Positions 1 through 64,000 of a stretch of 64,000 nucleotides of DNA are shown piece by piece. The stretch spans positions 898-64,897 of the forward strand of contig DAGG01000029.1 of NCBI GenBank assembly GCA_002498125.1. The letters run 5' to 3'. Source of the DNA: Candidatus Woesearchaeota archaeon UBA525. Its GTDB lineage: Archaea > Nanobdellota > Nanobdellia > Woesearchaeales > UBA525. The translations under genes were made by a program, and so were the position numbers. The notes under the pieces were generated by a model. That model was not told the DNA's origin. It worked only from the letters and a program-made list of their open reading frames with translations, and ran no database searches. The number at the start of each line of letters is the position of its first letter. Within the stretch, counting starts at the first letter, position 1.

Positions 1-1
1 G

Positions 2-115
2 TACCCGCGAGTGACTTTCGAAGAGTTCAACTCAAAGATCGCACAACGCATGTCGAAAAATGATATCTTCGCCATGCTCGAGCAGAACGGTTACCTTAGC
101 GTAACACCAGAATGA
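2..115 (+). CDS. 3' end of an upstream CDS of unknown function (partial; ...VTFEEFNSKIAQRMSKNDIFAMLEQNGYLSVTPE*)
   Basis: Open frame runs in from the window edge to a TGA at about 113-115. It lies 21 nt upstream of the epimerase gene, so it is probably co-transcribed. Confidence 0.3.
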   Translation, partial: YPRVTFEEFNSKIAQRMSKNDIFAMLEQNGYLSVTPE

Positions 116-136
116 TCTGCCGAAGTCGGCAGCGGA

Positions 137-979
137 GTGAACATGCGGTATAAAATCGCGATAACTGGCGCCACAGGATTCATCGGGAAGCCACTTGCAG
201 CACGTCTAGCGCAAGCCCACGACCTCATCAGCGTCGCGAGAAGCGAAGGCGCGACATTTGTCGGCGATATCACGCAGAAAGCGACTGTCGAACAGCTCTA
301 CGCGTATAAGCCAGACGTGCTCATCCATCTCGCCGCCACGAATGAAGGCGATATGCAGGCATTGTTCTCATCGAACATCATCGGAACGCTCAACCTTGTC
401 TCTCAAGCACCTGAATCACTGAAGAAAGTGATACTCATCTCTTCGTACGCAGTGTATCCCTCCAGCAAGACACCGCACACCGAGGATGACGCTCCCGCAC
501 CAGACACCGAATACGGACTCACAAAGCACATCGCCGAGCAGATAGCGATCCACTACTGCAGGAAGAAAGGCATAACGCTCATCATCCTAAGACCTGGGAC
601 GGTCTACGGCCCGGGCAACAACAAGGGAGTCATCCACGCATTCATCCGTCAAGCGAGTGAGGGCAGGATATCTGTGAGCAGGGACGGATCGCAGATGCGC
701 AGCATGATACACCGCGACGATATCATTGATGCCATTCTCGCAGTCCTGGATCATGAGAACCACAATACAATATTCAACGTCGCCGGCGACGAGCAGGCAT
801 CGGTGCTCGAGCTCGCCCAGATAATCAGCATGCTTGCGGGGAAGGCCGAGATCACACATACCCCTGCGAACACCGCTAAGCCAGGCGATCTCATGATATC
901 CTCAGAGAGATTGCTCTCCAAGGGCTATTGGCGTCCGCAAATCACTCTTAAAGAAGGAATTGGGGACCTGCTGCGATAA
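137..979 (+). CDS. NAD-dependent epimerase/dehydratase (SDR family, nucleotide-sugar epimerase-like)
   Basis: N-terminal Rossmann motif ITGATGFIG. The length and the layout of catalytic motifs match an SDR epimerase. Sits in a glycan gene cluster. Confidence 0.8.
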   Translation: MNMRYKIAITGATGFIGKPLAARLAQAHDLISVARSEGATFVGDITQKATVEQLYAYKPDVLIHLAATNEGDMQALFSSNIIGTLNLVSQAPESLKKVILISSYAVYPSSKTPHTEDDAPAPDTEYGLTKHIAEQIAIHYCRKKGITLIILRPGTVYGPGNNKGVIHAFIRQASEGRISVSRDGSQMRSMIHRDDIIDAILAVLDHENHNTIFNVAGDEQASVLELAQIISMLAGKAEITHTPANTAKPGDLMISSERLLSKGYWRPQITLKEGIGDLLR

Positions 980-991
980 ACACAGTGCCGT

Positions 992-1852
992 TCAGAATGG
1001 CTGGCGTTTTCCTTTTGAGAATCGCTTCGCATAGATCATCGATGGATAATCCTTCCCGTTGAGCGGCGAGAACCCTCCTTTAAACCAGCAGGCATAACCT
1101 TCCGCCACGAGCATATCAATCACCGCGGGGGTGTTATCTACGCGTTTTCCATCGATTGTCAGCGTGTGGCTCTCGATGATGAGACGGTCCACGAGATGGA
1201 GTTTCGACTTAACCTCACGCAGCACGTCCACTTCGGCGCCTTCGATGTCGATCTTGAGGACATCGACGCGTGAGCGGATGTACTGCGATAGTCTCGTAGT
1301 CTTGACACTGATCTCCTGCTCTTTGAATCCGGGATCCTTCTGGTGTGTGAAGAGCGATCCGACAGCGGAGTTGCCTTCGATAACAGCGAGTTTCATCGTT
1401 GATTCCTTGTTCCAAACCGCCTTCGGGATCACGACCGTCTGCGTGAGTTTGTTGTCGCGTATATTGTTGCTAATCGCGTTGACACATACGGGGTTCGGCT
1501 CGAAAACTGTGATTTTCGCCTTCGGGTATCGTGACTTATAGTACAGCATCGTCAATCCGGTGTTGCCGCCACAGTCGATAATCACAGGATCCTTCTTCGC
1601 GCTCTTGAAGTAGTAGTCGTTATTGATGAATATCTCTGTGTACAGCATGGCGAACTCCTGCAGGTTGTCATAATGGAGATGGAGACCACATATAGTGACA
1701 GGGCCCTTCCATCGAGGCCGCAACCGCAAGAGGGTGTTCAGCTTCACAAACCCCCACCACACCACCGCGCGCTCCCTTCGCGAACGGGTCCTATCGCTAA
1801 AGCACAGTTGCGTATTCGCGAAGAAGCGCTCAGCGACGAAAAGTAGACCCAT
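992..1852 (-). CDS. FkbM-family SAM-dependent methyltransferase
   Basis: Motifs IIDCGGNTG, VFEPNP and KIDIEGAEVDVL are typical of FkbM (Methyltransf_21). Paralog of the 3946..4779 protein. An internal Met at 1648 is an alternative start. Confidence 0.7.
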   Translation of the reverse strand: MGLLFVAERFFANTQLCFSDRTRSRRERAVVWWGFVKLNTLLRLRPRWKGPVTICGLHLHYDNLQEFAMLYTEIFINNDYYFKSAKKDPVIIDCGGNTGLTMLYYKSRYPKAKITVFEPNPVCVNAISNNIRDNKLTQTVVIPKAVWNKESTMKLAVIEGNSAVGSLFTHQKDPGFKEQEISVKTTRLSQYIRSRVDVLKIDIEGAEVDVLREVKSKLHLVDRLIIESHTLTIDGKRVDNTPAVIDMLVAEGYACWFKGGFSPLNGKDYPSMIYAKRFSKGKRQPF

Positions 1853-1857
1853 AAATC

Positions 1858-2991
1858 GTGAAAAGAAAGACTATTTATATTCCTTTCTGTCAAGAAATGA
1901 CGGCGCTGATGGAAACAAGTGTTATCATAGCGAACTACAACGGCAAGCAGTACTTGCACAAGTGCATCACAGCGCTTCTCCGTCAGACATATCGTGGTTT
2001 TGAAATCATAATCGTCGATAACGGATCGAAAGACGGTTCCGTTGCGTTTGTCCAAGAAACGTTCGGAAAGGAATGCGCATCCGGCAAGATACGAGTCATC
2101 ACGAACAAGGAGAACACCGGCTTCACTGGTGGGAACAATATCGGCGTGAGGAAAGCACGTGGGAAGTACATGGCCCTCCTGAACAATGACACGCAGGTGG
2201 ACAAGGGATGGTTGGCTGCACTCATACAAACCCTCAAGGATTATCCTGATATTGCGATTATCGGCTCGTTTGAGAATCCGACCGTACCGCTCAACCGGCT
2301 ATTCTTCATTGAGCAGGAATGCAGCACCACCATGACGCTGTGTGAGGAGACAGTACTCATCCCGCGCAAGGACGCAGGAGCGCCGCATCTCCGGAGCGCG
2401 TTCTTCGTCTCGGGAAACGGCATGGCCTTCAGGAAGAAGGAGATACCGCTGCCGTTCGATGATAATTACTTCGCGTACGCCGAGGACGTGCACCTAGGGT
2501 GGCGCCAGCGCATGCTTGGAAAGAGCGCTGCGTTCAACATGCAGGCGCGGATGGTGCACTACGGAGCCGGCACGAAGAAGCAAGACAGTCACATCGGCGC
2601 TATCGCAATCTTCAACGGCACGAAGAACCAACTCATGAACTTCCTCATTTTCTACGAATGGAAGAATATCATCAGGATAGCGCCCCTTTTTGTGCTCACG
2701 CAATTAGGGCACATCGTCCAAAATCCACATAAATTCATCGTGAAGCTCAAGGCGTACTTCTGGATCATCGCGAACCTGAGGCGAGTCATGGCGAAGCGCA
2801 AGGCAATCCAGGCGCAGCGCAAGATACCAGATAGAGAGCTTATCAAGCTCATGAGCTGCCAATTCTGCGAGCCGATGATTGCAGAAGAGGGGTGGCGAAG
2901 AAGGGCAGTCAACGTGGCGAATAGTGTCTTCTACGTTTACTGTTTCGTGATGCGTCTGCGGACCACGGAGCTAGTGAGAAATACGAAGTAG
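1858..2991 (+). CDS. Family 2 glycosyltransferase
   Basis: SVIIANYNG...IIVDNGSKDGS is a GT2 signature, with the usual DxD region downstream. The true start is probably the Met at 1897 (MTALMETS...). Confidence 0.8.
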   Translation: MKRKTIYIPFCQEMTALMETSVIIANYNGKQYLHKCITALLRQTYRGFEIIIVDNGSKDGSVAFVQETFGKECASGKIRVITNKENTGFTGGNNIGVRKARGKYMALLNNDTQVDKGWLAALIQTLKDYPDIAIIGSFENPTVPLNRLFFIEQECSTTMTLCEETVLIPRKDAGAPHLRSAFFVSGNGMAFRKKEIPLPFDDNYFAYAEDVHLGWRQRMLGKSAAFNMQARMVHYGAGTKKQDSHIGAIAIFNGTKNQLMNFLIFYEWKNIIRIAPLFVLTQLGHIVQNPHKFIVKLKAYFWIIANLRRVMAKRKAIQAQRKIPDRELIKLMSCQFCEPMIAEEGWRRRAVNVANSVFYVYCFVMRLRTTELVRNTK

Positions 2992-3004
2992 TGGCTGAGC
3001 TAGC

Positions 3005-3694
3005 TCATCGCGCCTTCATCCGCGTCTTGATGTTCGTCGCCTTGACGATGAATCCGCTGGATATCGTCGGGAAATGGTTTGCGATCCATACGCCGCCAGG
3101 CACGAATGGCACGTCAAGCCCAAATACTCGGTCAATCCTGAAGCCGTTGTCAGAAAATATCTCCCTGATGTCCTTCAGGATAAAGGCGCGGATGTGTCCC
3201 GGGGTCACTGCGAGGAGAACACGCGCATCGACGCTATACGGGCGCGCGCCTAGGAGCGACATGAACCTCGCATGCAAAGGGACGGTATTTGGCGTTGTAA
3301 GGATGAGAGTACCACCTTTTTTGAGAACCCTGGAGCACTCTGCCACCATGAAATCGGTGTCAAAGACATGCTCCAGAATCTCGGACGCGAGGATGACATC
3401 GAACATGTTGTCCTTATAGGGGAACCCTAAAGTGATATCCGCCTGCTTGATTCTGCCCGCCAGCGGGTTGCCCTTCTTTACGCGGATGATATCGACCCCG
3501 TAATAATCAAAATCAGGGCCTGGGAAAAGGCTCGCGTGAAACCCATCATTGCAAGCCACATCGAGCACGCGCAGAGGCCTTCTCGAGCGCGGCAGCAGCG
3601 CTATCGCGCGCTTGATTTTGCTGAGCTTCACAACTTCGAGATGCGGGATTATGGGCGTATGCTCATAGAGTAGTTGCTGATCCTTGGCACGCAT
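3005..3694 (-). CDS. Class I SAM-dependent methyltransferase (Methyltransf_11-like)
   Basis: LDVACNDG (motif I) and VLKKGGTLILTTPN. A TATA-like gagatttaaacc lies 22-31 nt upstream of the start at 3694. Confidence 0.75.
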   Translation of the reverse strand: MRAKDQQLLYEHTPIIPHLEVVKLSKIKRAIALLPRSRRPLRVLDVACNDGFHASLFPGPDFDYYGVDIIRVKKGNPLAGRIKQADITLGFPYKDNMFDVILASEILEHVFDTDFMVAECSRVLKKGGTLILTTPNTVPLHARFMSLLGARPYSVDARVLLAVTPGHIRAFILKDIREIFSDNGFRIDRVFGLDVPFVPGGVWIANHFPTISSGFIVKATNIKTRMKAR

Positions 3695-3945
3695 AAATAC
3701 ACAAAAAGAAGACGAGATTTAAACCTTTCCAAAAACTTACGTCGGGGGCCATGCGGAGAAGACCACGGCTGCGTGCGGGTCACGGCGCGTCGCAATCCTT
3801 TAGCAGTACATTTTGGAGGGCGTCACAACGGGCTCCCATCCGATGACCCCGCCTCTGCGCCTTTTACGTTCAAAGCATAGGCGTAACAAGGAGTAACACA
3901 CAGTAACACATCTTCGACAGAGCTGCAAAAAAGCGCAAGATAGCG

Positions 3946-4779
3946 TTGTGCACCTTGTACCAAAATAGGAAAACTATTTTAACACTCGACAATCCATCCC
4001 GGATGATGGGGACGTTAGGGGCGCAGGCGAAGACTGTCTACAACGTCTTCAAACTCGTGAAGACCCCCATCAGCTATCTCTACGATTACTGCTTCAATCC
4101 GATCGAGAAGACGTACGAACTCAAAAACGGCATGCGCGTAAACCTCGCCACTCGCACCGACCGCCTCTTCTTCCACGAGATATGGATCCATCACATCTAT
4201 ACGCGCGAGTTCGACGTGGAACAAGGCGACATCGTCTTCGATGTCGGGTCGCAGCGTGGCATGTTCTCCATCTATGCGTCCAGGAATGCCGCTGTAGTCT
4301 ACGCATTCGAGCCCATGCCTGATACCTACGTCATGCTCACCAAGAACCTGAAGCAGAACAGGATCAAGAACGTGCAGCCGATGAAGCTAGCACTCAGCAG
4401 CAAGAAAGGGGTGATGAAGCTCCACCTCCATGCGACGCACACCGGCAGCCATACGCTCTATAACCATTACGGCAAAGGCAAGACTGTGAACGTGAAAACA
4501 GAGACACTACAGAACTTCATGGACAAGCACAGGGTTGACCATATAGATTTCCTCAAGATGGACTGCGAAGGCGCTGAGGTCGACATCCTCTTCAACCTCC
4601 CGGTCGCGAAACTCAAGAAGATCAGGAAAATCGCAATGGAGTATCACGACAACATCACCGGCGTGCCACATACGAAAATCGTACAGTTCCTGCGCAAGAA
4701 CGGCTTCACTGTCGTCCTGCACGAAGAGAACACCGTGATGACGGCACAGCAAGACAAACGGCGCAAACGCCGCGCATGA
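3946..4779 (+). CDS. FkbM-family SAM-dependent methyltransferase
   Basis: FDVGSQRG, AFEPMP and FLKMDCEGAEVDIL. The likely start is MMGTL at 4003, with a TATA-like aaactattttaac about 25 nt upstream. Confidence 0.75.
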   Translation: MCTLYQNRKTILTLDNPSRMMGTLGAQAKTVYNVFKLVKTPISYLYDYCFNPIEKTYELKNGMRVNLATRTDRLFFHEIWIHHIYTREFDVEQGDIVFDVGSQRGMFSIYASRNAAVVYAFEPMPDTYVMLTKNLKQNRIKNVQPMKLALSSKKGVMKLHLHATHTGSHTLYNHYGKGKTVNVKTETLQNFMDKHRVDHIDFLKMDCEGAEVDILFNLPVAKLKKIRKIAMEYHDNITGVPHTKIVQFLRKNGFTVVLHEENTVMTAQQDKRRKRRA

Positions 4780-4785
4780 GGACAA

Positions 4786-6258
4786 TCATCGTCCAATCAT
4801 CGTTTTCAGGTCCTTCAGCTCCTTGACGGTAATCACGCGCAGCGCAAAGAGCAACACGGCATACATGATGCCAGCGACCAGCACCCCGACACCTATCTTC
4901 CACCACATCGTGAGTTCGGTGAGCCGAACGAGGAACACTACGCCAACCGCCCCTGCAGTCGCCAGGAGCACGCCTGCCATGCGCAGACCTGGAATTCCAT
5001 ATGGCACAATCTTCCGCAGCACGACCGTGTGCACGGCCAGGAGCACGATGAATGCCACTAGTGTCACTGCTGCCGAACCGGCAATCCCGTAGCGAGGAAT
5101 GAACAGGATATCACCGATCACATTGACCACGGCAGCAGCCACTAGACCGTAGAGTGCTTTCCTAGGATGTCCCAGGCCTGCGATGATGCTCGAGTTCAGC
5201 GTCGCGAAGGTGTAGAATACCCCGCCGATGACGAGAATCTGCAGCGCGAGCGCTGCACCGACATACGCTCCGCCGAAGAGGAGGTTAAGGATAATCCCTG
5301 GGTAGATGACGATGATTGCTGCGAACGGGAAGAGGAGGATGGAAAGGTAGAGGTACATCCTGCCGATGCCGTCAGTGAGTACGCCGGCGCCTTTCTTCGC
5401 CTGCATCTCGCTCGAGAGCGGGAACATCACTGCGTAGATGACGCCACCCACAAACCACAACAGTCCTGCAGTGGGAAGCGCCGCGTTGTACAGGCCGACC
5501 TCAGGCAACGTACGGAAAAGCGTGAGGAAGAAAGTGTCGATGTAGGTGAGGAAGAACCCGATACCGCTCGCTAAGATGATTGGGAAGCCAAATGCGATGA
5601 ACCTGCGCAGGAGCGTAGGGTCGAAGCGCGCCTTGACACGCCAGTATTCCGGGAAGGCTTTGCGCATGAGCGGGATGTAGACGACCGGGATGACAAGATA
5701 CATCAGGACATAACCGAGCATCACAGCGAAGACGCCGAAGCCAAGAGCGAGGAGCGCGACCACAATCGCCAAGAGCACGACAGCGCGTAGGAGCGTGAGG
5801 TAGCCGTACCAGCGCGTCAGCCCCTTGCCCTGGAAGAAAGCAATCAGAGAGACCTCAATCGGAGAGATGAAGACCATGATAGCAGTGAGGATAAGCAGAG
5901 GCACTGCGACCATTGTCCCGAAGTACTCCGCCGCGAGCCAACGCGCCAAGAGGAGCACGATGAGCAAGATGGTGCCGGTCACAATGAGCTGTGTGTAGAT
6001 GACGGTGATGAGCGCGGATTTCATCCGTTTCAGGTCACGGATGCCTGGTATGGCGTTCACGAGGGCATCCGAGAGCCCGAGCGTCTGGGCGAAGCCGAAG
6101 AAGCTCAAAAGCGCCATGACGGCGTAGATGAGACCATACTCTGCCGGGGTGAGCGATCTCGCAATCACGAGCCGGAGCAAGTAGCCGAACACGTTTGCGA
6201 GCGCGAGGCAGATGAAGATGACGCTGAAGCTCCAGAACGCCTTCTTCGTGTACGACAT
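4786..6258 (-). CDS. Polysaccharide/oligosaccharide flippase (MOP superfamily, Wzx-like)
   Basis: About 490 aa and highly hydrophobic, with 12 or more predicted TM helices and a Wzx-like topology. The start is taken at the internal Met (MSYTKKAFW...). The ORF extends to 6387, but that N-terminal extension is not hydrophobic. Confidence 0.75.
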   Translation of the reverse strand: MSYTKKAFWSFSVIFICLALANVFGYLLRLVIARSLTPAEYGLIYAVMALLSFFGFAQTLGLSDALVNAIPGIRDLKRMKSALITVIYTQLIVTGTILLIVLLLARWLAAEYFGTMVAVPLLILTAIMVFISPIEVSLIAFFQGKGLTRWYGYLTLLRAVVLLAIVVALLALGFGVFAVMLGYVLMYLVIPVVYIPLMRKAFPEYWRVKARFDPTLLRRFIAFGFPIILASGIGFFLTYIDTFFLTLFRTLPEVGLYNAALPTAGLLWFVGGVIYAVMFPLSSEMQAKKGAGVLTDGIGRMYLYLSILLFPFAAIIVIYPGIILNLLFGGAYVGAALALQILVIGGVFYTFATLNSSIIAGLGHPRKALYGLVAAAVVNVIGDILFIPRYGIAGSAAVTLVAFIVLLAVHTVVLRKIVPYGIPGLRMAGVLLATAGAVGVVFLVRLTELTMWWKIGVGVLVAGIMYAVLLFALRVITVKELKDLKTMIGR

Positions 6259-6360
6259 CAGAGTTGGTGGCGTAACTCTCTTTATTAAGGTTGAGAGGCA
6301 AATATCCATATAGAAAATAAATACCGAAACCCTTAAAAAGCAAGTCGCACTCCTACATCT

Positions 6361-6476
6361 TGGACGGTCACAGTGGCGTGGCTCCACCCGATCCCATTTC
6401 GAACTCGGAAGTTAAGCGCGCCGACGTTGCTGCCTGTACTGCTCTTGGGAGCGGGAACGCAGTATCGCTGTCCACC
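6361..6476 (+). rRNA. rrf: 5S ribosomal RNA (stand-alone copy)
   Basis: Conserved 5S core CCACCCGATCCCATTTCGAACTCGGAAGTTAAGC...GTACTG...TGGGAG. A terminal helix forms between GGACGG (5') and CTGTCC (3'). A T-run (tttcttttcc) follows immediately. Confidence 0.7.
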
Positions 6477-6488
6477 TTTCTTTTCCTC
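6477..6488 (+). terminator. Oligo-T archaeal terminator after 5S rRNA
   Basis: The run tttcttttcc lies directly after the predicted 5S 3' end. Confidence 0.4.
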
Positions 6489-6642
6489 TCAGAACACGGA
6501 ATAGCTCTTAGCCTAAAGTCTAGATGTCAGTAAAAATCTCGTGCCGCCTTGGCATCATTCCGAGGCCCGACGACTCGGAGCACAGCGAACGAGACAGTGG
6601 CGGGCCGAGACAAACCACGATTCAATGGCCGCGGCACAAACC

Positions 6643-7551
6643 CTACCACAGGTTCCTAAAGACCTGCTGCACAGCGCCGGCGTAGTATCCTAACAATCTG
6701 AATAACCAGAGAATAGGGATCGTCACGATGTACTCGGGATGCCCCTCGGCTAACCTCGGCAGCGTGCGCTTCATGCTGATAAAGAGCCATGAGAGCACAG
6801 CGATCACAGCAAGCGCGAGAAGCGGCAGCCAAGAGACGAGCACTGCAACCACGAGCGCTGCCAAGAGAAGCAGAAGAGACAAGACCACGAGCAACCGCGT
6901 CCTCATCCTCGTATGCGGCGCTTTCACGAGCGACCTGCCGACCCACATGGAATGCTTGAATACCTCAGAGAGCGTCTCAGGATTATTATGGTAGCACACT
7001 GCGCCTGTCGGCGTCGCACTACCTAGACGACCGAGATCATCATCGAAATACCCCTTCTTGGGATCGAACCCTCCTGCATCCAAGAATGTCTTACGCAAAA
7101 TAGCCCTGTACACGCCACTCTCCTTGATACCTTCCGGCATCCTGTTGATGCACCACGACCTCGCCCACAAGTTCTCCTTGTTCGCGACAAGCTCCTTCGT
7201 ATGGAACGTACCGACGGTCTTCGCTTTCAGTATAGGCGCCACTAGCGTCTTCAGGTAATTCTTATCGAACACCATATCGGCGTCCACAAAGACGAGGATG
7301 TCTCCCTTTGCCTTCTTGGCACCGTAGTTCCTCGCTGCACCAGGACCGCCATGGTTCCTGAAGAACACCTTGATATGAGAGTGGCGTTTTGCCGCCGCCT
7401 TGAGCAATTCCCTTGTACAGTCTGTGCTTCCGTCATCGATGAAGATAATCTCCAGTTTCTTATAGGTCTGCTGCAGGAGGGAATCGATGCAGCGCAGGAT
7501 GTAGCGCTGCTCATTATAGGCAGGGATGACCACACTCACGGTTTTCATCAA
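6643..7551 (-). CDS. Membrane-anchored GT2 glycosyltransferase (dolichyl-phosphate hexose synthase-like)
   Basis: N-terminal SVVIPAYNE...IIFIDDGSTDCT GT2 fold. Two C-terminal TM helices, as in Dpm1/AglK-like enzymes. Confidence 0.75.
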   Translation of the reverse strand: MMKTVSVVIPAYNEQRYILRCIDSLLQQTYKKLEIIFIDDGSTDCTRELLKAAAKRHSHIKVFFRNHGGPGAARNYGAKKAKGDILVFVDADMVFDKNYLKTLVAPILKAKTVGTFHTKELVANKENLWARSWCINRMPEGIKESGVYRAILRKTFLDAGGFDPKKGYFDDDLGRLGSATPTGAVCYHNNPETLSEVFKHSMWVGRSLVKAPHTRMRTRLLVVLSLLLLLAALVVAVLVSWLPLLALAVIAVLSWLFISMKRTLPRLAEGHPEYIVTIPILWLFRLLGYYAGAVQQVFRNLW

Positions 7552-7629
7552 CCCACCATAGAGTAGGAGGTATTAGAGCGTTTCGATACTGCTGAAAAGA
7601 TTAATAAGGCGAGAGCCAGCACTCATAGC

Positions 7630-8172
7630 ATGAGCAATAAGCTTCACCTCGGTTGCGGCAATGTCGTCAAGAAGGGATGGGTGAACGTCGATATCGTGAA
7701 ACTCCCCGGCGTGGATAAAGTCGTGGATCTCGATAAGACCCCCTATCAGTTCAAGAACAACCAATTCACCGAAGTGGAGGCGCATCACACACTAGAGCAC
7801 CTCGGGAACTTCATGGGTTGCATGGAAGAGCTCCATCGCATCTGCAGACACGGTGCCGTCATCCGAGTGAGCGTCCCATACTTCGCCAGCCCCGCATTCT
7901 GGCGCGACCCGACACACAAACGCCCATTCACGCTCGAGACATTCTCCTATTTCGGCAACGACAGCTACTACTCAAAAGCCCGGTTCCGCATCGTCAAACG
8001 CAAGCTCTTCTACTTCAGCTGCAGATCGTTCATGAAGAGCAGATGGTACTCGCTACCCATCGATTTCATCATCAATCTCACTCCAACAATCTATGAACGG
8101 TTCTTCGTCTATCTCCTGCCGGCATCGGAACTGCACTTCGAAATAGAAGTCGTCAAGAAACGACATCCGTGA
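7630..8172 (+). CDS. SAM-dependent methyltransferase (type 11/23-like)
   Basis: LHLGCGN glycine-rich SAM motif near the N-terminus. Small MT fold. Confidence 0.6.
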   Translation: MSNKLHLGCGNVVKKGWVNVDIVKLPGVDKVVDLDKTPYQFKNNQFTEVEAHHTLEHLGNFMGCMEELHRICRHGAVIRVSVPYFASPAFWRDPTHKRPFTLETFSYFGNDSYYSKARFRIVKRKLFYFSCRSFMKSRWYSLPIDFIINLTPTIYERFFVYLLPASELHFEIEVVKKRHP

Positions 8173-8838
8173 TCACAATTTTTTCGCGACCACGATGAAG
8201 CTCCACTTCGGGATCGCCTGCTCGTTCCTCGCTAGCCTGAATCCGCCGACAGCGCCGATGAGCCGCGCCATGCTTTCCTGCGTGTAGACGTGGTAATGCG
8301 TCGGGTCGAGCATGATAGTATCCAGATGCGCCTCATCAGGCATGATGAGCACGAGCGTTCCGCCGACTTTCAGCACCCTGCGCCATTCCTGCAGAGTATT
8401 GACTGGGTCAATGTAGTGCTCGAGGTTATGTCTAGCGATGACGAAATCAAGCTCCTCGTCCTTGAACGGCAGCTTGTCACCTGATGCTACCACATCTGCC
8501 TGTGATGCCTCAAAGAGTTGACTTCCTGCGAAACCATACCGCCCTTTCGGAGTCAAGTCCACGCCGATGCATGCAAGCGTTGTCTTCTTGCTACCGCAGC
8601 CCACATCGATGCCTCTGCCCTTGGCGTAGCGCGCCGCGAGCTTACGTTCAGTATCATAATACTTCGAGCTGCGCTGCCGATCCTCAATCCTCTGGACGCG
8701 CCACCGGACCAGTGCTCGTGCTGGTACGCAAAGAATCCGCCATCTGCTACGTACGAAGTGCTCGTAGAAGATTCGCCGCGCGTTCGCAGAAATGCAGATA
8801 CGCGCAGTGTGCCGAGGTGGTGGTGCTTTTCTCGCCAT
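8173..8838 (-). CDS. SAM-dependent methyltransferase (type 11)
   Basis: GIDVGCGS motif I and LKVGGTLVLIMPDE. A TATA-like ggagtttaaataaatatag lies just upstream of the start. Confidence 0.65.
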   Translation of the reverse strand: MARKAPPPRHTARICISANARRIFYEHFVRSRWRILCVPARALVRWRVQRIEDRQRSSKYYDTERKLAARYAKGRGIDVGCGSKKTTLACIGVDLTPKGRYGFAGSQLFEASQADVVASGDKLPFKDEELDFVIARHNLEHYIDPVNTLQEWRRVLKVGGTLVLIMPDEAHLDTIMLDPTHYHVYTQESMARLIGAVGGFRLARNEQAIPKWSFIVVAKKL

Positions 8839-8907
8839 TCCCCATCCAGAACAACCTGGAGTTTAAATAAATATAGACTGAGCAAGAAAAAAAAGGATAA
8901 TAGTCGC

Positions 8908-9117
8908 CTAAGCGAACTCCTTGAGCTCCTCCTCGACGTCATCCTCGTCGCGCTTGCCTGCGAGGACTGCCTCGTAGTAGGCGGTCGGCTTGATGTGCGT
9001 AATCGTCGTGCGCTGCACGACGTACTTGCCGTCCTTGCTCTTGTTGACGCTGCTCCTGATGATCGGCATCGAACGCAGCTGCTCTTCCTTCTTGGTCGTC
9101 AAACCCATTGAAACCAC
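8908..9117 (-). CDS. Small hypothetical protein (69 aa)
   Basis: Non-repetitive ORF with an acidic C-terminus. No clear promoter. Function unknown. Confidence 0.3.
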   Translation of the reverse strand: MVSMGLTTKKEEQLRSMPIIRSSVNKSKDGKYVVQRTTITHIKPTAYYEAVLAGKRDEDDVEEELKEFA

Positions 9118-9206
9118 TCCGGCGATGGTCGTGTGACCTCACCGCAGAAAGGGTATTCCGGAGCCAAGTAATGACTTCCGCACAGGAATCCAGAATACCA
9201 ACGGAG

Positions 9207-10382
9207 TCAGCCAGAGGCTTTCCGTTCCATCACTGAGAGCACCTCGATGTGCGGCGTCTGTGGGAAGAGGTCATAGCCCTCGAGCAGCGTGACCTCATAC
9301 CCTGCAGAGAGACGCTCGATGTCCTCCTGATGGGTGAGCGGGTTGCAACTGATATAGATGATGCGTTGCGGCGCCTGCCGCAGTAGCAGCGCGCACGCTT
9401 CTTTGCCCAGTCCTGGCCTTGCCGGGTCGCAGATCACCGTGTCAAAAGATATATTGTTAGACGCAAGCCACTGCGCCGCGTCAGCGACGTGGAACTCGGC
9501 ATTAACGATTTTGTTGAGCGAAGCGTTCTCCTGCGCCGCAGCGACTGCTTGCGCATTGAGCTCGACCCCGACCACACGCGAGGCCTTGGATGCGACTATC
9601 GCGCTGATTACGCCAACACCGCAGTAGAGATCGAGCACAGCCCCGCGGACATGCTCTGCTGCTGCAGTGAACAACTCACCCGCCATGCGCGTGTTCGCCT
9701 GGAAGAAAGTCGTCGGCCCGACGCGGAAGCGCTTACCGGCGATGACGTCAATGATATAATCCCTGCCGACGTGCATGTAGGGTTCTCCGACAGACACATC
9801 GGCCTTGCCCTTCACTGTCGTCCACCAGACGCTCGTCGCGCCGGTGGCTGCAACCTCGTGAAGGATAGAACGGAATACTGCATCCTGCTCAACACTTGGC
9901 GCAACCGTTGTCAGGATCACCATGATCTCTCCGACCTCGCCTGTACGGACCACAATATACTTCAAGAATCCATCATGCCTGATGTAATTGTAATCAGGGA
10001 TGTTGTGCGAAATGATTATCTCCCGCGCCTTGCGGTACGCCTCCTGCGCCGCAGCGGAGTGGAGCAGGCACACTTTCACGTTGACGACCTGCGCATACTT
10101 CCCGCGCTTGCGAAGCCCTGACTTACCAAAAGCCTGGACAAAGTCCATCCTGTTCCTGTACCCGAGCGGCTCTGAGCAAGGATGCACTTCCACCGGCCTT
10201 CCATACACTCCCTCGAGGTAGCGTACCTTGACGCGGACCTGATCATCGTAACCGTACTCCTGCAGCATGCAGCCACCGCAGCCTTCGGCGACGTGCGGGC
10301 ATGCAGGAGCCTGCCGGGAATCATCCTCCAGCAGCCTGAGGAACGATTCCTTTCGCCTGCGATCACTGTGCTTCTCATCCAT
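9207..10382 (-). CDS. TrmA/RlmD-family RNA (uracil-5)-methyltransferase with Fe-S/TRAM N-terminus
   Basis: Cys cluster CPHVAEGCGGC. MT motifs VLDLYCGVGVIS, ICDPAR and the C-terminal ISCNP. The start is taken at MDEKH (10382), which has a TATA-like ttaaaaaggg element upstream; the ORF can extend to 10487. Confidence 0.75.
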   Translation of the reverse strand: MDEKHSDRRRKESFLRLLEDDSRQAPACPHVAEGCGGCMLQEYGYDDQVRVKVRYLEGVYGRPVEVHPCSEPLGYRNRMDFVQAFGKSGLRKRGKYAQVVNVKVCLLHSAAAQEAYRKAREIIISHNIPDYNYIRHDGFLKYIVVRTGEVGEIMVILTTVAPSVEQDAVFRSILHEVAATGATSVWWTTVKGKADVSVGEPYMHVGRDYIIDVIAGKRFRVGPTTFFQANTRMAGELFTAAAEHVRGAVLDLYCGVGVISAIVASKASRVVGVELNAQAVAAAQENASLNKIVNAEFHVADAAQWLASNNISFDTVICDPARPGLGKEACALLLRQAPQRIIYISCNPLTHQEDIERLSAGYEVTLLEGYDLFPQTPHIEVLSVMERKASG

Positions 10383-10449
10383 AGAGGGGAGGACCCACAG
10401 GACATTTTTATGAGTACCCTTTTTAACCCCGGACTGCGGAGAACATCGC

Positions 10450-10875
10450 ATGGAACCCATCGTCATCTCTATCATTGTCATCCTCACCGCGGTCGTCTTC
10501 TACCTCCTCGGTCGTCTCATCGCCGAGCGAGGGTTCTCCAAGCGTATCATTGTGGAGCGGGAGGATGCTGCAAAGCGCAGTCGCGCTGTGGTCGGTGGCC
10601 AGTTCAGCGAACAGCTCGCGCCCTACCTGCCGGGATTCCAGTACAGGCCGACAGAGGCGAAGTTTCTCGGCAAGCCCGTGGACTTCATCGTGTTCGAGGG
10701 CCTGGATGAGAAGAGCATTAGCGGCGTCGTGTTCCTCGAAGTGAAATCCGGCGCGTCGCGCCTGTCGGCAACAGAGAAATCGCTCAAGGAAGCGATTGCC
10801 GCGGGCAATGTGCGCTATGAGACCTACCAGGTCCCTGAGGAGCTCACTTCCTCAAGGTCAAGGCCTGCGCCGTAG
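10450..10875 (+). CDS. Membrane-anchored PD-(D/E)xK nuclease-fold protein (Hjc-like)
   Basis: One N-terminal TM helix, then VDFIVFEG...VVFLEVKSG, matching the D...ExK catalytic core of Hjc/restriction-endonuclease-like folds. Confidence 0.5.
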   Translation: MEPIVISIIVILTAVVFYLLGRLIAERGFSKRIIVEREDAAKRSRAVVGGQFSEQLAPYLPGFQYRPTEAKFLGKPVDFIVFEGLDEKSISGVVFLEVKSGASRLSATEKSLKEAIAAGNVRYETYQVPEELTSSRSRPAP

Positions 10876-11315
10876 CGCACGGCTTTTCGCAGCGCACGGC
10901 GCTGGCCTTCATCAGCGGCAGCGTATGCGCGTCGTAGCGATTTCGCGATCACAGGCATCGCCTGCGCGTACATCTCCATGAACTTACGGGAATCGCACTT
11001 TTCGAAGTCTTCCTGACGTAAGTCATAGCCTCCGAAATTGCGCAGTCTCGCTGAGGGCCAGAACTTGCCCCCGGGAACGCCGTTGCGCACAGCGCGCGGC
11101 AAACCGTCCTCGAAGATGAGCGTATAGTCCTGGAGTCCTGCGCGCGTCTTCCTGCCGGTCCTGCAATTAAGGATCATCTCGACGTGGTCCTCGTCTGTCG
11201 GGCAGGCCGCAGGCGTTTCGATGACCTCATGCTCCTCTCCCCAGATGTCTGCGCGCAGCACAGCGTAGTCCACTACAATGTCACCGAGCGACATCTTGCT
11301 CTTGTAGATAGTCAC
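10824..11315 (-). CDS. Hypothetical protein
   Basis: Non-repetitive 163-aa ORF. Its 3' end overlaps the convergent 10450..10875 gene by 52 nt. Confidence 0.4.
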   Translation of the reverse strand: MTIYKSKMSLGDIVVDYAVLRADIWGEEHEVIETPAACPTDEDHVEMILNCRTGRKTRAGLQDYTLIFEDGLPRAVRNGVPGGKFWPSARLRNFGGYDLRQEDFEKCDSRKFMEMYAQAMPVIAKSLRRAYAAADEGQRRALRKAVRYGAGLDLEEVSSSGTW

Positions 11316-11332
11316 CTTTCCACCCCGGCCAA

Positions 11333-11836
11333 TCAGCGGAACACTCCTTCATCCGGCAGCGCGAATTTCGCGTCCCTACGAGCCGAATCGTAGTCGAAAT
11401 GGCAGTGGACATCGTGCTCGTACTCATCGATGTCGATTCCTTGGCGCAGTATCGGCACAAGACCCACTGGAAGCGGCTTGTCCATGTAGCGATCCTCATT
11501 GCCGCAGAGCTCCACGAGGCGTTTGACAACAGGACGGAAGCCACTGTCTTCGTCATTCTCCTCGCCGAAATATGCCTTCAGCACATCGGGGGCTGTCGGA
11601 GGAGAGAATTGCGATGACCCGTTCCTTATGCCGGTGAGCATTCCATCCCTCCATTGGAACGTGTGCCCGCGGTACTCCACGCGGACCTCAATCGAATCAC
11701 CATCGCTTGGGAAATAGCCAGGATCGCGGAATGATTTGATAAGTTCGCCGTTGGCTGTGCGTCTCTCCGCATGATCCTCGCCGCTGTACCATATGTACAG
11801 GTCGCTTATTTTCGCATCGTTCCAGTGCTCTGCCAT
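11333..11836 (-). CDS. Hypothetical protein
   Basis: 167-aa ORF directly upstream of 10824..11315 on the same strand. Sits in a divergent promoter region with ychF. Confidence 0.45.
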   Translation of the reverse strand: MAEHWNDAKISDLYIWYSGEDHAERRTANGELIKSFRDPGYFPSDGDSIEVRVEYRGHTFQWRDGMLTGIRNGSSQFSPPTAPDVLKAYFGEENDEDSGFRPVVKRLVELCGNEDRYMDKPLPVGLVPILRQGIDIDEYEHDVHCHFDYDSARRDAKFALPDEGVFR

Positions 11837-11956
11837 CGTATCCCTCCAATCCAGTCGAAAATATCATACTTCATCATATTATATAAAGGTGCTTATCAGA
11901 AATATCAAGAAATCCTCCAGGAACACAGGAAAACGGAAAACTCTCCGACGGCAACA

Positions 11957-11966
11957 GGCTTATAAA
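11957..11966 (+). promoter_or_regulatory. TATA-like element (cttataaatc) upstream of the YchF-like GTPase gene
   Basis: A/T-rich box in the divergent intergenic region. About 75 nt upstream of the GTG start. Confidence 0.3.
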
Positions 11967-12038
11967 TCTCTGATAGGTCCCATCAAGTATGCCTGTGCCA
12001 GTCACTATCGCTGCGAACCTCCAATCACGAGGTGCCTC

Positions 12039-13232
12039 GTGCTCGTAGGAATAGTAGGAAAACCGTCTTGCGGCAAGTCCACGTTCTTCAAAGCGAGCAC
12101 GCTCGCTGAAGTGGATATCGCGAACTACCCCTTCACCACGATCAAACCGAATCACGCAGTAGGTTTCGTCAAGGTCGAGGACCCGGCGATACCGTTCGGC
12201 AAGAAGAGCATCCCGCGCTTCGGCTACGTCGCCGACAAGTGGCGCTTCGTGCCTGTCGACATGATTGACGTCGCAGGCCTCGTGCCTGGCGCACACCGCG
12301 GCGAAGGTATGGGAGCCCAGTTCCTCGGCGACCTGAACCAGGCGGACGCGCTCATCCACGTCATCGACGTGTCCGGAAGCGTGAACGAGCGCGGCGAGGC
12401 AGTACAGCCCCTGAGCTACGACCCAGCGAACGACATCGCATTCCTCGAGGAAGAGCTCGACTACTGGTACCTCGGCATCCTGAACAAGTCATGGGAGAAG
12501 CTGAGCCGCCAGGCGCAGATGGAGCACCAGGAGCCGTTCAAGGCTGTCGCCAAGCAGATGAGCGGCCTAGGCGTGGACGAAGACATGTCCAAGCGCGAGA
12601 TAGCGAAGCTCAGCCTCGACAAAAAGCACCTCCTCGACTGGACGCAGGATGACCTGCTTGCGCTCGCGCGATCCTTCCGCATCATCACCAAGCCCATGCT
12701 CATCGCAGCAAACAAGGTCGATGTCCCTGGCGCGAAGGCGAACTACGAACGACTCAAGGCCGCGTTCCCGCAGCACCGCATCGTGCCCTGCTCTGCCGAA
12801 GCAGAGCTCGCGCTGCGAGAAGCTGCCAAGCACAATCTCATCACGTACATCCCAGGTGAAAGTGATTTTGGAATAGTCGGGACGCTCTCAGAGAAGCAGG
12901 CTGCAGCGCTCAAGTTCATCAAGGAGAAGGTCCTCGCTGAGTTCGGATCGACGGGAGTGCAGGAGGTGCTGAACACAGCAGTCTTCAATCTCCTCCGGTA
13001 CAAGCCCATCTACCCCGGCGGCGTCGGCAAGCTTGAGGACTCAGAGGGCCGCATCATCCCAGACTGCTTCCTCATGAAGGAAAAAGCTACAGCGCTCGAT
13101 TTCGCCTACAAGCTCCACACCGACTTCGGCAAGAACTTCATCAAGGCAGTGAACGTCAGGACGAAGATGCCCGTCGGAAAAGACCACGTGCTGGAGCCTG
13201 GTTCTATCATCGAGATCATGGCGGGGAAATGA
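12039..13232 (+). CDS. ychF: YchF/OLA1-family (Obg-like) GTPase/ATPase with C-terminal TGS domain
   Basis: G1 motif VGIVGKPSCGKST and DVAGLV (G3). C-terminal TGS-like segment YPGG...IIEI. The start is taken as GTG at 12039, which gives a 397-aa protein typical of the family. The ORF track begins at 11793 with a non-homologous extension. Confidence 0.75.
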   Translation: MLVGIVGKPSCGKSTFFKASTLAEVDIANYPFTTIKPNHAVGFVKVEDPAIPFGKKSIPRFGYVADKWRFVPVDMIDVAGLVPGAHRGEGMGAQFLGDLNQADALIHVIDVSGSVNERGEAVQPLSYDPANDIAFLEEELDYWYLGILNKSWEKLSRQAQMEHQEPFKAVAKQMSGLGVDEDMSKREIAKLSLDKKHLLDWTQDDLLALARSFRIITKPMLIAANKVDVPGAKANYERLKAAFPQHRIVPCSAEAELALREAAKHNLITYIPGESDFGIVGTLSEKQAAALKFIKEKVLAEFGSTGVQEVLNTAVFNLLRYKPIYPGGVGKLEDSEGRIIPDCFLMKEKATALDFAYKLHTDFGKNFIKAVNVRTKMPVGKDHVLEPGSIIEIMAGK

Positions 13233-13336
13233 TTCCGGAGATCCTCGGCAAGAAGGCCCTGCTGGAAGCTGAGCATATCTAGGGAAACCATAAAAAGAGA
13301 GCCATTACCCCTTCAGTAGGTGGGGAAGGCACGTCA

Positions 13337-13900
13337 ATGAGGAAGACATACGGTCGTAATTATTGGCTTCAGAACGGGGTCCTAGAGCAAGAAAACTGCG
13401 ATGGCATTCCACAATTCTGCAGTTTAGCCCCTCACATAGCAGAGGATTTCCCAAGATACAAGCTCATCCCGGAGTATCTGAAGCTCGGCTGGGATGGAAA
13501 ACGGCAACGCTTGGTGCCGTCCAACTGGGATGGAGTCAAGCTAGGCTTCGCGAAGGATGCAATACTTGTGCCGCACAGGGCTGATTTCCTGCAGATAAAG
13601 AATACGGGATGGAGAGGACGCGGCGAAGGGCCGACTCTTGCCATTGCTGAAGTAGATTACATGGTCATCTCATCGATCCGCGATCTCACTAAACGCGATT
13701 TCGAGCTGCTCCATCGCCGTAGCGCTGAGGGAGTCAGACGAGCAGTGGCTGATGAGTACGGCATCAAGCCTGCGCTCGACGACATGATTTCCATATACTC
13801 CTACCAGGTGCGGGGCCATGCGAGAGGCCTATACAATACCAAGATAAAATTCACCAAAGAGGAGAAAGAGAAGATAAAGTTCATATTCAGCGGAGGATGA
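13337..13900 (+). CDS. Hypothetical protein (187 aa)
   Basis: Non-repetitive ORF. Start-coupled to the next gene (ggATGAcgatATG). Confidence 0.45.
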   Translation: MRKTYGRNYWLQNGVLEQENCDGIPQFCSLAPHIAEDFPRYKLIPEYLKLGWDGKRQRLVPSNWDGVKLGFAKDAILVPHRADFLQIKNTGWRGRGEGPTLAIAEVDYMVISSIRDLTKRDFELLHRRSAEGVRRAVADEYGIKPALDDMISIYSYQVRGHARGLYNTKIKFTKEEKEKIKFIFSGG

Positions 13901-13904
13901 CGAT

Positions 13905-14342
13905 ATGCGTAACGAATACATCTACCAAGTTCCTTTCGATGAGCTGAAGGCAGCTGTCGAGCTGGATTTCCCCGGCTTCGGCATCGCCGAGGACAAGAAT
14001 ATCAGGTTCTTCAACTACCACACCCCGAACATCACCAGCGGCAGGAAGCAGGTAACCATCAGGTTCGCGAAACCCACAGAGAACAAGCTCATCAGGCTTC
14101 CAACGGCACAGACCCTGCCGTGGCTCGAGACCTCGCCGGAGAACCCGTATGCTGGTCCGCAGATAGGAGAGATCTACATCCCGCGTATCGCAGTGGCCAC
14201 AGTACGCGATTTCCCAGCAGCATGGGCAAAGCTCGACCTCTACCCTACGAAGAAGGCCATGCTCGAAGATATCGGGAACACATACCACCACGTCCTGCAG
14301 CCGGACGACGTGCTCTCGATGTACTGGATAGACCCGTGCTGA
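13905..14342 (+). CDS. Hypothetical protein (145 aa)
   Basis: Tightly linked downstream of 13337..13900. Same strand as the ABC exporter that follows. Confidence 0.45.
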   Translation: MRNEYIYQVPFDELKAAVELDFPGFGIAEDKNIRFFNYHTPNITSGRKQVTIRFAKPTENKLIRLPTAQTLPWLETSPENPYAGPQIGEIYIPRIAVATVRDFPAAWAKLDLYPTKKAMLEDIGNTYHHVLQPDDVLSMYWIDPC

Positions 14343-14408
14343 GCGCATCCGGAACTCCTCCGGCAGCCTTCCAGGAACGCTTAAAAAGCTGCAGCTAACA
14401 CCTAGAGT

Positions 14409-16166
14409 ATGGTGAGTTACTTTCTCAAAGTAGGTAACGACCTCGCTCGCCTCAGCCCTAGGATCAAGCAGTTCTTCGTGCGACTGACATTCATGTCGCT
14501 CACGTTCGAACTCATCAAGCTCGTCCCGCCGCTGCTCTTCAAGGGAATCATTGACCGCCTCGTCGTGTACGATCCTGCGGTCGGCCTCACCTTCGAACTC
14601 GTACTCTTCCTCATCGCAGGCTATGCCGGCGCGATGCTCCTCATGACAGTCTTCGACGTCATACTCCAGCGCATCCTAGATTATAACATCCGGGACGCCG
14701 AAGTCGATGTCGCGCAGCGCACCTTACGCAAGCTCCTCGCGCTTGACGTCACGTACCACGAGAGCAACGAGACAGGCGCAAGCGTGAACAAGATCATCAA
14801 AGGCCAGGGGAAACTCTTCGACGTACTCTACAACACGATGTACCTGCTCTTCCCGGTCTTCTTCCAGGCGATGTTCACCGGCATCCTCTTGATCTACTTC
14901 GGATGGCAGATAGGGCTCCTCTTCATCATCGTGCTGCCGCTCTTTGTCATAATCATGCTGCGCGGAGCAGAGGAGACGCAGGAGAGCCGCGAAGAGTACC
15001 ACGCGCACTACGACCGCTTCGCCGGCGCGACAGTGCAGTCGGTCTCCAACATCAGGACAGTCAAAGACTTCGACAACGAAGGGATTGAGTACTCCAAGGC
15101 AGACACGCACCTGCAGGCGTACCGCGCTGCCATCACCAAGCGCGTGCGCATCGGCCTCAAGCACATGGCGGCGCAGCAGATACTCACTGATACCGCGCGC
15201 GTCCTCACGCTCGTGCTCGCAGTATGGCTCCTTATCAAGGGCACCATAACCACAGGATCACTCGTCCTCATCATGACGCTCTCAGAGAAGTCCTACCTGA
15301 ACCTGCACAGGCTCTACCGCGTCTACTACACCATGCAAGACGCCGAGCCGAGCATCAAGCGCCTCGGCGAGATATACGATGCGAAGCTCACTGTGCTCGA
15401 CACGCAGAGCGACCACAAGGTGACTGCTGGCCGTGTCGAGTTCAAGGACGTGACCTTCAAGTACAGCCCTGGCGGACAGGACGCGCTCAAGGCAGTGAGC
15501 TTCACAGTCGAGCCTAAGAGCACAGTGGCCCTTGTTGGCCGCTCAGGGAGTGGGAAGAGCACACTCGTCAAGCTCCTCATGCGTCACGCAGATCCCGCGT
15601 CTGGCGCGATACTCGTCGATGGTGTCCCGAGCAATGAGTACTCGTTCAAGAACCTGCGCGGCGCCATGGCGGTCGTGTCACAAGATGTCGAGCTCTTCAA
15701 CGCGACGATACACGATAACATCGCATACGGCCTGCCCGACGCGTCGCGTGAAGAGGTCATCGCTGCGGCAAGGCTCGCCCACGCGCACGAGTTCATCGAG
15801 CGATTTGAGAAGGGCTATGATACTATGGTCGGCGAGCGCGGAGTCAAGCTCTCTGGCGGCCAGAAGCAGCGCGTGGCCATCGCGCGGGCGCTCCTGCGAA
15901 AGCCGAAGATCCTCATCTTCGATGAGGCGACATCATCCTTGGACGCGGAATCAGAGCAGATGATCCACAAGGCGATCTTCGGCATGAGCGGTAAGCTCAC
16001 GCTCATCATCATCGCGCACCGCTTCGCCACCATAGAGCACGCTGACAAGGTCATCCTGCTCGAGCAGGGCGAGGTCAGAGAGACCGGAACACACAGGGAA
16101 CTCATGCGGAAGAAAGGCATCTTCTCCAAGCTCCGCAAGCTCCAGCAGCTGGGCGAAGTGGATTGA
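14409..16166 (+). CDS. ABC exporter, fused permease + ATPase (type I, MsbA/MdlB-like)
   Basis: Six N-terminal TM helices. Walker A GRSGSGKST, ABC signature LSGGQKQR, Walker B ILIFDEATS. Confidence 0.85.
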   Translation: MVSYFLKVGNDLARLSPRIKQFFVRLTFMSLTFELIKLVPPLLFKGIIDRLVVYDPAVGLTFELVLFLIAGYAGAMLLMTVFDVILQRILDYNIRDAEVDVAQRTLRKLLALDVTYHESNETGASVNKIIKGQGKLFDVLYNTMYLLFPVFFQAMFTGILLIYFGWQIGLLFIIVLPLFVIIMLRGAEETQESREEYHAHYDRFAGATVQSVSNIRTVKDFDNEGIEYSKADTHLQAYRAAITKRVRIGLKHMAAQQILTDTARVLTLVLAVWLLIKGTITTGSLVLIMTLSEKSYLNLHRLYRVYYTMQDAEPSIKRLGEIYDAKLTVLDTQSDHKVTAGRVEFKDVTFKYSPGGQDALKAVSFTVEPKSTVALVGRSGSGKSTLVKLLMRHADPASGAILVDGVPSNEYSFKNLRGAMAVVSQDVELFNATIHDNIAYGLPDASREEVIAAARLAHAHEFIERFEKGYDTMVGERGVKLSGGQKQRVAIARALLRKPKILIFDEATSSLDAESEQMIHKAIFGMSGKLTLIIIAHRFATIEHADKVILLEQGEVRETGTHRELMRKKGIFSKLRKLQQLGEVD

Positions 16167-16171
16167 ACGCG

Positions 16172-16987
16172 TCAGCGCGAACACCAGTTCCCGGAGAGCG
16201 TTCCGTCGGGGAACAATGTGAGCTTCTTTCCTGACGCATACATATCATGCGACTCCTCTGCCAGGAGCCGCACGCCATTCTCAGCAGCCCACATCCACAT
16301 CTGCGGAAGCTCCTCGGGGAGTGAATCATAGTCGAGTCGGTCATTGATATCCCGCAGCGGCCATGCCGAGATGCTGTCCGCACCGATTTCTCTAAGACGC
16401 GTGACAGACGCGACGAAGCTATCCAGCGTGCAGATAGTGGTCTTACCGAGTAGCAGGTTCGCGCGCATCGTGAGGCCTGCGTCGTGAATTCTTCCAATGA
16501 CATCGGCGAATGGCGGATAGCTCCTGACGCCATATACCTCTGCATTCCTCCTCTCATCAGTATCGTGGACTGTCACGTAGATGGTCGAGAGGCCGAGGCC
16601 GCGCCAGCGCGGCAGGTACTGTTCGCAGAACACCTTATCTTCGCCGATCCTTATGCCGTTAGAGTACAGGTTGATCGGCGAGTAAGCCATACCAGCGAGA
16701 TTGTGCGCGATGCCGAGGACCTTAGTGACTGATATCGGCGAGAGTGTTGGCTCGCCGCTGCTGCTCAGCGATAGCGATCGCGCTCCGCGCGCATAGCATG
16801 ACGCGAGTGTCTCGCGCACGATATCCTCCTCCACCTCGCCGTCCCTACGCGGAGCATACCTCCTATGGATGAGCCCGGCACAGTGGCTGCAGCGCGCATT
16901 GCACGCACCTGTGCCGACGAAGAGCGCGAGGCTGCTCAGCGCATCCCTAGCATGCACCTCTATTCCAACACTCTTCACTTCATACAT
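16172..16987 (-). CDS. Small radical-SAM enzyme (COG0602 QueE/NrdG/viperin-like), paralog B
   Basis: GACNARCSHC (CxxxCxxC) and SSSGEPT (GGEP-like). About 40% identical to the adjacent paralog. 13-nt overlap with the upstream gene. Confidence 0.7.
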   Translation of the reverse strand: MYEVKSVGIEVHARDALSSLALFVGTGACNARCSHCAGLIHRRYAPRRDGEVEEDIVRETLASCYARGARSLSLSSSGEPTLSPISVTKVLGIAHNLAGMAYSPINLYSNGIRIGEDKVFCEQYLPRWRGLGLSTIYVTVHDTDERRNAEVYGVRSYPPFADVIGRIHDAGLTMRANLLLGKTTICTLDSFVASVTRLREIGADSISAWPLRDINDRLDYDSLPEELPQMWMWAAENGVRLLAEESHDMYASGKKLTLFPDGTLSGNWCSR

Positions 16988-17841
16988 AACGCACCCTCTT
17001 TTATCCAGGAGTAAGCTACAGTCCCATCCTGGAAGATGACGAGCTGACGGACGAAGTCCTTCTTCGGATCGTGTTTCGTGACGTAGTCAGTGATACGCAG
17101 GATATTGCCTTTGTAGTCGTACACTCCGCCGCCCCAATCATGTCCGTGGCAGAGCTTCGCGTTCCTGTGCAACCATCGCCTGATGCCAAAAGTCCCTAGG
17201 CGCGATGGAGTGTACTCGTTCCTGGTGCCGTCGGGGTTGCCGACAGGCCAGGAGGTGATGTTATCGATGCCCTTGCTGATGAGCGTGTCAACAGACCGAG
17301 CGTACTCCGTAGCGTCATCCACTCCGCCCTTGCGTAGCAGCAGTGTCGCGCGCATCCCAAGACCATAGGACTTCACGTTCTCAGCAATATCCCCGAGGTC
17401 TGGGTAGTCCGGCAGGTTGTAAGCCCTGGCCTGTTCAGCCCTGTCGACGCTATGCACCGACACAGCGACGTTCGTGAGGCCGAGGTCCTTCCATGCCGGC
17501 AGGTTACGTTCGCAGTAGTCCTTGTCAGCGAGGAGTATGCCATTGGTGAAGAGGTTCACGTTCGGGAAGTACGCTCCCTCCTTGGCGCACTTGGTGTATA
17601 TCTCTAGCGCGCGCGTAAGCGCCTTTGGACTACAGGTGGGTTCGCCGCTGCTCGTGAGTGAGAGCGACCATCCGCCGTAGCGGGCGCAGAGCTTGATAGC
17701 GGCCTCGAGATTCTTGTCGTAGTTCGGGTTGGCTTTGGCATCGGGCCGAAGGTACTTTCCTGCGCAGAAGTCGCAGTCTGCGTTGCACGCGCCGCTACCC
17801 ACGAGCGCTGAGACGCTGTAGATCCTCTCTATGCATACCAT
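16975..17841 (-). CDS. Small radical-SAM enzyme (COG0602 QueE/NrdG/viperin-like), paralog A
   Basis: GACNADCDFC (CxxxCxxC) and TSSGEPT. 13-nt overlaps with both neighbouring genes, so it is operonic. Confidence 0.7.
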   Translation of the reverse strand: MVCIERIYSVSALVGSGACNADCDFCAGKYLRPDAKANPNYDKNLEAAIKLCARYGGWSLSLTSSGEPTCSPKALTRALEIYTKCAKEGAYFPNVNLFTNGILLADKDYCERNLPAWKDLGLTNVAVSVHSVDRAEQARAYNLPDYPDLGDIAENVKSYGLGMRATLLLRKGGVDDATEYARSVDTLISKGIDNITSWPVGNPDGTRNEYTPSRLGTFGIRRWLHRNAKLCHGHDWGGGVYDYKGNILRITDYVTKHDPKKDFVRQLVIFQDGTVAYSWIKEGALCMK

Positions 17842-18374
17842 CTCGCCACCTCCCGCAGCACGTGCTGCGCGCGTTCTTCCACGAAGGGTACAGTGATTAC
17901 CTTGAACCCGTAGTCTTCGTACGCCTTCCTGAGGTGCGCCGAAAGCAGCGCGCTCTCCTCAGGGGTCTCATCACGCGCTCCATCATTCTGGTAGAGGTGC
18001 GCAGGGACGGGATCGAGCAGGAACACACCTGCGTAATCAGCGGCTTTGCAGAGGCTGTGGAGCTCATCAGCCACCGGCGTCCCGAAGCGGCGGCAGTAGC
18101 CGATGTTGTCAACCAGGCCCCGGTCGAGGAAACTCGTCCCGTAGCAGCCGCGCTCAAGCTCTTGCTGCCTGACGTAGATGAGCCGCTGGAAAGCGGCGTT
18201 GTCGTTCTCAGGCAGGATGTAGGTCCGTCCCTGTTCCTTGCGCAGACGCTGCTCCTCTTTGATAGGACGCGCCGCCTCGTCGATGGTAGTGTAGCCGCGG
18301 CGCGCGAGCTCGCGCAGCAGTGTTGATTTTCCTGTACCCGGCCCGCCGGTGATGACGAACTTCTCAGTTACCAT
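17829..18374 (-). CDS. AAA_28-type P-loop ATPase / predicted nucleotide kinase
   Basis: ITGGPGTGKSTL Walker A at the N-terminus of a ~180-aa protein, typical of the AAA_28 (NadR-RNK-like) family. Confidence 0.65.
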   Translation of the reverse strand: MVTEKFVITGGPGTGKSTLLRELARRGYTTIDEAARPIKEEQRLRKEQGRTYILPENDNAAFQRLIYVRQQELERGCYGTSFLDRGLVDNIGYCRRFGTPVADELHSLCKAADYAGVFLLDPVPAHLYQNDGARDETPEESALLSAHLRKAYEDYGFKVITVPFVEERAQHVLREVARWYA

Positions 18375-18400
18375 AATAGTTATATAGTGTTGTAGTAATT

Positions 18401-19267
18401 ATGTTCATTACTAGCAAAAATATAGGCAGAGTGTTGCATATGCTTGACAAGAAGACCCGTGATGCCATCCTTGACTTCATCCGCATCAAGCCTCGGACAG
18501 TCCAGGAAGTAGCGCAGCATATCGACAGGAACTGGCGGACGGCAGAACGCTACGTGGACACCATCTCTACAGAGACGGGATTCATCGCCACGCGCACGTT
18601 CCGCGAGGGAACGCGCGGAGCATTGAAGATCGCGTACTGGAGCGCAATCAGCGGAAACACGGGGAGCGCTTACCAAGAACGGCTGCTCCAGCACATCCAA
18701 CAGGCGAAGCGGAAAGAGGAGTTCTCGCCTTTCGACATCTACCAGCTCGTGCCTGAGGCTGAGCGCGCAGCGCACGTGGAACGCAGCGAGTTCTCGACGC
18801 ATCCAGATATCATGTTCGACTCGCTCCTACTCAAGGCGCACCGCCAGGTGCTCTTCTTCTCAGGCAACCTCTCATGGATGGAGCTCGGACCGAACATGGA
18901 AGGAGTGCTTGATCAGCTCGCCAAGCGCGGGGTCACGATGAAGGTGCTCACACGGGTCGACATCACCTCGGAGGCGAACACCACGGCCTTCCTGGCGCTC
19001 AACGAGCGCTTCGGCCGCGATGTCGTCCAGATACGGCACTGCGAACAGCCGCTGCGTGCCATGATTATCGACGACAGCTTCGCGAGCATCAAGGAGGTCC
19101 TCTCGCCGGCAACATTCCGCGAGCTCAAGGAGAAGCAGTTCATATTCTACATCATCAGGAACGCCGAATGGATAGCGTGGCTGCAGAAGGTCTTCTGGCA
19201 CCTCTGGCAGCAGAGCATTGATGCACAGGCAAGGCTGGACGCGCTGCAGACCCTGAAGAAATCCTAA
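18401..19267 (+). CDS. wHTH transcriptional regulator (TrmB-like) with C-terminal effector domain
   Basis: N-terminal winged helix (DAILDFIRIKPRTVQEVAQHI). The start is possibly at the internal Met at 18440, with the TATA-like box listed above. Confidence 0.5.
   Translation: MFITSKNIGRVLHMLDKKTRDAILDFIRIKPRTVQEVAQHIDRNWRTAERYVDTISTETGFIATRTFREGTRGALKIAYWSAISGNTGSAYQERLLQHIQQAKRKEEFSPFDIYQLVPEAERAAHVERSEFSTHPDIMFDSLLLKAHRQVLFFSGNLSWMELGPNMEGVLDQLAKRGVTMKVLTRVDITSEANTTAFLALNERFGRDVVQIRHCEQPLRAMIIDDSFASIKEVLSPATFRELKEKQFIFYIIRNAEWIAWLQKVFWHLWQQSIDAQARLDALQTLKKS
18417..18424 (+). promoter_or_regulatory. TATA-like element (aaaatata) for the TrmB-like regulator gene
   Basis: A/T-rich box about 23-26 nt upstream of the internal ATG (MLDKK) at about 18440. 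Divergent promoter region, coordinates approximate. Confidence 0.35.
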
Positions 19268-19279
19268 GGGAAGAAAGAA

Positions 19280-19795
19280 TCACCGCTTCTTCGCGACACC
19301 GCGACGCTGGAGGATCTCGACATAGGTCGCGTAGTCCTCGGATTCGCGGAACTCATCCTTGACACGCGTAGGCAGACGCTCAAGCCAGCGGACCTGTATC
19401 TCTGCGAGCTTTCGGAAGTCTCGTGTCACAGTTTCATCAGGAGCTGCCGCTTGGATCTCCTGAATCCCGGTGTAGGCGTCCTCGAGCTGGTGCTCGCGCT
19501 TGAACAGTTTCAAGAACTGCTGGTACATCGTCACGCGCTGCTCCTGCTCCTCTTCGAGCTTTGGTTCCTCTGCCGGCGTAGCGCGCTCGAGCCTCGCCTC
19601 GCCTTTCTTGATCTCTGTCTCCATAGCTTTCAGTTCCGCCTCCTCCTGAGGAGCGAGGTCATGATCGGGAATCCTCGGCGAGAAGAGCTTGCCGAACCAG
19701 GAAGGCTCGTGTTCGCGCGAGTTCCGCACGAAGTCGAACGCTTTCCCACGGTTGCGATTGCGCAAGTACCTATCCATGTCACTGTGGAAGCTCAT
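19280..19795 (-). CDS. Hypothetical charged/coiled-coil protein
   Basis: 171-aa E/K/R-rich ORF. No recognisable motif. Confidence 0.4.
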   Translation of the reverse strand: MSFHSDMDRYLRNRNRGKAFDFVRNSREHEPSWFGKLFSPRIPDHDLAPQEEAELKAMETEIKKGEARLERATPAEEPKLEEEQEQRVTMYQQFLKLFKREHQLEDAYTGIQEIQAAAPDETVTRDFRKLAEIQVRWLERLPTRVKDEFRESEDYATYVEILQRRGVAKKR

Positions 19796-19917
19796 CTGAC
19801 ACCACCGGCTAAGAGAGAACCTGCAGAATGGCGTTTATAAAAGTTGCGTTCTACCGTCGGAGAGGCCTATATCATCCAATAGCATAGGAGAGAAACCGGA
19901 CACGAGATAAAAAAATG

Positions 19918-20037
19918 GGTCTGCTGGGATTTGAACCCAGATCGACCGCTATCACCTACTGTAAGGTCATCGCCTTGCGGCTCATCCCTCCAGCAACTGG
20001 AGGCGGTAATACTAGCCTGGTTGTAATACAGACCCAG
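19918..20037 (-). tRNA. tRNA-Trp (anticodon CCA) with a 46-nt intron after position 37
   Basis: Acceptor GGGTCTG/CAGACCC with discriminator A. T-arm CTGGGTTCAAATCCCAG. Anticodon stem ACCGC/GCGGT with loop CTCCAG|intron|A. The intron's 5' part, CTGGAG, pairs with the anticodon loop. An oligo-T run follows the 3' end. Confidence 0.75.
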
Positions 20038-20238
20038 ATGCCAGGCCATTAGGTCGATAGATGCGAGGACACCACGGGCATTTATAAAAGTATCCTCAGA
20101 GGAGTTACATTGAAAGTCTCGCTCCGCGCCGCTAGGGAGCGAACATGCTTTCGCAGGGCATTCGTCGAGCCCCGCTCCGCGTCGGTGCTCTCCTGAGTCT
20201 ACTCCAAGCTAGCGGTACAGACTTCTTTAACACAGTCC

Positions 20239-21618
20239 TCAGAGGAGACCTTTGCCTATGAGGTAATCATTCACCCCGCGCACAGCAAGGCGCAAGTCAT
20301 TCTCCGCGTGGCGTGTTTCGTGCAGCAGTACTGCCTCCTCCAGTGCACCAGCACGTCGCCCGTCACCTATTGTCACTGCATAATCTTGCAACGCCTTGAG
20401 CGTCAGGCGGTACGTGACCAGTTCTTTTTTCTCGCTCATCAAACCCCGCGTCCACTCATCCATCGCTGCGCGCTGGTACGGCCACGGCGACTCGCCTTTG
20501 CGCTCAGCGATCTTCGCTTGCTCCCACAGCGCCTTGCCACGTGCGTAATGGACTTGGATAGAGTACTTGCTGCTAGGATACTGCTCAATGAACGATTGGC
20601 TGCTCTTCAGGAACTGTGACGTACCTTCATACTTCATATTCCGGTACTGCTTCACCAAACCGATTCCTTCGGTGAACTCCTTGGGCAACAGCCCTTCGCG
20701 CTCGGCGAGCTTGACCTGACGAGTCACCTCCTCACTTGGGCAGTCAATCAACCAGTCCACATACAAGCCGCCATACGGGTTTGAGATATCGGGGAGCTGC
20801 CTGAGCGCGAGCTCTCCCCATGTAGTCATCTCAGCCACGTCCTCGTACCAGTTGAGGCTCGCGTGGCTGCCCGGGAACCCTGCGCGTTGGAGTTTCTCGA
20901 GTACCTCAGGGGTTTGTGGCGCCCGCACTATCGTGGAGTATAACGCGAGCTGAATACCTAGTGGCTGATAGAACGCACTCTTGTCAGCACCTGCGGCCAT
21001 CCATTCATCGCGGAAGCCAGGATTGTGGGCAGTAACGCGTGAAGTCGCTGCGTGCTTCAGTTCATGCAGGAGAGCGTCTTGAGGATACTCGCCACCTATC
21101 TCGAGTCTATTCACCTCCAGACTACCGACTCTTGAGACATACCCTCCATAACTCGCACGGTCTCTTGAAGCGAAGACGTGAGGCGCCGGTTCTGAGATAG
21201 AAGATTCTGAAGGAGCATCTGACATTTCGGCCTGGACTTCGGTTTCGACTTGAGTGCTGCTCTCGGCGCGACTCTCCACATACTCTCGCATGCTCCGTAT
21301 GAGCTGCGCAAGACTCGCATACTGACGATGCACTGGTTTACGCACATAGTGCGGAGACACCACGTGCACCGCACTCACCGGCACATCCTCATAGTGAAGG
21401 TTCGCCGCGATATCAGCCGCCAAGCCAGGAACCTTCTCCAAGTCATCAGGGTGTCCTCGAAGCGGGAAACCAAACTCCTGCTTGAACTCCTGACGGAGCT
21501 GTGACTGCCGTTGCGCAGCAAAATCATACGCATCCCGCCCTACCCATGTACCAGCGTGAAACGCTGCGACGACAAGTGCCGTCGCGCCGATGCGCCGCAA
21601 TCCTGACCTCGCACCCAC
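20239..21618 (-). CDS. Secreted HExxH (zincin-like) putative metallopeptidase, Tat-type signal
   Basis: GTG start. N-terminus GARSGLRRIGATALVVAAF (twin-arginine-like signal). LLHELKHAA contains HExxH. TATA tatataaaa lies 23-31 nt upstream. Confidence 0.5.
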   Translation of the reverse strand: MGARSGLRRIGATALVVAAFHAGTWVGRDAYDFAAQRQSQLRQEFKQEFGFPLRGHPDDLEKVPGLAADIAANLHYEDVPVSAVHVVSPHYVRKPVHRQYASLAQLIRSMREYVESRAESSTQVETEVQAEMSDAPSESSISEPAPHVFASRDRASYGGYVSRVGSLEVNRLEIGGEYPQDALLHELKHAATSRVTAHNPGFRDEWMAAGADKSAFYQPLGIQLALYSTIVRAPQTPEVLEKLQRAGFPGSHASLNWYEDVAEMTTWGELALRQLPDISNPYGGLYVDWLIDCPSEEVTRQVKLAEREGLLPKEFTEGIGLVKQYRNMKYEGTSQFLKSSQSFIEQYPSSKYSIQVHYARGKALWEQAKIAERKGESPWPYQRAAMDEWTRGLMSEKKELVTYRLTLKALQDYAVTIGDGRRAGALEEAVLLHETRHAENDLRLAVRGVNDYLIGKGLL

Positions 21619-21640
21619 ATCATGATATGTGTGCTATCCG

Positions 21641-21649
21641 TATATAAAA
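21641..21649 (-). promoter_or_regulatory. TATA box (tatataaaa) for the 20239..21618 gene
   Basis: Perfect TATA-like element about 26 nt upstream of the GTG start. Confidence 0.45.
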
Positions 21650-21715
21650 CCGGCTTCCTCGCATCAGGAAGAACTTGACGGAGAATTCTTATACTCTGTC
21701 AACGAGTCATAGCCT

Positions 21716-21970
21716 ATGGATGAGCATAAGCTGGAAGGTAAGGCGTTCATCGTCAAGAACGGCGCCAAACTACACAGCTTAAAGGATCTCTACGGCCATC
21801 TGGCAGTGATTGCAGACGCCGATTTCTCGCATCACGTCAACGAGCTGAAGAACGATTTCGCGGAATGGATAGAACACGCGCATAACGACAAGTTCCTCGC
21901 TCAAGCAGTTCGCCGGGCGAAGACAAAGGAAGAGATACGCAAAGCAGTCTTTATCGCGATGTTCAGGTAG
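21716..21970 (+). CDS. Small hypothetical protein (84 aa)
   Basis: ORF with a TATA-like ttcttatactc about 25 nt upstream of the ATG. Confidence 0.35.
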   Translation: MDEHKLEGKAFIVKNGAKLHSLKDLYGHLAVIADADFSHHVNELKNDFAEWIEHAHNDKFLAQAVRRAKTKEEIRKAVFIAMFR

Positions 21971-22333
21971 CTACGTCGCCTTGGCGATGGCATAGACTTC
22001 GCCGGTATCGGGCCTGAGATATGCTAAGACTCTCGTGTTAAGGATACTGCCGTGACCGCCCATCTCCCTGACAAACTCATCGATTGCCTGCGAATTCCGG
22101 AACGTGAACCCCTTACGTTTCTTAGTCTCGTGGTCTTCGATGTCAAACCTGAGATCGAGGTAATCCTTCATCATCATAGTCTCGCGGATGACGGCGGTGC
22201 GTGCCTCGAGTTTCTTCTCCGAATACAAGGTCACTGGATTTTGATTCCCGTCGTCTTCGTGCGTATTAACGAAGTAGACATTGCTGCAGAGCGCTGGATC
22301 GAAGCCGTAGATAAACGGCATTGGAGGATTCAT
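21971..22333 (-). CDS. Hypothetical protein, last gene of the surface operon
   Basis: Its ATG overlaps the TGA of the upstream 946-aa gene (ATGA). The start is at MNPPMPFIYG. Confidence 0.4.
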   Translation of the reverse strand: MNPPMPFIYGFDPALCSNVYFVNTHEDDGNQNPVTLYSEKKLEARTAVIRETMMMKDYLDLRFDIEDHETKKRKGFTFRNSQAIDEFVREMGGHGSILNTRVLAYLRPDTGEVYAIAKAT

Positions 22334-25170
22334 ATCCCCCCTTCGAACGGCCTGCACATCTTGCATGGCACAAGACCTGCATTCACTGCCTCACGCTTGC
22401 TTGAGTAAGCGATACGCTTATGGCGCGGGATACGGCGGGCGACCATGCAGTATGGAGTGTGCACTGTGTTACCGTCCTTGCCACCGAGGTAGATGACCTC
22501 GTTCGGCTTCATGCCCGGCACAGAGAGCACATGCGGTGCAGGTGGCTGCGCTCCAACGGCGATGTTCACCGTCTGTCCACCGCCACGGAAGTCACGTATG
22601 ACTGTGCCGCGGTCAGTGCTATGGTCAGGGCCACGGATGGTCTCGACCTGGCGTCCACGTACAGGGACTATCGCGCGCGAGCGGTTCGACGTGCGAACAA
22701 CGTTGCGCTCAGGAGCACGGGCGACTATCCTGCCGATACGAGATTTACGCGCAGTAGTCTTACGCGGGGTCTTAGTAGTTTTAGTAGCAGTCTTAGTCGT
22801 AGTCTTGGCCTTGCGCACTGCCTTACGCGTCTTGCGTGTAGCGGGCACAATGACAAGAGTATTGTCAGCGAACGGCTTCTGTCTGTACTCCTTCACTGTG
22901 AGCACGATGAGGAACATCACGAGCAAGAGCAGGATAAGCTCGAAGACCACGATGTAGGAACACCATGCCTCGAGGCACTGACCGAAGGTCCAGACCTTGA
23001 CAGGGATGACCCGCACGATGAACACCGGCGAATCGGTGATACCGCCCTTGGCGTCGCTCGCTGTCACAACCATCGTGTTCTCGCCCGCGAAGTTGCGGTC
23101 AGGAACGAGCGTGAGCATGGAACCCTCAAGCTGCGCGCGCACGTCGCTTGGCTGTGTGATCGCATAGCTGAGAATGTCCTGGTCAGGATCCTCGAAATAC
23201 TGCTCGAGGTCGATGGTGCGTTCGGTGTTCTGGTACAGCTCTATTACCGTCGACACAGTCGTGTCCGCGACGCGCTCATAGCGCATCTCTGCGCTAGGCG
23301 GCCGCAGGAGCAGCATCGAAAGCATGAGCAGGACTGCGCCTGCAATGAGCGCAAACTTGATGAGTGCGAGCGTCTTAGGCGCCACTCCCTGCGCGAGGAA
23401 GGGATATCCTGCGTAGATTGCGATGAGCAATACTACTGCTGCGATGAGCAGTAGCGCGAGCAGGAGGACAAGCCATGCGCAGAACGTGAAGCTCGCGAGG
23501 AACGCGCCGAGCCACTCCAGGAAGCGGATGAGGAAATTGTCATCCTGGAGCTCGATGCCGACTGATTCCACGTAAGGTATGCTCTGCGTGGTGAATGTCG
23601 GCAGGACGATGTATCGTCCCCGCTCCTGCGTCGTCAGGTTCTCGAGCGGGATGATATGGATTGCGCGCTGATCTCCAGGCTGGAGCGTGATTTCCTGCTC
23701 CTGCACTGTGAAGAGCGTGCTCTCTGTCTCGATGGTGTAGACGCCGCCTTCGCTACCGGTGTGCTTCACGATGACCGGGATGACGGTCGCGTCATCCTTG
23801 ATCGATATCTCATCATCGTCGATTTGCACCATGTGGCAAGTGCGCTGCGTCTGGCTGTTGAATGTGACTGGCGCGCTCGCATTCACTTGCGGCTGGCCGG
23901 CAGGCCATACGCGCACGACCGCAGTGTGCTCCGCGTCTGTGCATGGCAGCGTCACGCGTAGTGGTACGTTGATGTTCTGCCGCGGCTCTACGCGGATTGA
24001 TGTCTCGTCGAGGGTGAAGATGCTCGGTCCCTCGACCTGGAGCTGGAAGACCTGACTGCGGTCGCCATCGTTGCGGACGTTGACGTAGAGGGTCTTGGCG
24101 CCGCAGCATGCGGTGAGTGGAGTAGTCAGTGTGACCTCAGGCTCGCTGCGGATCTCGAGCGCTGGAGCATAGCAGTTGGCCACATTGAGCGTGACATCAC
24201 GCTGCTTGCTCACGCCGCCGTAGCGGTCGTTCGATGAGATCGTCATCTCGTACTCTCCGACTGCAGGGTTGTACACAGCAAGCGTGGCGTTGCGCTCCTC
24301 TCCCGAGGCAAGCTCGAGGGAGTTGTCGAACGTAACGAAGTGCGGCGCATCGAGGTCCATGTAGACCACGTCTGACGCCGGAGCGTCATTGCGCACTGGG
24401 ACCGCTATGCGGGTATCAGTCCGAGCGCATACATCGATGCTCGTCGGGAGGTCTATGCTGTAGCCGTACTCGTTGGTGATCGTGATATCGCGCCAGACAG
24501 TGGTCCCATCGCCGCTCTTGCCTGCGAGGATGAAGGGTACTGTACGCGTGCCGTGCTCTGTGCAAGCGAAGCTGTAGATGACCTCCTGAGTGAACGACTC
24601 TCCCGGCAGGAGGCGGAACTCTGTGTCCTCAGCTTCGGGCTCGTACTGGCCGAACGAGAGGAGATAGTCCTCAGGGAATGTGCCGATGTTGCGAGCAGTG
24701 ACCTCGAAAGTGGCCGGGTCGCACAGACCGACGGTCTGTTTTGTCGGCGCAACGTCGAGCGCCGCAGTCTGGCATGCGTCGACGCGTATCGAGCGCTCGA
24801 TGCTTCTTGTGCGGCCGTAGCTGTTCGTGACAACTACATCATATGGGTGCGTTCCGCGGACGCTGCAGCTGTCCTCGACGTAGATGAGGACCTCTTCGAA
24901 GTGCTTGGGCGCAAGCTGGAAGTCCGGTCTCACGACCTTGATCCCACCAGGGTATGTGCTACGCACCTGGACGTGGAAGTCAGCGTAGAACTGGCCGACG
25001 TTCTCGACGATGATACGGTCGACCTTGGTCTCGCACGCGCAGAGCTTGAGCTGCTCGTTGTTAGGCGAAGCGGCGGTGAAGTCATTCGTGTACTTGTTCA
25101 CGATGAGCTCTGCGCTCACGCCTGTGCTGAGTATGAGGAACGCGATTATGAGTGTGAGTGCGCGGTTCAT
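22330..25170 (-). CDS. Large surface protein: signal peptide, CARDB-like repeats, TM region, juxtamembrane Ig-like domain, K/T-rich tail and C-terminal Ada-type Zn-binding domain
   Basis: Signal MNRALTLIIAFLILSTGVSA. Repeated beta-rich modules (e.g. VNVRNDGDRSQVFQLQVEG). Hydrophobic block around aa 545-615 and a second TM near aa 720. KTTKT-rich basic segment. C-terminal HTPYCMVARRIPRHKRIAYSSKREAVNAGLVPCKMCRP matches the Ada_Zn_binding consensus. Confidence 0.7.
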   Translation of the reverse strand: MNRALTLIIAFLILSTGVSAELIVNKYTNDFTAASPNNEQLKLCACETKVDRIIVENVGQFYADFHVQVRSTYPGGIKVVRPDFQLAPKHFEEVLIYVEDSCSVRGTHPYDVVVTNSYGRTRSIERSIRVDACQTAALDVAPTKQTVGLCDPATFEVTARNIGTFPEDYLLSFGQYEPEAEDTEFRLLPGESFTQEVIYSFACTEHGTRTVPFILAGKSGDGTTVWRDITITNEYGYSIDLPTSIDVCARTDTRIAVPVRNDAPASDVVYMDLDAPHFVTFDNSLELASGEERNATLAVYNPAVGEYEMTISSNDRYGGVSKQRDVTLNVANCYAPALEIRSEPEVTLTTPLTACCGAKTLYVNVRNDGDRSQVFQLQVEGPSIFTLDETSIRVEPRQNINVPLRVTLPCTDAEHTAVVRVWPAGQPQVNASAPVTFNSQTQRTCHMVQIDDDEISIKDDATVIPVIVKHTGSEGGVYTIETESTLFTVQEQEITLQPGDQRAIHIIPLENLTTQERGRYIVLPTFTTQSIPYVESVGIELQDDNFLIRFLEWLGAFLASFTFCAWLVLLLALLLIAAVVLLIAIYAGYPFLAQGVAPKTLALIKFALIAGAVLLMLSMLLLRPPSAEMRYERVADTTVSTVIELYQNTERTIDLEQYFEDPDQDILSYAITQPSDVRAQLEGSMLTLVPDRNFAGENTMVVTASDAKGGITDSPVFIVRVIPVKVWTFGQCLEAWCSYIVVFELILLLLVMFLIVLTVKEYRQKPFADNTLVIVPATRKTRKAVRKAKTTTKTATKTTKTPRKTTARKSRIGRIVARAPERNVVRTSNRSRAIVPVRGRQVETIRGPDHSTDRGTVIRDFRGGGQTVNIAVGAQPPAPHVLSVPGMKPNEVIYLGGKDGNTVHTPYCMVARRIPRHKRIAYSSKREAVNAGLVPCKMCRPFEGGI

Positions 25171-25478
25171 TTGTGATACCTCTCCTGTTCTTGTGCTGTA
25201 TACGGAGGCAAGTTCATCCGTCGCTCAAGGTCACTGACTGCACCCGTCAGTTGTTCGAAGTCCCTGGTGGTGCGGTACCCCGCAGCCCCAACGGCCACGA
25301 GAACAACACCTGCTCCAGCGAAAGAGTACTGGTCGATAGGATTCTTGATGGAATAACTCCCGCCAAACATGAGCATCCCGAGGAGCCCGAGTGTAGCATA
25401 CGCCCGCTTGTTTCTCTTCAGCGTGCTTTTGACTACTGCGATTTCCTCTGCTGTCGTCGATTGAGATGTTGAGATCAT
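25167..25478 (-). CDS. Small membrane protein (2 TM)
   Basis: 103 aa with two hydrophobic helices. Its stop overlaps the start of the 946-aa gene (ATGA). Confidence 0.5.
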   Translation of the reverse strand: MISTSQSTTAEEIAVVKSTLKRNKRAYATLGLLGMLMFGGSYSIKNPIDQYSFAGAGVVLVAVGAAGYRTTRDFEQLTGAVSDLERRMNLPPYTAQEQERYHK

Positions 25479-25485
25479 GTGTCAC

Positions 25486-26565
25486 CTAATAATATGTCTC
25501 TACCTTCTTCTCTGCATCCTCGACAGCCACCCTCTTGCGGGGCTTGTGTGGAGTTTCGGAGATGCGGGCGCTATCAGTGGAATCGTGGCGATCGTGCCTG
25601 CCACTCTTGCGAAGCACAATCACTATCGCGATGATGATGAGCGCGAGCAGGATGATGATGAAGATGCCTTGCAGCACCCAGAGGCCTGGGAAAACGGCAG
25701 GCTCTGCGCGCGGCGAGCGCACGTAGACGTCAATCGGAACGACGGTAGTTTGGTCGCCGCTCGTGATAGTGAGCTGGATGGTATAGGGACCGGCGTTGCC
25801 GCCTTCGATGTAGAGGTATACCTCATCGCCGTGGCCTGCCACGAGCGTCATGCGCGGAGCAGGGTCGATGCGCCAGGTGCCTGGAGACTGCACACCCAGG
25901 TCATAAGTCGCGCTGCTGTCGCCGAGATTCATGATAGATATAGGGATTATCGCGTTCTCGCCGTGATCGACATCGATCCTATTGAAGACATTGATGACTG
26001 TCGTGTCGAGCGGGCCGTCAGCTGTACCGCAGGCGTCGCTGCTCTGCACGATGATGCGCTCGCGCTGTGATTCGAGCACGCCGCCGGAGCTTGCGGTGAC
26101 TGAGAGGTCATACGCCTTGGCTCTCGCGCACTTCGGGATGCGCAGCCAGAAGTCAACGACTGCCATCTCGCCCTGAGGAATGTACGCTACGCGCTGCTCT
26201 GCGTCGATTCCCAGTTCTTTGTTCGCCACGCGCACAGTGATTTCACTGATGGGCCCTGGCTGACTATTGATCATACGGACTGTGAGGTGCGCTATCTCGC
26301 CCTGCTTGAGGTTCCCGTCAGGATTGACTATGATCTCCTCAAGGAGGCTGTCACAGGCGTCGCCAATCCGATCGCGGTCCATGTCGCGTTGCTCGCTATT
26401 GGCTATACCTGGGCAGTTGTCGAACTCATCGATGATACCATCGCAGTCGAAATCAGGCGCGGGCCCGAAGTTCGTCATGACCATGCATGCAGCATGGCCT
26501 GGAGCCGCAATAAGGCTTATACTAGCGATGAGAACTGCCAGGAACGTGCCCACGATCCATTTCAT
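25486..26565 (-). CDS. Surface protein with thrombospondin type-3-like Ca-binding repeat, CARDB-like domain and C-terminal TM anchor
   Basis: Signal peptide. DFDCDGIIDEFDNCPGIANSEQRDMDRDRIGDACD (TSP3-like). C-terminal hydrophobic helix plus basic tail. Paralog of 34985..36016. Confidence 0.65.
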   Translation of the reverse strand: MKWIVGTFLAVLIASISLIAAPGHAACMVMTNFGPAPDFDCDGIIDEFDNCPGIANSEQRDMDRDRIGDACDSLLEEIIVNPDGNLKQGEIAHLTVRMINSQPGPISEITVRVANKELGIDAEQRVAYIPQGEMAVVDFWLRIPKCARAKAYDLSVTASSGGVLESQRERIIVQSSDACGTADGPLDTTVINVFNRIDVDHGENAIIPISIMNLGDSSATYDLGVQSPGTWRIDPAPRMTLVAGHGDEVYLYIEGGNAGPYTIQLTITSGDQTTVVPIDVYVRSPRAEPAVFPGLWVLQGIFIIILLALIIIAIVIVLRKSGRHDRHDSTDSARISETPHKPRKRVAVEDAEKKVETYY

Positions 26566-26587
26566 AGACGGGGGGAACGCCGGTTCA

Positions 26588-26596
26588 TTTATAAAG
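26588..26596 (-). promoter_or_regulatory. TATA box (tttataaag) for the surface operon
   Basis: About 23-31 nt upstream of the start at 26565. Confidence 0.4.
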
Positions 26597-26640
26597 ATAA
26601 CGGAAGTTTAACTATTAAGGAGTGGTTACGAATTAACAAC

Positions 26641-26648
26641 TTTAAATA
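26641..26648 (+). promoter_or_regulatory. TATA box (tttaaata) for the 26671 gene
   Basis: About 23-30 nt upstream of the ATG at 26671. Confidence 0.4.
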
Positions 26649-26670
26649 GGATACTTGCACCCTCCCCACG

Positions 26671-27219
26671 ATGCGACCAATAGAATACCTCGAGACCGCA
26701 TGGCTGCTGCTACCCGACTCCCAAAGGCGCATGCAAGATACCGGACTGAATGTAGAGAACGTCACTTTGAGGGATATTGAAAATATTGCTCACGAAGAGC
26801 TGACGGGCAAGAGTTATAGTACAGCACTAAAGGAATTAAGAGCGGAACTGAGAACAGGCCCGCACTACGCTGCCGCGACAGTGAATCACATCTATCTCAA
26901 CCTCGATTCTGCAAACGACTTGAGTATCCCCCTCACCCAGTTCCTACTGCTCCACGAGCTGCACCATATCGGCTTCAACAGGAGGTTGATTGCACGAATC
27001 GAAGCGATAGGCGCCAATGACATCAGACCGTACATCGCAAGAGAGTTTCCCATCTGGACAATTGAAGGGTTCGCAGAGTACGGGGCGAGGCGCATAGTAG
27101 GACACGCCCCAAAACTAACGAATCACTACACTGCTCTGTGCTCAAGAATGCAAGACTTCGCCGCAAGTAGGGGAACGATGGGTCAAATCGCCGATGATAT
27201 CATCGAAATCTATTTCTGA
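26671..27219 (+). CDS. Small cytoplasmic HExxH-motif protein (zincin-like, unknown function)
   Basis: LLLHELHHIGF contains HExxH. No signal peptide. Confidence 0.45.
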   Translation: MRPIEYLETAWLLLPDSQRRMQDTGLNVENVTLRDIENIAHEELTGKSYSTALKELRAELRTGPHYAAATVNHIYLNLDSANDLSIPLTQFLLLHELHHIGFNRRLIARIEAIGANDIRPYIAREFPIWTIEGFAEYGARRIVGHAPKLTNHYTALCSRMQDFAASRGTMGQIADDIIEIYF

Positions 27220-30050
27220 AGTACGACCGCAGGCTTCCCAGGCAAGCCGTTCTGCGCCTTCGGAGATTCTGCAGCGCCGGCTTCGAGAATCTCTACCTTC
27301 TTACCAGCGATAGATTCAAGGTACTCGCGGGCGGACTCGAGCCACTCGCGCTCTTGCACAGCCGAAGGCACATCTTGTGGTTGGCGACCTCCCTTGACCA
27401 GGAACGTGACGAGACGCTGCAGTTCTGGGCCGTGCGCAGCGAGCGGTGTCGCGGAAAGGAGCTTCATGATCTCGGCAGGGTTACGCGTCGTCTTCGTCGC
27501 TTCGTCGAACGCCGCATATGCTTCGCGCTTCCAATCAGCAGCGAGGAAGAGCTGCACAGAGGCGGGAGCAGCACTCTTCTCCAGCTGTCGCTGGATGTCA
27601 TCCGCGACTTGGCGAACCATCGCCTCTCGCCTGTCGAGCGCGGGATCGAGAGCCGACGTGTCGACAGCAGGCCACGGCGCGACGCTCACAAAACCATCGT
27701 TGCCGAGCTTCCGCCATCCCTCCTCACACACGTGTGGGATAAATGGAGCAAGCATGACAAGCTGCGCCTCGAGACACTCGCGCAGCAGTTTCTTGTTCTG
27801 CTTACCCGCGGTCCTCACCACATACCACTTGAGCGCATGGTTGATCTCGAAGAACGCGAGTTGGATAGCAGTCCTGAAGTTAGTCTGCTCCATCGCGTCG
27901 GTAATATGTTGTACGGAAGACGCCATAGATGAGCGCAACCATGAGTCCACTGGAGTGGACGTTTCCTCGGTATTGCCCGTGACATCTTCACATGATCGAA
28001 GGAGTGTCTCGAACTTGCCGTGGAGGTTGCCTGCGAAGTTGGAATCCCAATTTGGATCATCCATGCCTTCGCCGCCGTTGAGGATTGTCATGCGCGTAGC
28101 GTCTGCACCGTACTCCTCTGTGAGCTTGCGCACAGGGATTACGTTGCCTAAGCTTTTGCTCATCTTCTGGCCGTTGACCGTTACCCAGCCATTGACTCCA
28201 ATTCCCTTCGGCCAGTGCTCCTCTGGGAAGATGGCACAGTGGTTGAAGAGGAAGAACGTGAGATGGTTCTGCACGAGGTCCTTACCGCTGTTGCGGAAGT
28301 CAACCGGATACCAGTACATGAACTCGGCGCGCAGCGCCTCCACATCAACTCCAGGCATGTTAGGCGCAGTGCCTTTCCCCAGGAGCACGTAGTCGAAGAA
28401 CCTCCTGTCGAGGAGCTTCGGGTCGATATCCTTGATACTGTGCACAATGGTATAGTACGCCATGTACGCTGTGCTGTCAGAGAGTGATTCGATGAGCCAC
28501 CGCTCGTCCCACGGCAGGCGCGTGCCCAAGCCGTACTCACGCGTGCACGCCCAGTCGTTGAGCCAGTCGATGACATACTCGAACTGCTGGCGCGATTTCT
28601 CAGGGTAGAGCGTGACGCCGTCGAGCGCGTGGTGCGTCTTGCGCTTCCACTCGGCGTCGCCATAGGTCACGAACCACTGATCAGATACTATCTTCACGAC
28701 GCTCTGCGTCTGGCAGCGGCATACGACCTTGCCGGTGAGTTCATAGAAGGTCTCTGCCTTCCCACTATCCAGCATGTCCTTCTTCATCTTGTCCTTGGCC
28801 TGCTGCACAGGTTCGCCTGCGTACGGGCCGACGAGCATCGTGCCCTCGTAAAATCCTTTCTTGTAGACTACTTTTTTCGCCTCGTCGAGCTTAGCGCGAT
28901 CATGCTGCGACTTGATGCCCATATCCTCGCAAATCCTCACCGCCGCCATGTCTCCGAGGTCGCTCGATTTGATGATCGCGATTGGCTTGATATCAGCAAC
29001 GATGTTAAGCGGAATCCCCTCCTTCTCAGCAGCGCCTGGTTGCTGCAAGTCGTGGAGACCCATCCAGTCGTCGGGTGCGTCACTCGGGACGCTTGTGACT
29101 ATTCCCGTGCCCTTATCTGGACTGCAGAAATGGCTGGGAAGCACAGGTACGGTGCGGTCGACTGCGGGCGCCATGGCCCTCTTGCCGAGGAGCTCGCTCC
29201 CTTTGACCTTCCCGATGACCTCGACTGCACGCTCCTGCATGAGGAGCTTCTCTGCGCATGCCGCGCTGATGATCCAGGTCTCCTGGCCATGAGGGCCTTT
29301 CACTCGCGCCTTGACGTACTCAATGTCCTTGCCTACCCAGAGGTTAGTCTGGCCGTAGACTGTCTCAGGCCGCAGTGTAGCGGCGATGAGGAACGTGCCT
29401 ATCTCGCCGTCGAGAGGGAACTTGAGCAGCGTGAACTCCTGCGGGGTCTCGCCTTCGCCGACGCTGCGCGCGTGGTCACTGACCGGCGCGCTCTCTTTAG
29501 GGCACCATACGACCGGGTGCCTGCCTTGCTGCACAAGGCCTTTCTCATGGAGCGTGGTGAACTGCCAGCGTATGAACGCGTCGTACTGGGGATTAAGGCT
29601 GGTTGTGATGAACTCGCGTCGCCAGTCGATGCTCAAGCCCACGGCGGAGACATCCTGTTTGTAGCGCGGAGAGAAGTACGCTATCCAGTGCTCTGGATCC
29701 TTGAAGAGCGGGATCTCGTGATCAGGAACGCCGTTCTCCTTGAGTATACCTATCTGCTTGGCGTCACCTTCAGTGACGCGCATGGCCGCGGTGGTTATGG
29801 GACTGCCGGTTGCGTGCCACGCTTGGGGAAACAGCACGTTGAACCCGCGGTGGCGTTTGTAGCGCGCAAATGCCTCGACACGCATCATCGTGAACAGGTG
29901 GCCGATGTGCGGCAGGCCGTTCACGTATGGGTAAGGGAATGTGCAGAAGAATTTCGGCGTGCCTTCCTTCGGCACTGCCTCAAAGAGCTTGGCCTTGTTC
30001 CACTCATCCTGCCAGCGCTGCTCGCGCTCGCGCGTCTGCTCAATACCCAT
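27210..30050 (-). CDS. leuS: Leucyl-tRNA synthetase (archaeal/eukaryal type)
   Basis: HIGH motif (PYVNGLPHIGHLF) and KMSKS (GQKMSKSLGN). Editing-domain-sized insertion. 946 aa. Confidence 0.9.
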   Translation of the reverse strand: MGIEQTREREQRWQDEWNKAKLFEAVPKEGTPKFFCTFPYPYVNGLPHIGHLFTMMRVEAFARYKRHRGFNVLFPQAWHATGSPITTAAMRVTEGDAKQIGILKENGVPDHEIPLFKDPEHWIAYFSPRYKQDVSAVGLSIDWRREFITTSLNPQYDAFIRWQFTTLHEKGLVQQGRHPVVWCPKESAPVSDHARSVGEGETPQEFTLLKFPLDGEIGTFLIAATLRPETVYGQTNLWVGKDIEYVKARVKGPHGQETWIISAACAEKLLMQERAVEVIGKVKGSELLGKRAMAPAVDRTVPVLPSHFCSPDKGTGIVTSVPSDAPDDWMGLHDLQQPGAAEKEGIPLNIVADIKPIAIIKSSDLGDMAAVRICEDMGIKSQHDRAKLDEAKKVVYKKGFYEGTMLVGPYAGEPVQQAKDKMKKDMLDSGKAETFYELTGKVVCRCQTQSVVKIVSDQWFVTYGDAEWKRKTHHALDGVTLYPEKSRQQFEYVIDWLNDWACTREYGLGTRLPWDERWLIESLSDSTAYMAYYTIVHSIKDIDPKLLDRRFFDYVLLGKGTAPNMPGVDVEALRAEFMYWYPVDFRNSGKDLVQNHLTFFLFNHCAIFPEEHWPKGIGVNGWVTVNGQKMSKSLGNVIPVRKLTEEYGADATRMTILNGGEGMDDPNWDSNFAGNLHGKFETLLRSCEDVTGNTEETSTPVDSWLRSSMASSVQHITDAMEQTNFRTAIQLAFFEINHALKWYVVRTAGKQNKKLLRECLEAQLVMLAPFIPHVCEEGWRKLGNDGFVSVAPWPAVDTSALDPALDRREAMVRQVADDIQRQLEKSAAPASVQLFLAADWKREAYAAFDEATKTTRNPAEIMKLLSATPLAAHGPELQRLVTFLVKGGRQPQDVPSAVQEREWLESAREYLESIAGKKVEILEAGAAESPKAQNGLPGKPAVVLQK

Positions 30051-30138
30051 GCTAAGACAACTCCAATTGCGTTCTTAAAGATTGCTGTCCTCGGGCGCAC
30101 TTACCTATCGACGATAAGCAACACCTCGAAAACAAAGG

Positions 30139-30147
30139 CTTTTAAAC
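30139..30147 (+). promoter_or_regulatory. TATA box (cttttaaac) for the 30169 gene
   Basis: About 22-30 nt upstream of the ATG at 30169. Confidence 0.4.
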
Positions 30148-30168
30148 GAATCGTAACTCCTCGGTGAC

Positions 30169-30636
30169 ATGACAGGGGCGACCATAACGGAGAACTCTAT
30201 CGACGCGCTGTGCAAAGAGTACAGCGCAGACCGCGCAGCACGCTTAGGCGCGCAAGTCCAATCGAGCCATAAGTTCCATGCATCGACTATAACAGAGTTC
30301 TCGAATCTGTGGTATTGCAAGAACAACATCCTGCTCCTCGATGAGAATTCCATCTTCCAACCCACGGCTGAAGAGGTGTTCATCTACTGCCCGAGGGAAA
30401 GGAGCACACACCCTCACAGACCAGTGTCGAAGTATGATGCACGCATCAAGTGCACGCCGCAGAACGTGCTCTACATCCGCATCGGAGAGATCACGCAAGA
30501 TATCACTGAGGCACTCGGCTACAAGAACCTGCGCAATAGGTTCGTCTCGATATACAACGGCCGCGTGAAGGACAATGCATGGGGAACGATGTTCCTCGAA
30601 GCACAGCCCGTCAGGCAGAAAGCGAACAGGAAGTAG
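30169..30636 (+). CDS. Hypothetical protein (155 aa)
   Basis: ORF with a well-placed TATA-like element. Preferred over the overlapping antisense ORF 30244..30672. Confidence 0.4.
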   Translation: MTGATITENSIDALCKEYSADRAARLGAQVQSSHKFHASTITEFSNLWYCKNNILLLDENSIFQPTAEEVFIYCPRERSTHPHRPVSKYDARIKCTPQNVLYIRIGEITQDITEALGYKNLRNRFVSIYNGRVKDNAWGTMFLEAQPVRQKANRK

Positions 30637-30713
30637 TCGCCGCTCGTCATCTTTTGCTCTACACAGAACCATTGTAGAATCAAATAGTAGACAGCAAATC
30701 CGGCAAAGATATT

Positions 30714-30911
30714 CTAGAACCGCTTGAACTTCGCCGCGGTGTCGATGAGGTCGACGTGGCCGAGGAACAGTGCGCGGCAGCAGTAGCGCTCGAGACCTAA
30801 GTCATCCATGACAGCCTTGGCGTCCTCGCCCTTCTGCGTGCGCTCAGTGTAGTCCTTCCACAGCTGTGCGACTGGTTTTCCGCAGGAAAAGCACCTGATT
30901 GGGATGATCAT
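30714..30911 (-). CDS. rpoN: DNA-directed RNA polymerase subunit N (Rpb10)
   Basis: MIIPIRCFSCGK...RYCCRALFLGHVDLID is the canonical RpoN zinc-bundle sequence. Confidence 0.85.
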   Translation of the reverse strand: MIIPIRCFSCGKPVAQLWKDYTERTQKGEDAKAVMDDLGLERYCCRALFLGHVDLIDTAAKFKRF

Positions 30912-30956
30912 TTTTTGTTCGCCTCTTTGATTAAGGAATAGGAAAAAGGATGGAGC

Positions 30957-31364
30957 CTAACGGTAGCTCTTCTGGGTCTTCGCCCTGGCCTGTCCGTGGC
31001 TGTTCGGCTTCGCGCTCTCCTTACGCCTAATATCGGCGACGAGGAGCTGACGGTCGTAGTCGAGGAAACGCTCCTTGAGGCTTCCGTCGTACTGCACGAG
31101 TGCACGGCCGATGGCCAGACGCACTGCATCAGCCTGACCAGTCACGCCGCCGCCGTTCACGCGGACCTTGACATCGAGCTTGCCCGACATCTCGCCTGCG
31201 AGGATGAGCGGCTCACGGATGCGGATGCGGTTGATCTCGTTGCCGTAGTGCGCGAGCGCGACATTGTTCACTGTGATGGTGCCCTTGCCCGGCGCGACGG
31301 TAACGCGCGCGACAGCGCGCTTGCGCTTACCGCTCGTGTGGAAATTCTTAGGAGCTTTAATCAT
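30957..31364 (-). CDS. rps9: 30S ribosomal protein S9 (uS9)
   Basis: GKRKRAVARV...C-terminal ARAKTQKSYR. Confidence 0.9.
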   Translation of the reverse strand: MIKAPKNFHTSGKRKRAVARVTVAPGKGTITVNNVALAHYGNEINRIRIREPLILAGEMSGKLDVKVRVNGGGVTGQADAVRLAIGRALVQYDGSLKERFLDYDRQLLVADIRRKESAKPNSHGQARAKTQKSYR

Positions 31365-31821
31365 ACCACTTGCCTCCGAGTTCCTTGCACAGCTGCGCGA
31401 TAGTCATGTAGCGGCTCTCCGGCAGCTTACTCGCATCCGCGCCAGCGATCTTGTGCGCCTGCACGCCCTTGAGCTCTGTCGGCACACCGATGTAGCACAT
31501 CGTGTTCGCGAAAGCGACACGGCCGCGCGGCTGGTGGTACGGCAGCATGCCGCGGATGATACGGCGCAGCATGCGGTCAGGATACCTGTGAATGAACGGT
31601 CCCTTGCGCGGGACTCCCATGAGGAAGCGGCGCTTCCACTCAGGGACGAGGAACTTCTTGGTGCCGCTGATCACAGCCTTCTCCGCATTGATGATACGGA
31701 CCTTATTGCCGTGCAGTGCCTGCTTTGCCGCCTGCGTTGCGATGCGGCCGACGAGAGCGTTCTCTGCGTCAATCACGTACAGCTTATCCTGCGGATTATG
31801 GGGCTTGTCTGCTTTAGCCAA
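31357..31821 (-). CDS. rpl13: 50S ribosomal protein L13 (uL13)
   Basis: LYVIDAENALVGRIATQAAKQAL...RIINAEKAVISG. Confidence 0.9.
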   Translation of the reverse strand: MAKADKPHNPQDKLYVIDAENALVGRIATQAAKQALHGNKVRIINAEKAVISGTKKFLVPEWKRRFLMGVPRKGPFIHRYPDRMLRRIIRGMLPYHQPRGRVAFANTMCYIGVPTELKGVQAHKIAGADASKLPESRYMTIAQLCKELGGKWYD

Positions 31822-32158
31822 GGATCTTCACCTTCTTTCCTTTCGGGTTGCTCTTGACGAGCTCCGTGATGCTCATGACCTTGCCGGCATGAGCAATCTT
31901 GCCGCGCGCCTCATCGCTGAAAGCGAATGCGACGACAGTGATCTTCTTCGTGAGTGTCCCTTCACCGAGAACCTTACCAGGCACGATGACGGTGTCGCCA
32001 TCTGCCGCGTTTGCGTCAATCTTGAAGAGGTTGACGATACGGCGGCTCCTTGACGGCTTCTCCAGGTCCTCTGCGATGCGTTTCCAGAGCGGCGCCTGCT
32101 GCTCGATGCTGGCCTTCTTCAGCGTCTGGATGAGCGCTTCGGTGTGTTGGTTCTTCAT
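31814..32158 (-). CDS. rpl18e: 50S ribosomal protein L18e (eL18)
   Basis: Archaea/eukarya-specific L18e sequence. Sits in the conserved position between rpoD and rpl13. Confidence 0.85.
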   Translation of the reverse strand: MKNQHTEALIQTLKKASIEQQAPLWKRIAEDLEKPSRSRRIVNLFKIDANAADGDTVIVPGKVLGEGTLTKKITVVAFAFSDEARGKIAHAGKVMSITELVKSNPKGKKVKILG

Positions 32159-32249
32159 GTTGATTCACTCGGTGATTGTAAATGGATGGTGCGGGAGACA
32201 GGATGCACTCGCTTGCGCTCGTTACCCTGTCTCCGAGCTTCGCTATGGA

Positions 32250-32333
32250 TGCGGGAGACAGGATTCGAACCTGCGAAGACACAAGGCCACTGGCACCTCA
32301 AGCCAGCCCATTTGACCGCTCTGGCACTCCCGC
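32250..32333 (-). tRNA. tRNA-Leu (anticodon GAG), class II with long variable arm
   Basis: Acceptor GCGGGAG/CTCCCGC plus A73. Three-bp D-stem. Anticodon stem CTGGC/GCCAG with loop TTGAGGT. T-arm GCAGGTTCGAATCCTGT. Confidence 0.8.
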
Positions 32334-32394
32334 TTCATTGCGGGCGCGGCCCGTGCTTTGCCCGCTTCTGGACCACGCACATTCGGTGCGCATC

Positions 32395-33174
32395 CTACTG
32401 TGTCTTGAGGAGCTGTTCGAACTCCTTCAATTGACCGTTATACGTCTCGATCGCTGCCGAGATGATCTCCTTGGGCTCGAGCTGTCCCCAGGACTCAATC
32501 CTGAAGAGGAAGTCGTTCTCAGTCGCGACCTCCACACTCTTGCCACTATCGACATCGACGCATGCCATGCACAGGATGCACGTACGCTCATCAGTGAGCG
32601 TCGTCTTCCCTGCTTTCTCGACCAGCGTACCAGTCGGGCAGGCCTGCGCGCATGCGAGGTTGCCTGGATTCTTGATCGTGATCTTCGGGATCTTGCGGTA
32701 AAACACGTGACCGCTGCTCCACTTGGCGTGGCGCTTGCCGATACCCATGACTGCTGTCGCCTCGAGCTGGAGCTCCTGGCCCTCGAGCAACTTGACCAGG
32801 GGTATCTCCGGGAACACCGGCTTGACCTTCGGGTCCTTGGACTTGAGGTCCTTGGAATATACGATGCACGGGCCCTTGGCCTCGAGCGTGAGCTTGACAC
32901 TGGACTGCGCGAGGTACTCGCCGGTCTCCAGCTCCTCTGCTGTCGGGAGCACGTAGCTCTCGATGTCAGTGGTGAGCGGCACGAGACCGATGCGGTGCGC
33001 CAGCACCTCGTCATAGAGGATGCTGTCGTTCTTCACGAACTCGCAAATCTCGATCGCCATGACCGGGACCTCGTTCGCCATAAGGCGACGGAGCGTGTTC
33101 ATGTACCAGTCGTGCGAGTCCTTGATCTCAAGCTCGAGGAGGTTTCCTTTGGCCTTGATCTTGGATAGCTTCAT
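32395..33174 (-). CDS. rpoD: DNA-directed RNA polymerase subunit D (Rpb3-like) with ferredoxin-like Cys cluster
   Basis: NTLRRLMANEVPVMAI and the CAQACPTG...CILCMACVD 4Fe-4S-like insert, typical of archaeal RpoD. Confidence 0.85.
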   Translation of the reverse strand: MKLSKIKAKGNLLELEIKDSHDWYMNTLRRLMANEVPVMAIEICEFVKNDSILYDEVLAHRIGLVPLTTDIESYVLPTAEELETGEYLAQSSVKLTLEAKGPCIVYSKDLKSKDPKVKPVFPEIPLVKLLEGQELQLEATAVMGIGKRHAKWSSGHVFYRKIPKITIKNPGNLACAQACPTGTLVEKAGKTTLTDERTCILCMACVDVDSGKSVEVATENDFLFRIESWGQLEPKEIISAAIETYNGQLKEFEQLLKTQ

Positions 33175-33195
33175 GGTATCACTCGTGATTATGAC

Positions 33196-33690
33196 TTATA
33201 CGCGGCGTCCGCGCTTTCCGCCCTTCTTGCGGCATCCGCCGTGGGGGATGGGGGTGACGTCCTCGATGAGGCCAATCTTCAGGCCGCGGCGGCTGAGCGC
33301 ACGGACTGCTGCCTGCGCACCAGGACCTGGGTTCATCGGGCCATTGTGCCCGCCAGGTGCGCGGATGCGAATGTGCACGCCAGTGATGCCCTTATCGAGG
33401 CAAATCTCGGCGAGCTTACGTGCGCCGCTCATCGCGGTCGTCGGGCTGCTCTCGAGGCGGTCTGACTTGACCATCTGGCCACCGCTCACGAGACCGATGG
33501 TCTCGCTGCCGGTGACGTCAGTGACGTGCATGATCGTGTTGTTGTATGAGCTGAAGATGTGGCAGATGCCCCAGCGGGTAGACTGAGCCCTCTGCTGTGG
33601 GACTGCCTCAGGAGCGGGAGCCTCGGCTGCTGTCGCGATGTTCGCGGTCGCTGCCTCTTCAGTTGCGTGCGGTTTTGTCATGATTATCAC
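33196..33690 (-). CDS. rps11: 30S ribosomal protein S11 (uS11), with Ala/Glu-rich N-terminal extension
   Basis: [19 protein letters not shown] core. Confidence 0.85.
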
Positions 33691-34418
33691 TCAGTCTTAG
33701 GTTCAGGAGCTACGGGAGCATCGTCAGCCAGTTCAGGAGCGTCCATCTTGAGATCAGCGACTGAAGCATCAGCGTCAAGGTCGCCCTTCTTCTTCTCCTC
33801 AGGGTCCTCGACTTCTGTAGCCTCGAAGACGACAATCTCGTCGCTCTTGAATCCGCGCTTCTTGTCCTTTGCGCGCTGCTTCTGCTGCTTGCGGAGCATG
33901 AGGTCCTCATTGAAGCTCTCAGGGTGCTCTGTGCTCATGTATGCGCTGTCCGGAGCGTAGCCGATGCTTGACTCCTCTCCCAGGGGGACGAGGAATGATG
34001 GTGAAGTCACCTTCTTTCCGCCGACACTGATGTGCTCGTGCACGATGAGCTGGCGGGCGTGGTGAATGCTGCGCGCGAGGCGCTTCTTGAATACGAGTGT
34101 CTGGAGGCGACGGTTCATGATGTCGCGCAGCTGCAGGCCAAGGATGTCATCCATGCCACCGTCCATCTTAATCAGGGCGAGGCGCGTCATGCGCGACACC
34201 ATCTGCTGGCGTTCCTTCTCAGCCTGCTCATCGAGACGCGTGAGCAGGAGCTTCGCCTGGTCCTTAAAGGACTTCAGGGCAGATTCCATCTTCCATATCT
34301 CCTTCTTGTTCGCGACACCATACTTGCTCTTGATGTCACGCTCAAGCTGGATGCGCGTGGCGTTCCACGGGTGCATCGGCGTCGTGTACTTCTTCTTGAA
34401 ACGCTTGATGTCTCCCAT
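33687..34418 (-). CDS. rps4: 30S ribosomal protein S4 (uS4), with ~60-aa acidic/Lys-rich C-terminal extension
   Basis: [19 protein letters not shown]..., the archaeal S4 N-terminus. The tail [33 protein letters not shown]...APEPKTE goes beyond the usual length. Confidence 0.85.
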
Positions 34419-34420
34419 GA

Positions 34421-34888
34421 TTAGCTCCTCGCAGGACGCGCCTGGCGCGCCTGCTTCTTGCCTGAGCCCTTCTTCCTGTTCTTGCGGAAGTTCGACTTCG
34501 TGCGCTGTCCGCGGACCGGCAGACCGACCGCGTGGCGGAGGCCCTTGTAGGTCTTCAGCTTCTTCATGCGCTTGATATCATTGTCCTTGCTATAAGCGAT
34601 ATCAGATCCCGTGATGTGCACGTCCTCACCGGTCTCGGTGTCGTTGCGGCGGTTGAGCATCCATATCGGGACGCCCGCGCTCTTGGGGCTCTTGATGACT
34701 TCAGTGAGGCGCTTCTCCTCGGTATCATCGAGGTCGCCGGCTTTCTTGGCGCGGTCGACTCCGGCAAGATAGCAGATGGCGTTGGCGAACATGTGGTCGA
34801 CGCCCTTGATCTTGCGCAGCGCCATGACGATAGGCTTCTCGCCGACGAGGTCGGTGTTCGCGATGCGGACGATGTACTTAGTTGCCAT
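34421..34888 (-). CDS. rps13: 30S ribosomal protein S13 (uS13)
   Basis: IVRIANTDLVGEKPIVMALRKIKGV. Confidence 0.9.
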   Translation of the reverse strand: MATKYIVRIANTDLVGEKPIVMALRKIKGVDHMFANAICYLAGVDRAKKAGDLDDTEEKRLTEVIKSPKSAGVPIWMLNRRNDTETGEDVHITGSDIAYSKDNDIKRMKKLKTYKGLRHAVGLPVRGQRTKSNFRKNRKKGSGKKQARQARPARS

Positions 34889-34984
34889 TGATTATGCCTG
34901 TTGCGTCGAGTGCGTTGAGAAATCCCTGTTTAGGGCTCGTCCTCAACGCGTTAACTCGGACGAATAAGAATGGAGATTTTGAGG

Positions 34985-36016
34985 TTATTTAAAAGCCTTG
35001 TGGTTGCGCGTCGAGCGGTGCGTCAGGAACGCCGCCGCGAGGAGCACGAGCAGGACGAAGATCACAAATCCCCAGAAGAGCTGCCGTCCTGGCGCTGGAG
35101 GAGGAGCCACTGGTTCGGGGATGTTCGCGAGCAGCAGTATCTGCTTGGCGTCGTCGCGTGCCTGGACTGTGAATGTGAAGCTGCGCTTGCCTTCGATGCC
35201 TGGGCGCGCCCATACCTGTATTGCGCCGTCGCGCGCTTCGCCTGCAGGAATCACGATGACCGTACCAGGATTGATCTCAGCGTAGCCCCACTCATCGAGG
35301 CCTGTCGCGGAGAGCACGTATGCCCTACTCTCTGATTGCTTGTTATGGATGGTGAATGGGTAGAGTGCTCCTGTCGGGCCGACATCCTGCACCTCAAGGA
35401 TGTTCACTACCGTCGTGTCGCCGCCAGTCTCGGCATCGCATGTGCCGCTGGAGACTACTGGTGCCCGGACCGCCTGGGAGAAGTATTCTTTCTGTCCCGG
35501 CGCGAATGGGTACTCTGCGATGATTGCGAAGTCGGTCATCCTGGTCGCTGCGCACTCAGGCACGCGCACGATGAGCTCGCGTTTGGTGCGCTCGCCCGGC
35601 TGGATGACTGAGATGCGCTCGTTCGCCGCGACGCCGAGGCGTGGCACGTCGAGCTTGACCTCGACGTTGCGCATCGGGTAGGCGCGCGAGTTCATGAGCC
35701 AGACCGACACCACGAGGCTGCGGCCTTGCATCGGACTCTCTGGCTCGAAACGGATCTCATCGATGACCAGGTCACACGCGTCGCCGATGCCGTTGCGGTC
35801 ACGGTCTACCTGGTCTGGATTGTTCGTGAGCGGGCAGTTGTCGAACGGGTCTGGTGTGCGGTCGCAGTCGACATCGCGCAGCGCGCCCTCGTTCGTGGAA
35901 ATGACGCAGCCACTGAAGCCTGCCGGAGGCAGTTCCGCATATGCAGGCACTACTAATGATAAGAGTATAAGGATGGCCGCCAGGTTCTTGCCCCAGTGCA
36001 TAGGCTTGGAGTCCAC
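34985..36016 (-). CDS. Surface protein with TSP3-like Ca-binding repeat, CARDB-like domain and C-terminal TM anchor (paralog of 25486..26565)
   Basis: Signal peptide. DVDCDRTPDPFDNCPLTNNPDQVDRDRNGIGDACD. C-terminal FWGFVIFVLLVLLAAAFL anchor plus basic tail. Confidence 0.65.
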   Translation of the reverse strand: MDSKPMHWGKNLAAILILLSLVVPAYAELPPAGFSGCVISTNEGALRDVDCDRTPDPFDNCPLTNNPDQVDRDRNGIGDACDLVIDEIRFEPESPMQGRSLVVSVWLMNSRAYPMRNVEVKLDVPRLGVAANERISVIQPGERTKRELIVRVPECAATRMTDFAIIAEYPFAPGQKEYFSQAVRAPVVSSGTCDAETGGDTTVVNILEVQDVGPTGALYPFTIHNKQSESRAYVLSATGLDEWGYAEINPGTVIVIPAGEARDGAIQVWARPGIEGKRSFTFTVQARDDAKQILLLANIPEPVAPPPAPGRQLFWGFVIFVLLVLLAAAFLTHRSTRNHKAFK

Positions 36017-36219
36017 CCTGGACTATTTAAAGTTTCACACGGATGTCATCGCTATCTTCCCGGAGTGCTGCGGCGGGAGCACCAGTGCATTGTTTCAGCG
36101 CTCGCCTTGCGAGTTCGCTTCGCTCCTCGCTCTCGCGCTTCAGGAGATACGCCAAGGCAGCACCAGATTTAGTAATTGCATCTCTTATGAATAAGAAAAA
36201 TATAGAATCAGATATGTGT

Positions 36220-37977
36220 TCAGAACCGTATCTTTATCCCGCCGTAGATGGATTTGGAGTTCATCTCCTGCGTAAAGTCTGGGAGGACTATGTCGCGCTG
36301 CGTCTCGCCGTAGCGGATCTGCGGCCCGATGTCCACGCGTCCTGCGTTAATCATCCAGTCTGCGCCGACCTCCCATTCGTTCTGCACCTCGAGCTTTGCC
36401 CCCGCGATGTCCTCGCTCTCCTCTCCGAAGTGGTGTTTGTAGCTGCCGAAGAGGTCGAAGCTGTTCTCCTTGCCGAAAATAGTCATCGGGTTCTCCATAG
36501 TCAGCTGGCCAAAGGCCTTAGCTGCAGGGTTCTGGAATTTCACAGTCGCCGGATCACCAGGCCTGAAGTCTGGTGCGAAGGTGCGGTAGAACTCGTCGTG
36601 CACTTCGTAACCTGCGCCGACGCCGACGTGGCTCTTATCGAGATCGCCGATCATCGGACCGATGTAGATGCCTGCTGAGAGCGGGTCGAAGGCCTGCGTC
36701 ACGCCTGTCTTCGCAGTGTCGTTCTGTGTGATGCTCGCATCGATGTTCACGAACGGCTTGATGAAGAAATCAGTGAAGCTCTTCGTGACCTCAAGCTCGA
36801 GACCGGTTGTCTTGAGCTCATCAGCGAAGTACTGCTCGAAACGTGATGGAGCGAAGGTCTGCTGCTCGAGCTCTTTCATGAACGCCGTGATTGCGACAGC
36901 GAGGTCAGGCCTCTTGTACGCCGCCTCAAGTGCCATTGATGGACCCTCGAACTCCTGGAGGATATTAATAGTGTCACATGGCGCCTCGCAGTACTTGCTC
37001 TCGTTCGGAATGATAGTCCTGACATCCATGTTCGTCACATCGACGAGCGGAGTCAAGGACCACGGCTTTACACGGGGACGTTCAAATTCCACAGGTTGCG
37101 GGACTGGCGGCGGGACAAACACCTGCTCCGGCACGCAGTCAGGACACTCGATAGTACAGTCGCCAGTGCATACTTGTCCTGGCTTTAGTCCTGCTGTCCC
37201 GTCGCACTGCTCTCCTACCTGGTTGATAATCCCGTCGCCGCAGTAAGGCGCTGGTACCACAGGTGTAGGAGGGATGAGTTCCTGGACTGGCCGCTCGCAC
37301 GCGAGAAGCGTGAGGTCGAGGCCGTAGCTCGCGCATAGCTTCTTGTCAGGACCGCGCAGCACGACGAAGAGCTTCTCCTTCGTGAATATCGTGTCCTTGA
37401 CTTCATCATGCGTGATCACATAGTCCTTGACTGCTGCCCTGATGCGTGAGTCCTTTGACCATAGAGATACCTTATACCCCGCCTTCTTCTGCGCTGCAGT
37501 GAGTTTCGGCAGTCCTATCTCGAGCTTATCCTCGGGGTAGAGGCAGTACTCCTTGTTCGCTGTGAGGCGGTCGCACTCTCCAACGTCAACCTTGAACTGG
37601 TTGTACTGGCCATCTATGTATGTCGTAATCGGCGTGGGACCGATGAACTTGAGATTGGGGGGACAAGGGTTCTCGGCAGTGCAGTCCTCGAGCGTCCTTA
37701 CAGGAGTTGAGTTCTGGACTACTCGCACATTTAGCTTTGACGCGAGTGTCTCCTGCCGAGCAGGTTCCTTCTCGAACGAGAATCTCGCTGTGCTGTTCTG
37801 CACGACAGCGTTCTTCTCTGCGCGGATGAGCTCCACCTTCTCGCCCTTCTGCACTATCTTCGCGCCTGCGATGGGCGTTGGGGAGTGGGTCTGTGCCTGC
37901 AGCGGTTGCGTTTGCAACGCAGGGCTCAATGTCATTGAGATAAGAGAAGCGAGGGCTATGGTGGTGTTCGGTTTCAC
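36220..37977 (-). CDS. Secreted Cys-rich protein with beta-strand-rich C-terminal domain ending ...YGGIKIRF (OMP beta-barrel-like signature)
   Basis: N-terminal signal-like segment. CGDGIINQVGEQCDG...CTGDCTIECPDC Cys-rich module. The C-terminal ~250 aa show alternating hydrophobic/polar strands, are rich in G/Y/F/N, and end in a terminal Phe. Confidence 0.6.
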   Translation of the reverse strand: MKPNTTIALASLISMTLSPALQTQPLQAQTHSPTPIAGAKIVQKGEKVELIRAEKNAVVQNSTARFSFEKEPARQETLASKLNVRVVQNSTPVRTLEDCTAENPCPPNLKFIGPTPITTYIDGQYNQFKVDVGECDRLTANKEYCLYPEDKLEIGLPKLTAAQKKAGYKVSLWSKDSRIRAAVKDYVITHDEVKDTIFTKEKLFVVLRGPDKKLCASYGLDLTLLACERPVQELIPPTPVVPAPYCGDGIINQVGEQCDGTAGLKPGQVCTGDCTIECPDCVPEQVFVPPPVPQPVEFERPRVKPWSLTPLVDVTNMDVRTIIPNESKYCEAPCDTINILQEFEGPSMALEAAYKRPDLAVAITAFMKELEQQTFAPSRFEQYFADELKTTGLELEVTKSFTDFFIKPFVNIDASITQNDTAKTGVTQAFDPLSAGIYIGPMIGDLDKSHVGVGAGYEVHDEFYRTFAPDFRPGDPATVKFQNPAAKAFGQLTMENPMTIFGKENSFDLFGSYKHHFGEESEDIAGAKLEVQNEWEVGADWMINAGRVDIGPQIRYGETQRDIVLPDFTQEMNSKSIYGGIKIRF

Positions 37978-38092
37978 AGGGTTACCTCGGCCTCTGGAGT
38001 CAAATGTTCGCTATTTATGCATGAGTTGCGGACTGGCAAAAGAAGAGACTGAAAAATTGTCAGAAAAGAGATTGATAAGAGGAGGATGAAGA

Positions 38093-39796
38093 TTAGAAGC
38101 GGTAGTTGCCGAAGACACCGAGTCCGATGTCCGAGCTCTTGAAAGGGGTGCCATCGATGAAGGTGGAATCCTCCTCGCCGAACTTGACGCGGCCTGATAC
38201 GCCGAAGGGGTTCTTGCTCTCCGGGTTGAATATCCACTCCACGCCGGCCTCGCCGTTGAAGACGTAGGAGTCGTCGAGTATCTCCTTCCAGTTGGTCGCG
38301 CGCTGCGTCTGCGGAGCCATTACCCTGCCGGTGCCGAAGATGCGGACGTGATCATCTACAGTGTAGAGCTGGAACGACGCTTCACCTTTGAACATGCGCT
38401 CTGTGACACCGTCGCTGCGGCGGTCATTTGTCGTAGAGTTGTTCGGCCTGCCGAAGTTCATTCGCTGCGCGCCATATCCTGCCTTGATCTTCAGATGACT
38501 GCCGTCCTGGTAGCCGATCATGCCAATGAGATTGGCATAGCCGTCGACGCTCCTGTAGCGCATGACAGTATTGTCATCTGAAGGACCGCGCATACCAAGT
38601 CCCTCGCCGAACGTCACGCTCGAGTACGAGCCATCCAGACCAAGCCCGATGCGGGCCCGTGCGTGGCCAAACGTCTGCTCGTAGTTGAAACTCGGGCTGA
38701 ATGCCGTAATCGTGTTCTCGAGCGTGTTGTGGTAGCGGTTGCCTGTCCCGTTGTCACCGCGGCTCGATGCCGCCTGGATTGAGAAGAGCGTGTTGTCATC
38801 TGTGAACTTGAACTGCGCCATGAGCTGGGATCCACTATAGGTCTCCTCTTCGGGGATGAAGACCTCCTTGTTGTTGCGCGTCACCCAGTAGCCAGTCTGG
38901 AAATTGTGCTCGAACGATCCCAAGCCGAGGTTGAACTCCCTATTACCGGCGTTCCTGAGCGGCTTCTCGCGATGCCTACGCCACAGGGTGCGTTCTTCAC
39001 GTACAACGTCTGCCGGCACATCATCTCCTGCCGTCGCCTCTGCGACCACAGTGACTGTCTCAGAAGGGGTCCTCACCGTCGCCTCTGCCCGCGCTGCTGA
39101 GGAACTGCCCGTCGCTGTCGCCTCTGCGGAGACTTCAGTGACATAGTTGCAGTCGCGCGCGGTTATTGTCGCACCGATGTTGCGCGCGTCAACGCGTTTG
39201 CCATTCCTATCACGCAGGACGAGCGCAAAGTTCTCCTTAGGGAGCTTGAGTGTGTAAGTGTTATACGAACCGCTGGTATCGGTGTCGATTGTCTTGAAGT
39301 ACTGGACGTACTTGCGGTCATTGGCGCTGAGCGCGCCACTGCGGATCTCTACGCCATCAATGGCACCATTATCTACGAGCCAGCTGAACTTAGGTCTGCC
39401 TGCCATCTCGTAGCGGAGAGTATATCCTGCGCGCGCCTGCGCATCAGTGAGGTCCGGTAGCACGAGCTTTACCTGATCGCCAGGAGTGCAGAACCCGCCG
39501 ATTGTGCCCATGCCGTAATCGACGATGCGGTCGAGCGATGGATCACGTCTCTCGCGAATGACCTGTCGCGCAGGGGCCTCCTTGACTTTTCTTACGACCT
39601 GTTTCTCAACAGGAGCGACAGGTGTGCACGGCGATACTGCCGCCTCGCCGCAAACTGGCTTGGCTTCGCGCACGAATGGTCTGACAATCGCTTGCTTTGC
39701 GTCATGCATCCACTGACGGAGTCCTGCCTCTGCGTTAGGCGCAGCGAGGCTCAAGAGCCCGGCCGCGATGATCGCTTTCGTGAGATTCTTGTTCAT
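38093..39796 (-). CDS. Secreted protein, paralog of 36220..37977, C-terminal beta-rich domain ending ...LGVFGNYRF
   Basis: Sec signal MNKNLTKAIIAAGLLSLAAPNAEA. Shares the motif LP.LT.AQ..AGY with its paralog. The C-terminal ~300 aa have an alternating pattern and a terminal aromatic-R-F. Confidence 0.6.
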   Translation of the reverse strand: MNKNLTKAIIAAGLLSLAAPNAEAGLRQWMHDAKQAIVRPFVREAKPVCGEAAVSPCTPVAPVEKQVVRKVKEAPARQVIRERRDPSLDRIVDYGMGTIGGFCTPGDQVKLVLPDLTDAQARAGYTLRYEMAGRPKFSWLVDNGAIDGVEIRSGALSANDRKYVQYFKTIDTDTSGSYNTYTLKLPKENFALVLRDRNGKRVDARNIGATITARDCNYVTEVSAEATATGSSSAARAEATVRTPSETVTVVAEATAGDDVPADVVREERTLWRRHREKPLRNAGNREFNLGLGSFEHNFQTGYWVTRNNKEVFIPEEETYSGSQLMAQFKFTDDNTLFSIQAASSRGDNGTGNRYHNTLENTITAFSPSFNYEQTFGHARARIGLGLDGSYSSVTFGEGLGMRGPSDDNTVMRYRSVDGYANLIGMIGYQDGSHLKIKAGYGAQRMNFGRPNNSTTNDRRSDGVTERMFKGEASFQLYTVDDHVRIFGTGRVMAPQTQRATNWKEILDDSYVFNGEAGVEWIFNPESKNPFGVSGRVKFGEEDSTFIDGTPFKSSDIGLGVFGNYRF

Positions 39797-39804
39797 GTGT
39801 TCAC

Positions 39805-42384
39805 CTAGTAATTAAACTGGACATCATTCTCGAGGAGCTTCCCTATCACGCTCTCTTCCATGGCCTGTGCCTGGAACGCGTACTCATACATGATACGTTC
39901 GAAGAGAGGCTTGTCATCATTGTGTATCGCGGTCTTCGCCCTACCTATGCGCATGATCTGGTCGCGATCATAGCCATCCGGCGTGCCGCAGGTCTTCTTC
40001 TCGTCGCAGTACTTATGCAGGTCCTGGACGAGAACCAGGCCTCTCTCCACATACTGCATCCTCTCAGCATCTGAGGAGAATCGCTTGTTCTGGATACCAT
40101 CGAACATCACTTTCACTTCTCCGATGAGCCTCTTCTCCTCAGGAGAGAGAGTGTACTCGATGCCCTGATTATCACGGCCGGTCGTACCCTGCGGGCCGTT
40201 GTACTCAGATGTTACAGGTGCTTCAGCAGTCGTCTTCGGACTGTAATCGAATATAGGCGGTGACGTAGAGCTCTCCGTAGGAGCGACCTTGACAGACGCG
40301 GCTGCCACGGAATTGTCCGCGCTTGCGTACGCATGCACGTCTACGACGGGCTTCGGCTGCTCGTACACGATCTCATCGAGCGTCGTGCTCGGGATATCCC
40401 ATGAAGGGTCGTCACCAGGAACGTTGTACGAAACCGGCGGCTGCGCTGGAGGCTCCAGAATCTCAGGGACGCGCGCGTCCGGAATCGGAGACTGCTTGTA
40501 CTCCAATGGCTGCGCTGCAGGAGTCCTGTCAGGAACTGGAGGAGCTTTGTACTCCGGCACAGGCTCCGATGCTGCAGGCGCTTTGCGCTCAGGCACCGAT
40601 TCCTGAGAAGATGAGTTATACACTGGAGCGGGCGACGTGGCCAGCGCAGTGACGATGAACCGTATAGGCACCTTCACGCTCTGCACGATCGTGCCGTCAC
40701 TATCACGGGCAGCGATGTCGTACACGAGGATCTTATCCTGCTTTAACTCGCCGTAGGATATGGTGAGCTGACCATCGATGGCGCTCGCCAGCGCGATGTC
40801 CTCTGCAGTGTTGAACGTCGGCGAGAGCGATGCGCTCACTGCCCGCTTGTCTTGCGGCAGATCGAGCGTGAACGAATCCCCGGCGCTCTTGAGGTAGACC
40901 GTGGTTATCGCATGCTTGCTCCACAATCCTTCTAGCTCTGTCGCCATCACTCCGCGCACCTTAACGTTCGTGCCTTCGAGCGTGTTGTCGAGTGTGAAGA
41001 CGGGGTCGCCGCGGGGAAGTCCCTTTTGCCTTGTGCTGAGCGTGATGCGCTGCGCGATGCCGTCAGAGATGACAACCGCTGCAGGGTTGAGTAGGTAGTC
41101 GCCTGATGTGTTGAACCTGCTCTTGTACACAGGCTTCGATGCGCCGTTATACTCAACAGGAGGTTCTGCTCGCGCAGGAGACGTGGTGGAAGGCACGTCT
41201 TTCGACGGGCTTGTGGAAGCAGCGCTTGCAGGCGTACCGCTTGCTGACGAGTTGCTTGCCGATGCACCGGAAGGAGTATAGGACGCTGAGTCAGCACCTG
41301 CTGATGCGCCGGCGGCCGCTCCCGAAGCTGTGCCGCCATCGATGATTTTCTCGAGTGGAGGAGTGAGAAGATCAGGTGACGCTGAGGAAGGTTCTGCACG
41401 CGGCAGAGGTGTGATGGTCTCGGCCGGAGTGGTCTGCGTGAGCGCAGTGTCGAGTGCCGTACCGAAAGCAGTATCAGTCGGTGATGGAGAATATGGATTG
41501 GGTGCAGTGCTTGTGAGCACTGTATCGGTGAGTGTGGTATCTGTGATTGCTGTATCGAGCGCGGTGCTTGCTGGCGCGCGACGGTAGCCAGACATCGTTC
41601 CCGTAGGGACGACGCTCTTGTCTTCCGGCGTGGCGCGCTCTAATCCGCTGGCAGGGCGCTGGACCTGACGGCTCACTTCAGCCCTGCGCTGCTCGTACAC
41701 AACAGATCTCTTCTGGAGTTCGGCAATGCCGTAGCCTGCGGCGATGAAGCCAGCTCCAATAGCAGCACCGACGAGGACAATCTTGCCTTTCCTCTTCAAA
41801 CCATCGTTGCTGAAATCCGGCTTATGCACCCAGTCGGGCTTGTGCACGTACAACCACTCGCGCGAACTGCGCGTCCGCTCCTTGAGGACATTGCCGGTGT
41901 TGGAGAATGCGTTCCTAGTGCCTGCGCGCATCTTCTCGTCGGCATTGTCCATCGTGATACGGTACTTTGAATATGCATGCTTCGCCCCTGCGCCTGTTGC
42001 GATAAATGGTTTCTTCATGGCAGAACTGTAACGCTTCAACCGCCCCGGCGATTTCTCTGCTTCGCCAACAGGCGTTTCAGGAAGCGCTACTCCGGCAGCC
42101 GCTACATCAGAGAGGTGGTCTTCAGCAGTCGGTTCAGGCGTGCCTGCAATCTCATCGAGACGCTCATCTATCGCCTTATCGAGATCCTGGTCCTCAATGC
42201 GCACCCGCCGCGTCTCGAACTCATCAAGTGTCTCAGCCACAGAGTTCTCCTGTGCAGAAGCACCAGTATGCTCAGACACCATATCTGATTCTGAGAGTTG
42301 CTCAATGTCCTCATTTCTAGGATTCGTAGGATTGTCGTCAGGCATATGCGTCCTCAAGTCTGGCGCGGTCCATTCTTCTCCCAT
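39805..42384 (-). CDS. Giant single-pass membrane surface protein with acidic N-terminal (cytoplasmic) region, S/T/P/A-rich stalk and Pro-rich PxEYK-type repeats
   Basis: One TM helix (KIVLVGAAIGAGFIAAGYGIAEL) at about aa 195-217. Long low-complexity Ser/Thr/Ala/Pro region, a likely O-glycosylated stalk. Globular C-terminal domain. TATA-like gtgatttaaataag sits 27-34 nt upstream. Confidence 0.6.
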   Translation of the reverse strand: MGEEWTAPDLRTHMPDDNPTNPRNEDIEQLSESDMVSEHTGASAQENSVAETLDEFETRRVRIEDQDLDKAIDERLDEIAGTPEPTAEDHLSDVAAAGVALPETPVGEAEKSPGRLKRYSSAMKKPFIATGAGAKHAYSKYRITMDNADEKMRAGTRNAFSNTGNVLKERTRSSREWLYVHKPDWVHKPDFSNDGLKRKGKIVLVGAAIGAGFIAAGYGIAELQKRSVVYEQRRAEVSRQVQRPASGLERATPEDKSVVPTGTMSGYRRAPASTALDTAITDTTLTDTVLTSTAPNPYSPSPTDTAFGTALDTALTQTTPAETITPLPRAEPSSASPDLLTPPLEKIIDGGTASGAAAGASAGADSASYTPSGASASNSSASGTPASAASTSPSKDVPSTTSPARAEPPVEYNGASKPVYKSRFNTSGDYLLNPAAVVISDGIAQRITLSTRQKGLPRGDPVFTLDNTLEGTNVKVRGVMATELEGLWSKHAITTVYLKSAGDSFTLDLPQDKRAVSASLSPTFNTAEDIALASAIDGQLTISYGELKQDKILVYDIAARDSDGTIVQSVKVPIRFIVTALATSPAPVYNSSSQESVPERKAPAASEPVPEYKAPPVPDRTPAAQPLEYKQSPIPDARVPEILEPPAQPPVSYNVPGDDPSWDIPSTTLDEIVYEQPKPVVDVHAYASADNSVAAASVKVAPTESSTSPPIFDYSPKTTAEAPVTSEYNGPQGTTGRDNQGIEYTLSPEEKRLIGEVKVMFDGIQNKRFSSDAERMQYVERGLVLVQDLHKYCDEKKTCGTPDGYDRDQIMRIGRAKTAIHNDDKPLFERIMYEYAFQAQAMEESVIGKLLENDVQFNY

Positions 42385-42513
42385 GTCCCCGCTTGGGAAT
42401 GTGGAGGCGAGCGTGATTTAAATAAGTTTCTGAATGTAACCACTGTGCGGTGAATACTATTTTCCCTCCACTGAGACTTCGATGATGAGAACTAATATCT
42501 ATATAGAAAATAA

Positions 42514-43908
42514 ATGATTGTTGCGTATACGGAGAGCATTTATATATGCTGCTGGACGGAAATCATAGGTGAGAGCTTGACGTACGACATCGTGGTGGGA
42601 AGGAGCAAGCACGATAAGGAGAAGTACGGCACGCAGGGTACCATTTTCTTAGGTAAGCACTATGTCACCATGGGACAGACCGTGGCGCTCAGCAACAAGG
42701 TCTTCTTGGACATGATCCGCAGCCACGTCATATTCGTCTGCGGCAAGCGCGGAGGGGGAAAGTCATACACCATGGGCGTGATTGCCGAAGGCATGGCAGA
42801 CCTGCCCGATAGCATCAGGAAGAACCTGAGCATCATCATGCTCGACACCATGGGCATCTACTGGACCATGAAGTACCCGAACATCAAAGAGAAGGAGCTC
42901 CTCAGCAGCTGGACCATGGAGCCAAAGAGCTCCGACATCACCATATTCACGCCAAAAGGTTTCTACGACAAGGCCAAAGAAGAAGGCATCCCGACAGACA
43001 GGCCGTTCGCAATAAAACCGAGCGAACTCCTAGGCAGCGACTGGGTAACGACATTCAGCCTCGACCCGAACAGCGACGTCGGCGTCCTCATCGAGCGCAC
43101 AATCCACAACCTGCAGGAACGTAAGGAACAAGGAGAGGACTTCAGCCTCAGAGACATACTCTCAATGATTGAACAGGACAAGGAGACGGCGGCTAACACG
43201 CGCGCTGCGGCGCGCAACCACTTCATCGCTGCCCAAGGATGGGGCATCTTCTCAGACCAGGGAACACCGCTCTCGGAGCTCGCGCAACCAGGACAGATCA
43301 CAGTACTCGACCTCTCCGCCTACTCGACACAGGAGAACGGCTGGGCAGTGAAGTCACTCGTCACAGGTCTCGTGAGCCAGAAACTCTTTCTCGAGCGCAT
43401 GACTGCGCGCAAGACTGAGGAGTTCCGCCAGGTCCACCGTGACGTGAACTACCTTGCTGAGGATGACGACCTGCAGCAGGAGATGCCGCTCGTCTGGCTC
43501 GTCATCGACGAAGCGCACGAGTTCCTGCCGAACCAGGGCAAGACGCTCGCGAGCGACCCGCTCATCACCATCCTACGAGAAGGCCGCCAGCCTGGCATCA
43601 GCCTCATCCTCGCGAGCCAACAGCCAGGCAAGATTCACACTGATGTGATGACTCAGGCGGACGTCGTGATCAGCCACCGTATCACCGCAAAGCTCGACAC
43701 CGATGCGCTTGGGATGCTCATGCAGTCATACCTACGCGTCGGCCTGGACAAACTCTTAGATGGATTGCCCCGCACATCGGGAGCTGCACTCATCCTCGAC
43801 GACAACAACGAGAAGATGTTCCCTATCCAGATCAGGCCGCGCTTCACCTGGCACGGCGGCGAGTCGCCCACAGCGCTCAAAAAAGAGAAAGAGCTCTTCG
43901 AGTTCTAG
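42514..43908 (+). CDS. HerA/FtsK-superfamily P-loop ATPase (DUF87/HerA-like central domain)
   Basis: Walker A GKRGGGKSYT and Walker B VWLVIDEAHEF. A short N-terminal barrel-like segment (DIVVGRS...GTIFLG). The start may be an internal TTG/GTG (42577-42595), because a TATA-like box lies immediately upstream of the ATG at 42514. Confidence 0.7.
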   Translation: MIVAYTESIYICCWTEIIGESLTYDIVVGRSKHDKEKYGTQGTIFLGKHYVTMGQTVALSNKVFLDMIRSHVIFVCGKRGGGKSYTMGVIAEGMADLPDSIRKNLSIIMLDTMGIYWTMKYPNIKEKELLSSWTMEPKSSDITIFTPKGFYDKAKEEGIPTDRPFAIKPSELLGSDWVTTFSLDPNSDVGVLIERTIHNLQERKEQGEDFSLRDILSMIEQDKETAANTRAAARNHFIAAQGWGIFSDQGTPLSELAQPGQITVLDLSAYSTQENGWAVKSLVTGLVSQKLFLERMTARKTEEFRQVHRDVNYLAEDDDLQQEMPLVWLVIDEAHEFLPNQGKTLASDPLITILREGRQPGISLILASQQPGKIHTDVMTQADVVISHRITAKLDTDALGMLMQSYLRVGLDKLLDGLPRTSGAALILDDNNEKMFPIQIRPRFTWHGGESPTALKKEKELFEF

Positions 43909-43953
43909 ATATCTGCCAGAAATGTTTTAACCGTATCCAACCCTCCGGAAATA

Positions 43954-44286
43954 ATGGAGTATGCGGGGCAGTACACAGTCACAGCGAGAGCGCATACGCG
44001 GCCGTACGCGAAACTATGCACGCTCAATGAGGAAATCACGAGGTTGTATCCTGGCGCGCACATCACTATCCGCGAAGCGGACACCATGACGGGCTGCGAC
44101 AGCATCCTCAACCTCATGTTCAGCCAGATCGGCACCCGGCTCGGCACCGAGATAGAGGTCGTGGTGCGCGGTGAGTACGACTATAGGACGCTGGAGGGCA
44201 TTGCGGATCGGGTGGGCGCGGTATTCGCGCAGAAGGACGTCCTCGCTGAGCAGACTGGCATGATGCTAGGGATCAGACGCAAATAG
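43954..44286 (+). CDS. HPr-like phosphocarrier-fold small protein (putative)
   Basis: YTVTARAHTRPYAKL aligns with the HPr active-site region (V)TI.N..GLH(T/A)RPA. Downstream ITIREADTM..CDSILNLM..IG..LGTEIEVVVRGEYDYRTLEGIADRV follows the HPr pattern. The active-site His is conserved. Confidence 0.4.
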   Translation: MEYAGQYTVTARAHTRPYAKLCTLNEEITRLYPGAHITIREADTMTGCDSILNLMFSQIGTRLGTEIEVVVRGEYDYRTLEGIADRVGAVFAQKDVLAEQTGMMLGIRRK

Positions 44287-44296
44287 CGACCACCAA

Positions 44297-45292
44297 TCAT
44301 TCTATATCATACACCTTGAGGTGATCTGTCCAGAACTCTCCGTGTATCTCTGTCGAGAAGGAGAACGCCTTGAGCTCGGTCTTCGGGTCGTCGAGCGACT
44401 TTTCGATGATGTCGAGCGCTGAGTATACGAAGCGCGTGATGTCCGTCTGCGTCACGATGCCGAGGATCTTCGCATCCTTCGTGCCATCGGGCTTCTGCGA
44501 TCCGTCGACTATGAGCAGGCGCCTCATGTTCTTCTGCAGCATGAGCCGGTTCGCCTCGAATATCGTCTCTGAGGAGGGCATGGCGCGCACGTACTTGCGC
44601 ATGTACTGCGAGATGTCCTTCATCTCGAGTTTGCCGTGCTGGTCGTAGAACTGCATGACCACATCGTACTCGGTGAATATGCCTAAAGGGACTGGATCCT
44701 TGAGCTTGTCCACGATGATTATCGCGCCGACATTGGCCTTCAGCATCTTCTGCTTGGCCTGCGCGACGCTATCCTTCGCAGTGACCATGAGCACCTTCTC
44801 AGTCATGATGCTGCCGAGCATGAGATTATTGGCGACAGGGTATGCCGAGAACGCCTTCATGAGCGTGCGCGTGAAATCAGTCTGCGTGATGATGCCTAGC
44901 ATCTTGTCGTCCTCGGCCACGATGAGCCTGCGGAAGCCCTTGGACTTCATGAGTGCTACAGCATCTGTGAGCTTCATGCTGCGAGGCACAGTCACGGGAT
45001 TAGGGGTCATGATGTCCTTCACTTTCATCTCAAAGACCTTTGAAGTGAGTGGGACTTTGCGCAGGAAGTCGCGTTCTGAGAGCACGCCGAGCGCTTTGGC
45101 CTCGGTGGCGACGATAAGGCAGGAGATATCCTCCGCGATCATCTTCGTGGCGGCCTTGATGATATCATCCTCAGGCTTGATGGTGATGACATACTTCGTC
45201 ATGATATCGCCGACAGTCAGCCGGCGCAATGCTGCCACTTCCTTGCGCACCGCACGCTTGCGGAGCGCCCTGCGTATCGCTTTGAACACCAT
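44297..45292 (-). CDS. CBS-domain protein (four CBS modules)
   Basis: Repeated ~60-aa CBS units (VGDIMTKYVITIKP..., VKDIMTPNPVTV..., IMTEKVLMVTA..., ISQYMRKYVRAMP...). Confidence 0.8.
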   Translation of the reverse strand: MVFKAIRRALRKRAVRKEVAALRRLTVGDIMTKYVITIKPEDDIIKAATKMIAEDISCLIVATEAKALGVLSERDFLRKVPLTSKVFEMKVKDIMTPNPVTVPRSMKLTDAVALMKSKGFRRLIVAEDDKMLGIITQTDFTRTLMKAFSAYPVANNLMLGSIMTEKVLMVTAKDSVAQAKQKMLKANVGAIIIVDKLKDPVPLGIFTEYDVVMQFYDQHGKLEMKDISQYMRKYVRAMPSSETIFEANRLMLQKNMRRLLIVDGSQKPDGTKDAKILGIVTQTDITRFVYSALDIIEKSLDDPKTELKAFSFSTEIHGEFWTDHLKVYDIE

Positions 45293-45293
45293 C

Positions 45294-45521
45294 TTACCTG
45301 CGCTTGTAATGGACTGCTAGGACTTCGAGGTCGTCCGGATCGGTGGTGGCGTTGCTCATGCTCACCATGCTTGCGATGAACATGATGATGAAGAGCGCCA
45401 TGAACGCAGCCCCCCACTTGAAGTATCCCAGAGAACGGTAAACTAGGAAGTATGCTACGAAGAAGCCAATGATGCTCGTGATCATCCACTCGTGCGGTAA
45501 CGGAGCTGCCTTGAAAGCCAC
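45294..45521 (-). CDS. Small membrane protein (2 TM)
   Basis: 75 aa with two hydrophobic helices. Directly upstream of the CBS gene. Confidence 0.4.
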   Translation of the reverse strand: MAFKAAPLPHEWMITSIIGFFVAYFLVYRSLGYFKWGAAFMALFIIMFIASMVSMSNATTDPDDLEVLAVHYKRR

Positions 45522-45563
45522 TTTTCCACCTCTCTGCGGACCCAGGGGATGAGATTTATAAAT

Positions 45564-46082
45564 TTATGGACGGAGAATCCGCTTGAGCGCCTCAATGATG
45601 CGCTCCTCGTTCTTCGGGTAGGCTGCAATGCTCGCCTTCACCTGATAGCATTCGCCGCTAGCGGTCAAGCGCACCTGACCACGCATGAGCGCCTCCTTGT
45701 CGAGGCGAAAGGACATGCGACCGTCAGCGTCCAGGAGCGATGCTGAATCCTCCCTGTGCTGCGCCAGCTCTTCCTCACTGAGGGTTTCGCGGAACATGCC
45801 GGCGACGGCGTTCACTGAACTCATGCGCCGGAAGTAGAGCGTGAAGATGGTCATGGTGCCTTGATCTGTCAACGTGTCCTGCACCATGAGGTCAGAGTCC
45901 TTAAGCCGATGGTGAACATAGCCATGGTCGGGGTCGCGCTCAGGGTCTTGGCGCAGGAGATCTGCTGCAGGAACTGGTGAGAGTAAGTCGAGGCCGCACA
46001 GTATCGCTTCGCGGTCGTCATTCGGCTTGCAGAACACTGATACGGTCACGTGGTGGAAGAGCCGTTCTTTGGTCTGTTTCAT
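45564..46082 (-). CDS. Hypothetical protein
   Basis: The start is taken at the internal Met MKQTKERLF because a TATA-like caatttattc then lies 25-30 nt upstream. The ORF extends to 46097. Confidence 0.4.
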   Translation of the reverse strand: MKQTKERLFHHVTVSVFCKPNDDREAILCGLDLLSPVPAADLLRQDPERDPDHGYVHHRLKDSDLMVQDTLTDQGTMTIFTLYFRRMSSVNAVAGMFRETLSEEELAQHREDSASLLDADGRMSFRLDKEALMRGQVRLTASGECYQVKASIAAYPKNEERIIEALKRILRP

Positions 46083-46302
46083 TTTCTGCTGCGGCAATTT
46101 ATTCTCACCCTTCGAACGTTGTTTCGGCCCGTCACTGTCGAAACTCGCATTCGCTCATTTCGTCGCCGGGCCTCGGATTTGCGCCAAGGCAGCTAGCGCA
46201 CTAAAGCGAACTACTCATTACGATGTAGCATATCCTCAGACTCATCTCTCCTTTTTATCTCTTCTCCAAATGATTAAATAGTATCTGTTCGTCTGCGGGT
46301 GT

Positions 46303-47217
46303 GTGAAGCATCCCGTCTCCGTCACTGCGCTCCTCGTCGCGCTCTTCATCGCTGCGCAAGTGATAGGACTCGTGCTGCTCGCGCTGGATATCAAAGCAAT
46401 CAGTGAAACTGACGGCGAGCGGGTCGTCGAGCACCAGCAGGTCGTCTTCGGGGAGAGGCCGGACACTGAAGGCCTACAGAGCTTCCTCTACCTCTCCGTA
46501 GGCATCGCTATCGGGACGGCGCTCGTCCTTCTCCTCATCAGGTTCCAAGCCTACAGCATCTGGAAGGCGTGGTTCCTCTTCGCCGTGTGGTTCAGCATGA
46601 CAATGGCGCTCGGTGTTATCATGCCGGCTGCCGCGGCGCTCATCATTTGCCTCATCATAGCAGTGTGGAAGGTCTACTGGCCTAACCCTCTAGTGCATAA
46701 CGGAGCGGAGATATTCATGTACGCAGGCATCGCAGTCCTCATCGTTCCGCTCTTCAACCTCTTCTGGATCATCATGCTGCTCCTAGCCGTGAGCGTGTAT
46801 GACGTCATCGCTGTCTGGTACAGCAAGCACATGGTCACGATGGCGCAGGCGCAGACCAAGAGCAATGTGTTCGCCGGCCTGTACGTACCGAAGAACTCGA
46901 AGAGCAAGCCTGCGGAAGCAGTCACGCGCACCCAGGCAGGACCGACACAGGCCATCCCGGCATCAAAGGGCTCTGCAGCGATACTCGGCGGCGGCGATAT
47001 CGCCTTCCCGCTGATCTTCAGCGGCGTCGTGATGGATTGGCTCATCATCAGCGGGTCATCGATGCGCGGAGCGCTCTTCGAGACGCTCATCATAACCGCC
47101 ACAACCACTCTCGCCCTTGTAGGGCTTTTCTACTACGCTAAGAAAGACAAGTTCTACCCGGCGATGCCCTTCCTCACTGCAGGATGCTTATTGGGGCTCG
47201 CGATTGTCGCGCTCTGA
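46303..47217 (+). CDS. Presenilin/signal-peptide-peptidase-like intramembrane aspartyl protease (A22 family)
   Basis: Polytopic membrane protein with a YD motif (VSVYDVIAVWY), a GxGD motif (AILGGGDIAFP) and a PAL-like motif (PAMPFL) in the correct order. TATA-like gattaaatag about 25 nt upstream. Confidence 0.65.
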   Translation: MKHPVSVTALLVALFIAAQVIGLVLLALDIKAISETDGERVVEHQQVVFGERPDTEGLQSFLYLSVGIAIGTALVLLLIRFQAYSIWKAWFLFAVWFSMTMALGVIMPAAAALIICLIIAVWKVYWPNPLVHNGAEIFMYAGIAVLIVPLFNLFWIIMLLLAVSVYDVIAVWYSKHMVTMAQAQTKSNVFAGLYVPKNSKSKPAEAVTRTQAGPTQAIPASKGSAAILGGGDIAFPLIFSGVVMDWLIISGSSMRGALFETLIITATTTLALVGLFYYAKKDKFYPAMPFLTAGCLLGLAIVAL

Positions 47218-47830
47218 TCGCAGTCTCGCGCTCTAGGGCGCGCAGCGAGTCGCGGATAGCAGCGATACGCTCAATGCCGTCGCCGCACTTTCGCATGAGC
47301 GCGCCGGAGACGTGATGGAGCGCTGAGATGTCGCTTTGCGGCGGCAGGAGCAGGACTGCCGGCGTCCTAACGCGCACAGGTGGAAGGTGGAACGGACCCG
47401 GGTGCTCGTGCACCCTGCGATGCATCTTGAAGAACGCCGCCGTCGCGATGAACACTGGCGCGACAAGCACCATCGCATCAGGACGGTCTGCGGTGGCTTC
47501 GCGCTCGAGCATGATGCTGGCGCTGAAGCCGTGCGCCACGACCGCGATATGAGAGTATGATTTCCTGAGGAACGCTAGGAAGTGCTCTACGTCGCTGCGC
47601 TGCTTGACATGGGACCAGCTGCCTTCGGAAAGCCCGTGACCGCGCAGCTCTAGAAGGTGTACTGTCGCGTCGCGCGAGAGGGTCACGCAGAGCTTCTCGT
47701 ACTCATCGACTGTGTGGCCGAAGTCCGGGAGCACTACCACACAGCGCGCACCAGGACCTTGGAAGCGCCGGATGACGAGAATCGTGTCATCGGGGAACCG
47801 CAGGTGCTCAGTGCTTGATGTGCTTGCCAT
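47174..47830 (-). CDS. Alpha/beta-hydrolase-fold protein
   Basis: VVLPDFGHT...HLLELRGHGLS...AVVAHGFSAS is a hydrolase-like nucleophile elbow. Confidence 0.5.
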   Translation of the reverse strand: MASTSSTEHLRFPDDTILVIRRFQGPGARCVVVLPDFGHTVDEYEKLCVTLSRDATVHLLELRGHGLSEGSWSHVKQRSDVEHFLAFLRKSYSHIAVVAHGFSASIMLEREATADRPDAMVLVAPVFIATAAFFKMHRRVHEHPGPFHLPPVRVRTPAVLLLPPQSDISALHHVSGALMRKCGDGIERIAAIRDSLRALERETAIRARQSRAPISILQ

Positions 47831-49787
47831 GCTTCCTCAGATGCCTGTCCAATCGCAGGATCATGCGCTCCTTGCTCGTGGTCCGCAAGTGCCTGGAGAG
47901 CCGCCTGTTGCGGAGCTCCTTGGCCGCCCAGGCAGAGATGATATTGTCATCGGACGTGATGATGCTGTCGAACTCCGCCCGCGTCATGCGGTCAAGAGCG
48001 TCGAGCAGTCCCACCTCGTTGTGGACTTGGACAGTGCCTAACTGGAGCGGCGCAGGCACGTGCGGCGTGAGCAGGCCGCCTTCCTGGCGGAAGTACCTGC
48101 TCTTGATGCGCCGCTGGATCAGTACTGTGATGACGAGGAGGAGTAGGAGCGTGATGCCCAGCGCGAGGATCTCGCGCGACACCTGCGCCATGTCGACGCC
48201 GTAGAGCATGCTCCGCTTGAGAAGCTCGCTCAGCACAAGATAGGGGTTGAAGGCCGTGACCGCCTGCGCTATGCGCGCCATCCCCTCAACAGGGATGATG
48301 ACGTTGCTCACGAAGAGCAGGATGCTGCCGATGGTGATGCTCGCGATCATGGCGGCCTCCTGCGTGCTGGAGAGGTAGCCGATGATCATACCGAGGAATG
48401 TAAAGAACACTATGGCGAGGGTGATGATGACAATGGTGGAGTAGGGGTTGAGCAGGAGCGGCTGCGCCACGAACATCGCGCTCAAGAGCAGTATGAGGCC
48501 GACCTCGAGCGCGAGGAGGAATGATGCTGTTATGAACGATACTGCGATGTGGTATCCATCAGTTGTCGGGGTGGTGAAGTTCCTGAATGCTGCCCGACTC
48601 GTCTTGTCCACCACGACCAGCGTGCTCGCGAGCAGCATGCCGATGAACATGATGACGAGGACGAGCAGATAAGGATAGGTGAAACTGAGGCGGTCGTCGC
48701 TCGCGGTCACGCTCACGAGCGATGTCGTGACCGGCTTGCTGATGTCCTCGGCGCCGAGTGTTTGGCCGTCGAGGAAGTCCTTGGTGTAGCGCAGGCTCAC
48801 AACGACTTGCTTGATCTCGCGCGCGTTGCGCTCCGAGTCCTTCGATGCGGCACTCACGCCGCTGGATATTGCTTCGCGCGCGATGCTGTCATTATGCAGG
48901 CTGGAATTGAGCCGTTCCATATCCTCAATCGCATACTGCAAGAGCAGGTCAGCCTCGAAGAGCTTCTGCTTGGTGACATCCTGGCTAATCTGCACGATGC
49001 TGGTCTGCGTGTCTTCAAGCGTGCGCTTGGTGCTCTTGGCATGCTCAAGTGTCTGCTCCTCACACTCGACACACGCACCTTCGAGTTGCCTGATGATGTC
49101 GAGTGCCTCCTCTATCGCAGCGTCGCTCTGCTCGACAACTGTCCTTGTGTCCTGCGCGAGGCCGAGCTGGTAGCCGCGCAGGCCTGTGAGTGTGATATTC
49201 GGCGTCACGTTGCTCAAGCTGCCGAGCGCCTCACGAGCAGTGGAGAGCTGCAGGTGTGAATCACCGAGGCTCTTGGCCAGGCGTGACGTCGTGTTGATGT
49301 CGCGGTCGAGGAGTGCGCTTGCGGTCTTCATGCGCGTGAGCGCATCGCCGGCAAGCTGCTCGCGGATCAGATCAGCCTGGAGGTCGAGGGCACCCTCGAG
49401 GTCATCGGATATCTGGTAGATGATGTTCGTCCTACTGAGGTCAACGTAGAACGTTACGGGAATGGTACCGTTGCCTGCCTCGCGCTCGCTGAAGACAAGA
49501 CATGCATGCGTCGTTCCGGTCTTCACGCTTTGGACGCAGGAGTCCTGATCAGGGTAGACGCTGACGACGTAGTCGCGCTCACCCAGCGCGTTGATCGTCC
49601 TGTCGCTGAAGTCGGTGTGCTGCGGAGAGTAAGTCCCGACGCGCACCGTGAAGTCATCGCCTGAGCCGAGGAGGGCGAAGCTGACCAGGAGGATGATGAG
49701 TATAGGGCCGAACACTATCGTGTAGGCGCTCTCCTTGTTGCGGAAGAGGAGCTTGAGGTTCTTAGATATAGCGGTGAGGAGCTTCAT
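47808..49787 (-). CDS. ABC-2 type transporter permease with large extracytoplasmic coiled-coil domain (YhgE/Pip-like)
   Basis: N-terminal TM helix, an ~350-aa extracellular helical domain, and a C-terminal bundle of 5-6 TM helices. 4-nt overlap with the upstream ATPase gene. Confidence 0.65.
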   Translation of the reverse strand: MKLLTAISKNLKLLFRNKESAYTIVFGPILIILLVSFALLGSGDDFTVRVGTYSPQHTDFSDRTINALGERDYVVSVYPDQDSCVQSVKTGTTHACLVFSEREAGNGTIPVTFYVDLSRTNIIYQISDDLEGALDLQADLIREQLAGDALTRMKTASALLDRDINTTSRLAKSLGDSHLQLSTAREALGSLSNVTPNITLTGLRGYQLGLAQDTRTVVEQSDAAIEEALDIIRQLEGACVECEEQTLEHAKSTKRTLEDTQTSIVQISQDVTKQKLFEADLLLQYAIEDMERLNSSLHNDSIAREAISSGVSAASKDSERNAREIKQVVVSLRYTKDFLDGQTLGAEDISKPVTTSLVSVTASDDRLSFTYPYLLVLVIMFIGMLLASTLVVVDKTSRAAFRNFTTPTTDGYHIAVSFITASFLLALEVGLILLLSAMFVAQPLLLNPYSTIVIITLAIVFFTFLGMIIGYLSSTQEAAMIASITIGSILLFVSNVIIPVEGMARIAQAVTAFNPYLVLSELLKRSMLYGVDMAQVSREILALGITLLLLLVITVLIQRRIKSRYFRQEGGLLTPHVPAPLQLGTVQVHNEVGLLDALDRMTRAEFDSIITSDDNIISAWAAKELRNRRLSRHLRTTSKERMILRLDRHLRKHGKHIKH

Positions 49788-50872
49788 CGTCTCTCACCCT
49801 TGTGCTCTTTTGCATCCTTGCGCTCTTTCCCATCCTCTTGTTCTTTCACACGCTCTTTGAGCGGGGGAGGGTGCGATGACGGCACGCTGCTCTCCGTCTC
49901 ATGATGCTCTGTGTGCCCTGTCTTGTGGATGGTGAGGAAGACGGTGTCCAGGTTCGGCTTGATGAGCTTGAGATCAAGCAGCGACTCATTGTTCCTGTGG
50001 AGCGCCGCGAGCAATTTGGTTATGACGCGCTCGGGCGTCTCGGTCTTGACAGTGAGGTATGTGCCTTCGCGCGTAATCTTCGTGATATCATCAGCCTTGA
50101 GGCTCTTGATCACGCTGTCGTAGTTGCCAGGGAAGGACTCGACCATAATCTCCTGCGTGCGGCTGTACTTGCTCTTGAGCGTAGCAGGGGTATCGATGTC
50201 CACGAGCTTGCCATCCTTTAGGATAGCGATGCGACTGCAGAGTGTATCGAGCTCGCCGAGGTGGTGTGAGCTGAGGATGACGGTCGTGCCGCGCTGGTTG
50301 ATGCGCTTGATGATCTCCCATATCTGCGTGCGCAGCACCGGGTCGAGGTCTGCTGTCGGCTCATCGAGGATGAGCACTGATGGATTATGGATGAGGCTGC
50401 ACGCGATGTCGAGACGACGCTTCATGCCGCCGCTGAGGTGCTGCGCGAGCACGTGCGCGCTGGCTTTGAGCTCCATCAGGCGCAGGAGGACGTCAGCGTT
50501 CTTCTGTATCGTCTCCTTTGGCAGGTCGTACATCGCACCGAAGTACTCGAGGTTCTCCATGATGGTGAGCTTCTCGTAGAATGACGGCTGCTGGCTCGCG
50601 AAACCGTAGCTGCGGTTCACGAGATCGTGGTGCTCGAGCACATCGCACTCGATGATGCCACGAGGGGTGTGGGCGTGGAAGAGTATCTGGCCGCTGGAAC
50701 TCGGCACGAATCCCACGAGCATGTGAAGGAGGCTCGTCTTGCCGGCACCGGAAGCGCCGATGATGCCGAGGATCTCGCCCTTGATGACTTCGAAGCTCAA
50801 GCCTGCGAGGACCTCGCGCTGGCCATAGCGCTTGGTCACGCCGCGAACAAGGAAGATATTATCCCCACCCAT
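49784..50872 (-). CDS. ABC transporter ATP-binding protein with charged C-terminal extension
   Basis: Walker A GASGAGKTSLLHML, signature LSGGMKRRL, Walker B LILDEPT. C-terminal His/Glu/Lys-rich tail. Confidence 0.85.
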   Translation of the reverse strand: MGGDNIFLVRGVTKRYGQREVLAGLSFEVIKGEILGIIGASGAGKTSLLHMLVGFVPSSSGQILFHAHTPRGIIECDVLEHHDLVNRSYGFASQQPSFYEKLTIMENLEYFGAMYDLPKETIQKNADVLLRLMELKASAHVLAQHLSGGMKRRLDIACSLIHNPSVLILDEPTADLDPVLRTQIWEIIKRINQRGTTVILSSHHLGELDTLCSRIAILKDGKLVDIDTPATLKSKYSRTQEIMVESFPGNYDSVIKSLKADDITKITREGTYLTVKTETPERVITKLLAALHRNNESLLDLKLIKPNLDTVFLTIHKTGHTEHHETESSVPSSHPPPLKERVKEQEDGKERKDAKEHKGERR

Positions 50873-51001
50873 GATTCGTGAAATACGAGGAGTGATTTAT
50901 AAAGATATGGTCGAGCCGTGAGGCAGGGAAATGCCGTGCAGGTCTACCGATGCCTGATTCTGGTGAGAGGGATTAAAAACCGCTGGCCGTAGCACAACCG
51001 C

Positions 51002-51817
51002 ATGGGGCGGTCGGGGACAACGGTATGCGCTATGGGCCTGGCAGCGCTGCTCTGCGGATATGTCGAGGCGCAGACCATCGGACCGAAGGCAGTCACGACC
51101 TACGAGACCTCGCGGCCAAAGGGCCAGCTCGATGATATCATGAGCAGGATATTCCTCGTGCGATCAGAAGTGAAGCTTCCGGACGGCAAGACGGAAGACT
51201 CTATCGGCACCGCTTTCCTCTACCAGCGCGACGAGCAGTTCAACTACTACATCACGAACGACCACGTAGTGACCATCCCGGCGAAAATCAATGGTTTCTT
51301 CCCCATGGAGATCAGGCTGAATGCCGCGGAGTACGTGCTCTACAACAACGGACTAGAATGGGAGAAGAAAGATGCGGGAAAGCTGCTCTACACTGACCAG
51401 AAGAGCGACTACGCTATCATCGTCTCGCCGAACAATGGCGGAGCGCCGCTGGCGCCAGTGTTCTTGGAGCTTGACGGGCTCAGCCTCGGGGAGAAGATAT
51501 ACACTATCGGCGTACCGAACGGCACACTGCCGACGCTCTACTCGGGAAACGTCGCAGGGCTCGATACTGTCGCGGTCGAGGAGGATGACGCGATACCTGG
51601 CTACCGCCTCCATGTCATCGGGCCGCCCGGGGTCAGCGGGTCGGTGGTTTTCGTAGAGAGGAAGGGAGAGTACCGCTGGGCAGGGATACTGCACTCGGGC
51701 AGCCCCGCGAACATGTTCGTGCAGGCGATACCTGTCAAGACGTTCTATGAGACACTCTATGCGCTTACACCCGATGCCGTATGTGCTGCACAAGCTCAAT
51801 CACTAACAACACCATAA
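51002..51817 (+). CDS. Secreted trypsin-like serine protease (S1 family)
   Basis: Signal peptide. Catalytic triad context TNDHVV (His), DYAII (Asp), GVSGSVVF (Ser). Confidence 0.6.
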   Translation: MGRSGTTVCAMGLAALLCGYVEAQTIGPKAVTTYETSRPKGQLDDIMSRIFLVRSEVKLPDGKTEDSIGTAFLYQRDEQFNYYITNDHVVTIPAKINGFFPMEIRLNAAEYVLYNNGLEWEKKDAGKLLYTDQKSDYAIIVSPNNGGAPLAPVFLELDGLSLGEKIYTIGVPNGTLPTLYSGNVAGLDTVAVEEDDAIPGYRLHVIGPPGVSGSVVFVERKGEYRWAGILHSGSPANMFVQAIPVKTFYETLYALTPDAVCAAQAQSLTTP

Positions 51818-52418
51818 GCACGAAGATCGCGCCAGCGATGAAGTAGTCCAAGGAAGGCGATTGCCACCAAGGCAAGAACAACTCCTCTGCAGGCGCCGTC
51901 ATCATCAGCGCAGAATCCTGCACCGACTCCTCGACGAACGCACGGGCCATCGGAGCGGCATCCGGGGCGATAGTATCTGCTGGCACAGACTTCATCATGG
52001 AAGATTCTGCTGTGCTGGCCGTCCCTGTGAATGCTTGCATGGTCTTGAGCACGACCGCCATCCCGACGGTGATAACGGCGATGGGCAAGTACTTCTTGAG
52101 GTTCGCGAGGAACGACGGGTCGTCCTGTGGCGCGATGATGATGTACTTATTCGCGAGCTTATAGTGGTTGACCTCGCGGCCTTTCTCTGAGTAGTGGAAT
52201 TCCTCGATAATCACGAGTTTCGCGTCAACAAGCTGCTGGAGATTGTAATGGACAGTAGAGAGCGGCACCTTGAGGTCCTTGGCTATCTGCGTCTCTGTCG
52301 AGTCGCGGCCCGCGAGGTAGTCGAGGATCTTGATGCAGGTCGGGTTGGAGATGACTTGCGCGAGCTTCTTCGCCTTGTCCTCCCTGAGGCTCACGAGCAT
52401 GAAGGATTCTTTCGTCAT
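51765..52418 (-). CDS. ArsR-family wHTH transcriptional regulator with C-terminal TM anchor
   Basis: IKILDYLAGRDSTETQIAKDLKVPLSTVHYNLQQLVDAKLV is an ArsR HTH. C-terminal hydrophobic helices. TATA ctatataaaaa lies 23-31 nt upstream. Confidence 0.6.
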   Translation of the reverse strand: MTKESFMLVSLREDKAKKLAQVISNPTCIKILDYLAGRDSTETQIAKDLKVPLSTVHYNLQQLVDAKLVIIEEFHYSEKGREVNHYKLANKYIIIAPQDDPSFLANLKKYLPIAVITVGMAVVLKTMQAFTGTASTAESSMMKSVPADTIAPDAAPMARAFVEESVQDSALMMTAPAEELFLPWWQSPSLDYFIAGAIFVLMVLLVIELVQHIRHRV

Positions 52419-52479
52419 AAGAGTCCATGGAGGAAGAAGCTATATAAAAATGCCGTGATAGTTTCAACAGGGATGGAAG

Positions 52480-52824
52480 TCAGTTGACCGAACGCGAGTA
52501 GAGCTCACGCAGCGGCCTATAGAACTGCTTCACACTCTCATCGCTCCCGATATCCATAATCAGTCCTGGCAGGTAATCAACGAGATCCACGATACCCTGC
52601 GTAACCCGTCCACCGGACTTGCGCCAGGCCCGCACCCTGAACATCTGGTCGATCTTCTCGATGCTCACACGCTCCTCAGTTCCGTTGCGCTCGTAGACAA
52701 GCGTAAGCACATCTTTAGTATCTGATTGACCGTGTTCTACGAGAGTAGCGCATACCTGGACATCCTGGTAGCCCTGGTAGAAGTAATCCACCCCGTACGA
52801 TCCCATTAACGCAGGGAGCAGCAT
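52480..52824 (-). CDS. Hypothetical protein (114 aa)
   Basis: ORF only. Confidence 0.35.
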   Translation of the reverse strand: MLLPALMGSYGVDYFYQGYQDVQVCATLVEHGQSDTKDVLTLVYERNGTEERVSIEKIDQMFRVRAWRKSGGRVTQGIVDLVDYLPGLIMDIGSDESVKQFYRPLRELYSRSVN

Positions 52825-52885
52825 CCTAGGATTTAAGCTTTTACAGGAAAATCCTTAAGAACAACAGCGTATTGACAACATTGTC

Positions 52886-53199
52886 GGGCGGGAAGTCGAC
52901 TCCCGCTGTATAGTGAGAAAAGTCCTGGCACCCCCGCAAGGGAGCCGCAAGGCGGCCGCTCGTGGAAGCGAGGAGGGGAAACCCTACGGCAACGAACGGA
53001 CAGAAACGGACCAACCGTCGCAGGGATGATTCCCGGCAAGGTCTGGCGACAGGCCCTTGAAGGATGACGTCGCGACGGACGCGGATGAAACGAACGTCCC
53101 GGCCGGTGCAAGGCCAGTATGGCCGCTCAGTTGAATGTCGATGGTTGTGGTCCGAGGTCAGACCCCGGCGCAGCAGCAGAACCAGGCTTACTCCCGCCC
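52886..53199 (+). ncRNA. rnpB: RNase P RNA (archaeal type A-like)
   Basis: 5' GGGCGGGAAGTC...GAGAAAAGTCCTGGC (P4/CR-I, GNAAAGUCC). 3' ACAGAACCAGGCTTA (CR-V) then ACTCCCGCCC, which pairs with the 5' end (P1). Internal GGGAAACCC and AAGGCGGCCGC helices. The ORFs over this region are spurious. Confidence 0.75.
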
Positions 53200-53247
53200 G
53201 ACACCTCATCATCAAGCTTTAAGTATCGAAGCGGAATCCCCTCGCGT

Positions 53248-54921
53248 ATGGGGCTTGTGAAGAACATAATCGCAGGAGCACTGTTTTCTGTTCTTGCAGC
53301 AACGGCAGGAGCACAGACGAGCGACAGCGGCTACAAACCGCGCACTATCGATGTCAAACAGAGCGTTATACGCACTGAGTCTGTCCAGACGGGTACCGTC
53401 CAAACCGATGCTGTCGAATCCACGAGAAGGCGCAGGGCAGTCCGGCACGGCAACGATGAAATGCCATTCCCCTACACTGAGTGGGGCCAGAGCCTACGCA
53501 TCTCCATCACGAACCCACAATCCACTCCATGCCCTATCCAGTTCGCGATCGACGGCCAGGCATTCTACGGCCTCTCGTTCAACATCCCGCCAGGAATGAG
53601 TTGGGTAACTGAGGATTTCCACTACGACGTGATGCCGCGTTTCGATGAAGAGTTCTCTCTTAGATCAGACTGCGCAGTCACGAGCATGAAGATCACGCAC
53701 TACGGCAGGTCACCGGGTGGCGTCTACGGTCACAGCATCGAGCCACGGCGCACCAGCGAAGCGTTGAGGCCGCAGCCAGGAAGGTTCAACATCCTCGTAG
53801 CTCCAGCGCCCGACGTAGAGGGTATGGATCTCAGTATCGCGATCAAAACGACAAGCAAGAATGATACTATCATCAGTCCGAGCATCGCGCAGTCGTACGA
53901 AGGTGCGCTCTTCAGCTATGCGGTCGGCAAGCAACCAATCCTCGCACTGCAGGGCAAGTATGGTTTCGGAGAGGGTATCGCGCGCGATGATGAGACAGGA
54001 TTCATCACCCGCGTGCCGGAAGCGCCGGTTTTCGGACTTCGCGCGTCTGTCTCCGCGGCAGTATACACCCCGCAGTGGCGTATCAGCGAAGTCCCAGTAC
54101 TGGGCGAGGCCATCATCCGTGATCTCGAGAGGAATCGCGACTCGTACGCCGCGCTCGTCGAGAATGAGTGCACAGATTGGGCGGTGATCCTCGGCGTGGC
54201 GAACAAGGTACCGGGATTCTCGGCGAACACACCGGAACCGATGGGATACACGACTGTTCCGACATTCTACACTGGCGAAGGCAGCATGTACATCGGAGTG
54301 GCCACGAATACACACGTGGAGAACGGCATGCACAAGTACGGATGGGCTTTCGAGCATCCCGCCAGACGCAACCCAATACCGCTCATCCAGCCGGAAGGCA
54401 CGTACTCTGCACTCGAGATTGTGTGCGCGCAAGATGAAAAGTGCTTCATCCCGTTCGCGAACACGCAGCAGAGAGATATCCAGGGACTCATAGGTGTCGA
54501 GCGCAATATCATCGGGACTGAGAAGGACCTCGTCGATTACGGTGAGATGGGTATCGCGACAATGATCGGCGAGTACAAGGGGGCGAGGACCGAGTTCGAC
54601 TTCTACGCAAAAGAGCCAACGATATTCCGCGTCGATGTCTTCAATGACCTCGGCGAAACGTTCGGAAGCGCGATGTACACAATGGGAGCGCAGGAGTACC
54701 GCCGCATCAGGCTCACCGACATCGCGCAGTGCGCTCCTCATCCTGAGATGACCTACGGCCATGCGCGCATCGTCGTGCAGAACGAAGGCGGCCGGATCCT
54801 CGGCGGCTTCTCGCGCTTCGACAACGGCGGCGGCGACAAGATCGTCGGGAAGTTCAACCCGGTCAAAATCAACGGGCAGTTGTACGAAGGAACATACCCC
54901 GACATCGTCTGCAGCCGCTAG
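53248..54921 (+). CDS. Secreted hypothetical protein (558 aa)
   Basis: Signal peptide MGLVKNIIAGALFSVLAATAGAQT. The start is set at this Met because the longer ORF (from 53119) would overlap the RNase P RNA. Confidence 0.55.
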   Translation: MGLVKNIIAGALFSVLAATAGAQTSDSGYKPRTIDVKQSVIRTESVQTGTVQTDAVESTRRRRAVRHGNDEMPFPYTEWGQSLRISITNPQSTPCPIQFAIDGQAFYGLSFNIPPGMSWVTEDFHYDVMPRFDEEFSLRSDCAVTSMKITHYGRSPGGVYGHSIEPRRTSEALRPQPGRFNILVAPAPDVEGMDLSIAIKTTSKNDTIISPSIAQSYEGALFSYAVGKQPILALQGKYGFGEGIARDDETGFITRVPEAPVFGLRASVSAAVYTPQWRISEVPVLGEAIIRDLERNRDSYAALVENECTDWAVILGVANKVPGFSANTPEPMGYTTVPTFYTGEGSMYIGVATNTHVENGMHKYGWAFEHPARRNPIPLIQPEGTYSALEIVCAQDEKCFIPFANTQQRDIQGLIGVERNIIGTEKDLVDYGEMGIATMIGEYKGARTEFDFYAKEPTIFRVDVFNDLGETFGSAMYTMGAQEYRRIRLTDIAQCAPHPEMTYGHARIVVQNEGGRILGGFSRFDNGGGDKIVGKFNPVKINGQLYEGTYPDIVCSR

Positions 54922-55520
54922 AGCAGACCGATAGAACGCAGGTCTGTCTTGAGCTGCGCAGCGTCCCTAAAATGAATCCCTCGCATGCCGACAGCGACGG
55001 CCGCATCGACGTTCTCCTGCGCATCATCGATGAATAGGCATTCACCCGTATCCACACCGAGACGCTGCAGCGCCTTTCGGTATATCTCATGGCCGGGCTT
55101 TGCGGAGCCGAGCTCCCATGAGGTGAGCACCTCATCGAACAGCACGTAGTCGCCGCGCAACCGGCAGGATTCGGTGTCGAGCTCGATGACGTTCGTGAGC
55201 GCGACGACCCTTCGGCCCTCCTTGAGCGTCTTTATGATTGCGAGCACATCCTCGTCGACAGTGATAGACTCGTAGAACGCTTCGCGCCACTTCTCTTTTA
55301 GCAGCGTAGGCGAGATGTTCAGCGCAACCGCTATGTGATCGAGCAACTCCTCTGCAGATATCTTGCCCACGATCGCCTTGTCTATGACCGCACCCTTCGC
55401 CTGGAAGAACATGTGGCCGTCGATGTTGAGCTTGTGCACGAGGTCCTCATAGAAGCGATGGATACTGCCCCTCATGAGCACACCACCAATGTCGAAGATG
55501 ACTGTAGTGATTTCCGACAA
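54918..55520 (-). CDS. HAD-superfamily hydrolase
   Basis: VIFDIGGVL (motif I, DxG). The start is taken as TTG at 55520, giving (M)SEITTVIFD. The ORF track extends to 55616, overlapping the upstream gene by 92 nt. Confidence 0.55.
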   Translation of the reverse strand: MSEITTVIFDIGGVLMRGSIHRFYEDLVHKLNIDGHMFFQAKGAVIDKAIVGKISAEELLDHIAVALNISPTLLKEKWREAFYESITVDEDVLAIIKTLKEGRRVVALTNVIELDTESCRLRGDYVLFDEVLTSWELGSAKPGHEIYRKALQRLGVDTGECLFIDDAQENVDAAVAVGMRGIHFRDAAQLKTDLRSIGLL

Positions 55521-55524
55521 GCGA

Positions 55525-56493
55525 TCACCTCTCCAGGAGCGCGATGTAGAACCCTTCCATGCCAGTCTTATGCGGCCAGAAGCGGCGTGTGCCTGCGACT
55601 GACGGATCCATGTCATGTCCTTCCCAATGAGTCGCGCCGTGATCGCCCATAGGTAAGTTGAGCGGAATCACCTTGAGACCGGGGAACTTCTTGATCGCCC
55701 AATCAATAATGAGCTCGTCCTCCTCAGGCTCGAGACTGCACGTGCTATAAACCATACGTCCACCAGGTTCGAGGCAGAGATATGCTGCACGGATCAGCTC
55801 ACGCTGCGTACGCGCGTTGTTCTTGATGTCCTGCATCGTGCGCTTGCCGAACCAGCTGTCCTCGCTGCAGAAGTTTCCGCTGCACGGCGCGTCGAGGAGG
55901 ACATAGGGGAACGTGGTCTTCAGGTCGTTCGCGAAGCGTGCGTCCTTTTTCACGCAGACCACATTCGTGAGTCCCATGCGCTCGACGTTATTGCGGACAC
56001 TCGCAAGACGCATCGCATCGTTGTCGAGCGCAATCACCATGCCACCCTTGACGAGCGTCGCGAGGTAGGTGGTCTTCCCGCCAGGTGCCGATGCCATGTC
56101 CAGCACCTTGCTGCCGGGCTTAGGGTCGAGCACCTCGACAGCTAACTGCGAGAGCGGCGCCTGGATGTAGTAATGACCGAGGAGGTATTCAGGTGTCGAT
56201 CCCATCGAGAAAGATGACTGCGTGAAGTAGCCGTGCTTCAGGAACTCGATCTTCTTAAGAAATGCCGCACGCGAGTTCAGCTTCGCGATGAGCGCATCCG
56301 CTGTAGTGCGCAGCGTATTGATGCGTATCGCCTGCTCCGGAGTGCGCTCGATGATGCGTGCCGTCGGGTCTATCTCCCGGTAGCGCTTGAGGAAGAACTC
56401 TCCAGTATCACGGTGCTGCGGCGCCTCAGCCTCGTCCACCTCAACATACGCCTGCCCTTTTTCCTGGAGGTCGTTATCGTGGCGCTTCTTCAC
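55525..56493 (-). CDS. NOL1/NOP2/Sun-family RNA cytosine-C5 methyltransferase
   Basis: VLDMASAPGGKT, DAPCSG and the catalytic TCS. Confidence 0.85.
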   Translation of the reverse strand: MKKRHDNDLQEKGQAYVEVDEAEAPQHRDTGEFFLKRYREIDPTARIIERTPEQAIRINTLRTTADALIAKLNSRAAFLKKIEFLKHGYFTQSSFSMGSTPEYLLGHYYIQAPLSQLAVEVLDPKPGSKVLDMASAPGGKTTYLATLVKGGMVIALDNDAMRLASVRNNVERMGLTNVVCVKKDARFANDLKTTFPYVLLDAPCSGNFCSEDSWFGKRTMQDIKNNARTQRELIRAAYLCLEPGGRMVYSTCSLEPEEDELIIDWAIKKFPGLKVIPLNLPMGDHGATHWEGHDMDPSVAGTRRFWPHKTGMEGFYIALLER

Positions 56494-57581
56494 TCGTCCA
56501 CCTCGACCTCGACCTCGCCGGTCGCGCCGTTGTACGAAATCACCTGCGGGAAGCGCTTGAGCGCTGCGGCGATGTCCTGTTTATGCTCGCGAGCCTCACG
56601 GGCGGCGTTAACTATCTCCTGGAAAATCAAGTACTCCTCGTATATGCGCTCGCCCTTGTGCTGCTCAACAGTGGCGTCACGCTCGAACTTCGCTATCTGC
56701 TTGCGCTGCGCGTCGATCATGGTCTGGAGCTTGTTCTTCGGCGCTGCGCGCTCGCGCTGCTTGACCGCCTGTACATCGATTATCTCACTGGGCACGACCG
56801 ATGCCATCGCCGCGAGGAATGATGTCTCCTCACACGGCGTGACCTCGCGGCTCTGGAGCCTGAACGGGTAGACACGCTTGCCGTCAGTGTGCGCAGCGAG
56901 TGGCTGGCTGAGAACTTCGCGGACCGCGGCGACGACCTGCTTGACCTCTGCGACTGAGAGGTCGTTGCGCTGCTTCGCAATTCCTGCACGGTTGAGCGCC
57001 TCCTCTGCGTAGATGCCGCCGAGGCCGAGCGTCATAGCGAGCGCTGTAACGATGCTGTCACGCGTACTCACCACGATCCTGTCGACGAGCTCTTCATCTG
57101 ATACGCGCGGGACGTCGAAAGCAGCGGGCGGCGCGACATAGGGCTGCCTCGGCCGCAGCTGGCGGTCCTTGAACTGCTGCATCTCCAGCAGGTTGATGAT
57201 GCGTCCTTCAGTATCGAGGAGCAACATGTTGCCTGGCGGGATGAGCTCAATGACGAGCGTAGTAGTGGCAGCCTTGGTCTCGAAGTCTATCTCCAGAATG
57301 CGGTCGAATCCGCGCTGACGCACCTCCTTGATGCGCGCTCCACCTAGATGCTTGCGTAGAAACATGGCGAAACCCGGTGGTGTCTGCGGGTAAGCCGGCT
57401 TCTCCTTCGTCGTGTAGACGAGGCCTGGTAGGAAGCGGAGGTGAATCTTCGGCACGTCGCGCAGGTAGAGCGTGAAGAGGACATCCTTCTTGCTCGATCC
57501 TTGGTATATCTTCTCCACCTTCGCTCCTTGGAGCTGCAGCTCCTGCGCTGCGTAGTGGAGGTCGACGCCTGATAGTTCCAT
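56490..57581 (-). CDS. NFACT-N domain protein (FbpA/Tae2/RqcH-like N-terminal module only)
   Basis: MELSGVDLHYAAQELQ...GARIKEVRQ...RILEIDFE matches the NFACT-N pattern. At 363 aa it is shorter than full-length archaeal homologs. Confidence 0.55.
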   Translation of the reverse strand: MELSGVDLHYAAQELQLQGAKVEKIYQGSSKKDVLFTLYLRDVPKIHLRFLPGLVYTTKEKPAYPQTPPGFAMFLRKHLGGARIKEVRQRGFDRILEIDFETKAATTTLVIELIPPGNMLLLDTEGRIINLLEMQQFKDRQLRPRQPYVAPPAAFDVPRVSDEELVDRIVVSTRDSIVTALAMTLGLGGIYAEEALNRAGIAKQRNDLSVAEVKQVVAAVREVLSQPLAAHTDGKRVYPFRLQSREVTPCEETSFLAAMASVVPSEIIDVQAVKQRERAAPKNKLQTMIDAQRKQIAKFERDATVEQHKGERIYEEYLIFQEIVNAAREAREHKQDIAAALKRFPQVISYNGATGEVEVEVDE

Positions 57582-57605
57582 GATTCCGAGAAGGCCGGCT
57601 GCGTT

Positions 57606-58244
57606 TTAAACGTGTCGGAGACGGTCAGCGATTACGTACAGCGATTTCGCAGAGATGGTTGGCTTGGCTATCCTGTGCGTAGGCCAGTCAGGACGGTCTA
57701 TGAGCGCCGTGAGCATGCCGAGCTTCATACCCTCCAAGATCTCTTCCTCAATCCTGTCGCCTATGACAAGGCATTCCTTTGGCTTCACCTTGAAGTCCTT
57801 GAGCACCTGTTTTAGTGCGGCCTCCTTCTTCTCCATTGTCGGCACGTAGTAGATGCGCTTGAAACGCTTGGCGATGCCGAGGTGACGTATCTTTGCTGCC
57901 TGCAGTTTCTTGTCGCCGCGCGTGACGAGAACTTTAGGAATGTCGAGGTCGAGGATTGCTTTGGCGTCGCTGTAGAGCTTGAGGTGCTTCACATCGAGAT
58001 CATCATAAGCTTGCATCGCCGCCAGCTGCGCCTCAGTAGGGAGTTTCGCCTGCTCAAGCGTGGTCTTGAAGCTCTGCTTGCCGAGCTTCCTCTTGAATAC
58101 TGCCGCTTGCGTGGTGTAGCCACGTTTCTCCAGCGTCTTCACGACAGACTCCCACTGCCGCTTGCTCAACGTATGAAAGGTGTCGCAAATTGTGTTATCC
58201 ATATCGACTATCAGAATCTTGACTCCACGCATGCTCACCATCAA
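57606..58244 (-). CDS. HAD-superfamily hydrolase
   Basis: ILIVDMDNTI (DxDxT motif I) and LVIGDR (motif IV). Confidence 0.7.
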   Translation of the reverse strand: MMVSMRGVKILIVDMDNTICDTFHTLSKRQWESVVKTLEKRGYTTQAAVFKRKLGKQSFKTTLEQAKLPTEAQLAAMQAYDDLDVKHLKLYSDAKAILDLDIPKVLVTRGDKKLQAAKIRHLGIAKRFKRIYYVPTMEKKEAALKQVLKDFKVKPKECLVIGDRIEEEILEGMKLGMLTALIDRPDWPTHRIAKPTISAKSLYVIADRLRHV

Positions 58245-58729
58245 TGAGATTGTCTGGAGAAAGAGTTAAGAGCTTTTCGGTCGACGACCTCTATCTGCTC
58301 GTAGATGTTCTCGATGAGATCATACCGCTTCGCCTCCTCTAAGTTCACCCAGGCATGGCTCACGAGTTCGTCTTGCTGTAGCACCACCTCTCCGCTCTCC
58401 CACTCGGCGTTGAGACTCACGATAATCGTAGAAAAGCCGTTGGGCCGCAGAAGCGCGAGGTTAGAGACATAGCCGATGCCCTTAATGCGTAGGCCTGTCT
58501 CCTCAAGGATCTCTTTGCGCAACACACGCTCGAAGACGCCGAACCAATGGTCCTGCGTGTCCTTGGGCAGACTGGTAAAGTCGCTCTGTTGGACCTTGCC
58601 GCCCGGCACGCACCATTTTCCGGGGAATATCCGCTCCTTGTCGCTGCGCCTGCAGATGAGGTACTTGTCCCCTTTCCTGATGATGCCCGTCACTGCGATG
58701 TAATGCGCTTTCTCCTTGAGATCGTCCAT
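58241..58729 (-). CDS. Nudix hydrolase
   Basis: Nudix box RKEILEETGL. Confidence 0.75.
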   Translation of the reverse strand: MDDLKEKAHYIAVTGIIRKGDKYLICRRSDKERIFPGKWCVPGGKVQQSDFTSLPKDTQDHWFGVFERVLRKEILEETGLRIKGIGYVSNLALLRPNGFSTIIVSLNAEWESGEVVLQQDELVSHAWVNLEEAKRYDLIENIYEQIEVVDRKALNSFSRQSH

Positions 58730-58795
58730 GTGTTACCTCCATCTGCTGTCGTCCCGGGAATCTATTTAAGGAGTTCCTCGACTCTTCTCGAGTAG

Positions 58796-59452
58796 ATGGG
58801 AACTAAAAAGGAACGACAGGACATCTTCAAGCTCTTCCTCGAGCACCACAAACTACGTTTCAACGAGATAGAGAAACGCATGACGCTGCGCTCGAACATG
58901 GTCGCGTACCATCTCGAACAGATGCGCAAGGAAGGACTGCTCGAGAAGAAAGGTGAGTTCTACAAGCTCACCGCTGCCGGCGAGCGGGCGCTCCCGCGTT
59001 TTCCCCATGATGAATCGCCATTGCCCGTCGTGCTCGTAGCGCCAGTGAAGCGCGGTAAGGTGCTGCTCATCAAGCGTTCGAAACGCCCGTACCAGGGCTA
59101 CTGGGGCCTTATCGGAGGCAAAGTTCGTTTCGGCGAAACGTTCACCGATGCCGCTTCGCGGCTTGTGCGCGAGAAAGCACGCGCCGAAGCGTCGGGTATA
59201 AAGCTGTGCGCGATGATGCGTGAGCACGTCATGGACGCAGGGACACTCAAGCACGACTTCCTGCTCTTCCTCACGAGATCACGGATTGGCGATGTCAAGG
59301 AGACTGATGTGAAGCGCTGGTTCAGCGCAAGTGCACTGAAGAAAGAACGCATCATACCATCAGACCTGAGGCTTATCGCGATGCTCTCGCAGACAGTCGA
59401 TGTGGAAGAGATAGTTCTCGAAGATATTGACGGAGAGCTACTGCTTCGGTAG
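58796..59452 (+). CDS. wHTH + Nudix fusion protein (NrtR-like regulator with inverted domain order)
   Basis: N-terminal wHTH (FNEIEKRMTLRSNMVAYHLEQMRKEGLL). C-terminal Nudix fold (GYWGLIGGKVRFGET...REKA). Confidence 0.6.
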   Translation: MGTKKERQDIFKLFLEHHKLRFNEIEKRMTLRSNMVAYHLEQMRKEGLLEKKGEFYKLTAAGERALPRFPHDESPLPVVLVAPVKRGKVLLIKRSKRPYQGYWGLIGGKVRFGETFTDAASRLVREKARAEASGIKLCAMMREHVMDAGTLKHDFLLFLTRSRIGDVKETDVKRWFSASALKKERIIPSDLRLIAMLSQTVDVEEIVLEDIDGELLLR

Positions 59453-60424
59453 CAGCCTTATCGTCTCCTCTATCGCCGCAGCGAGTTTCTTTGGATCGTG
59501 GCGCGCGAAGCTCGGCTTGCCGTGCTTGACAAAGCTCTCGCGCGGCACGAAGTCACCGGTAACGACGAGGAGATCATCCTTGGTCTCGAGGTCGCACTCT
59601 ACCGGCGCTGCCTTTTCTGCAGCGTAAGGAACGAGTTGCTCAACAGGGAATGCGCCTGTGTTGCATATCACCGCGTCGAGCTTGACACCATCGAGCGCCT
59701 GCTGGATCATCTCGCGGAAGTCCGACGCCTTGAAGCCGTCGGTGTCGCCGTGCTTGGTCATAGTGTTCACTACGAGGACGATTCTCGCGCCGCGGCCCTT
59801 GGCTTCGCGCAGCGTCTCCACCATACCCGCGACAAGGATATTCGGGAGAAGGCTGTTGTGCAGTCCGCCCGGTCCGATGATGATGTAGTCCGCTTCGGCG
59901 AACGTCTTGCGCGTGGGTGGGAAGAGGAACGGCTGCGGCTCGAGCCCGACACGCGTTATGCGCCGTCCGCCATGCTCTGGAGTGAAGAGCTTACCTTCTC
60001 CGCGCAAGATAGTACCGTCCTCGAGCTGCGCTACGACGTGCGCGTCATCCACTGTGACGGGGTAGACGCTGCCGCGCAGGTGGAGGATACGCTCCATTGC
60101 TTTGATCGCCTCAAACTCATCGCCGTGGAGGTTTTTGAGTGCAGTGAGGAGCATGTTGCCCACCACGTGGCCGTCGAGGCTGCCGTTTGTGAAGCGGTGT
60201 TGCATGAGCTGGCGCAGCTCGATACTCGCGTCGCTGAGCGCGACGAGGCACTGGCGGACGTCGCCTGGCGGCAGGTAGCCGTACTCGTCGCGCAGTTGAC
60301 CGCTGTTACTGCCCGAGTCCATCATCGTGACGACTGCGGCCAGCTCTGCCCCAGGGAGGTGGACTTTCAACCCTGAGAGCATTGCGTGTAGGCCTGTGCC
60401 GCCGCCGATGCATACGATCTTCAT
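59438..60424 (-). CDS. CofD/YvcK-family protein (UPF0052; LPPG transferase-like)
   Basis: KIVCIGGGTGL at the N-terminus and LPPGDVRQCLVAL. Confidence 0.7.
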   Translation of the reverse strand: MKIVCIGGGTGLHAMLSGLKVHLPGAELAAVVTMMDSGSNSGQLRDEYGYLPPGDVRQCLVALSDASIELRQLMQHRFTNGSLDGHVVGNMLLTALKNLHGDEFEAIKAMERILHLRGSVYPVTVDDAHVVAQLEDGTILRGEGKLFTPEHGGRRITRVGLEPQPFLFPPTRKTFAEADYIIIGPGGLHNSLLPNILVAGMVETLREAKGRGARIVLVVNTMTKHGDTDGFKASDFREMIQQALDGVKLDAVICNTGAFPVEQLVPYAAEKAAPVECDLETKDDLLVVTGDFVPRESFVKHGKPSFARHDPKKLAAAIEETIRLLPKQ

Positions 60425-60518
60425 CTGGCAGGCGACGACACTGCGCTATATAATCATTATTAAGAAAACTTTAGTAGTACTACAAAATTATTTATAGTAG
60501 TTTGTTCTTGAGCACTGT

Positions 60519-61418
60519 ATGCAGATCACCGACGGGACGCTCGCAGTAGCTTGCGCAGAGCTCTCGCCCCAAGAGATGAAGGCAACAACAAGCGGCCTCG
60601 CTGCGAGGATCCTCGCTTTGCTCGGTAGGGAGGTGATGCACTCATCGGAGATAGCCAAGCGCCTCGGCGTGCACGAGCAGAAGGTGTACTACCACACCCG
60701 CCGCATGATCAAGGCGGGCATCATCAAGGTCGACCACACCACTGACGCTCGCGGCGGGACAGCAAAGGTACTCGCGCTCGCAGCTCCGGCGTTCGCTGTG
60801 CGCTTCGGGAAGATGGAACCGCTTGCGCGGACCGCGGTCTACTTACCTGAGCACGTCGCCTACCTGCACCCGTTCATCACCGACGGCAGGCTGCGCGCGC
60901 GCATCGTCGTAGGTAGCCCTGATCCTCACGGTCCTGAACACGCGCGCAGCCGCGACGCAAACTACGCCATCGACCTGGGCCTGTTCCTGGGCACCTACCT
61001 GACGACAAGGGCAGCGCCTTCAGTCCTGCTTGACACAGAGCTACGGGACTGGAACCAGGATCTCATCATCATCGGCGGACCGGTAGTGAACAAAGCGGCA
61101 GACCGGGTGAATGCGAAGTGCCCAGCACGCTATGACAAGGAACTCAAGAGCTTCATCGTCGCGGGGAGGAACTACGGCAGCGACTCTACCGGCGTCATCG
61201 CGCGCATGCCTAACCCCTACGCACGCGGCAAATGGATACTGTACATCGCAGGCAAGAGACACAGCGGGACAAGGGCTGCGGTGCTCGCATTCCTCACCTC
61301 ATTCGATAAGGTATGCTCAAGTCCCGAAGATGACGGCGCGCGCGTGACTGTAGTCGAGGGAGTGGATGCAGACAGCGACGGGATAGTGGATGATGTGAAA
61401 TTCATGGTGATACGATGA
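60519..61418 (+). CDS. wHTH-domain protein (ArsR/MarR-like N-terminus) with unknown C-terminal domain
   Basis: ARILALLGREVMHSSEIAKRLGVHEQKVYYHTRRMIKAGII. Confidence 0.45.
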   Translation: MQITDGTLAVACAELSPQEMKATTSGLAARILALLGREVMHSSEIAKRLGVHEQKVYYHTRRMIKAGIIKVDHTTDARGGTAKVLALAAPAFAVRFGKMEPLARTAVYLPEHVAYLHPFITDGRLRARIVVGSPDPHGPEHARSRDANYAIDLGLFLGTYLTTRAAPSVLLDTELRDWNQDLIIIGGPVVNKAADRVNAKCPARYDKELKSFIVAGRNYGSDSTGVIARMPNPYARGKWILYIAGKRHSGTRAAVLAFLTSFDKVCSSPEDDGARVTVVEGVDADSDGIVDDVKFMVIR

Positions 61419-61990
61419 AGTCCGATGTAGCGAAGAAGTACGAGTTCCTCAAGACTGTTGGGAACCTCAAGCGCGTAGCGCGCGCAGGATGGGTCCTCAA
61501 AGGCATCCACGACGCAGAATCAGTAGCAGAGCATGATTTTCGCACCGCCATACTCGCGGAGATCTACGCAAAGGAGCCGCTCGATGCGCGCAAGATAGTA
61601 CTGACCGCTTTGCTCAACGACGTCGCCCAGTCGAGATCAGGAGATATCATCTGGGAGCACGGCAAGCAGCAGGATGTCCGCGCCGCCAATGTGAAGGCCA
61701 ATGAAGAGCTGCGCATCGCCGAGTCCATGCTCGATCTTGTTGAACGTCCCGACCTCAAGCAGCTCCTGAAGGAGTACATCATGCAGTCGACGCCAGAGGC
61801 AAGGTTCGTGAAGGAACTGGACAAAATAGAGATGGTGCTCCAAGCGCTCGAGTACGAAGCGGAGATAGTCAACCCACAGGAGCTACGGGAGTTCTGGGAG
61901 AACGCGGAACGCTACATTGAGACACCTGAACTCAAAGAGCTGTTCGCTTACCTCAAGACACAAAGCCAGATCCGTTTCACCGATAGATAA
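61415..61990 (+). CDS. HD-domain phosphohydrolase (YfbR/HDDC2-like 5'-deoxynucleotidase)
   Basis: RAGW...ESVAEHDF...LNDV HD motif. 4-nt overlap with the upstream gene. Confidence 0.7.
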   Translation: MKSDVAKKYEFLKTVGNLKRVARAGWVLKGIHDAESVAEHDFRTAILAEIYAKEPLDARKIVLTALLNDVAQSRSGDIIWEHGKQQDVRAANVKANEELRIAESMLDLVERPDLKQLLKEYIMQSTPEARFVKELDKIEMVLQALEYEAEIVNPQELREFWENAERYIETPELKELFAYLKTQSQIRFTDR

Positions 61991-62897
61991 TCGCTATCTT
62001 CGCGTACTGCTCTGCGGCGGATCCGATGTTCGAGAGCGCACCATAGACCAGGGCCTCGTTGCCGTCTTCAGACTGCCTCGCAAGTGCCTTGCAGTGCTCG
62101 GTCTGGGATTGTATGAGGAGGAAGTGATCATACTTCTCCCCTACAATGAACGCCTCAATGTTCTGGCGCAGCATGCTGAACTGGCTGAGGAGCCCTTGCA
62201 CCACATCTGATCCGAGATACTTCGCAGAGGTCAGAAACTCCTTCACCGCCCGCGCAATATCGAGGAGCTGGTTGCTCATGAGTACGTAGGACATCTCGCT
62301 CTTGGTAATCGAGGTCATCCTCATGGCTTTGGCTACGATGAGCGTGTTCTGCCTGTAGGTGCCGTCGATGAAGTTCGCGAGCGTGAGCAGGTTCATCTGC
62401 AACGGGTTGGAGAGCAAGGATTCTATCTCGCGCAGGAGCGTGGTGACGATGAGTTTCTGCTTCTGCAGTAGGTGCGCGTAGGTCACTGACTGGACATCGA
62501 AGTAGTTCCTGTACGCGATCTTCTTGTCGGCGAACTCTTCAAGCTCGAGTCCTGGGAAGAGCGGCATGATGTTCCTCAGCTTCTCCTGGAGCCGCTCGAT
62601 TCCTTTCGCGTGCAGCCATATCACTGTTGCTCCGGAGATGTATGCTTTGAAGAGCTCGAGGCCCAGTGTGCCGGGGGGGAGCGTCTCAGCCTCAATCACC
62701 TGGCTGTTCTGCTCCTCAGCCTTGGATGCGTGCGGTTTGATGATGAGAAGATCCCCCTCCTCCTGTACTGCGACGATGTCCTGCTTGCGCAGCTTGTGCC
62801 GCTTTACCCAGTCTATCGGCAGTGATATGGTGAAAGAGGTCTGCCCCGACTTGATGAGCTTCCGGAATTCCACCACAACACAACGAAATACATACAT
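61977..62897 (-). CDS. PhoU-like regulator with N-terminal AbrB/SpoVT DNA-binding domain
   Basis: TISLPIDWVKRHKLRKQDIV (swapped-hairpin AbrB fold) followed by an ~250-aa helical PhoU-like domain. Confidence 0.55.
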   Translation of the reverse strand: MYVFRCVVVEFRKLIKSGQTSFTISLPIDWVKRHKLRKQDIVAVQEEGDLLIIKPHASKAEEQNSQVIEAETLPPGTLGLELFKAYISGATVIWLHAKGIERLQEKLRNIMPLFPGLELEEFADKKIAYRNYFDVQSVTYAHLLQKQKLIVTTLLREIESLLSNPLQMNLLTLANFIDGTYRQNTLIVAKAMRMTSITKSEMSYVLMSNQLLDIARAVKEFLTSAKYLGSDVVQGLLSQFSMLRQNIEAFIVGEKYDHFLLIQSQTEHCKALARQSEDGNEALVYGALSNIGSAAEQYAKIAIIYR

Positions 62898-62975
62898 TAT
62901 ATACTTATCGTTCTGTCAGTACCTAAAGTCTATATCTGCGACCAGCATACCCCCGGAAAAGATGCGGGGGATCAC

Positions 62976-63413
62976 ATGAAAACCACGGACATGAAAATCA
63001 TGCAGCACATCAGGCAGAACGCACGCATGAACCTCACCGCCATCAGCCGCAAGACCGGCATCCCGGTGAGCACGATCTTCGACAGGCTCCAGGCCCACGA
63101 AGGAAGCTTCATCACGAAGTTCACCGCACTCGTGGACTTCGCCAAGCTCGGGTTCCCTGTGCGGGCGAACGTGTTCCTCAAGGTGGACCCGCAATCGCGC
63201 GACGGCATCAGGAACCACCTCCTCGTGCATCAGAGCGTGAACAACCTCTACAGAATCAACAACGGTTACGACTTCGCAGCCGAGTGTGTGTTCACGAGCA
63301 TTAAGGAGGTCGAAGAGTTCGTGGAGGCCCTAGAGATGCAGTTCAAGGTGCTCGACAAGCACGTCTTCCACATCATTGATGATATCGCAAGGGAGAAAGT
63401 GCTGACGGTCTGA
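62976..63413 (+). CDS. lrp: Lrp/AsnC-family transcriptional regulator
   Basis: N-terminal HTH (MKIMQHIRQNARMNLTAISRKTGIPVSTIFDRL) plus a C-terminal RAM domain. Confidence 0.85.
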   Translation: MKTTDMKIMQHIRQNARMNLTAISRKTGIPVSTIFDRLQAHEGSFITKFTALVDFAKLGFPVRANVFLKVDPQSRDGIRNHLLVHQSVNNLYRINNGYDFAAECVFTSIKEVEEFVEALEMQFKVLDKHVFHIIDDIAREKVLTV

Positions 63414-63806
63414 CTACCAGGTCTCAACAGTCAAGCCATCGATGCCTGCGAAGTGCTTCTTGTTTCGCGTGATGATGCGCTCGTTCTCTGCGATGCAGGA
63501 TGCTGCGATGAACACGTCGACGACACCAGAAGGGGTTCCGCTGCGCTGCTGCATCGCGAACAGCATACCAGCGATACTCGCGGCATGCGCATCAAACACG
63601 ATAATCTGAACAGATGAGAGGACATCCTGTACCTGTATAACGGCGACGGCAGGAGAGTCGGAGAGCTGTGCTCCTTTGAGCAGCTCGAAGACAGTGAAGG
63701 AGGTTGTGCGTAAAGGTTCTTGCCGCTCCAAGGAGGTGATTTTCGCCCTCGCCTCAGGGTTATCACGCAAGAGCCCGACAAGCACATCGGTATCAAGCAC
63801 TACCAT
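63414..63806 (-). CDS. vapC: PIN-domain toxin VapC
   Basis: MVVLDTDVL...FELLKGA...AASCIAENERIITRNKKHF carries the PIN acidic residues. Its start overlaps the upstream antitoxin stop. Confidence 0.75.
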   Translation of the reverse strand: MVVLDTDVLVGLLRDNPEARAKITSLERQEPLRTTSFTVFELLKGAQLSDSPAVAVIQVQDVLSSVQIIVFDAHAASIAGMLFAMQQRSGTPSGVVDVFIAASCIAENERIITRNKKHFAGIDGLTVETW

Positions 63807-64000
63807 GTGCGCTCCTTGGTCTCGTGGCGCTCTTCAAGTATCTTCTCGAAAATCTCATCGAACCGAGGATCCTTCCATATACCAGCGTATGCCGAGAGCG
63901 GCTTGCGGTTCTCCAGAAGACGAAGGATTGTCTTGCTGAAAGAGTCCTTCCCCTTCAACCTTGAAAGCTTCTCATATGCCTCGTCCGAGAGCGAGATGAT
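63800..64000 (-). CDS. vapB: VapB-like antitoxin (partial, runs off the window edge)
   Basis: Minus-strand frame ...ISLSDEAYEKLSRLKGKDSFSKTILRLLENRKPL...TW*. 4-nt overlap with the vapC start. Confidence 0.5.
   Translation of the reverse strand: MISLSDEAYEKLSRLKGKDSFSKTILRLLENRKPLSAYAGIWKDPRFDEIFEKILEERHETKERTW

Follow-up and report, generated by a model that had tools for sequence, protein, structure and literature searches.

Organization of the locus

The window, i.e. the whole stretch of 64,000 nucleotides analysed, hosts three overlapping genes on the minus strand, here called K, A and B, and a divergent gene, W, overlooked in the sequence-only reading (Table 1). The coordinates given in that reading match the ORFs, and both the K/A and the A/B junctions are 13-nt overlaps. 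The sequence ATGGTATGCATAG is common to the stop of K and the start of A, and ATGTATGAAGTGA encodes both the C-terminal LCMK and stop of A and the start of B (MYEV). TATA-like boxes (TTATATA/AAAATATA) can be read in the short region between K and W, a putative divergent promoter. The ORF of W is readable from 18401, and the start at 18440 is backed by homologs. K, A and B are real genes, and database homologs amount to 592 for A, 273 for B and 959 for W. Genes for QueC, QueD, FolE or RNR were not detected close to the operon, either in the window or in ~75 related loci, as had been remarked earlier for this stretch of DNA.

Table 1. Features of the locus; positions are those of the window
Feature	Position	Strand	Description
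K (AAA_28 P-loop, putative kinase)	17829..18374	minus	181 aa; first operon gene
rSAM-A (A)	16975..17841	minus	288 aa; core predicted radical-SAM enzyme
rSAM-B (B)	16172..16987	minus	271 aa; A paralog
W (predicted TrmB-family regulator)	18440..19267	plus	275 aa; divergent from K
K-W putative control region	18375..18439	none	short, AT-rich, between divergent genes

K matches the Pfam AAA_28 profile from position 1 to 157 of 164 (115.8 versus 27 bits), and its earlier description as an AAA_28 kinase-like gene coupled to A and B holds. By family, K is assigned to the NadR-kinase-like AAA_28 P-loop proteins, and plausibly is a nucleotide or nucleoside kinase. The best match among PDB sequences is a guanylate kinase, at a weak E of 0.011.

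W has no Pfam match, and all its 959 homologs are labelled "hypothetical". In the AF2 model (pLDDT 89) a winged helix is followed by a coiled coil and a PLD-like C-domain. The model was matched by Foldseek to TrmBL2 (5bpd, E 7e-10) and TrmB (3qph, E 8e-7), and the C-domain to the PLD-fold proteins Nuc and Zucchini. At the fold level, W is predicted to be a divergent regulator of the TrmB-like family.

The A/B family of radical-SAM proteins

A and B score 37.5 and 37.6 bits, respectively, against the Radical_SAM profile PF04055 (cut-off 29.5), and are assigned by sequence to this superfamily. They share 39% identity over 200 aa (E 1e-40), close to the ~40% estimated in the sequence-only reading, which had also recognized the N-terminal cluster and SSGEPT motifs present in both. 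A carries GSGACNADCDFCAG and TSSGEPT, hence a CNxxCxFC cluster motif and the SSGEPT SAM motif; B carries GTGACNARCSHCAG and SSSGEPT, and both motifs are intact. Cluster and SAM motifs are invariant across 35 aligned A and B sequences. The C-terminal regions diverge. A has a conserved beta domain (CHGHxWGGGVYDY...RQLVxFQDGTVAYSW...GALCMK), whereas in B the CHGH...GGG insert is missing and the protein terminates in WC(N). Conserved cysteines in this region are only two in A (C231 and C286), and one in B. Besides the cluster and SAM motifs, two arginines and one tryptophan are invariant in A and its full-length relatives, a set of residues which fits an anionic, aromatic ligand.

A has been found in hundreds of Nanoarchaeota (Woesearchaeales and Pacearchaeales), where it is near-universal. 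The best 120 of the 592 homologs of A are 73-81% identical to it, and all measure ~288 aa. Homologs of B are 50-60% identical, those of W 49-69%; A is thus unusually constrained, and not recently transferred. Clustering of a library at 50% identity reduces the A-type sequences to a handful of clusters. More distant relatives (~290 aa, 27-33% identity to A), here called group C, share the same C-terminal domain. Neither the A/B family nor the tandem arrangement of its members is described in the literature searched, in keeping with the earlier suggestion of an undescribed tandem duplication. The local duplication implied by that suggestion is to be discarded, and A and B are an old, conserved pair.

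The two proteins had been placed in COG0602 (QueE/NrdG) or in the viperin neighbourhood, and roles as QueE or NrdG had been disfavoured. The latter view stands, the COG0602 placement does not. The QueE model (TIGR03963) gives 12.5 bits for B (cut-off 260) and no match for A, and neither NrdG nor PflA matched A or B at E<0.1 in the NCBIfam profile search. The viperin model NF038283 gives 21.8 bits for A and 20.3 for B against a cut-off of 180, and covers the N-terminal core only; PADLOC pVip models give 15-17 bits, and the MoaA model 21-24 bits (cut-off 284). Membership in the pVip, QueE, NrdG, MoaA, PqqE and HxsC families, among others, was discarded, all the scores being far under the cut-offs. 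In the wider family, the commonest weak NCBIfam matches are MoaA (33 of 34 members) and viperin (32 of 34). Searches of PDB sequences, with either the single protein or a profile, returned generic core matches only (PqqE, AbmM, type-2 biotin synthase); similarly, generic radical-SAM families were found in PHROGs, and generic viral radical-SAM proteins in the BFVD fold search.

The viperin neighbourhood is recovered at the fold level. The AF2 model of A (pLDDT 80) has MoaA as its best PDB match (E 8e-12, TM 0.65), followed by fungal viperin-like enzymes (E 3e-9). The top six matches are all MoaA or viperin-like enzymes, and the nucleoside enzymes BlsE and AbmM are also present; spore photoproduct lyase and PflA are absent from the top 50. 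MoaA acts on GTP, viperin-like enzymes on CTP. A nucleotide substrate for A, suggested by the resemblance of the modelled fold and by the gene neighbours, is a sensible guess. Assignment to either class was rejected. A and B do not have the three C-terminal cysteines which in MoaA hold a second [4Fe-4S] cluster, and their distribution is not the sporadic, defence-island one of viperins.

Genomic contexts in archaea, CPR bacteria and viruses

The recurrent archaeal module is W-K-(CYTH)-A-B, the CYTH gene being only sometimes present. W is the most constant archaeal partner, and lies divergently upstream in 33 of the 58 related loci. A and B are adjacent in 29 of the 58, and in at least two other cases reside unlinked in the same genome. 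The module is loose, since B does not adjoin A in half of the related loci, and K or CYTH is missing from many of them. K is upstream of A in 13 loci, and three more carry a K-CYTH fusion. Elsewhere K is replaced by a thymidylate-kinase-like gene (L014 and L016) or, in a viral locus (L071), by an AAA_33 kinase. In L014 and L016 the Tmk-like kinase is followed by a third radical-SAM gene, a dCTP deaminase and A; in L016, B comes after A, and W is divergently upstream. Elsewhere, HIT and a dGTPase-like HD protein flank an A-like gene (46% identity), in the vicinity of which are HAD, adenylosuccinate synthetase, dCMP deaminase, Nudix and CYTH genes.

In archaea A is flanked by genes encoding aminoacyl-tRNA synthetases, ribosomal proteins, topoisomerase, TBP and MCM, topoisomerase I being a frequent close neighbour; these are housekeeping, not defence, genes. 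No canonical RNR is linked to A in the neighbourhood of any related locus, and neither NrdD nor any other glycyl-radical enzyme gene was found within ~10 kb of A in ~75 loci. The ABC exporter and the two small proteins (187 and 145 aa) encoded next to the operon, formerly suggested to supply export or substrate functions, are not conserved partners: the exporter family recurs in three of the 58 loci at unrelated positions, and the small proteins are singletons or rare. Genes in related loci were called by a simple longest-ORF script, which overextends some of them at the start; several MAGs labelled "Methanosarcinales" or "Pseudomonadota" are evidently mis-binned, and one locus (L050) is phage-like.

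In 10 CPR loci, three of which are close relatives, the sole conserved neighbour of A is NrdR (Zn_ribbon_NrdR plus ATP-cone; TIGR00244, 62-73 bits). DnaE, GatA/B and SecA nearby indicate that the loci are of true bacterial origin. In most of them B is not found beside A, and A apparently dispenses with B, since most CPR bacteria have A alone. Palindromes resembling NrdR boxes lie between nrdR and A. The core of the NrdR box, CWATATATWG, occurs upstream of A in six of the 10 loci, and in nine of 167 control regions (Fisher p 2e-5, for a motif picked post hoc in AT-rich regions). In one locus (L029) clear tandem palindromes resembling NrdR boxes are 42 bp apart, i.e. four helical turns; weaker pairs, spaced by 41-43 bp, are found in four other NrdR-A loci. 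NrdR boxes are described as tandem acaCwAtATaTwGtg sequences, placed in the promoter at a spacing of integral helical turns (PMC4009431). Boxes at the A loci, as read from the sequence, could serve nrdR autoregulation only. A genes linked to NrdR fall in at least four separate places of a rough A tree. As nrdR resides beside unrelated genes in some bacteria (ribD in E. coli), its adjacency to A carries little weight by itself.

A is also found in 14 IMG/VR loci, often along with B. Viral A genes sit inside replication modules, and in one of them (L077) the A-B pair is located between the halves of a family-B DNA polymerase. Close to viral A, genes for adenylosuccinate synthetase and of the IMPDH family are found repeatedly, and GTP cyclohydrolase I is present in one locus. 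Modules hosting viral A and group C genes include PolB, PolA, SSB, helicases and exonucleases. One group C protein (P0414) is fused to a ~370-aa domain featuring an SFSKPYG motif, which is putatively PLP aminotransferase-like. The phage replication context and the P0414 fusion would be equally compatible with the modification of DNA or nucleotides. A tblastn search of 50,697 phage records, among which isolate phages such as the hypermodifying ones are to be expected, gave no match for A; similarity of A to the isolate phages of the collection is thus not detectable. Only two phage matches were obtained for group C, both in 735-kb uncultured phages.

Proposed role and relation to known systems

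The A/B/K locus is probably (at about 0.6) a housekeeping module of nucleotide metabolism, not a defence system. A is best read as a radical-SAM family whose target would be the sugar of a nucleotide, with a role in nucleotide or deoxynucleotide supply. According to this reading A, being of the MoaA/viperin type, would most likely bind a nucleoside phosphate; a 5'-deoxyadenosyl radical would abstract hydrogen from the ribose, and a change of the dehydration or reduction type on the sugar would follow. In archaea B is probably a partner or accessory subunit of A. K, and the CYTH triphosphatase in sister genomes, may set the phosphorylation state of substrate or product, and W may control the operon.

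As to the specific reaction, the likeliest one, though not probable by itself, is that deoxynucleotides are formed at the expense of SAM by an RNR-like 2'-deoxygenation, feeding the dCTP to dUTP to dTTP path. Slightly more doubtful is the broader formulation in which A, aided by B in archaea, would be a ribonucleotide 2'-deoxygenase operating independently of RNR in ultra-small CPR bacteria, Nanoarchaeota and their viruses, under NrdR control in CPR. A SAM-driven deoxynucleotide route is possible, and unproven. SAM would be used stoichiometrically for each deoxynucleotide formed, a costly process, which counts against it. To our knowledge, RNR is regarded as the only enzyme by which the building blocks of DNA are made de novo. 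A is a candidate for either a new step of nucleotide salvage or an RNR-independent deoxynucleotide route; if true, the latter would bypass each of the three classes of ribonucleotide reductase, in organisms about whose nucleotide economy little is understood. On a modest reading, A defines a gene family belonging to the core of Nanoarchaeota and of many CPR lineages, annotated merely as "radical SAM protein", the likely regulators of which are W in archaea and NrdR in CPR.

Alternatively, A (with B) may modify or repair DNA or RNA, or make a non-canonical nucleotide for DNA, the kinase activating the target. We consider this rather unlikely. In thymidine-hypermodifying phages, genes for a radical-SAM enzyme, a PLP enzyme and a P-loop kinase are combined in the vicinity of the DNA polymerase (PMC5889632), and the viral and group C replication modules, the P0414 fusion and the frequent vicinity of topoisomerase I in archaea are all in line with such a role. 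Yet phage records returned no match for A, no glycosylase or transferase partner (aGPT-Pplase, DpdA) was seen at A loci, and spore photoproduct lyase is not among the best folds. Moreover, the partners of A, namely NrdR, dCTP deaminase and nucleotide hydrolases, speak for free nucleotides as its target.

It is improbable that A and/or B activate a class III RNR or another glycyl-radical enzyme encoded elsewhere, though this would explain the NrdR link in CPR. Weak NrdG2 matches were found in 17 of the 34 members of alignment A3, mostly group C (best E 1.4e-8), and "organic radical activating enzyme" or "PFL-activating enzyme" is found among the JGI labels. Activases normally adjoin their target genes, but no glycyl-radical enzyme gene accompanies A within ~10 kb in ~75 loci; NrdG and PflA profiles do not match A or B at E<0.1, PflA is missing among the top folds, and A is longer than typical activases, with a conserved C-terminal domain of the substrate type. 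The glycyl-radical activase class was accordingly rejected.

The antiviral cassette envisaged in the sequence-only reading, in which the kinase would supply an NTP and A/B would make a chain-terminating ddh-nucleotide, is highly improbable, and already largely refuted by the context. The folds, the weak viperin and pVip matches and the adjoining kinase, which has a weak match to PADLOC VakA (20 bits, P-loop only), recall such cassettes. However, the viperin scores (20-22 bits) are far from the required 180, and in Nanoarchaeota A occurs near-universally, is conserved by vertical descent and is under extreme constraint. A survey of the neighbourhoods revealed housekeeping genes in place of defence islands, viruses themselves bear A and B, and one would hardly expect NrdR to control a defence gene. 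Least probable of all is a cofactor or modified-base enzyme of known type, either a MoaA-like GTP 3',8-cyclase for molybdopterin or a QueE-like 7-deazapurine synthase. MoaA is the best fold and the commonest weak match, and GTP cyclohydrolase I is close to A in a viral locus, but the MoaA and QueE scores are very low, the MoaA cysteines are missing, and no MoaC/MoaB or QueC/QueD is found among clustered or Pfam-scanned genes of related loci.

Returning to nucleotide supply as the favoured role, A may be compared with several known systems. MoaA, the best structural match, has a nucleoside triphosphate as its substrate; it is similar in size to A, and shares with it the CNxxCx(F/Y)C motif and the SAM motifs (GEPT, TNG-type). 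In contrast to MoaA, A scores 12-fold under the cut-off of the model, lacks the auxiliary-cluster cysteines and a MoaC/molybdopterin context, and has a conserved C-terminal beta domain of its own. Viperin and pVip, the second-best folds, are single-cluster proteins of ~280 aa, sometimes found beside a nucleotide kinase, and the radical dehydration of NTP ribose is the nearest model for the putative chemistry of A. A differs from them in its scores, which are far below the HMM cut-offs, its housekeeping context, its very strong conservation, the presence of a paralog as partner and, in bacteria, the link to NrdR. Thymidine hypermodification in phages (M6 gp53, SP10 gp185) similarly associates radical-SAM and P-loop kinase genes near a viral DNA polymerase, but A is mainly a cellular core gene, and no aGPT-Pplase genes were seen with it. 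As to W, it escapes Pfam at the sequence level, but its model has the same winged helix, coiled coil and PLD-like C-domain as TrmB and TrmBL2. Class III RNR (NrdD/NrdG under NrdR) relies on anaerobic SAM/Fe-S radical chemistry to supply deoxynucleotides, and A occupies in CPR the position of an NrdR target gene. A is not NrdG by either sequence or fold, and has no NrdD-like protein nearby; if it makes deoxynucleotides, it would do so, unlike class III RNR, by a direct route.

The K-A-B genes and their family

The AAA_28 P-loop kinase gene K, the radical-SAM gene A and its paralog B (see the table) are minus-strand genes and lie where the sequence-only reading had placed them; the 13-nt overlaps at both junctions, the A/B identity of about 40% and the shared motifs have likewise been confirmed. 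The overlaps are dual-coding, the C-terminal LCMK-stop of A and the N-terminal MYEV of B being written on the same bases, ATGTATGAAGTGA. A and B align over 200 residues with 39% identity (E 1e-40), and both carry the G-x-G-A-C-N-A-x-C-x-(F/H)-C-A-G and SSGEPT motifs. In Pfam, the two match the generic Radical_SAM model alone (37 bits, cut-off 29.5), and K strongly matches AAA_28 (116 bits). The A/B overlap of 13 nt is seen again in at least seven related loci, with the B start 854 nt after the A start, and the MYEV start is also found in B proteins of several lineages.

Features of the window and of related loci, with their coordinates
Feature	Sequence	Position	Strand	Product or length
K	window	17829..18374	minus	181 aa
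A	window	16975..17841	minus	288 aa
B	window	16172..16987	minus	271 aa
K/A overlap	window	17829..17841		13 nt
A/B overlap	window	16975..16987		13 nt
C-terminal tail of A	window	~16975..17004		residues 279-288
Obg-like GTPase	window	11793..13232	plus	YGR210/YchF type
Putative surface protein	window	22330..25170	minus	946 aa
Large ORFs	window	36220..42384	minus	
Large ORFs	window	53119..54921	plus	
Third radical-SAM gene region	L014	8272-9991		239-245 aa
Third radical-SAM gene region	L016	8107-9850		239-245 aa
Winged-helix-Nudix gene	L039	108-755		
Winged-helix-Nudix gene	L049	9213-9911		
Split DNA polymerase with A and B	L077	8328-13414		
Group C gene region	L082	5530-12249		

The proposed placement in COG0602 (QueE/NrdG) is not sustained, as QueE scored just 12.5 bits in the NCBIfam search and NrdG was absent from the NCBIfam matches of A and B. 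The best matches were MoaA (21-24 bits, cut-off 284) and TrsS (23 bits, cut-off 490); viperin reached 20-22 bits (cut-off 180), PADLOC pVip models 15-17 bits, and single-sequence and profile searches of the PDB matched the common radical-SAM core alone. Since these scores fall below cut-off and the PDB matches are confined to the core, A and B are, as judged from sequence, outside every curated family tested here. Across the wider family, the commonest weak NCBIfam matches are MoaA (33 of 34 members) and viperin (32 of 34). The AlphaFold model of A (pLDDT 80) is closest in fold to MoaA (E 8e-12 to 4e-11, TM 0.63-0.66). The C-terminal cysteine triad of MoaA is missing in both A and B. Fungal viperin-like enzymes match the model as well (E 3e-9 and 1e-8), and the suggested viperin neighbourhood thus holds for the fold, not for family membership. 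Other matches include SkfB, EpeE, BlsE and HydE, with AbmM lower down; the top six are all enzymes binding a nucleoside triphosphate.

The best 120 of 592 A homologs are 73-81% identical to A, nearly all exactly 288 aa long and, where named, assigned to Nanoarchaeota, Woesearchaeota, Pacearchaeota or Nanoarchaeia. Homologs of B (50-60% identity) and of the TrmB-like regulator W (49-69%) are less similar, so constraint on A is much stronger than on the genes around it, a pattern that points to a central function rather than recent spread. A library clustered at 50% identity has only a few A-type clusters (64, 46, 45 and 43% identity), followed by B-type clusters aligned to A over the first 200-230 residues only. 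A large set of relatives of about 290 aa (group C; 27-33% identity), covered by no NCBIfam or PHROG model, aligns with A end to end, sharing the C-terminal motifs HG..VYD..G...RQL..F.DG...YSW..GA; two arginines and a tryptophan are invariant in A and group C.

A conserved glycine lies in a flexible C-terminal tail (pLDDT <50) common to A (W-I-K-E-G-A-L-C-M-K) and group C (W-x-Y-x-G-A-x-L-L in the family alignment, A3); B, ending in W-C-N, is devoid of it.

The archaeal neighbourhood

Sixty loci from species-representative genomes, plus loci from three look-ups, were searched for ORFs, which were clustered. Among 58 non-redundant loci carrying A, W is divergently upstream in 33, B immediately downstream in 29, and K occurs in 13 and in 3 more as an AAA_28-CYTH fusion; a metallophosphoesterase (11), a CYTH triphosphatase (10) and a 167-aa protein without Pfam match (7) also recur, all figures being lower bounds as many contigs are short. 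In L064 and L065, B is not beside A, but a B-like gene resides on another contig of the same genome. The ABC exporter and the 187- and 145-aa genes, once regarded as possible partners, are not conserved among related loci. Nothing recurs more than twice among 146 flanking genes: dCTP deaminase, aspartate carbamoyltransferase, HD and Nudix genes were found twice each, and the others are of housekeeping types (RtcB, GatA/B, ribosomal protein L15e among them); the locus is no defence island.

W has no Pfam match; its model (pLDDT 89) resembles TrmBL2 and TrmB, with a PLD-like C-domain. The W start at 18440, backed by homologs, leaves a divergent region of 65 bp towards K, AT-rich and with TATA-like boxes. 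Several loci labelled Methanosarcinales carry a Nanoarchaeota-type W-K-A-B module, a label in disagreement with gene content.

Elsewhere in the window, the GTPase (MMR_HSR1, YGR210-like_G4, TGS) has an N-terminal extension of about 80 aa and odd composition, so translation probably begins downstream of the listed start. By eye, the 946-aa ORF combines a signal-like segment at the N-terminus with several hydrophobic, putative membrane stretches, a basic region rich in K/R/T and a cysteine motif near the C-terminus; it resembles the large surface proteins often seen in DPANN. No Pfam match at E<=1e-5 was obtained for four large ORFs of 585, 567, 859 and 600 aa.

NrdR pairing, nucleotide genes and viral loci

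Thirteen loci are bacterial or phage-like. In ten of these, whose labels are Collierbacteria, Dojkabacteria, Paceibacterota, Moraniibacteriota, two unclassified bacteria and one 'Parvarchaeota', the sole conserved neighbour of A encodes an NrdR-type protein of 151-172 aa that contains the Zn_ribbon_NrdR and ATP-cone domains (TIGR00244, 62-73 bits); this gene mostly diverges from A and is co-directional with it in two loci. NrdR is an ATP/dATP-sensing repressor of ribonucleotide-reductase genes, and its binding sites are pairs of acaCwAtATaTwGtg boxes separated by an integer number of helical turns (PMC4009431). With one mismatch allowed, the box core CWATATATWG was found in the 200 bp preceding A at 6 of 10 loci vs 9 of 167 other upstream regions from these loci (Fisher p 2e-5), a count to be read knowing that the core pattern was fixed after the sequences had been seen, that the regions are AT-rich and that three of the ten loci are close relatives. 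In L029 the spacing of two good boxes is 42 bp, and weaker pairs spaced by 41-43 bp occur in four other loci; the predicted boxes might act only in the control of the nrdR gene. A rough neighbour-joining tree places the NrdR-linked A genes in four or more separate positions, two nested inside the archaeal W-linked clade, a scatter which speaks for a maintained association of A with NrdR. Two further loci, labelled Patescibacteria, encode divergently upstream of A, where others have NrdR or W, a winged-helix protein ending in a Nudix domain, which may be a third, possibly nucleotide-sensing, regulator type. The Collierbacteria loci L054 and L056 have Pol III alpha, GatA/GatB, MgtC and DegV genes close by. 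In L050, labelled Pseudomonadota, large ORFs beside A resemble by eye phage terminase/portal-type proteins, in disagreement with the label.

Two loci, L014 and L016, share the operon order thymidylate-kinase-like gene, third radical-SAM gene, dCTP deaminase and A; in L016, B comes next after A, and W lies upstream in divergent orientation. On a 523-kb bacterial contig, an A-like gene (46% identity) is flanked by genes for a HIT hydrolase and a dGTPase-like HD protein, and two HAD hydrolases, adenylosuccinate synthetase, dCMP deaminase, Nudix and CYTH are encoded within 8 kb. Viral A genes (59-71% identity) are present at 14 IMG/VR loci in phage-like gene arrays, 7 of them with B too. On a 99-kb viral contig (L077), a family-B DNA polymerase comes in two pieces, an exonuclease/N-terminal one of 557 aa and a C-terminal one of 368 aa, with A, B and a 222-aa gene between them; in L071 an AAA_33 kinase gene follows B. 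Genes for adenylosuccinate synthetase and the IMPDH family are repeatedly found close to A or group C (L076, L079, L082), and group C genes are found in phage replication modules. No locus has a canonical ribonucleotide reductase gene within about 10 kb, and none of the window's ten largest ORFs encodes one.

The third radical-SAM protein, encoded between the thymidylate-kinase-like and dCTP deaminase genes, weakly matches MoaA and NrdG2. L082 is a T4-like phage contig (gp32, UvsX-like, Apyc1), on which the group C gene overlaps an adenylosuccinate-synthetase (PurA/PurZ-like) gene by 4 nt, with IMPDH-family, phosphoribosyltransferase and HD genes nearby.

A candidate role in nucleotide metabolism

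The data support A and B as a housekeeping radical-SAM family in nucleotide metabolism. From fold neighbours, neighbouring genes, the two invariant arginines and the tryptophan we infer a nucleotide substrate for A. A would be the enzyme at the core of the module, with B as an accessory paralog and kinases of varying type and a triphosphatase as helpers, under upstream regulators either nucleotide-sensing or of TrmB type. The predicted reaction, SAM-dependent formation of deoxynucleotides, is a tentative guess with a probability of about 0.2-0.25, prompted by the NrdR pairing, the operon with dCTP deaminase and thymidylate-kinase-like genes, the viral replication setting and, as a precedent, the ribose dehydration by viperin.

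Modification of DNA, or of nucleotides that will enter DNA, is the leading alternative. In thymidine-hypermodifying phages, too, a radical-SAM gene occurs together with those of a kinase and a PLP enzyme (PMC5889632). In one group C protein (P0414, 666 aa; contigs of 3.7-8.3 kb) the radical-SAM domain is fused to an aminotransferase-like C-terminal region of about 370 aa with SFSKPYG, resembling the PLP-lysine motif of class I/II aminotransferases; the fusion hints that some family members may produce a keto intermediate. The activase, MoaA/QueE and viperin-defence readings, the last being the antiviral cassette first proposed, each fail the defining features tested.

Source annotations name the family 'radical SAM protein' or by generic COG names only, and a full-text literature search found no description of it or of a radical-SAM/NrdR link. 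Compared with what is known, the family would be categorically new if the deoxynucleotide reading is true, and only then.

Follow-up and report, generated by a model that had tools for sequence, protein, structure and literature searches.

A woesearchaeal envelope protein ends in an Ada-related zinc module on a predicted cytoplasmic tail

The third product of a small gene cluster in Candidatus Woesearchaeota archaeon UBA525, a multi-domain protein here called g3, ends in a module that is, as judged from sequence comparison and a structural model, a member of the Ada_Zn_binding/ADA_N-like superfamily. We modestly favor a reading in which g3 and the product of the first gene, g1, form a lineage-specific, probably Ca2+-dependent cell-envelope pair, with a non-catalytic cytoplasmic tail that binds polyanions or nucleic acids and serves as a tether. 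The window, that is, the whole stretch of 64,000 nucleotides that was analyzed, comprises positions 898 to 64,897 of the forward strand of contig DAGG01000029.1 (GCA_002498125.1). The four minus-strand reading frames that the first-pass annotation had placed at 21971-26565 are all present there, and the lengths of g1-g4 are identical to those of the public gene calls on the same contig.

26588..26595, minus strand: candidate archaeal TATA box TTTATAAA (read directly from the sequence)
25486..26565, minus strand: g1, 359-aa envelope protein, TSP3/Ig-like (ORF, Pfam, NCBIfam, hydropathy, tblastn)
25167..25478, minus strand: g2, 103-aa small protein (ORF, hydropathy)
22330..25170, minus strand: g3, 946-aa multi-domain protein (ORF)
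21971..22333, minus strand: g4, 120-aa soluble, slightly acidic ORFan (ORF)

ATGA overlaps had been reported at all junctions. They occur at g2/g3 and g3/g4, but at g1/g2 a TAG stop is followed by 7 nt and then the ATG. The candidate TATA box lies about 26 nt upstream of the g1 ATG, a position that suggests that the g1-g4 unit begins with a leaderless or short-leader transcript. From the overlaps and the spacing only, the four genes would constitute an operon. The conserved part of this four-gene arrangement is the g1+g3 pair, while the g2 and g4 slots vary among the relatives. Full-length homologs of g3 number 28, all in Woesearchaeota MAGs, and tblastn located a g1 homolog directly upstream of the g3 homolog in all 14 Woesearchaeota loci with enough flank; LeuRS is found near the pair in most of these 14 loci.

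The two small proteins have a different distribution. The g2 slot is absent at loci L002, L003 and L004, and g2 weakly resembles tandem small paralogs at locus L001 (phmmer, E 1.7e-4 in a tiny database). The first-pass annotation called g2 a 2-TM protein, but the hydrophobicity of its two segments (residues 26-44 and 51-68, both Gly-rich) is only moderate (Kyte-Doolittle maxima 1.35 and 1.69). A search of 5.8 billion proteins with g4 returned g4 itself as the sole match, and the small ORFs downstream at other loci are unrelated to it.

The g1 protein has a signal peptide, TSP type-3 (Ca-binding) repeats and Ig-like modules, and hydropathy places a C-terminal TM helix at about residues 296-320, followed by a short cytoplasmic tail. 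Its earlier description as a TSP3 protein agrees with the Pfam TSP_3 score of 28.8 bits (cut-off 25). The NCBIfam model NF033506, 'putative S-layer protein', also matches g1 (E 2.5e-17), with a score of 62.8 that is below the cut-off of 110.

The architecture proposed for g3, consisting of a signal peptide, beta modules, a multi-helix TM block, an Ig-like domain, a second TM stretch, a basic tail and the C-terminal sequence, was recovered in full.

25111..25170, minus strand: signal peptide, residues 1-20, ending ...STGVSA and followed by ELIV (hydropathy, AF2, family consensus)
23548..25089, minus strand: ectodomain, residues 28-541, five tandem Ig-like beta-sandwich domains (AF2, Foldseek, alignment)
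23308..23535, minus strand: membrane block, residues 546-621 (AF2 helices, insertion free energy)
23005..23247, minus strand: juxtamembrane cadherin-like/Big_9 domain, residues 642-722 (Pfam, NCBIfam, AF2, alignment)
22897..22962, minus strand: TM3, residues 737-758, then KEYRQK (hydropathy, AF2, insertion free energy)
22507..22878, minus strand: polybasic Lys/Arg/Thr-rich disordered linker, residues 765-888, about 125 aa (pLDDT, charge)
22552..22572, minus strand: conserved short motif TVNIAVG, residues 867-873 (motif scan)
22348..22500, minus strand: C-terminal HCCC zinc module, predicted, residues 891-941 (alignment, hhalign, AF2, Foldseek, profile search)

The signal peptide is modeled by AF2 as a helix at residues 2-14, and its family consensus is ASAELVVNKYTNDF. 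The ectodomain strands (residues 31-541) have pLDDT values of about 80-92, and their structural matches in Foldseek are multi-Ig proteins, HYDIN/ASH, cadherins and SbsB among them. The name 'CARDB-like' given previously to these modules is a fold-level label that Pfam did not bear out, as it returned sub-threshold FixG_C, Cep192 and Big_9 matches instead of CARDB. The ectodomain is net acidic (39 K/R vs 74 D/E), and in the homolog alignment ten of its cysteines are invariant and two more nearly so. In the AF2 model, the membrane block consists of an amphipathic interfacial helix (546-559), TM1 (563-586), a short loop containing K599, and TM2 (598-621). The domain at 642-722 matches Pfam Big_9 (E 2e-4) and Cadherin_5 (1.7e-3) and the NCBIfam tandem-95 repeat (1.2e-4), and most g3 homologs carry a precomputed PF17963 match. 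It is acidic, adopts a beta-sandwich in AF2 and bears an invariant YF-DPD-D..Y motif; we infer that it is extracellular.

The g1/g3 pair could be S-layer-like or adhesive. Membrane-anchored S-layer and surface glycoproteins of archaea and NF033506 share with it the signal peptide, tandem Ig-like domains and acidic ectodomains, and the likeness extends to the C-terminal TM anchor (g1) and the Ca-binding motifs (TSP3, cadherin-like). Typical S-layer proteins, however, lack the three TM helices and the long cytoplasmic tail of g3.

The topology of g3 was assessed from its hydropathy profile, the apparent free energy of membrane insertion, the secondary structure in the AF2 model and the distribution of charge. 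Exactly three insertable helices are present in all 29 family members, with negative insertion free energies for TM1 and TM2 in 29/29. The signal peptide and the Cys-rich acidic ectodomain point outside, and the cadherin-like DPD-D domain sits between TM2 and TM3. Beyond TM3, the tail (759-946) contains 41 K/R vs 11 D/E, and residues 765-888 have pLDDT below 50. The full-length tails of the homologs contain 30-95 K/R vs 3-37 D/E, the maximum belonging to the whole tail of a branch with an H1-like K/R-rich extension after the module. The main branch carries the TVNIAVG-type motif about 30-37 aa ahead of the module; a divergent branch has it at the very C-terminus. Cleavage of the signal peptide would display the five Ig-like domains outside the cell, and the TM hairpin would hold the protein in the membrane and be followed by the exposed cadherin-like domain and one more crossing. 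With this odd number of further crossings (the hairpin, then TM3), the last ~190 residues, comprising the polybasic disordered linker and the terminal HCCC module, would therefore be cytoplasmic. Three independent lines predict this location, and as far as the hydropathy, free-energy, AF2 and charge evidence goes, the intracellular placement of the module in the first-pass annotation holds.

The opposite orientation, with an extracellular tail that binds DNA outside the cell or the negative charges of a host surface, is decidedly improbable. It draws on the occurrence of the same module on signal-peptide proteins with tandem modules and on membrane-anchored SNase and MBL nucleases, presumably outside, as well as on the secreted examples recorded in ECOD (PMC12353581). 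However, the TM helices that follow the ectodomain would then have to be even in number, and the sole fourth candidate, the amphipathic segment, is a helix of only 14 residues with an apparent insertion free energy of +3.8 kcal/mol in g3, which is never negative in 29 homologs (+3.8 to +18.7). The acidic cadherin-like domain would also end up inside the cell, and 41 K/R on the outer side, contrary to the positive-inside rule.

The predicted ligands of the C-terminal module are H904-x3-C908-x27-C936-x2-C939. An alignment of 19 homologous tails, with identities as low as 25%, shows no change at any of the H/C/C/C positions, and the motif is therefore no chance pattern. From its sequence, the module would bind zinc. 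The earlier label, a near-consensus Ada_Zn_binding domain, was right about the superfamily, but the score is below the cut-off and the first ligand is His rather than Cys. With Pfam PF02805, which has a cut-off of 23 bits, the complete protein scored 14.8 bits (E 0.029) and the isolated tail 20.2, and the match covers only profile positions 34-64 of 65. The direct scores of the g3 tail against the Pfam and NCBIfam models were all below the curated cut-offs, and the g3 tails gave no direct match to the NCBIfam model NF051437. Among the homologous tails, 14 of 19 match PF02805 (best 7e-6).

Profile comparison supported the similarity to Ada: hhalign aligned the tail to N-Ada with 91.4% probability (E 9e-7), pairing H904 with Cys38, C908 with C42, and C936 and C939 with C69 and C72, and N-Ada was the top match in a profile search of PDB sequences. 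The AF2 model of the module (pLDDT 84.5) has the same predicted fold as N-Ada (E. coli N-Ada10; PF02805; PDB 1adn, 1eyf, 1u8b, 1zgw), a small beta-sheet with a C-terminal CxxC helix. In Foldseek, N-Ada accounts for its three best PDB matches, after which only noise appears; the TM score is 0.78 (1u8b_A), with an rmsd of 2.2 A and 28% identity. The profile search ties the tail to ADA_N-like proteins (E 1e-58 to 1e-12), with relatives that match PF02805, DUF6233 and NF051437. PF02805 is matched by 126 of the 144 nearest relatives (E <= 0.001), and those of the 126 that were individually checked score above the 23-bit cut-off.

In a functional sense, the term 'Ada-type' is not appropriate. While the two modules share the A-G-[hydrophobic]-x-P-C-K-x-C-x-P signature and similar ligand spacings (x3/x27/x2 vs x3/x26/x2 in Ada), the first ligand of g3 aligns with the methyl-accepting Cys38, and this residue is an invariant His, in the g3 family as in 276/276 modules of the 144 nearest relatives. 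Methylation of Cys38 activates Ada (PMC10957082). Because the nucleophilic Cys38 is missing, we read the module from its sequence as non-catalytic and as unable to serve as a methylphosphotriester acceptor. That it is a genuine alkylation sensor or repair domain, taking methyl groups from DNA methylphosphotriesters, accordingly deserves next to no credence. The idea draws on the homology to N-Ada and on the JGI name of P0147, 'methylphosphotriester-DNA--protein-cysteine methyltransferase', probably an automatic transfer. The substitution in every family member makes it very unlikely, and Pfam shows no HTH_AraC or methyltransferase domain in g3. The module is C-terminal, in contrast to the N-terminal one of Ada, and is not followed by an AraC-type HTH or an O6-MeG methyltransferase domain. 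Unlike Ada, it is attached to an archaeal membrane protein and scores below the Pfam cut-off. Secreted nucleases and tandem arrays are further contexts in which it is found.

The coupling of such a tail to a surface ectodomain is less unusual than first supposed. A profile search retrieved at least 4,887 cluster representatives (50% identity) of the HCCC module, mostly C-terminal on secreted or membrane proteins. Typical carriers are nucleases that are secreted, proteins with tandem repeats, and 4-TM proteins of archaea. In ECOD 2025, Pei et al. had already described ADA_N-like domains on proteins that bacteria secrete or keep in the membrane, with Cwp27, ComEC and ArfC as examples with signal peptides or TM helices (PMC12353581). 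Like the ADA_N-like (ECOD X-group), NF051437 'sunset' and DUF6233 domains, the g3 module is C-terminal, no more than 7 residues from the protein end, and its H-x3-C-x27-C-x2-C pattern is that of 260/276 modules of the nearest relatives. The examples in the literature come from Gram-positive bacteria, and most of them are secreted or ribosomal proteins, whereas g3 is from a DPANN archaeon and has a predicted cytoplasmic module on a polytopic Ig-array envelope protein, after a polybasic disordered linker. In many bacterial relatives the modules come after a signal peptide and the protein is secreted, and so the module is not intrinsically cytoplasmic.

A second family, from Woesearchaeota and other archaea, combines four TM helices, a coiled coil and one or two C-terminal modules that, as in g3, are predicted to be cytoplasmic (P0058 = JW968_01150; P0081 = ABIC95_02510). 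It accounts for 19 of the 144 top matches of the g3 tail, placing it among the closest relatives, and is as uncharacterized as g3. It lacks the ectodomain, having a compact N-terminal 4-TM bundle before the coiled coil. Within the g3 family, the complete homolog P0024 has only a 33-aa tail without the zinc module, and P0027 has a different tail; judging by these sequences, some lineages can therefore do without the module.

The domains that accompany the module elsewhere are SNase (10 proteins), a ComEC-type MBL, Ada itself, and the ribosomal proteins L4, L17, L20 and S2 (with PMC12353581). These partners lend circumstantial support to nucleic-acid binding, and the H1-like extension found in one branch points the same way. 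The polybasic tail could alternatively bind acidic lipids or a protein partner. It is possible, though we rather doubt it, that the tail serves protein-protein interaction or assembly instead. The zinc module and the short, beta-strand-like TVNIAVG would then recruit a cytoplasmic partner, for instance g4, g2 or a protein of the cytoskeleton or of cell division, or would oligomerize the envelope protein from inside. TVNIAVG is conserved yet mobile, the behavior expected of a short linear motif for interactions. The genes of small co-transcribed proteins overlap that of g3, and ADA_N-like domains have no experimentally assigned function (PMC12353581). However, g2 and g4 are not conserved with g3, and therefore neither can be a general partner; moreover, the other contexts of the HCCC module are nucleic-acid related, and so strongly positive a charge is seen more typically in polyanion binders.

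Membrane-tethered signaling, at which the first-pass annotation hinted, appears improbable. In this reading, the ectodomain would touch a host or partner cell, and proteolysis would then free the basic tail with its zinc module to regulate DNA. An extracellular adhesive array with a putative DNA-binding cytoplasmic end is compatible with it, but there is neither a protease nor a cleavage motif, nor is there an HTH or other domain for sequence-specific DNA binding, and P0024 lost the tail while the rest of the protein was kept. Sequence specificity in Ada comes from its HTH domain. This HTH follows the zinc domain (PMC12353581), and it is absent from g3.

To conclude, g3 places a known module in a new combination of domains. 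The analysis shows how the genes are arranged, that the family is conserved, which domains are homologous and what fold is predicted, whereas we infer the topology, the binding of zinc and of nucleic acid, and any role as a tether. In the envelope-pair reading that we favor, the linker and the zinc module would act as a non-catalytic, non-sequence-specific polyanion binder, with nucleic acid (the chromosome, RNA or ribosomes) as the most likely ligand, and this binding would tether the envelope complex to the cytoplasmic contents.

The first-pass annotation had described four minus-strand ORFs, g1 to g4 in transcription order, as a cell-surface operon whose third gene encodes a 946-aa protein with a cytoplasmic Ada-type zinc-binding domain. 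All four ORFs are present at the positions it had assigned, and public gene calls on the identical contig give the same lengths. Their flanks and the structural RNAs of the window are listed with them.

25486..26565, minus strand, ORF g1, 359 aa
25167..25478, minus strand, ORF g2, 103 aa
22330..25170, minus strand, ORF g3, 946 aa
21971..22333, minus strand, ORF g4, 120 aa
21716..21970, plus strand, 84-aa protein, convergent on g4 with zero spacing, weak DUF5752 and DUF7893 matches
26671..27219, plus strand, 182-aa ORF, convergent on the LeuRS gene, with a 10-nt overlap with the LeuRS 3' end
27210..30050, minus strand, LeuRS gene
32250..32333, minus strand, tRNA-Leu(GAG)
6360..6476, plus strand, 5S rRNA
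52884..53201, plus strand, archaeal RNase P RNA, 98.7 bits

The window is archaeal, because it carries the archaeal RNase P RNA, the 5S rRNA and the tRNA-Leu, and because genes for an archaeal-type LeuRS, RpoN and ribosomal protein S9 adjoin the g1–g4 locus. The ATGA overlaps that had been proposed for all junctions hold for g2/g3 and g3/g4, while g1 and g2 are separated by a 7-nt spacer (TAG, gtgacac, ATG). At about 26 nt upstream of the g1 start codon there is a TTTATAAA box, a position compatible with a candidate archaeal promoter element and a leaderless transcript. The 182-aa ORF has no family match and is also called in the public annotation. The 84-aa convergent protein recurs near the g1–g3 pair in at least six other loci (L003, L004, L007, L008, L009 and L014), at varying positions.

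The g3 protein has 28 homologues of the full-length type (BLASTP identity 36–58%), and all the named ones come from Candidatus Woesearchaeota MAGs. Synteny of the Woesearchaeota type, g1–g3(–LeuRS), also occurs in four loci from MAGs titled 'uncultured Methanosarcinales archaeon' (L010, L012, L013 and L015), which are probably mislabelled or contaminated bins. In the 14 related loci with enough flank, the g3 homologue has a g1 homologue upstream of it, directly adjacent in most, with small ORFs or a larger gap between the two in L001, L006 and L010; LeuRS is usually found just upstream of the pair. The other two slots vary among loci. The g2 slot is empty in L002, L003 and L004. In L001, a Woesearchaeota locus, it holds four or five tandem paralogous small proteins with two hydrophobic segments each (3724-5923 of that locus), and the g4 slot holds four tandem paralogues with the motif VEITPE.P..Y ... 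YYG.P, unrelated to the g4 of the window (8939-10758). A homology search of 5.8 billion proteins with g4 returned only g4 itself, and tblastn and phmmer found no convincing homologue of g2 or g4 in 15 related loci. The conserved unit is therefore the g1+g3 pair, and conservation of all four genes as an operon was rejected.

An AF2 model of g3, built with the family alignment (mean pLDDT 75.7), was combined with hydropathy to give the following layout.

residues 1-20, signal peptide
residues 31-541, five beta-sandwich domains, pLDDT 80-92
residues 546-559, amphipathic helix
residues 563-586, transmembrane helix TM1
residues 587-597, short loop
residues 598-621, TM2
residues 642-722, beta-sandwich domain
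residues 737-758, TM3
residues 765-888, disordered stretch, pLDDT below 50
residues 894-940, small folded module, pLDDT about 80

The g3 ectodomain is of a generic multi-Ig kind, comparable to HYDIN/ASH, cadherins and the S-layer protein SbsB, and contains 10 invariant and two nearly invariant cysteines. The 642-722 domain has sub-threshold matches to Big_9, Cadherin_5 and tandem-95, and an invariant YF-DPD-D..Y motif, which is typical of Ca-binding cadherin-like domains. The g1 protein scores above the Pfam TSP_3 cut-off and matches the NCBIfam 'putative S-layer protein' model NF033506 with an E-value of 2.5e-17, although its 62.8 bits are below the cut-off of 110. Like archaeal S-layer and envelope proteins, both have a signal peptide, Ig-like repeats in the ectodomain and an anchor in the membrane. 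The envelope complex of g1 and g3 is probably Ca-dependent.

The orientation of the g3 tail, the part that follows TM3, depends on the number of membrane crossings. On the insertion free-energy scale of Hessa et al. 2005, exactly three segments can insert in 29 of 29 family members, with apparent free energies that sum to -2.6 to -9.4 kcal/mol. In none of these 29 members can the amphipathic segment insert (+3.8 to +18.7 kcal/mol), and its helix is only 14 residues long. The insertion free energies and the length of the AF2 helix led us to reject a two-helix hairpin at 546-586, which would flip the tail outside. With its signal peptide and its acidic, Cys-rich composition, the ectodomain must lie outside; it and the cadherin-like domain both have a net acidic charge throughout. 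The tail is strongly basic, with 41 K/R versus 11 D/E in g3 and 30–95 K/R versus 3–37 D/E in homologues whose tail is full-length. These three independent lines, namely the signal peptide with the ectodomain, the three insertable helices and the charge bias, make a cytoplasmic tail a well-supported prediction, and the cytoplasmic location first proposed for the zinc module is supported by them. An extracellular tail is highly improbable, since it would need a fourth transmembrane helix that the data do not support, and would place the cadherin-like domain in the cytoplasm.

The module has the pattern H904-x3-C908-x27-C936-x2-C939, followed by seven residues to the C-terminus of g3. These four ligand positions are the sole invariant columns in 19 aligned tails, including those of a divergent branch at 25–32% identity, and the first ligand is His in all 19. 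Within the window, a [HC]-x3-C...C-x2-C scan detected only this module. Direct profile matches fall short of thresholds: the Pfam model of the N-terminal zinc domain of Escherichia coli Ada (N-Ada), PF02805, gave 14.8 bits with the whole protein and 20.2 bits with the tail alone, versus a 23-bit gathering cut-off, and covered only the second half of the profile. DUF6233 scored slightly better than PF02805, and the NCBIfam Ada model gave an E-value of 0.002. The NCBIfam 'sunset' model, NF051437, matched none of the 19 g3 tails at E <= 10, and is passed by intermediates such as P0049 (41.6 bits versus a cut-off of 27). Across the family, 14 of the 19 tails match PF02805, the best at 7.3e-6. The only member with a precomputed PF02805 match is P0017, a 962-aa homologue whose cytoplasmic tail has two such HCCC modules, one from residue 807 and one from residue 924.

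Other comparisons give stronger evidence for homology. The best match of the family profile among PDB sequences is N-Ada, and hhalign of the tail family against N-Ada gave a probability of 91.4% and an E-value of 9e-7, pairing H904, C908, C936 and C939 with Cys38, Cys42, Cys69 and Cys72. Moreover, the AF2 model of the tail (pLDDT 84.5) retrieved the N-Ada structures 1u8b, 1wpk and 1zgw as Foldseek ranks 1–3 in the PDB (TM 0.68–0.78, probability 0.99–1.00), with noise from rank 4 onward; 1u8b superposes with TM 0.78, an rmsd of 2.2 Å and 28% identity. The tail module is thus predicted to adopt the N-Ada fold, and probably binds zinc, judging from the invariant ligands and the predicted fold. 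Since hhalign, the PDB profile search, Foldseek and transitive PF02805 matches all support homology, the module truly belongs to the Ada_Zn_binding superfamily and represents the widespread His-first form that is found at C-termini. The homology that had been read from the C-terminal residues is therefore supported, but the description 'near-consensus' does not fit a domain that scores below 23 bits and has His as its first ligand.

The module differs from N-Ada at the methyl acceptor and in its domain context. N-Ada has four Cys ligands, the first of which, Cys38, is the nucleophilic methyl acceptor, whereas H904 stands opposite Cys38 in g3. It is the transfer of a methyl group onto Cys38 that activates Ada (PMC10957082), and a recent ECOD study cites the older assignment to Cys69 (PMC12353581). 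In Ada, a soluble cytoplasmic protein, the zinc domain is followed by an HTH of AraC type, a methyltransferase domain or both, while the g3 module forms the last 50 residues of a membrane protein, with no Pfam or NCBIfam match in g3 to either domain. Despite the predicted shared fold, genuine Ada chemistry has a negligible probability: as the Cys38 position is His in every member, a role in repair or alkylation sensing is very unlikely.

A word-indexed homology search with the tail alignment yielded one fragment only, because so short a query cannot reach useful E-values in a set of 5.8 billion sequences; an exhaustive HMMER search with the tail profile took its place. This search recovered 4,887 representatives of 50%-identity clusters at E <= 0.001, 230 of them at E <= 1e-10. 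In the 144 best new matches, the first ligand is His in all 276 recognisable modules and 260 have the x27 spacing; the last module usually ends 2–7 residues short of the C-terminus. PF02805 matches 126 of these 144 at E <= 0.001, with up to 115 bits, and DUF6233 matches 40; some pass NF051437, and all but one of eight individually checked relatives exceed the 23-bit PF02805 cut-off. The partners include a signal peptide followed by 2–7 tandem modules, SNase nucleases (10 proteins) and ComEC-type MBL hydrolases, and the ribosomal proteins L4, L17, L20 and S2 each have a 'sunset domain variant' model in NCBIfam.

In a recurrent class (19 of the 144), a bundle of four TM helices at the N-terminus is followed by a long coiled coil and, at the C-terminus, by one or two His-first modules. 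It constitutes a second uncharacterised family, made up of P0058 (Ca. Woesearchaeota JW968_01150), P0081 (archaeon ABIC95_02510) and 17 further matches, with Woesearchaeota proteins among them, and JGI names one member methylphosphotriester methyltransferase, probably wrongly. The charge bias predicts that the modules of this class face the cytoplasm. Charge-based orientation was used for this class alone; for single N-terminal hydrophobic segments it was discarded as unreliable, because most of them are signal peptides starting at residue 4–8.

Our search of the literature for the 'sunset' domain and DUF6233 found no relevant paper. The ECOD X-group 'ADA_N-like domains' was introduced by Pei, Schaeffer, Cong and Grishin (Proteins 2025); it comprises C-terminal modules in an LGFP-repeat protein, in ribosomal protein L4 of Cutibacterium, in Clostridioides difficile Cwp27 and ComEC, both with signal peptides, and in Mycobacterium tuberculosis ArfC, which has an N-terminal TM helix; the authors regard the function of these domains as undetermined (PMC12353581). 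The g3 module shares the His-first form of this group, H-x3-C ... C-x2-C at the extreme C-terminus. The ECOD examples show that coupling to secreted or membrane proteins was already documented in Gram-positive bacteria (PMC12353581). The coupling had been called unusual, which is only partly justified: the domain combination and its phylogenetic and topological context are new, but the module is a very common one from a very large, curated family. The novelty lies in its predicted orientation and its context, at the cytoplasmic terminus of a polytopic and conserved envelope protein with an Ig array, in uncultured DPANN archaea, behind a basic linker that is histone-H1-like. Overall, the first-pass annotation was largely right on domain identity and cellular location, with a few facts corrected.

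The tail is not uniform across the family. P0024, a complete homologue on a 64-kb contig (L017 5001-7418), ends 33 residues past TM3 without the basic linker or the zinc module, with an epimerase gene next; the tail was lost or never gained in that lineage. P0027 (L005 6001-9219) carries a repeated helical cytoplasmic element in place of the module, and P0116 (1065 aa, on JGI contigs of up to 1.56 Mb) has both the helical repeat and the module; the repeat reads '...SSE(D/P)HE(M/L)KQVL(A/R)THKKR(Q/E)TQENI...'. In one branch, a K/R-rich extension follows the module and the whole tail reaches 95 K/R. The differing tails of P0024, P0027, P0116 and P0017 indicate that the g3 tail is modular and dispensable in some lineages. 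A TVNIAVG motif (residues 867-873, window 22552..22572) lies about 30–37 aa upstream of the module in the main branch, and the divergent branch has VNVQINI, INVQLNI or VNIQVNI at the extreme C-terminus, past the module and the K-rich extension. Motifs of this type also occur in P0020, P0023, P0026 and P0085. Their alternation of hydrophobic residues with Asn/Gln suggests a beta-strand interaction motif.

We favour the interpretation that the g3 tail, at the inner membrane face, serves as a non-catalytic anchor for polyanions or nucleic acid and is attached to the envelope complex formed by g3 with g1, since the partners of the module are nucleic-acid related (Ada, nucleases and ribosomal proteins) and the tail has an H1-like linker and, in one branch, a K/R-rich extension. 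In the N-Ada/DNA structure of He et al. 2005, Cys38 methylation reportedly acts as an electrostatic switch that raises DNA affinity. Speculatively, a neutral His ligand would make the metal site less negative, in a way similar to the methylation of Ada, and the lowered charge would favour constitutive contact with the phosphate backbone. The absence of the module from P0024, the different tail of P0027, the tail of P0116 with both elements and that of P0017 with two modules count against this anchor. A role of the tail in protein interaction or assembly is possible but rather unlikely, and proteolysis-based signalling by g3 is improbable.

The g3 family consists of uncharacterised, lineage-specific archaeal envelope proteins. 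Should its tail bind nucleic acid, the surface of the cell would be connected with chromosome or translation machinery in DPANN archaea, whose cell biology is almost unknown, and ADA_N-like domains, with their nuclease, ribosomal-protein and Ada partners, would gain a testable function generally. A broader proposal, that g1 and g3 tether the surface to the nucleoid or ribosomes via the H1-like linker and the module, and that the 4-TM family does likewise as a lineage-wide strategy of ultrasmall DPANN (Woesearchaeota) cells, is tentative and doubtful; a surface-to-chromosome tether, if true, would be the first functional assignment for the ADA_N-like/'sunset' module. If the tail does not bind nucleic acid, the corrected annotation remains: g3 belongs to the cell envelope and carries an Ada-like zinc knuckle that is non-catalytic, and it is not a protein of DNA repair or alkylation sensing.

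Follow-up and report, generated by a model that had tools for sequence, protein, structure and literature searches.

The HerA-clade ATPase, the HPr-like protein and the giant membrane protein encoded side by side in this stretch of DNA are, taken as a whole, best explained as chance neighbours, and probably do not make up one system. This view draws on what was observed directly about the homology and fold of the proteins, where their genes occur, which genes lie beside them, and their failure to co-occur across loci. The window, meaning the whole 64-kb stretch of DNA that was analysed, contains the three open reading frames where a first-pass annotation had placed them, at 39805-42384 (minus strand), 42514-43908 (plus) and 43954-44286 (plus), and the motifs quoted there, GKRGGGKSYT, VWLVIDEAHEF and AHTRPYA, all occur within them. 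The features discussed below are as follows.

39805..42384, minus strand: orphan protein of 859 aa, comprising a probably cytoplasmic N-terminal part, a single transmembrane helix, a S/T/A/P-rich stalk, Pro-rich P..Y[NK] repeats and a globular C-terminal part (open reading frame, hydropathy, composition)
42385..42576, no strand: region between the divergent genes, containing a TATA-like box (read from the sequence)
42577..43908, plus strand: HerA-clade (DUF87) P-loop ATPase, probably 443 aa (464 aa from ATG 42514) (DUF87 match, orthologue alignment, Foldseek)
43954..44286, plus strand: 110-aa divergent HPr-fold protein (family profile, AF2 model, Foldseek)
45294..45521, minus strand: protein of 75 aa, predicted to span the membrane twice and syntenic with the ATPase (tblastn)

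Gene neighbourhoods

The first-pass annotation had suggested that the divergent pair and the HPr-like gene behave as a DNA-transfer or defence unit, an idea that finds no echo in the neighbourhoods surveyed around homologues of the ATPase and of the HPr-like protein, where the genes do not co-occur. The HPr-like protein is absent from all 85 other ATPase loci, whether searched by tblastn or with the family HMM at E<=10, and the ATPase is absent from the flanks of the five other HPr-like contexts, which are mutually unrelated and have no neighbours in common. The 859-aa protein likewise gave no tblastn match in the 85 other ATPase loci. Here the HPr-like gene occupies a slot between the ATPase and a CBS gene, and the content of this slot differs among close relatives; in the closest, whose ATPases are 77-82% identical, the ATPase is followed by a NUDIX gene or by unrelated small open reading frames.

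The HerA-clade ATPase

The ATPase reading frame does run for 464 aa from ATG 42514, as first described, but alignment with 19 orthologues together with the DNA itself indicates that translation probably begins at the in-frame TTG 42577, giving a protein of 443 aa. With this start the divergent intergenic region measures ~192 bp, and the shared region of 130 bp proposed earlier has to be extended. A TATA-like box, TTTATATA, lies at 42539-42546, ~31 bp upstream of the probable start; the ATPase seems to possess its own promoter and a leaderless TTG start.

The initial assignment of the protein to the HerA/DUF87 type is borne out by PF01935 (DUF87, HerA central domain), which matches residues 64-274 at 39.7 bits against a threshold of 23.2, and by the predicted fold, for which a Foldseek comparison was run; on these two grounds we place the ATPase in the HerA clade. 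Walker A (GKRGGGKS), Walker B (VIDEAHEF), EGRQPG and SQQPGK are invariant across the 20 aligned orthologues. At least one orthologue carries an intein within the Walker A loop (GGGK|intein|SY). By fold it comes closest to the HerA structures 9x1l and 4d2i (E ~1e-11; T. kodakarensis and S. solfataricus), after which come anti-phage HerA, DndH and TdpA. The AF2 model is mediocre (pLDDT 63, with the C-terminal third below 50), making fine fold distinctions weak, and it is with this limit that the Foldseek ranking is to be read, in which every match down to rank 38 is HerA, DndH-C or TdpA, the first VirB4 comes in at rank 39, and the 50 matches listed include no FtsK.

Canonical HerA, the helicase of HerA-NurA end resection, shares with the ATPase the RecA-like core, a Walker A of the form GxxGxGKS, a Walker B of the form hhhhDEAH, the EGR(K/Q)xG and (S/T)Q(Q/R)P motifs, and Pfam DUF87. 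The ATPase is nevertheless not a canonical HerA, since it lacks a full HAS-barrel, has no NurA neighbour and is only 17-18% identical to the solved HerA structures. It is also shorter, at 443 aa compared with 500-580 aa, and HerA profiles align with the C-terminal core only, scoring far below their cut-offs (NCBIfam NF040819, 46 bits against 970; NF040937, 37.6 bits against 800). Counted from the TTG, the P-loop strand is preceded by only ~50 residues, which form three short strands, and the protein may be described as a RecA fold in which a vestigial N-terminal beta element would replace the HAS-barrel. That no NurA lies near the ATPase, as noted at the outset, was upheld by a domain scan that took in every plausible gene of at least 250 aa within the 64 kb, which found no NurA domain in the scanned open reading frames; NurA is missing from the recurrent neighbour clusters of the ATPase too, as is any nuclease from those of the 85 other loci. 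Mre11/Rad50 was found neither in the window nor among the recurrent ATPase neighbours. The HerA-NurA reading of the ATPase was rejected.

The ATPases of DNA transfer, CedB/CedD, TraB, VirB4 and FtsK, belong to the same FtsK-HerA superfamily. Unlike them, the ATPase has neither a transmembrane segment nor a conserved channel partner; the TraB, EccC and CedD models match it weakly and over part of its length (TraB 18 bits; CedD 28.6 bits, where the cut-off is 600), FtsK reaches only E >0.2 when the PDB is searched by sequence, and in the fold comparison VirB4 comes after HerA. The reading of the ATPase as part of Ced/Ted import was rejected, and so was that of a viral packaging ATPase, for which the PHROG matches are partial only.

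An orthologue of the ATPase is present in at least 577 species-level (GTDB) genomes of Woesearchaeota and Nanoarchaeota, and the best 80 matches all come from DPANN-type MAGs. Compared within the same genomes, its mean pairwise identity (~62%) is close to that of the primase DnaG (66%) and above those of Tyr/TrpRS (55%) and presenilin (49%). Among the 85 other loci the recurrent neighbours are a membrane-bound PpiC/SurA-type isomerase (47 loci), DnaG (31) and Tyr/TrpRS (29), together with presenilin, RIO1 and a KH protein. The 75-aa protein encoded downstream on the minus strand has tblastn matches in 47 of the 85 loci and belongs to a cluster spanning 39 of them; its synteny with the ATPase is conserved, although the two are not co-transcribed. 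Searches of the literature for DUF87 together with DPANN, and for HerA with DPANN, found nothing on this family.

These data suggest that the ATPase gene of the window is one copy of a core-like gene that DPANN archaea of the Woesearchaeota/Nanoarchaeota type inherit vertically. Judging from all HerA/FtsK relatives characterised so far, the protein would most likely assemble into a hexameric ring that pumps double-stranded DNA at the expense of ATP, both the hexamer and the DNA substrate being most likely on that ground, and it probably acts on the chromosome. The degree of conservation and the housekeeping synteny point to a role in chromosome maintenance, be it segregation, repair or fork processing, rather than in defence or conjugation.

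A defence role is the alternative that these observations bear on most directly. On this view the ATPase would serve as translocase in a defence or ‘capture’ system of the mad8, BRC or HerA-effector type, in which the variable neighbours, the HPr-like gene and the giant protein among them, would be exchangeable effectors or sensors. The PADLOC mad8 profile of MADS matches the ATPase over its full length (profile positions 4-312 of 314, E 4e-18), several anti-phage HerA profiles match as well, and the gene content beside the ATPase does differ among close relatives. This profile and a protein encoded on a Haloplanus plasmid are the nearest full-length relatives outside DPANN, which leaves a defence ancestry or role some small probability. 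The Haloplanus protein aligns with 90% of the ATPase query at 33% identity, shares the motifs DxMGIYWTM, DEAHxF and EGRQPG and a C-terminal RPRxxxHGG, and adjoins a BrxC/D-like ATPase, a GNAT protein, a QueF-like protein, a PD-(D/E)XK nuclease and a helicase, in a layout like that of the BRC system (PMC12839542). The MADS preprint gives no specific information on mad8. Defence genes of this kind are, however, typically patchy and fast-evolving. In contrast to the short HerA/FtsK translocases of MADS (mad8) and BRC (PMC12839542), the ATPase has the distribution and DnaG-like conservation of a core gene and sits in a housekeeping context, in stable synteny with primase, aminoacyl-tRNA synthetase, RIO1 and presenilin. 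No nuclease, Sir2, PglZ, BrxC or methylase occurs among its recurrent neighbours, and a PADLOC scan of the adjoining proteins was negative. We consider a present role in defence very unlikely.

The HPr-like protein

The 110-aa protein had been singled out for a sequence that follows the HPr pattern around a conserved histidine, and a small protein lacking the HPr fold had been named as grounds for giving up this reading; structure prediction followed by Foldseek gave an HPr fold with the active-site His retained. The Pfam match by itself is sub-threshold (PTS-HPr, PF00381, 20.1 bits against 23), as is that to TIGR01003 (19.7 bits against a cut-off of 47.9), and it is the family profile combined with the predicted fold that makes the assignment convincing. 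A word-index search returned only the protein itself, while an exhaustive phmmer search of 1.84 billion proteins recovered 10 small HPr-like homologues, two of which, among the 10 scanned, exceed the Pfam threshold at 28.8 and 24.6 bits. Searched against the PDB, the family profile has HPr, NPr or Crh as its best 28 matches (top E 2e-5). The AF2 model (pLDDT 81.6) has the order beta-alpha-beta-beta-alpha-beta-alpha, with elements E2-8, H16-31, E36-41, H51-57, E66-72 and H77-92, and its best 31 Foldseek matches are again all HPr, NPr or Crh (target TM-score 0.76 at most, rmsd 2.2-3.1 A). Taken together, profile and model show that the protein genuinely has the HPr fold, within a family that is both rare and divergent. 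The possibility that the frame is non-coding was rejected, given a family with an invariant His, a confidently predicted fold and a GC3 of 0.78, like that of the adjoining genes.

His14, in the sequence AHTRP, aligns with His15 of NPr and HPr and is invariant in the 12 family members; Pro17 is kept in at least 90% of the family alignment. As in HPr, NPr and Crh, the histidine stands in the beta1-alpha1 loop within an H-x-R-P motif and a serine, Ser49, lies at the N-terminus of helix 2, at the position of HPr Ser46. The family differs from these proteins in its greater length (98-124 aa compared with 85-90 aa) and in its conserved MEYxGxY start and GEYxxxxLxxCAxRVGxxF end.

The family contigs look archaeal, and a PTS is reported to be uncommon in DPANN (PMC10266531); a literature search on HPr with DPANN found nothing on this family beyond that rarity. 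The remark that the protein occurs without a PTS fits this locus, the domain scan having found no PTS domain among the scanned open reading frames of the window, and EI, EII and HprK were found neither in these frames nor in the flanks of the five other family contexts; a PTS, a PEP-utilising enzyme or a NurA may be encoded outside the 64 kb. In one context a PEP synthase gene lies one or two genes upstream of the HPr-like gene. With a phosphorylatable His and the H-x-R-P loop both preserved, the protein is most likely a small phospho-histidine carrier or regulator, presumably phosphorylated at His14, and its phosphoryl group would come from a source that is not the Enzyme I of a classical PTS.

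Whether such a protein could act on its neighbour here can be judged from the adjacency itself. The ATPase and HPr-like genes are co-directional and separated by 45 bp with no predicted terminator, so that co-transcription is possible in this organism. HPr is also known to regulate enzymes outside the PTS, such as glycogen phosphorylase, with which it is found in PDB 9s8b and 9s8k. One could therefore conceive of a lineage-specific functional pair in which the HPr-like protein controls the motor, perhaps according to whether it is phosphorylated, tying DNA pumping to energy or carbon status. It would then stand in for a partner of ~100 aa that is encoded after the ATPase, on the same strand, in 32 of the 85 other loci and was not found in the 64-kb window. 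This companion, which has no Pfam, NCBIfam, PHROG or significant PDB match, is all-helical as judged by sequence and shares no homology with the HPr-like protein. The adjacency is seen in one of 86 ATPase loci and one of six HPr-like contexts, and the closest relatives fill the same slot with NUDIX or other frames, all of which makes a dedicated pair highly improbable.

The 859-aa membrane protein

The architecture first described for the giant protein stands as regards its single transmembrane helix (at ~202-221 by hydropathy), its stalk (S/T/A/P making up 66% of residues 301-400) and its Pro-rich repeats (20% Pro in residues 601-700, with six P..Y[NK] motifs). Its N-terminal domain is not acidic throughout ~190 aa as had been stated: only residues 1-100 are acidic (28% D+E), whereas residues 101-200 are basic (21% K+R), and a basic stretch directly before the helix fits an N-in topology. 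The protein has no Pfam, NCBIfam, PADLOC or PHROG match, and when 5.8 billion clusters were searched by word index it was the sole match to itself. Its gene, the last of four co-directional genes for secreted or membrane proteins, has a GC3 of 0.62 compared with 0.71-0.80 in the adjoining genes. It is probably a fast-evolving, lineage-specific surface protein.

It is barely credible that the ATPase powers DNA import or export in the manner of Ced, Ted or TdtA with the divergent membrane protein as its envelope-spanning part: DPANN archaea need hosts, a divergent membrane or secreted protein is found at most loci (an upstream gene on the opposite strand in 62 of 82, several of them very large) and a CedD model gives a weak partial match, but the usual divergent partner is the PpiC/SurA-type isomerase (40 loci) and not a channel protein, the giant protein has one transmembrane helix only and no homologues, the CedD match covers just the Walker B region, and no conserved polytopic membrane protein resembling CedA lies nearby.

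Implications

If the adjacency is accidental, as we think probable, the three genes have no importance as a three-gene system, and the interest of the locus shifts to its separate parts, which offer modest leads: a core motor that awaits characterisation, and an HPr-like protein near which no PTS gene was found. A HerA-clade ATPase that lacks the HAS-barrel, occurs in hundreds of Woesearchaeota/Nanoarchaeota genomes and is conserved about as well as DnaG makes a clearly delimited item of archaeal ‘dark matter’. The rare HPr-fold family, whose active-site His is intact and near which no PTS gene was found, draws attention to the questions of its phosphoryl donor and its regulatory target. Two bolder readings, which we hold to be unlikely, would make the HPr-like family a PTS-independent phospho-histidine relay of DPANN-like archaea and the ATPase family an essential, hitherto undescribed DNA-handling motor specific to Woesearchaeota and Nanoarchaeota. 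Such a relay may receive its phosphoryl group from an enzyme that uses PEP, PEP synthase for example, and in this lineage may feed the metabolic state of the cell into the adjacent ATPase. The motor itself may usually work together with the ~100-aa helical protein.

Gene arrangement and start of the ATPase

The domain identifications proposed for this divergent gene pair and the small gene beside it are supported; the functional unit proposed from them is not. All three ORFs were recovered where the first-pass annotation had placed them, together with the motifs GKRGGGKSYT, VWLVIDEAHEF and AHTRPYA:

39805-42384, minus strand: giant protein, 859 aa
42514-43908, plus strand: HerA/DUF87-type ATPase, 464 aa counted from the upstream start
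43954-44286, plus strand: HPr-like protein, 110 aa

The ATPase is probably shorter than this call. All 19 orthologues aligned start with "M(x)YDIV", corresponding to an in-frame TTG at 42577, so that the ORF stands while its size would become 443 aa and the divergent spacer approximately 192 bp, in place of the 464 aa and 130 bp first reported. A TATA-like box, TTTATATA, can be read at 42539-42546, ahead of this TTG.

Identity and conservation of the ATPase

The Pfam DUF87 ("HerA central domain") model matches the ATPase with 39.7 bits against a threshold of 23.2, in agreement with its original assignment. The NCBIfam models for HerA, anti-phage HerA, CedD, EccC and TraB cover only the Walker B/sensor part and fall far under their cut-offs, and the match to the PADLOC mad8 profile is full-length (E 4e-18). 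Searching the PDB by sequence and by profile gave HerA-type chains only, with FtsK at E >0.2. Based on a shallow alignment, the AF2 model reached pLDDT 63, its C-terminal third being poor; Foldseek placed HerA from T. kodakarensis (9x1l) and S. solfataricus (4d2i) first (E ~1e-11, 17-18% identity), followed by anti-phage HerA, DndH-C and TdpA, with VirB4 first appearing at rank 39. A full HAS-barrel is lacking, since the P-loop strand begins after only ~50 residues, and on sequence and predicted structure the protein is a HerA-clade ATPase rather than a canonical HerA.

The homologues number more than 6000; among the best 120, identity is 62-82% and length 411-578 aa (mostly ~435-450 aa), and those with names are labelled Woesearchaeota, Nanoarchaeota or DPANN. 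With each GTDB species represented by one genome, at least 577 genomes encode a relative; the best 80 of these are all DPANN-type MAGs (55-75% identity). Mean pairwise identity in shared genomes is ~62% for the ATPase, compared with 66% for DnaG primase, 55% for Tyr/TrpRS, 49% for presenilin, 35% for the CBS protein and 31% for the PpiC isomerase. In the orthologue P0042 an intein interrupts the Walker A loop, sitting between GGGK and SY; a second orthologue, P0040, looks similar and has an intein-splicing Pfam domain, its N-terminus being truncated. Three genomes have a second ATPase copy nearby, directly downstream of the first at loci L044 and L047 and several kb away at L055.

Neighbors of the ATPase were clustered across 85 loci, and the pattern is that of a housekeeping gene, with no recurrent nuclease.

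Recurrent neighbors of the ATPase (85 loci)
Membrane-anchored PpiC/SurA-type isomerase: 47 loci, divergent, directly upstream in 40
75-aa protein with two predicted TM helices: 39-47 loci, convergent; window copy at 45294-45521, minus strand
~100-aa helical protein of no known family: 32 loci, co-directional, downstream
DnaG primase: 31 loci
Tyr/TrpRS: 29 loci
Presenilin: 19-27 loci
CBS protein, RIO1 and KH protein: fewer loci

The 75-aa protein, among the most conserved of these neighbors and always on the opposite strand, matched no known family. The ~100-aa helical protein, often 15-80 bp downstream of the ATPase (32/85 loci, e.g., L018:3098-3406), is a candidate partner. It is well conserved (57% mean identity), with the pattern MAFSKSFPKT..YPxWEEV..L..EEE ... 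KRASH (alignment A4), gave no Pfam, NCBIfam, PHROG or significant PDB match, and has no copy in the window.

The nearest full-length relative found outside DPANN (33% identity over 90% of the query) is a 389-aa protein on plasmid NZ_CP098519.1 of Haloplanus sp. HW8-1 (region 109101-124246, locus L096). Its gene overlaps the stop codon of an uncharacterised 380-aa gene and lies beside genes for a 1363-aa BrxC/D-like ATPase, a GNAT, a QueF-like protein, a PD-(D/E)XK nuclease and a helicase, a layout resembling the "BRC" capture system (PMC12839542). The region is probably a BRC-type defence island, which indicates that the ATPase fold family serves in defence too. In contrast, the woesearchaeal copies have no BRC-like surroundings.

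A divergent HPr-fold protein

Alone, the 110-aa protein falls slightly under the HPr thresholds, and a word-index search found only itself. Exhaustive phmmer against 1.84 billion representatives gave ten small homologues (98-124 aa, 29-39% identity), two of which pass the Pfam HPr threshold. His14 does not vary across the family alignment and Pro17 hardly does; the end GEY...L..CA.RVG..F is conserved. The 28 best PDB matches of the family profile are HPr, NPr or Crh, headed by NPr 5t17 (E 2e-5), with the family histidine aligned to His15. The AF2 model (pLDDT 81.6) has the HPr order beta-alpha-beta-beta-alpha-beta-alpha, with His14 in the loop right ahead of helix 1 and Ser49 at the start of helix 2; its 31 best Foldseek matches in the PDB are all HPr, NPr or Crh, with target TM-scores up to 0.76. 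Since family profile, model and Foldseek all give HPr, the HPr likeness first noted is upheld, and the protein is, by homology and prediction, a real but divergent HPr-fold protein. With a GC3 of 0.78, the gene matches its neighbors.

As initially observed, neither NurA nor a PTS was found in the scanned ORFs of the 64-kb window, nor were HprK or PEP-utilising domains; PTS are reported to be uncommon in DPANN, with exceptions among nanohaloarchaea only (PMC10266531).

The giant protein and other surface proteins

Hydropathy and composition bear out the architecture described for the giant protein: a single helix at ~202-221, an S/T/A/P-rich stretch (66% of residues 301-400) and a proline-rich part (20% of residues 601-700), with six P..Y[NK] motifs. 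The acidic N-terminal domain of ~190 aa is correct for residues 1-100 only, 101-200 being basic; an N-in topology is consistent with the basic stretch right before the helix. No homologue was found in a word-index search of 5.8 billion clusters, and the protein is probably a fast-evolving surface protein.

It is the last in a co-directional run of four secreted or membrane proteins (34985-42384). Two of these are orphans with signal-peptide-like N-termini:

36220-37977, minus strand: 585 aa, ending ...YGGIKIRF
38093-39796, minus strand: 567 aa, ending ...GVFGNYRF

These ends resemble the aromatic beta-signal of bacterial outer-membrane beta-barrels, which is odd in an archaeon. The two are weak paralogues sharing "LPxLTxAQxxAGY" (BLASTP E 0.001), gave no Pfam or PDB match (the 567-aa protein has a single sub-threshold NCBIfam match) and were not seen in 85 related loci. 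Surface proteins are abundant in the window, with further secreted or membrane proteins at 22330-25170, 25486-26565 and 34985-36016 (all minus strand) that carry thrombospondin type-3 repeats, a FixG_C-type Ig-like or a Big_9 domain. The remaining genes are ordinary housekeeping ones, among them class I aminoacyl-tRNA synthetase, Obg-like GTPase, NFACT, RsmB, CofD, ABC transporters and glycosyltransferases.

Linkage of the three genes and proposed roles

A neighborhood survey of homologs gave no co-occurrence and does not support the proposed unit. At the 85 other ATPase loci, tblastn detected no giant protein and no HPr-like protein; a family HMM (E<=10) did not find the latter either. HPr-like homologues occupy five other contexts, none with the ATPase and no two with neighbors in common: TatD and DUF5654; two uncharacterised proteins; an operon of uncharacterised proteins; PEP synthase upstream and SUF downstream; and AGOG and PHP.

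The closest relatives keep the backbone S4 ... FixG_C/TSP_3 ... ATPase ... CBS ... RNA-binding ... presenilin and differ in the slot after the ATPase.

Slot after the ATPase in the closest relatives
This window: HPr-like gene, 110 aa
P0003 contig (ATPase 82% identical): NUDIX gene
P0004 contig (80%): ORFs of 117, 117 and 97 aa
Locus L001 (77%): ORFs of 156 and 113 aa, other strand

The divergent upstream gene varies too (590 aa, 807 aa, or a 253-aa trypsin-like protease) and has no Pfam match in the two closest relatives. The adjacency is therefore one arrangement of a variable region, and the evidence says that the three genes are not linked. The ATPase and HPr-like genes may nevertheless be co-transcribed in UBA525, given a gap of 45 bp and no predicted terminator.

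Judged by all HerA/FtsK relatives that have been characterised, the ATPase is most likely a hexameric ring that translocates double-stranded DNA. Its conservation and synteny favor a role in chromosome maintenance over the defence or DNA transfer first suggested. The HPr-like protein would most likely carry or sense a phosphoryl group on His14. In one HPr-like context (L092:4764-8312 and L093:217-3765), a 763-aa PEP synthase (PPDK_N, PEP-utilizers, PEP-utilizers_C) is encoded upstream, one or two genes away from the HPr-like gene, only a hint that such an enzyme could be a non-PTS phosphoryl donor. Each of the three components is a variant of something already known, and the significance of the region is modest overall.
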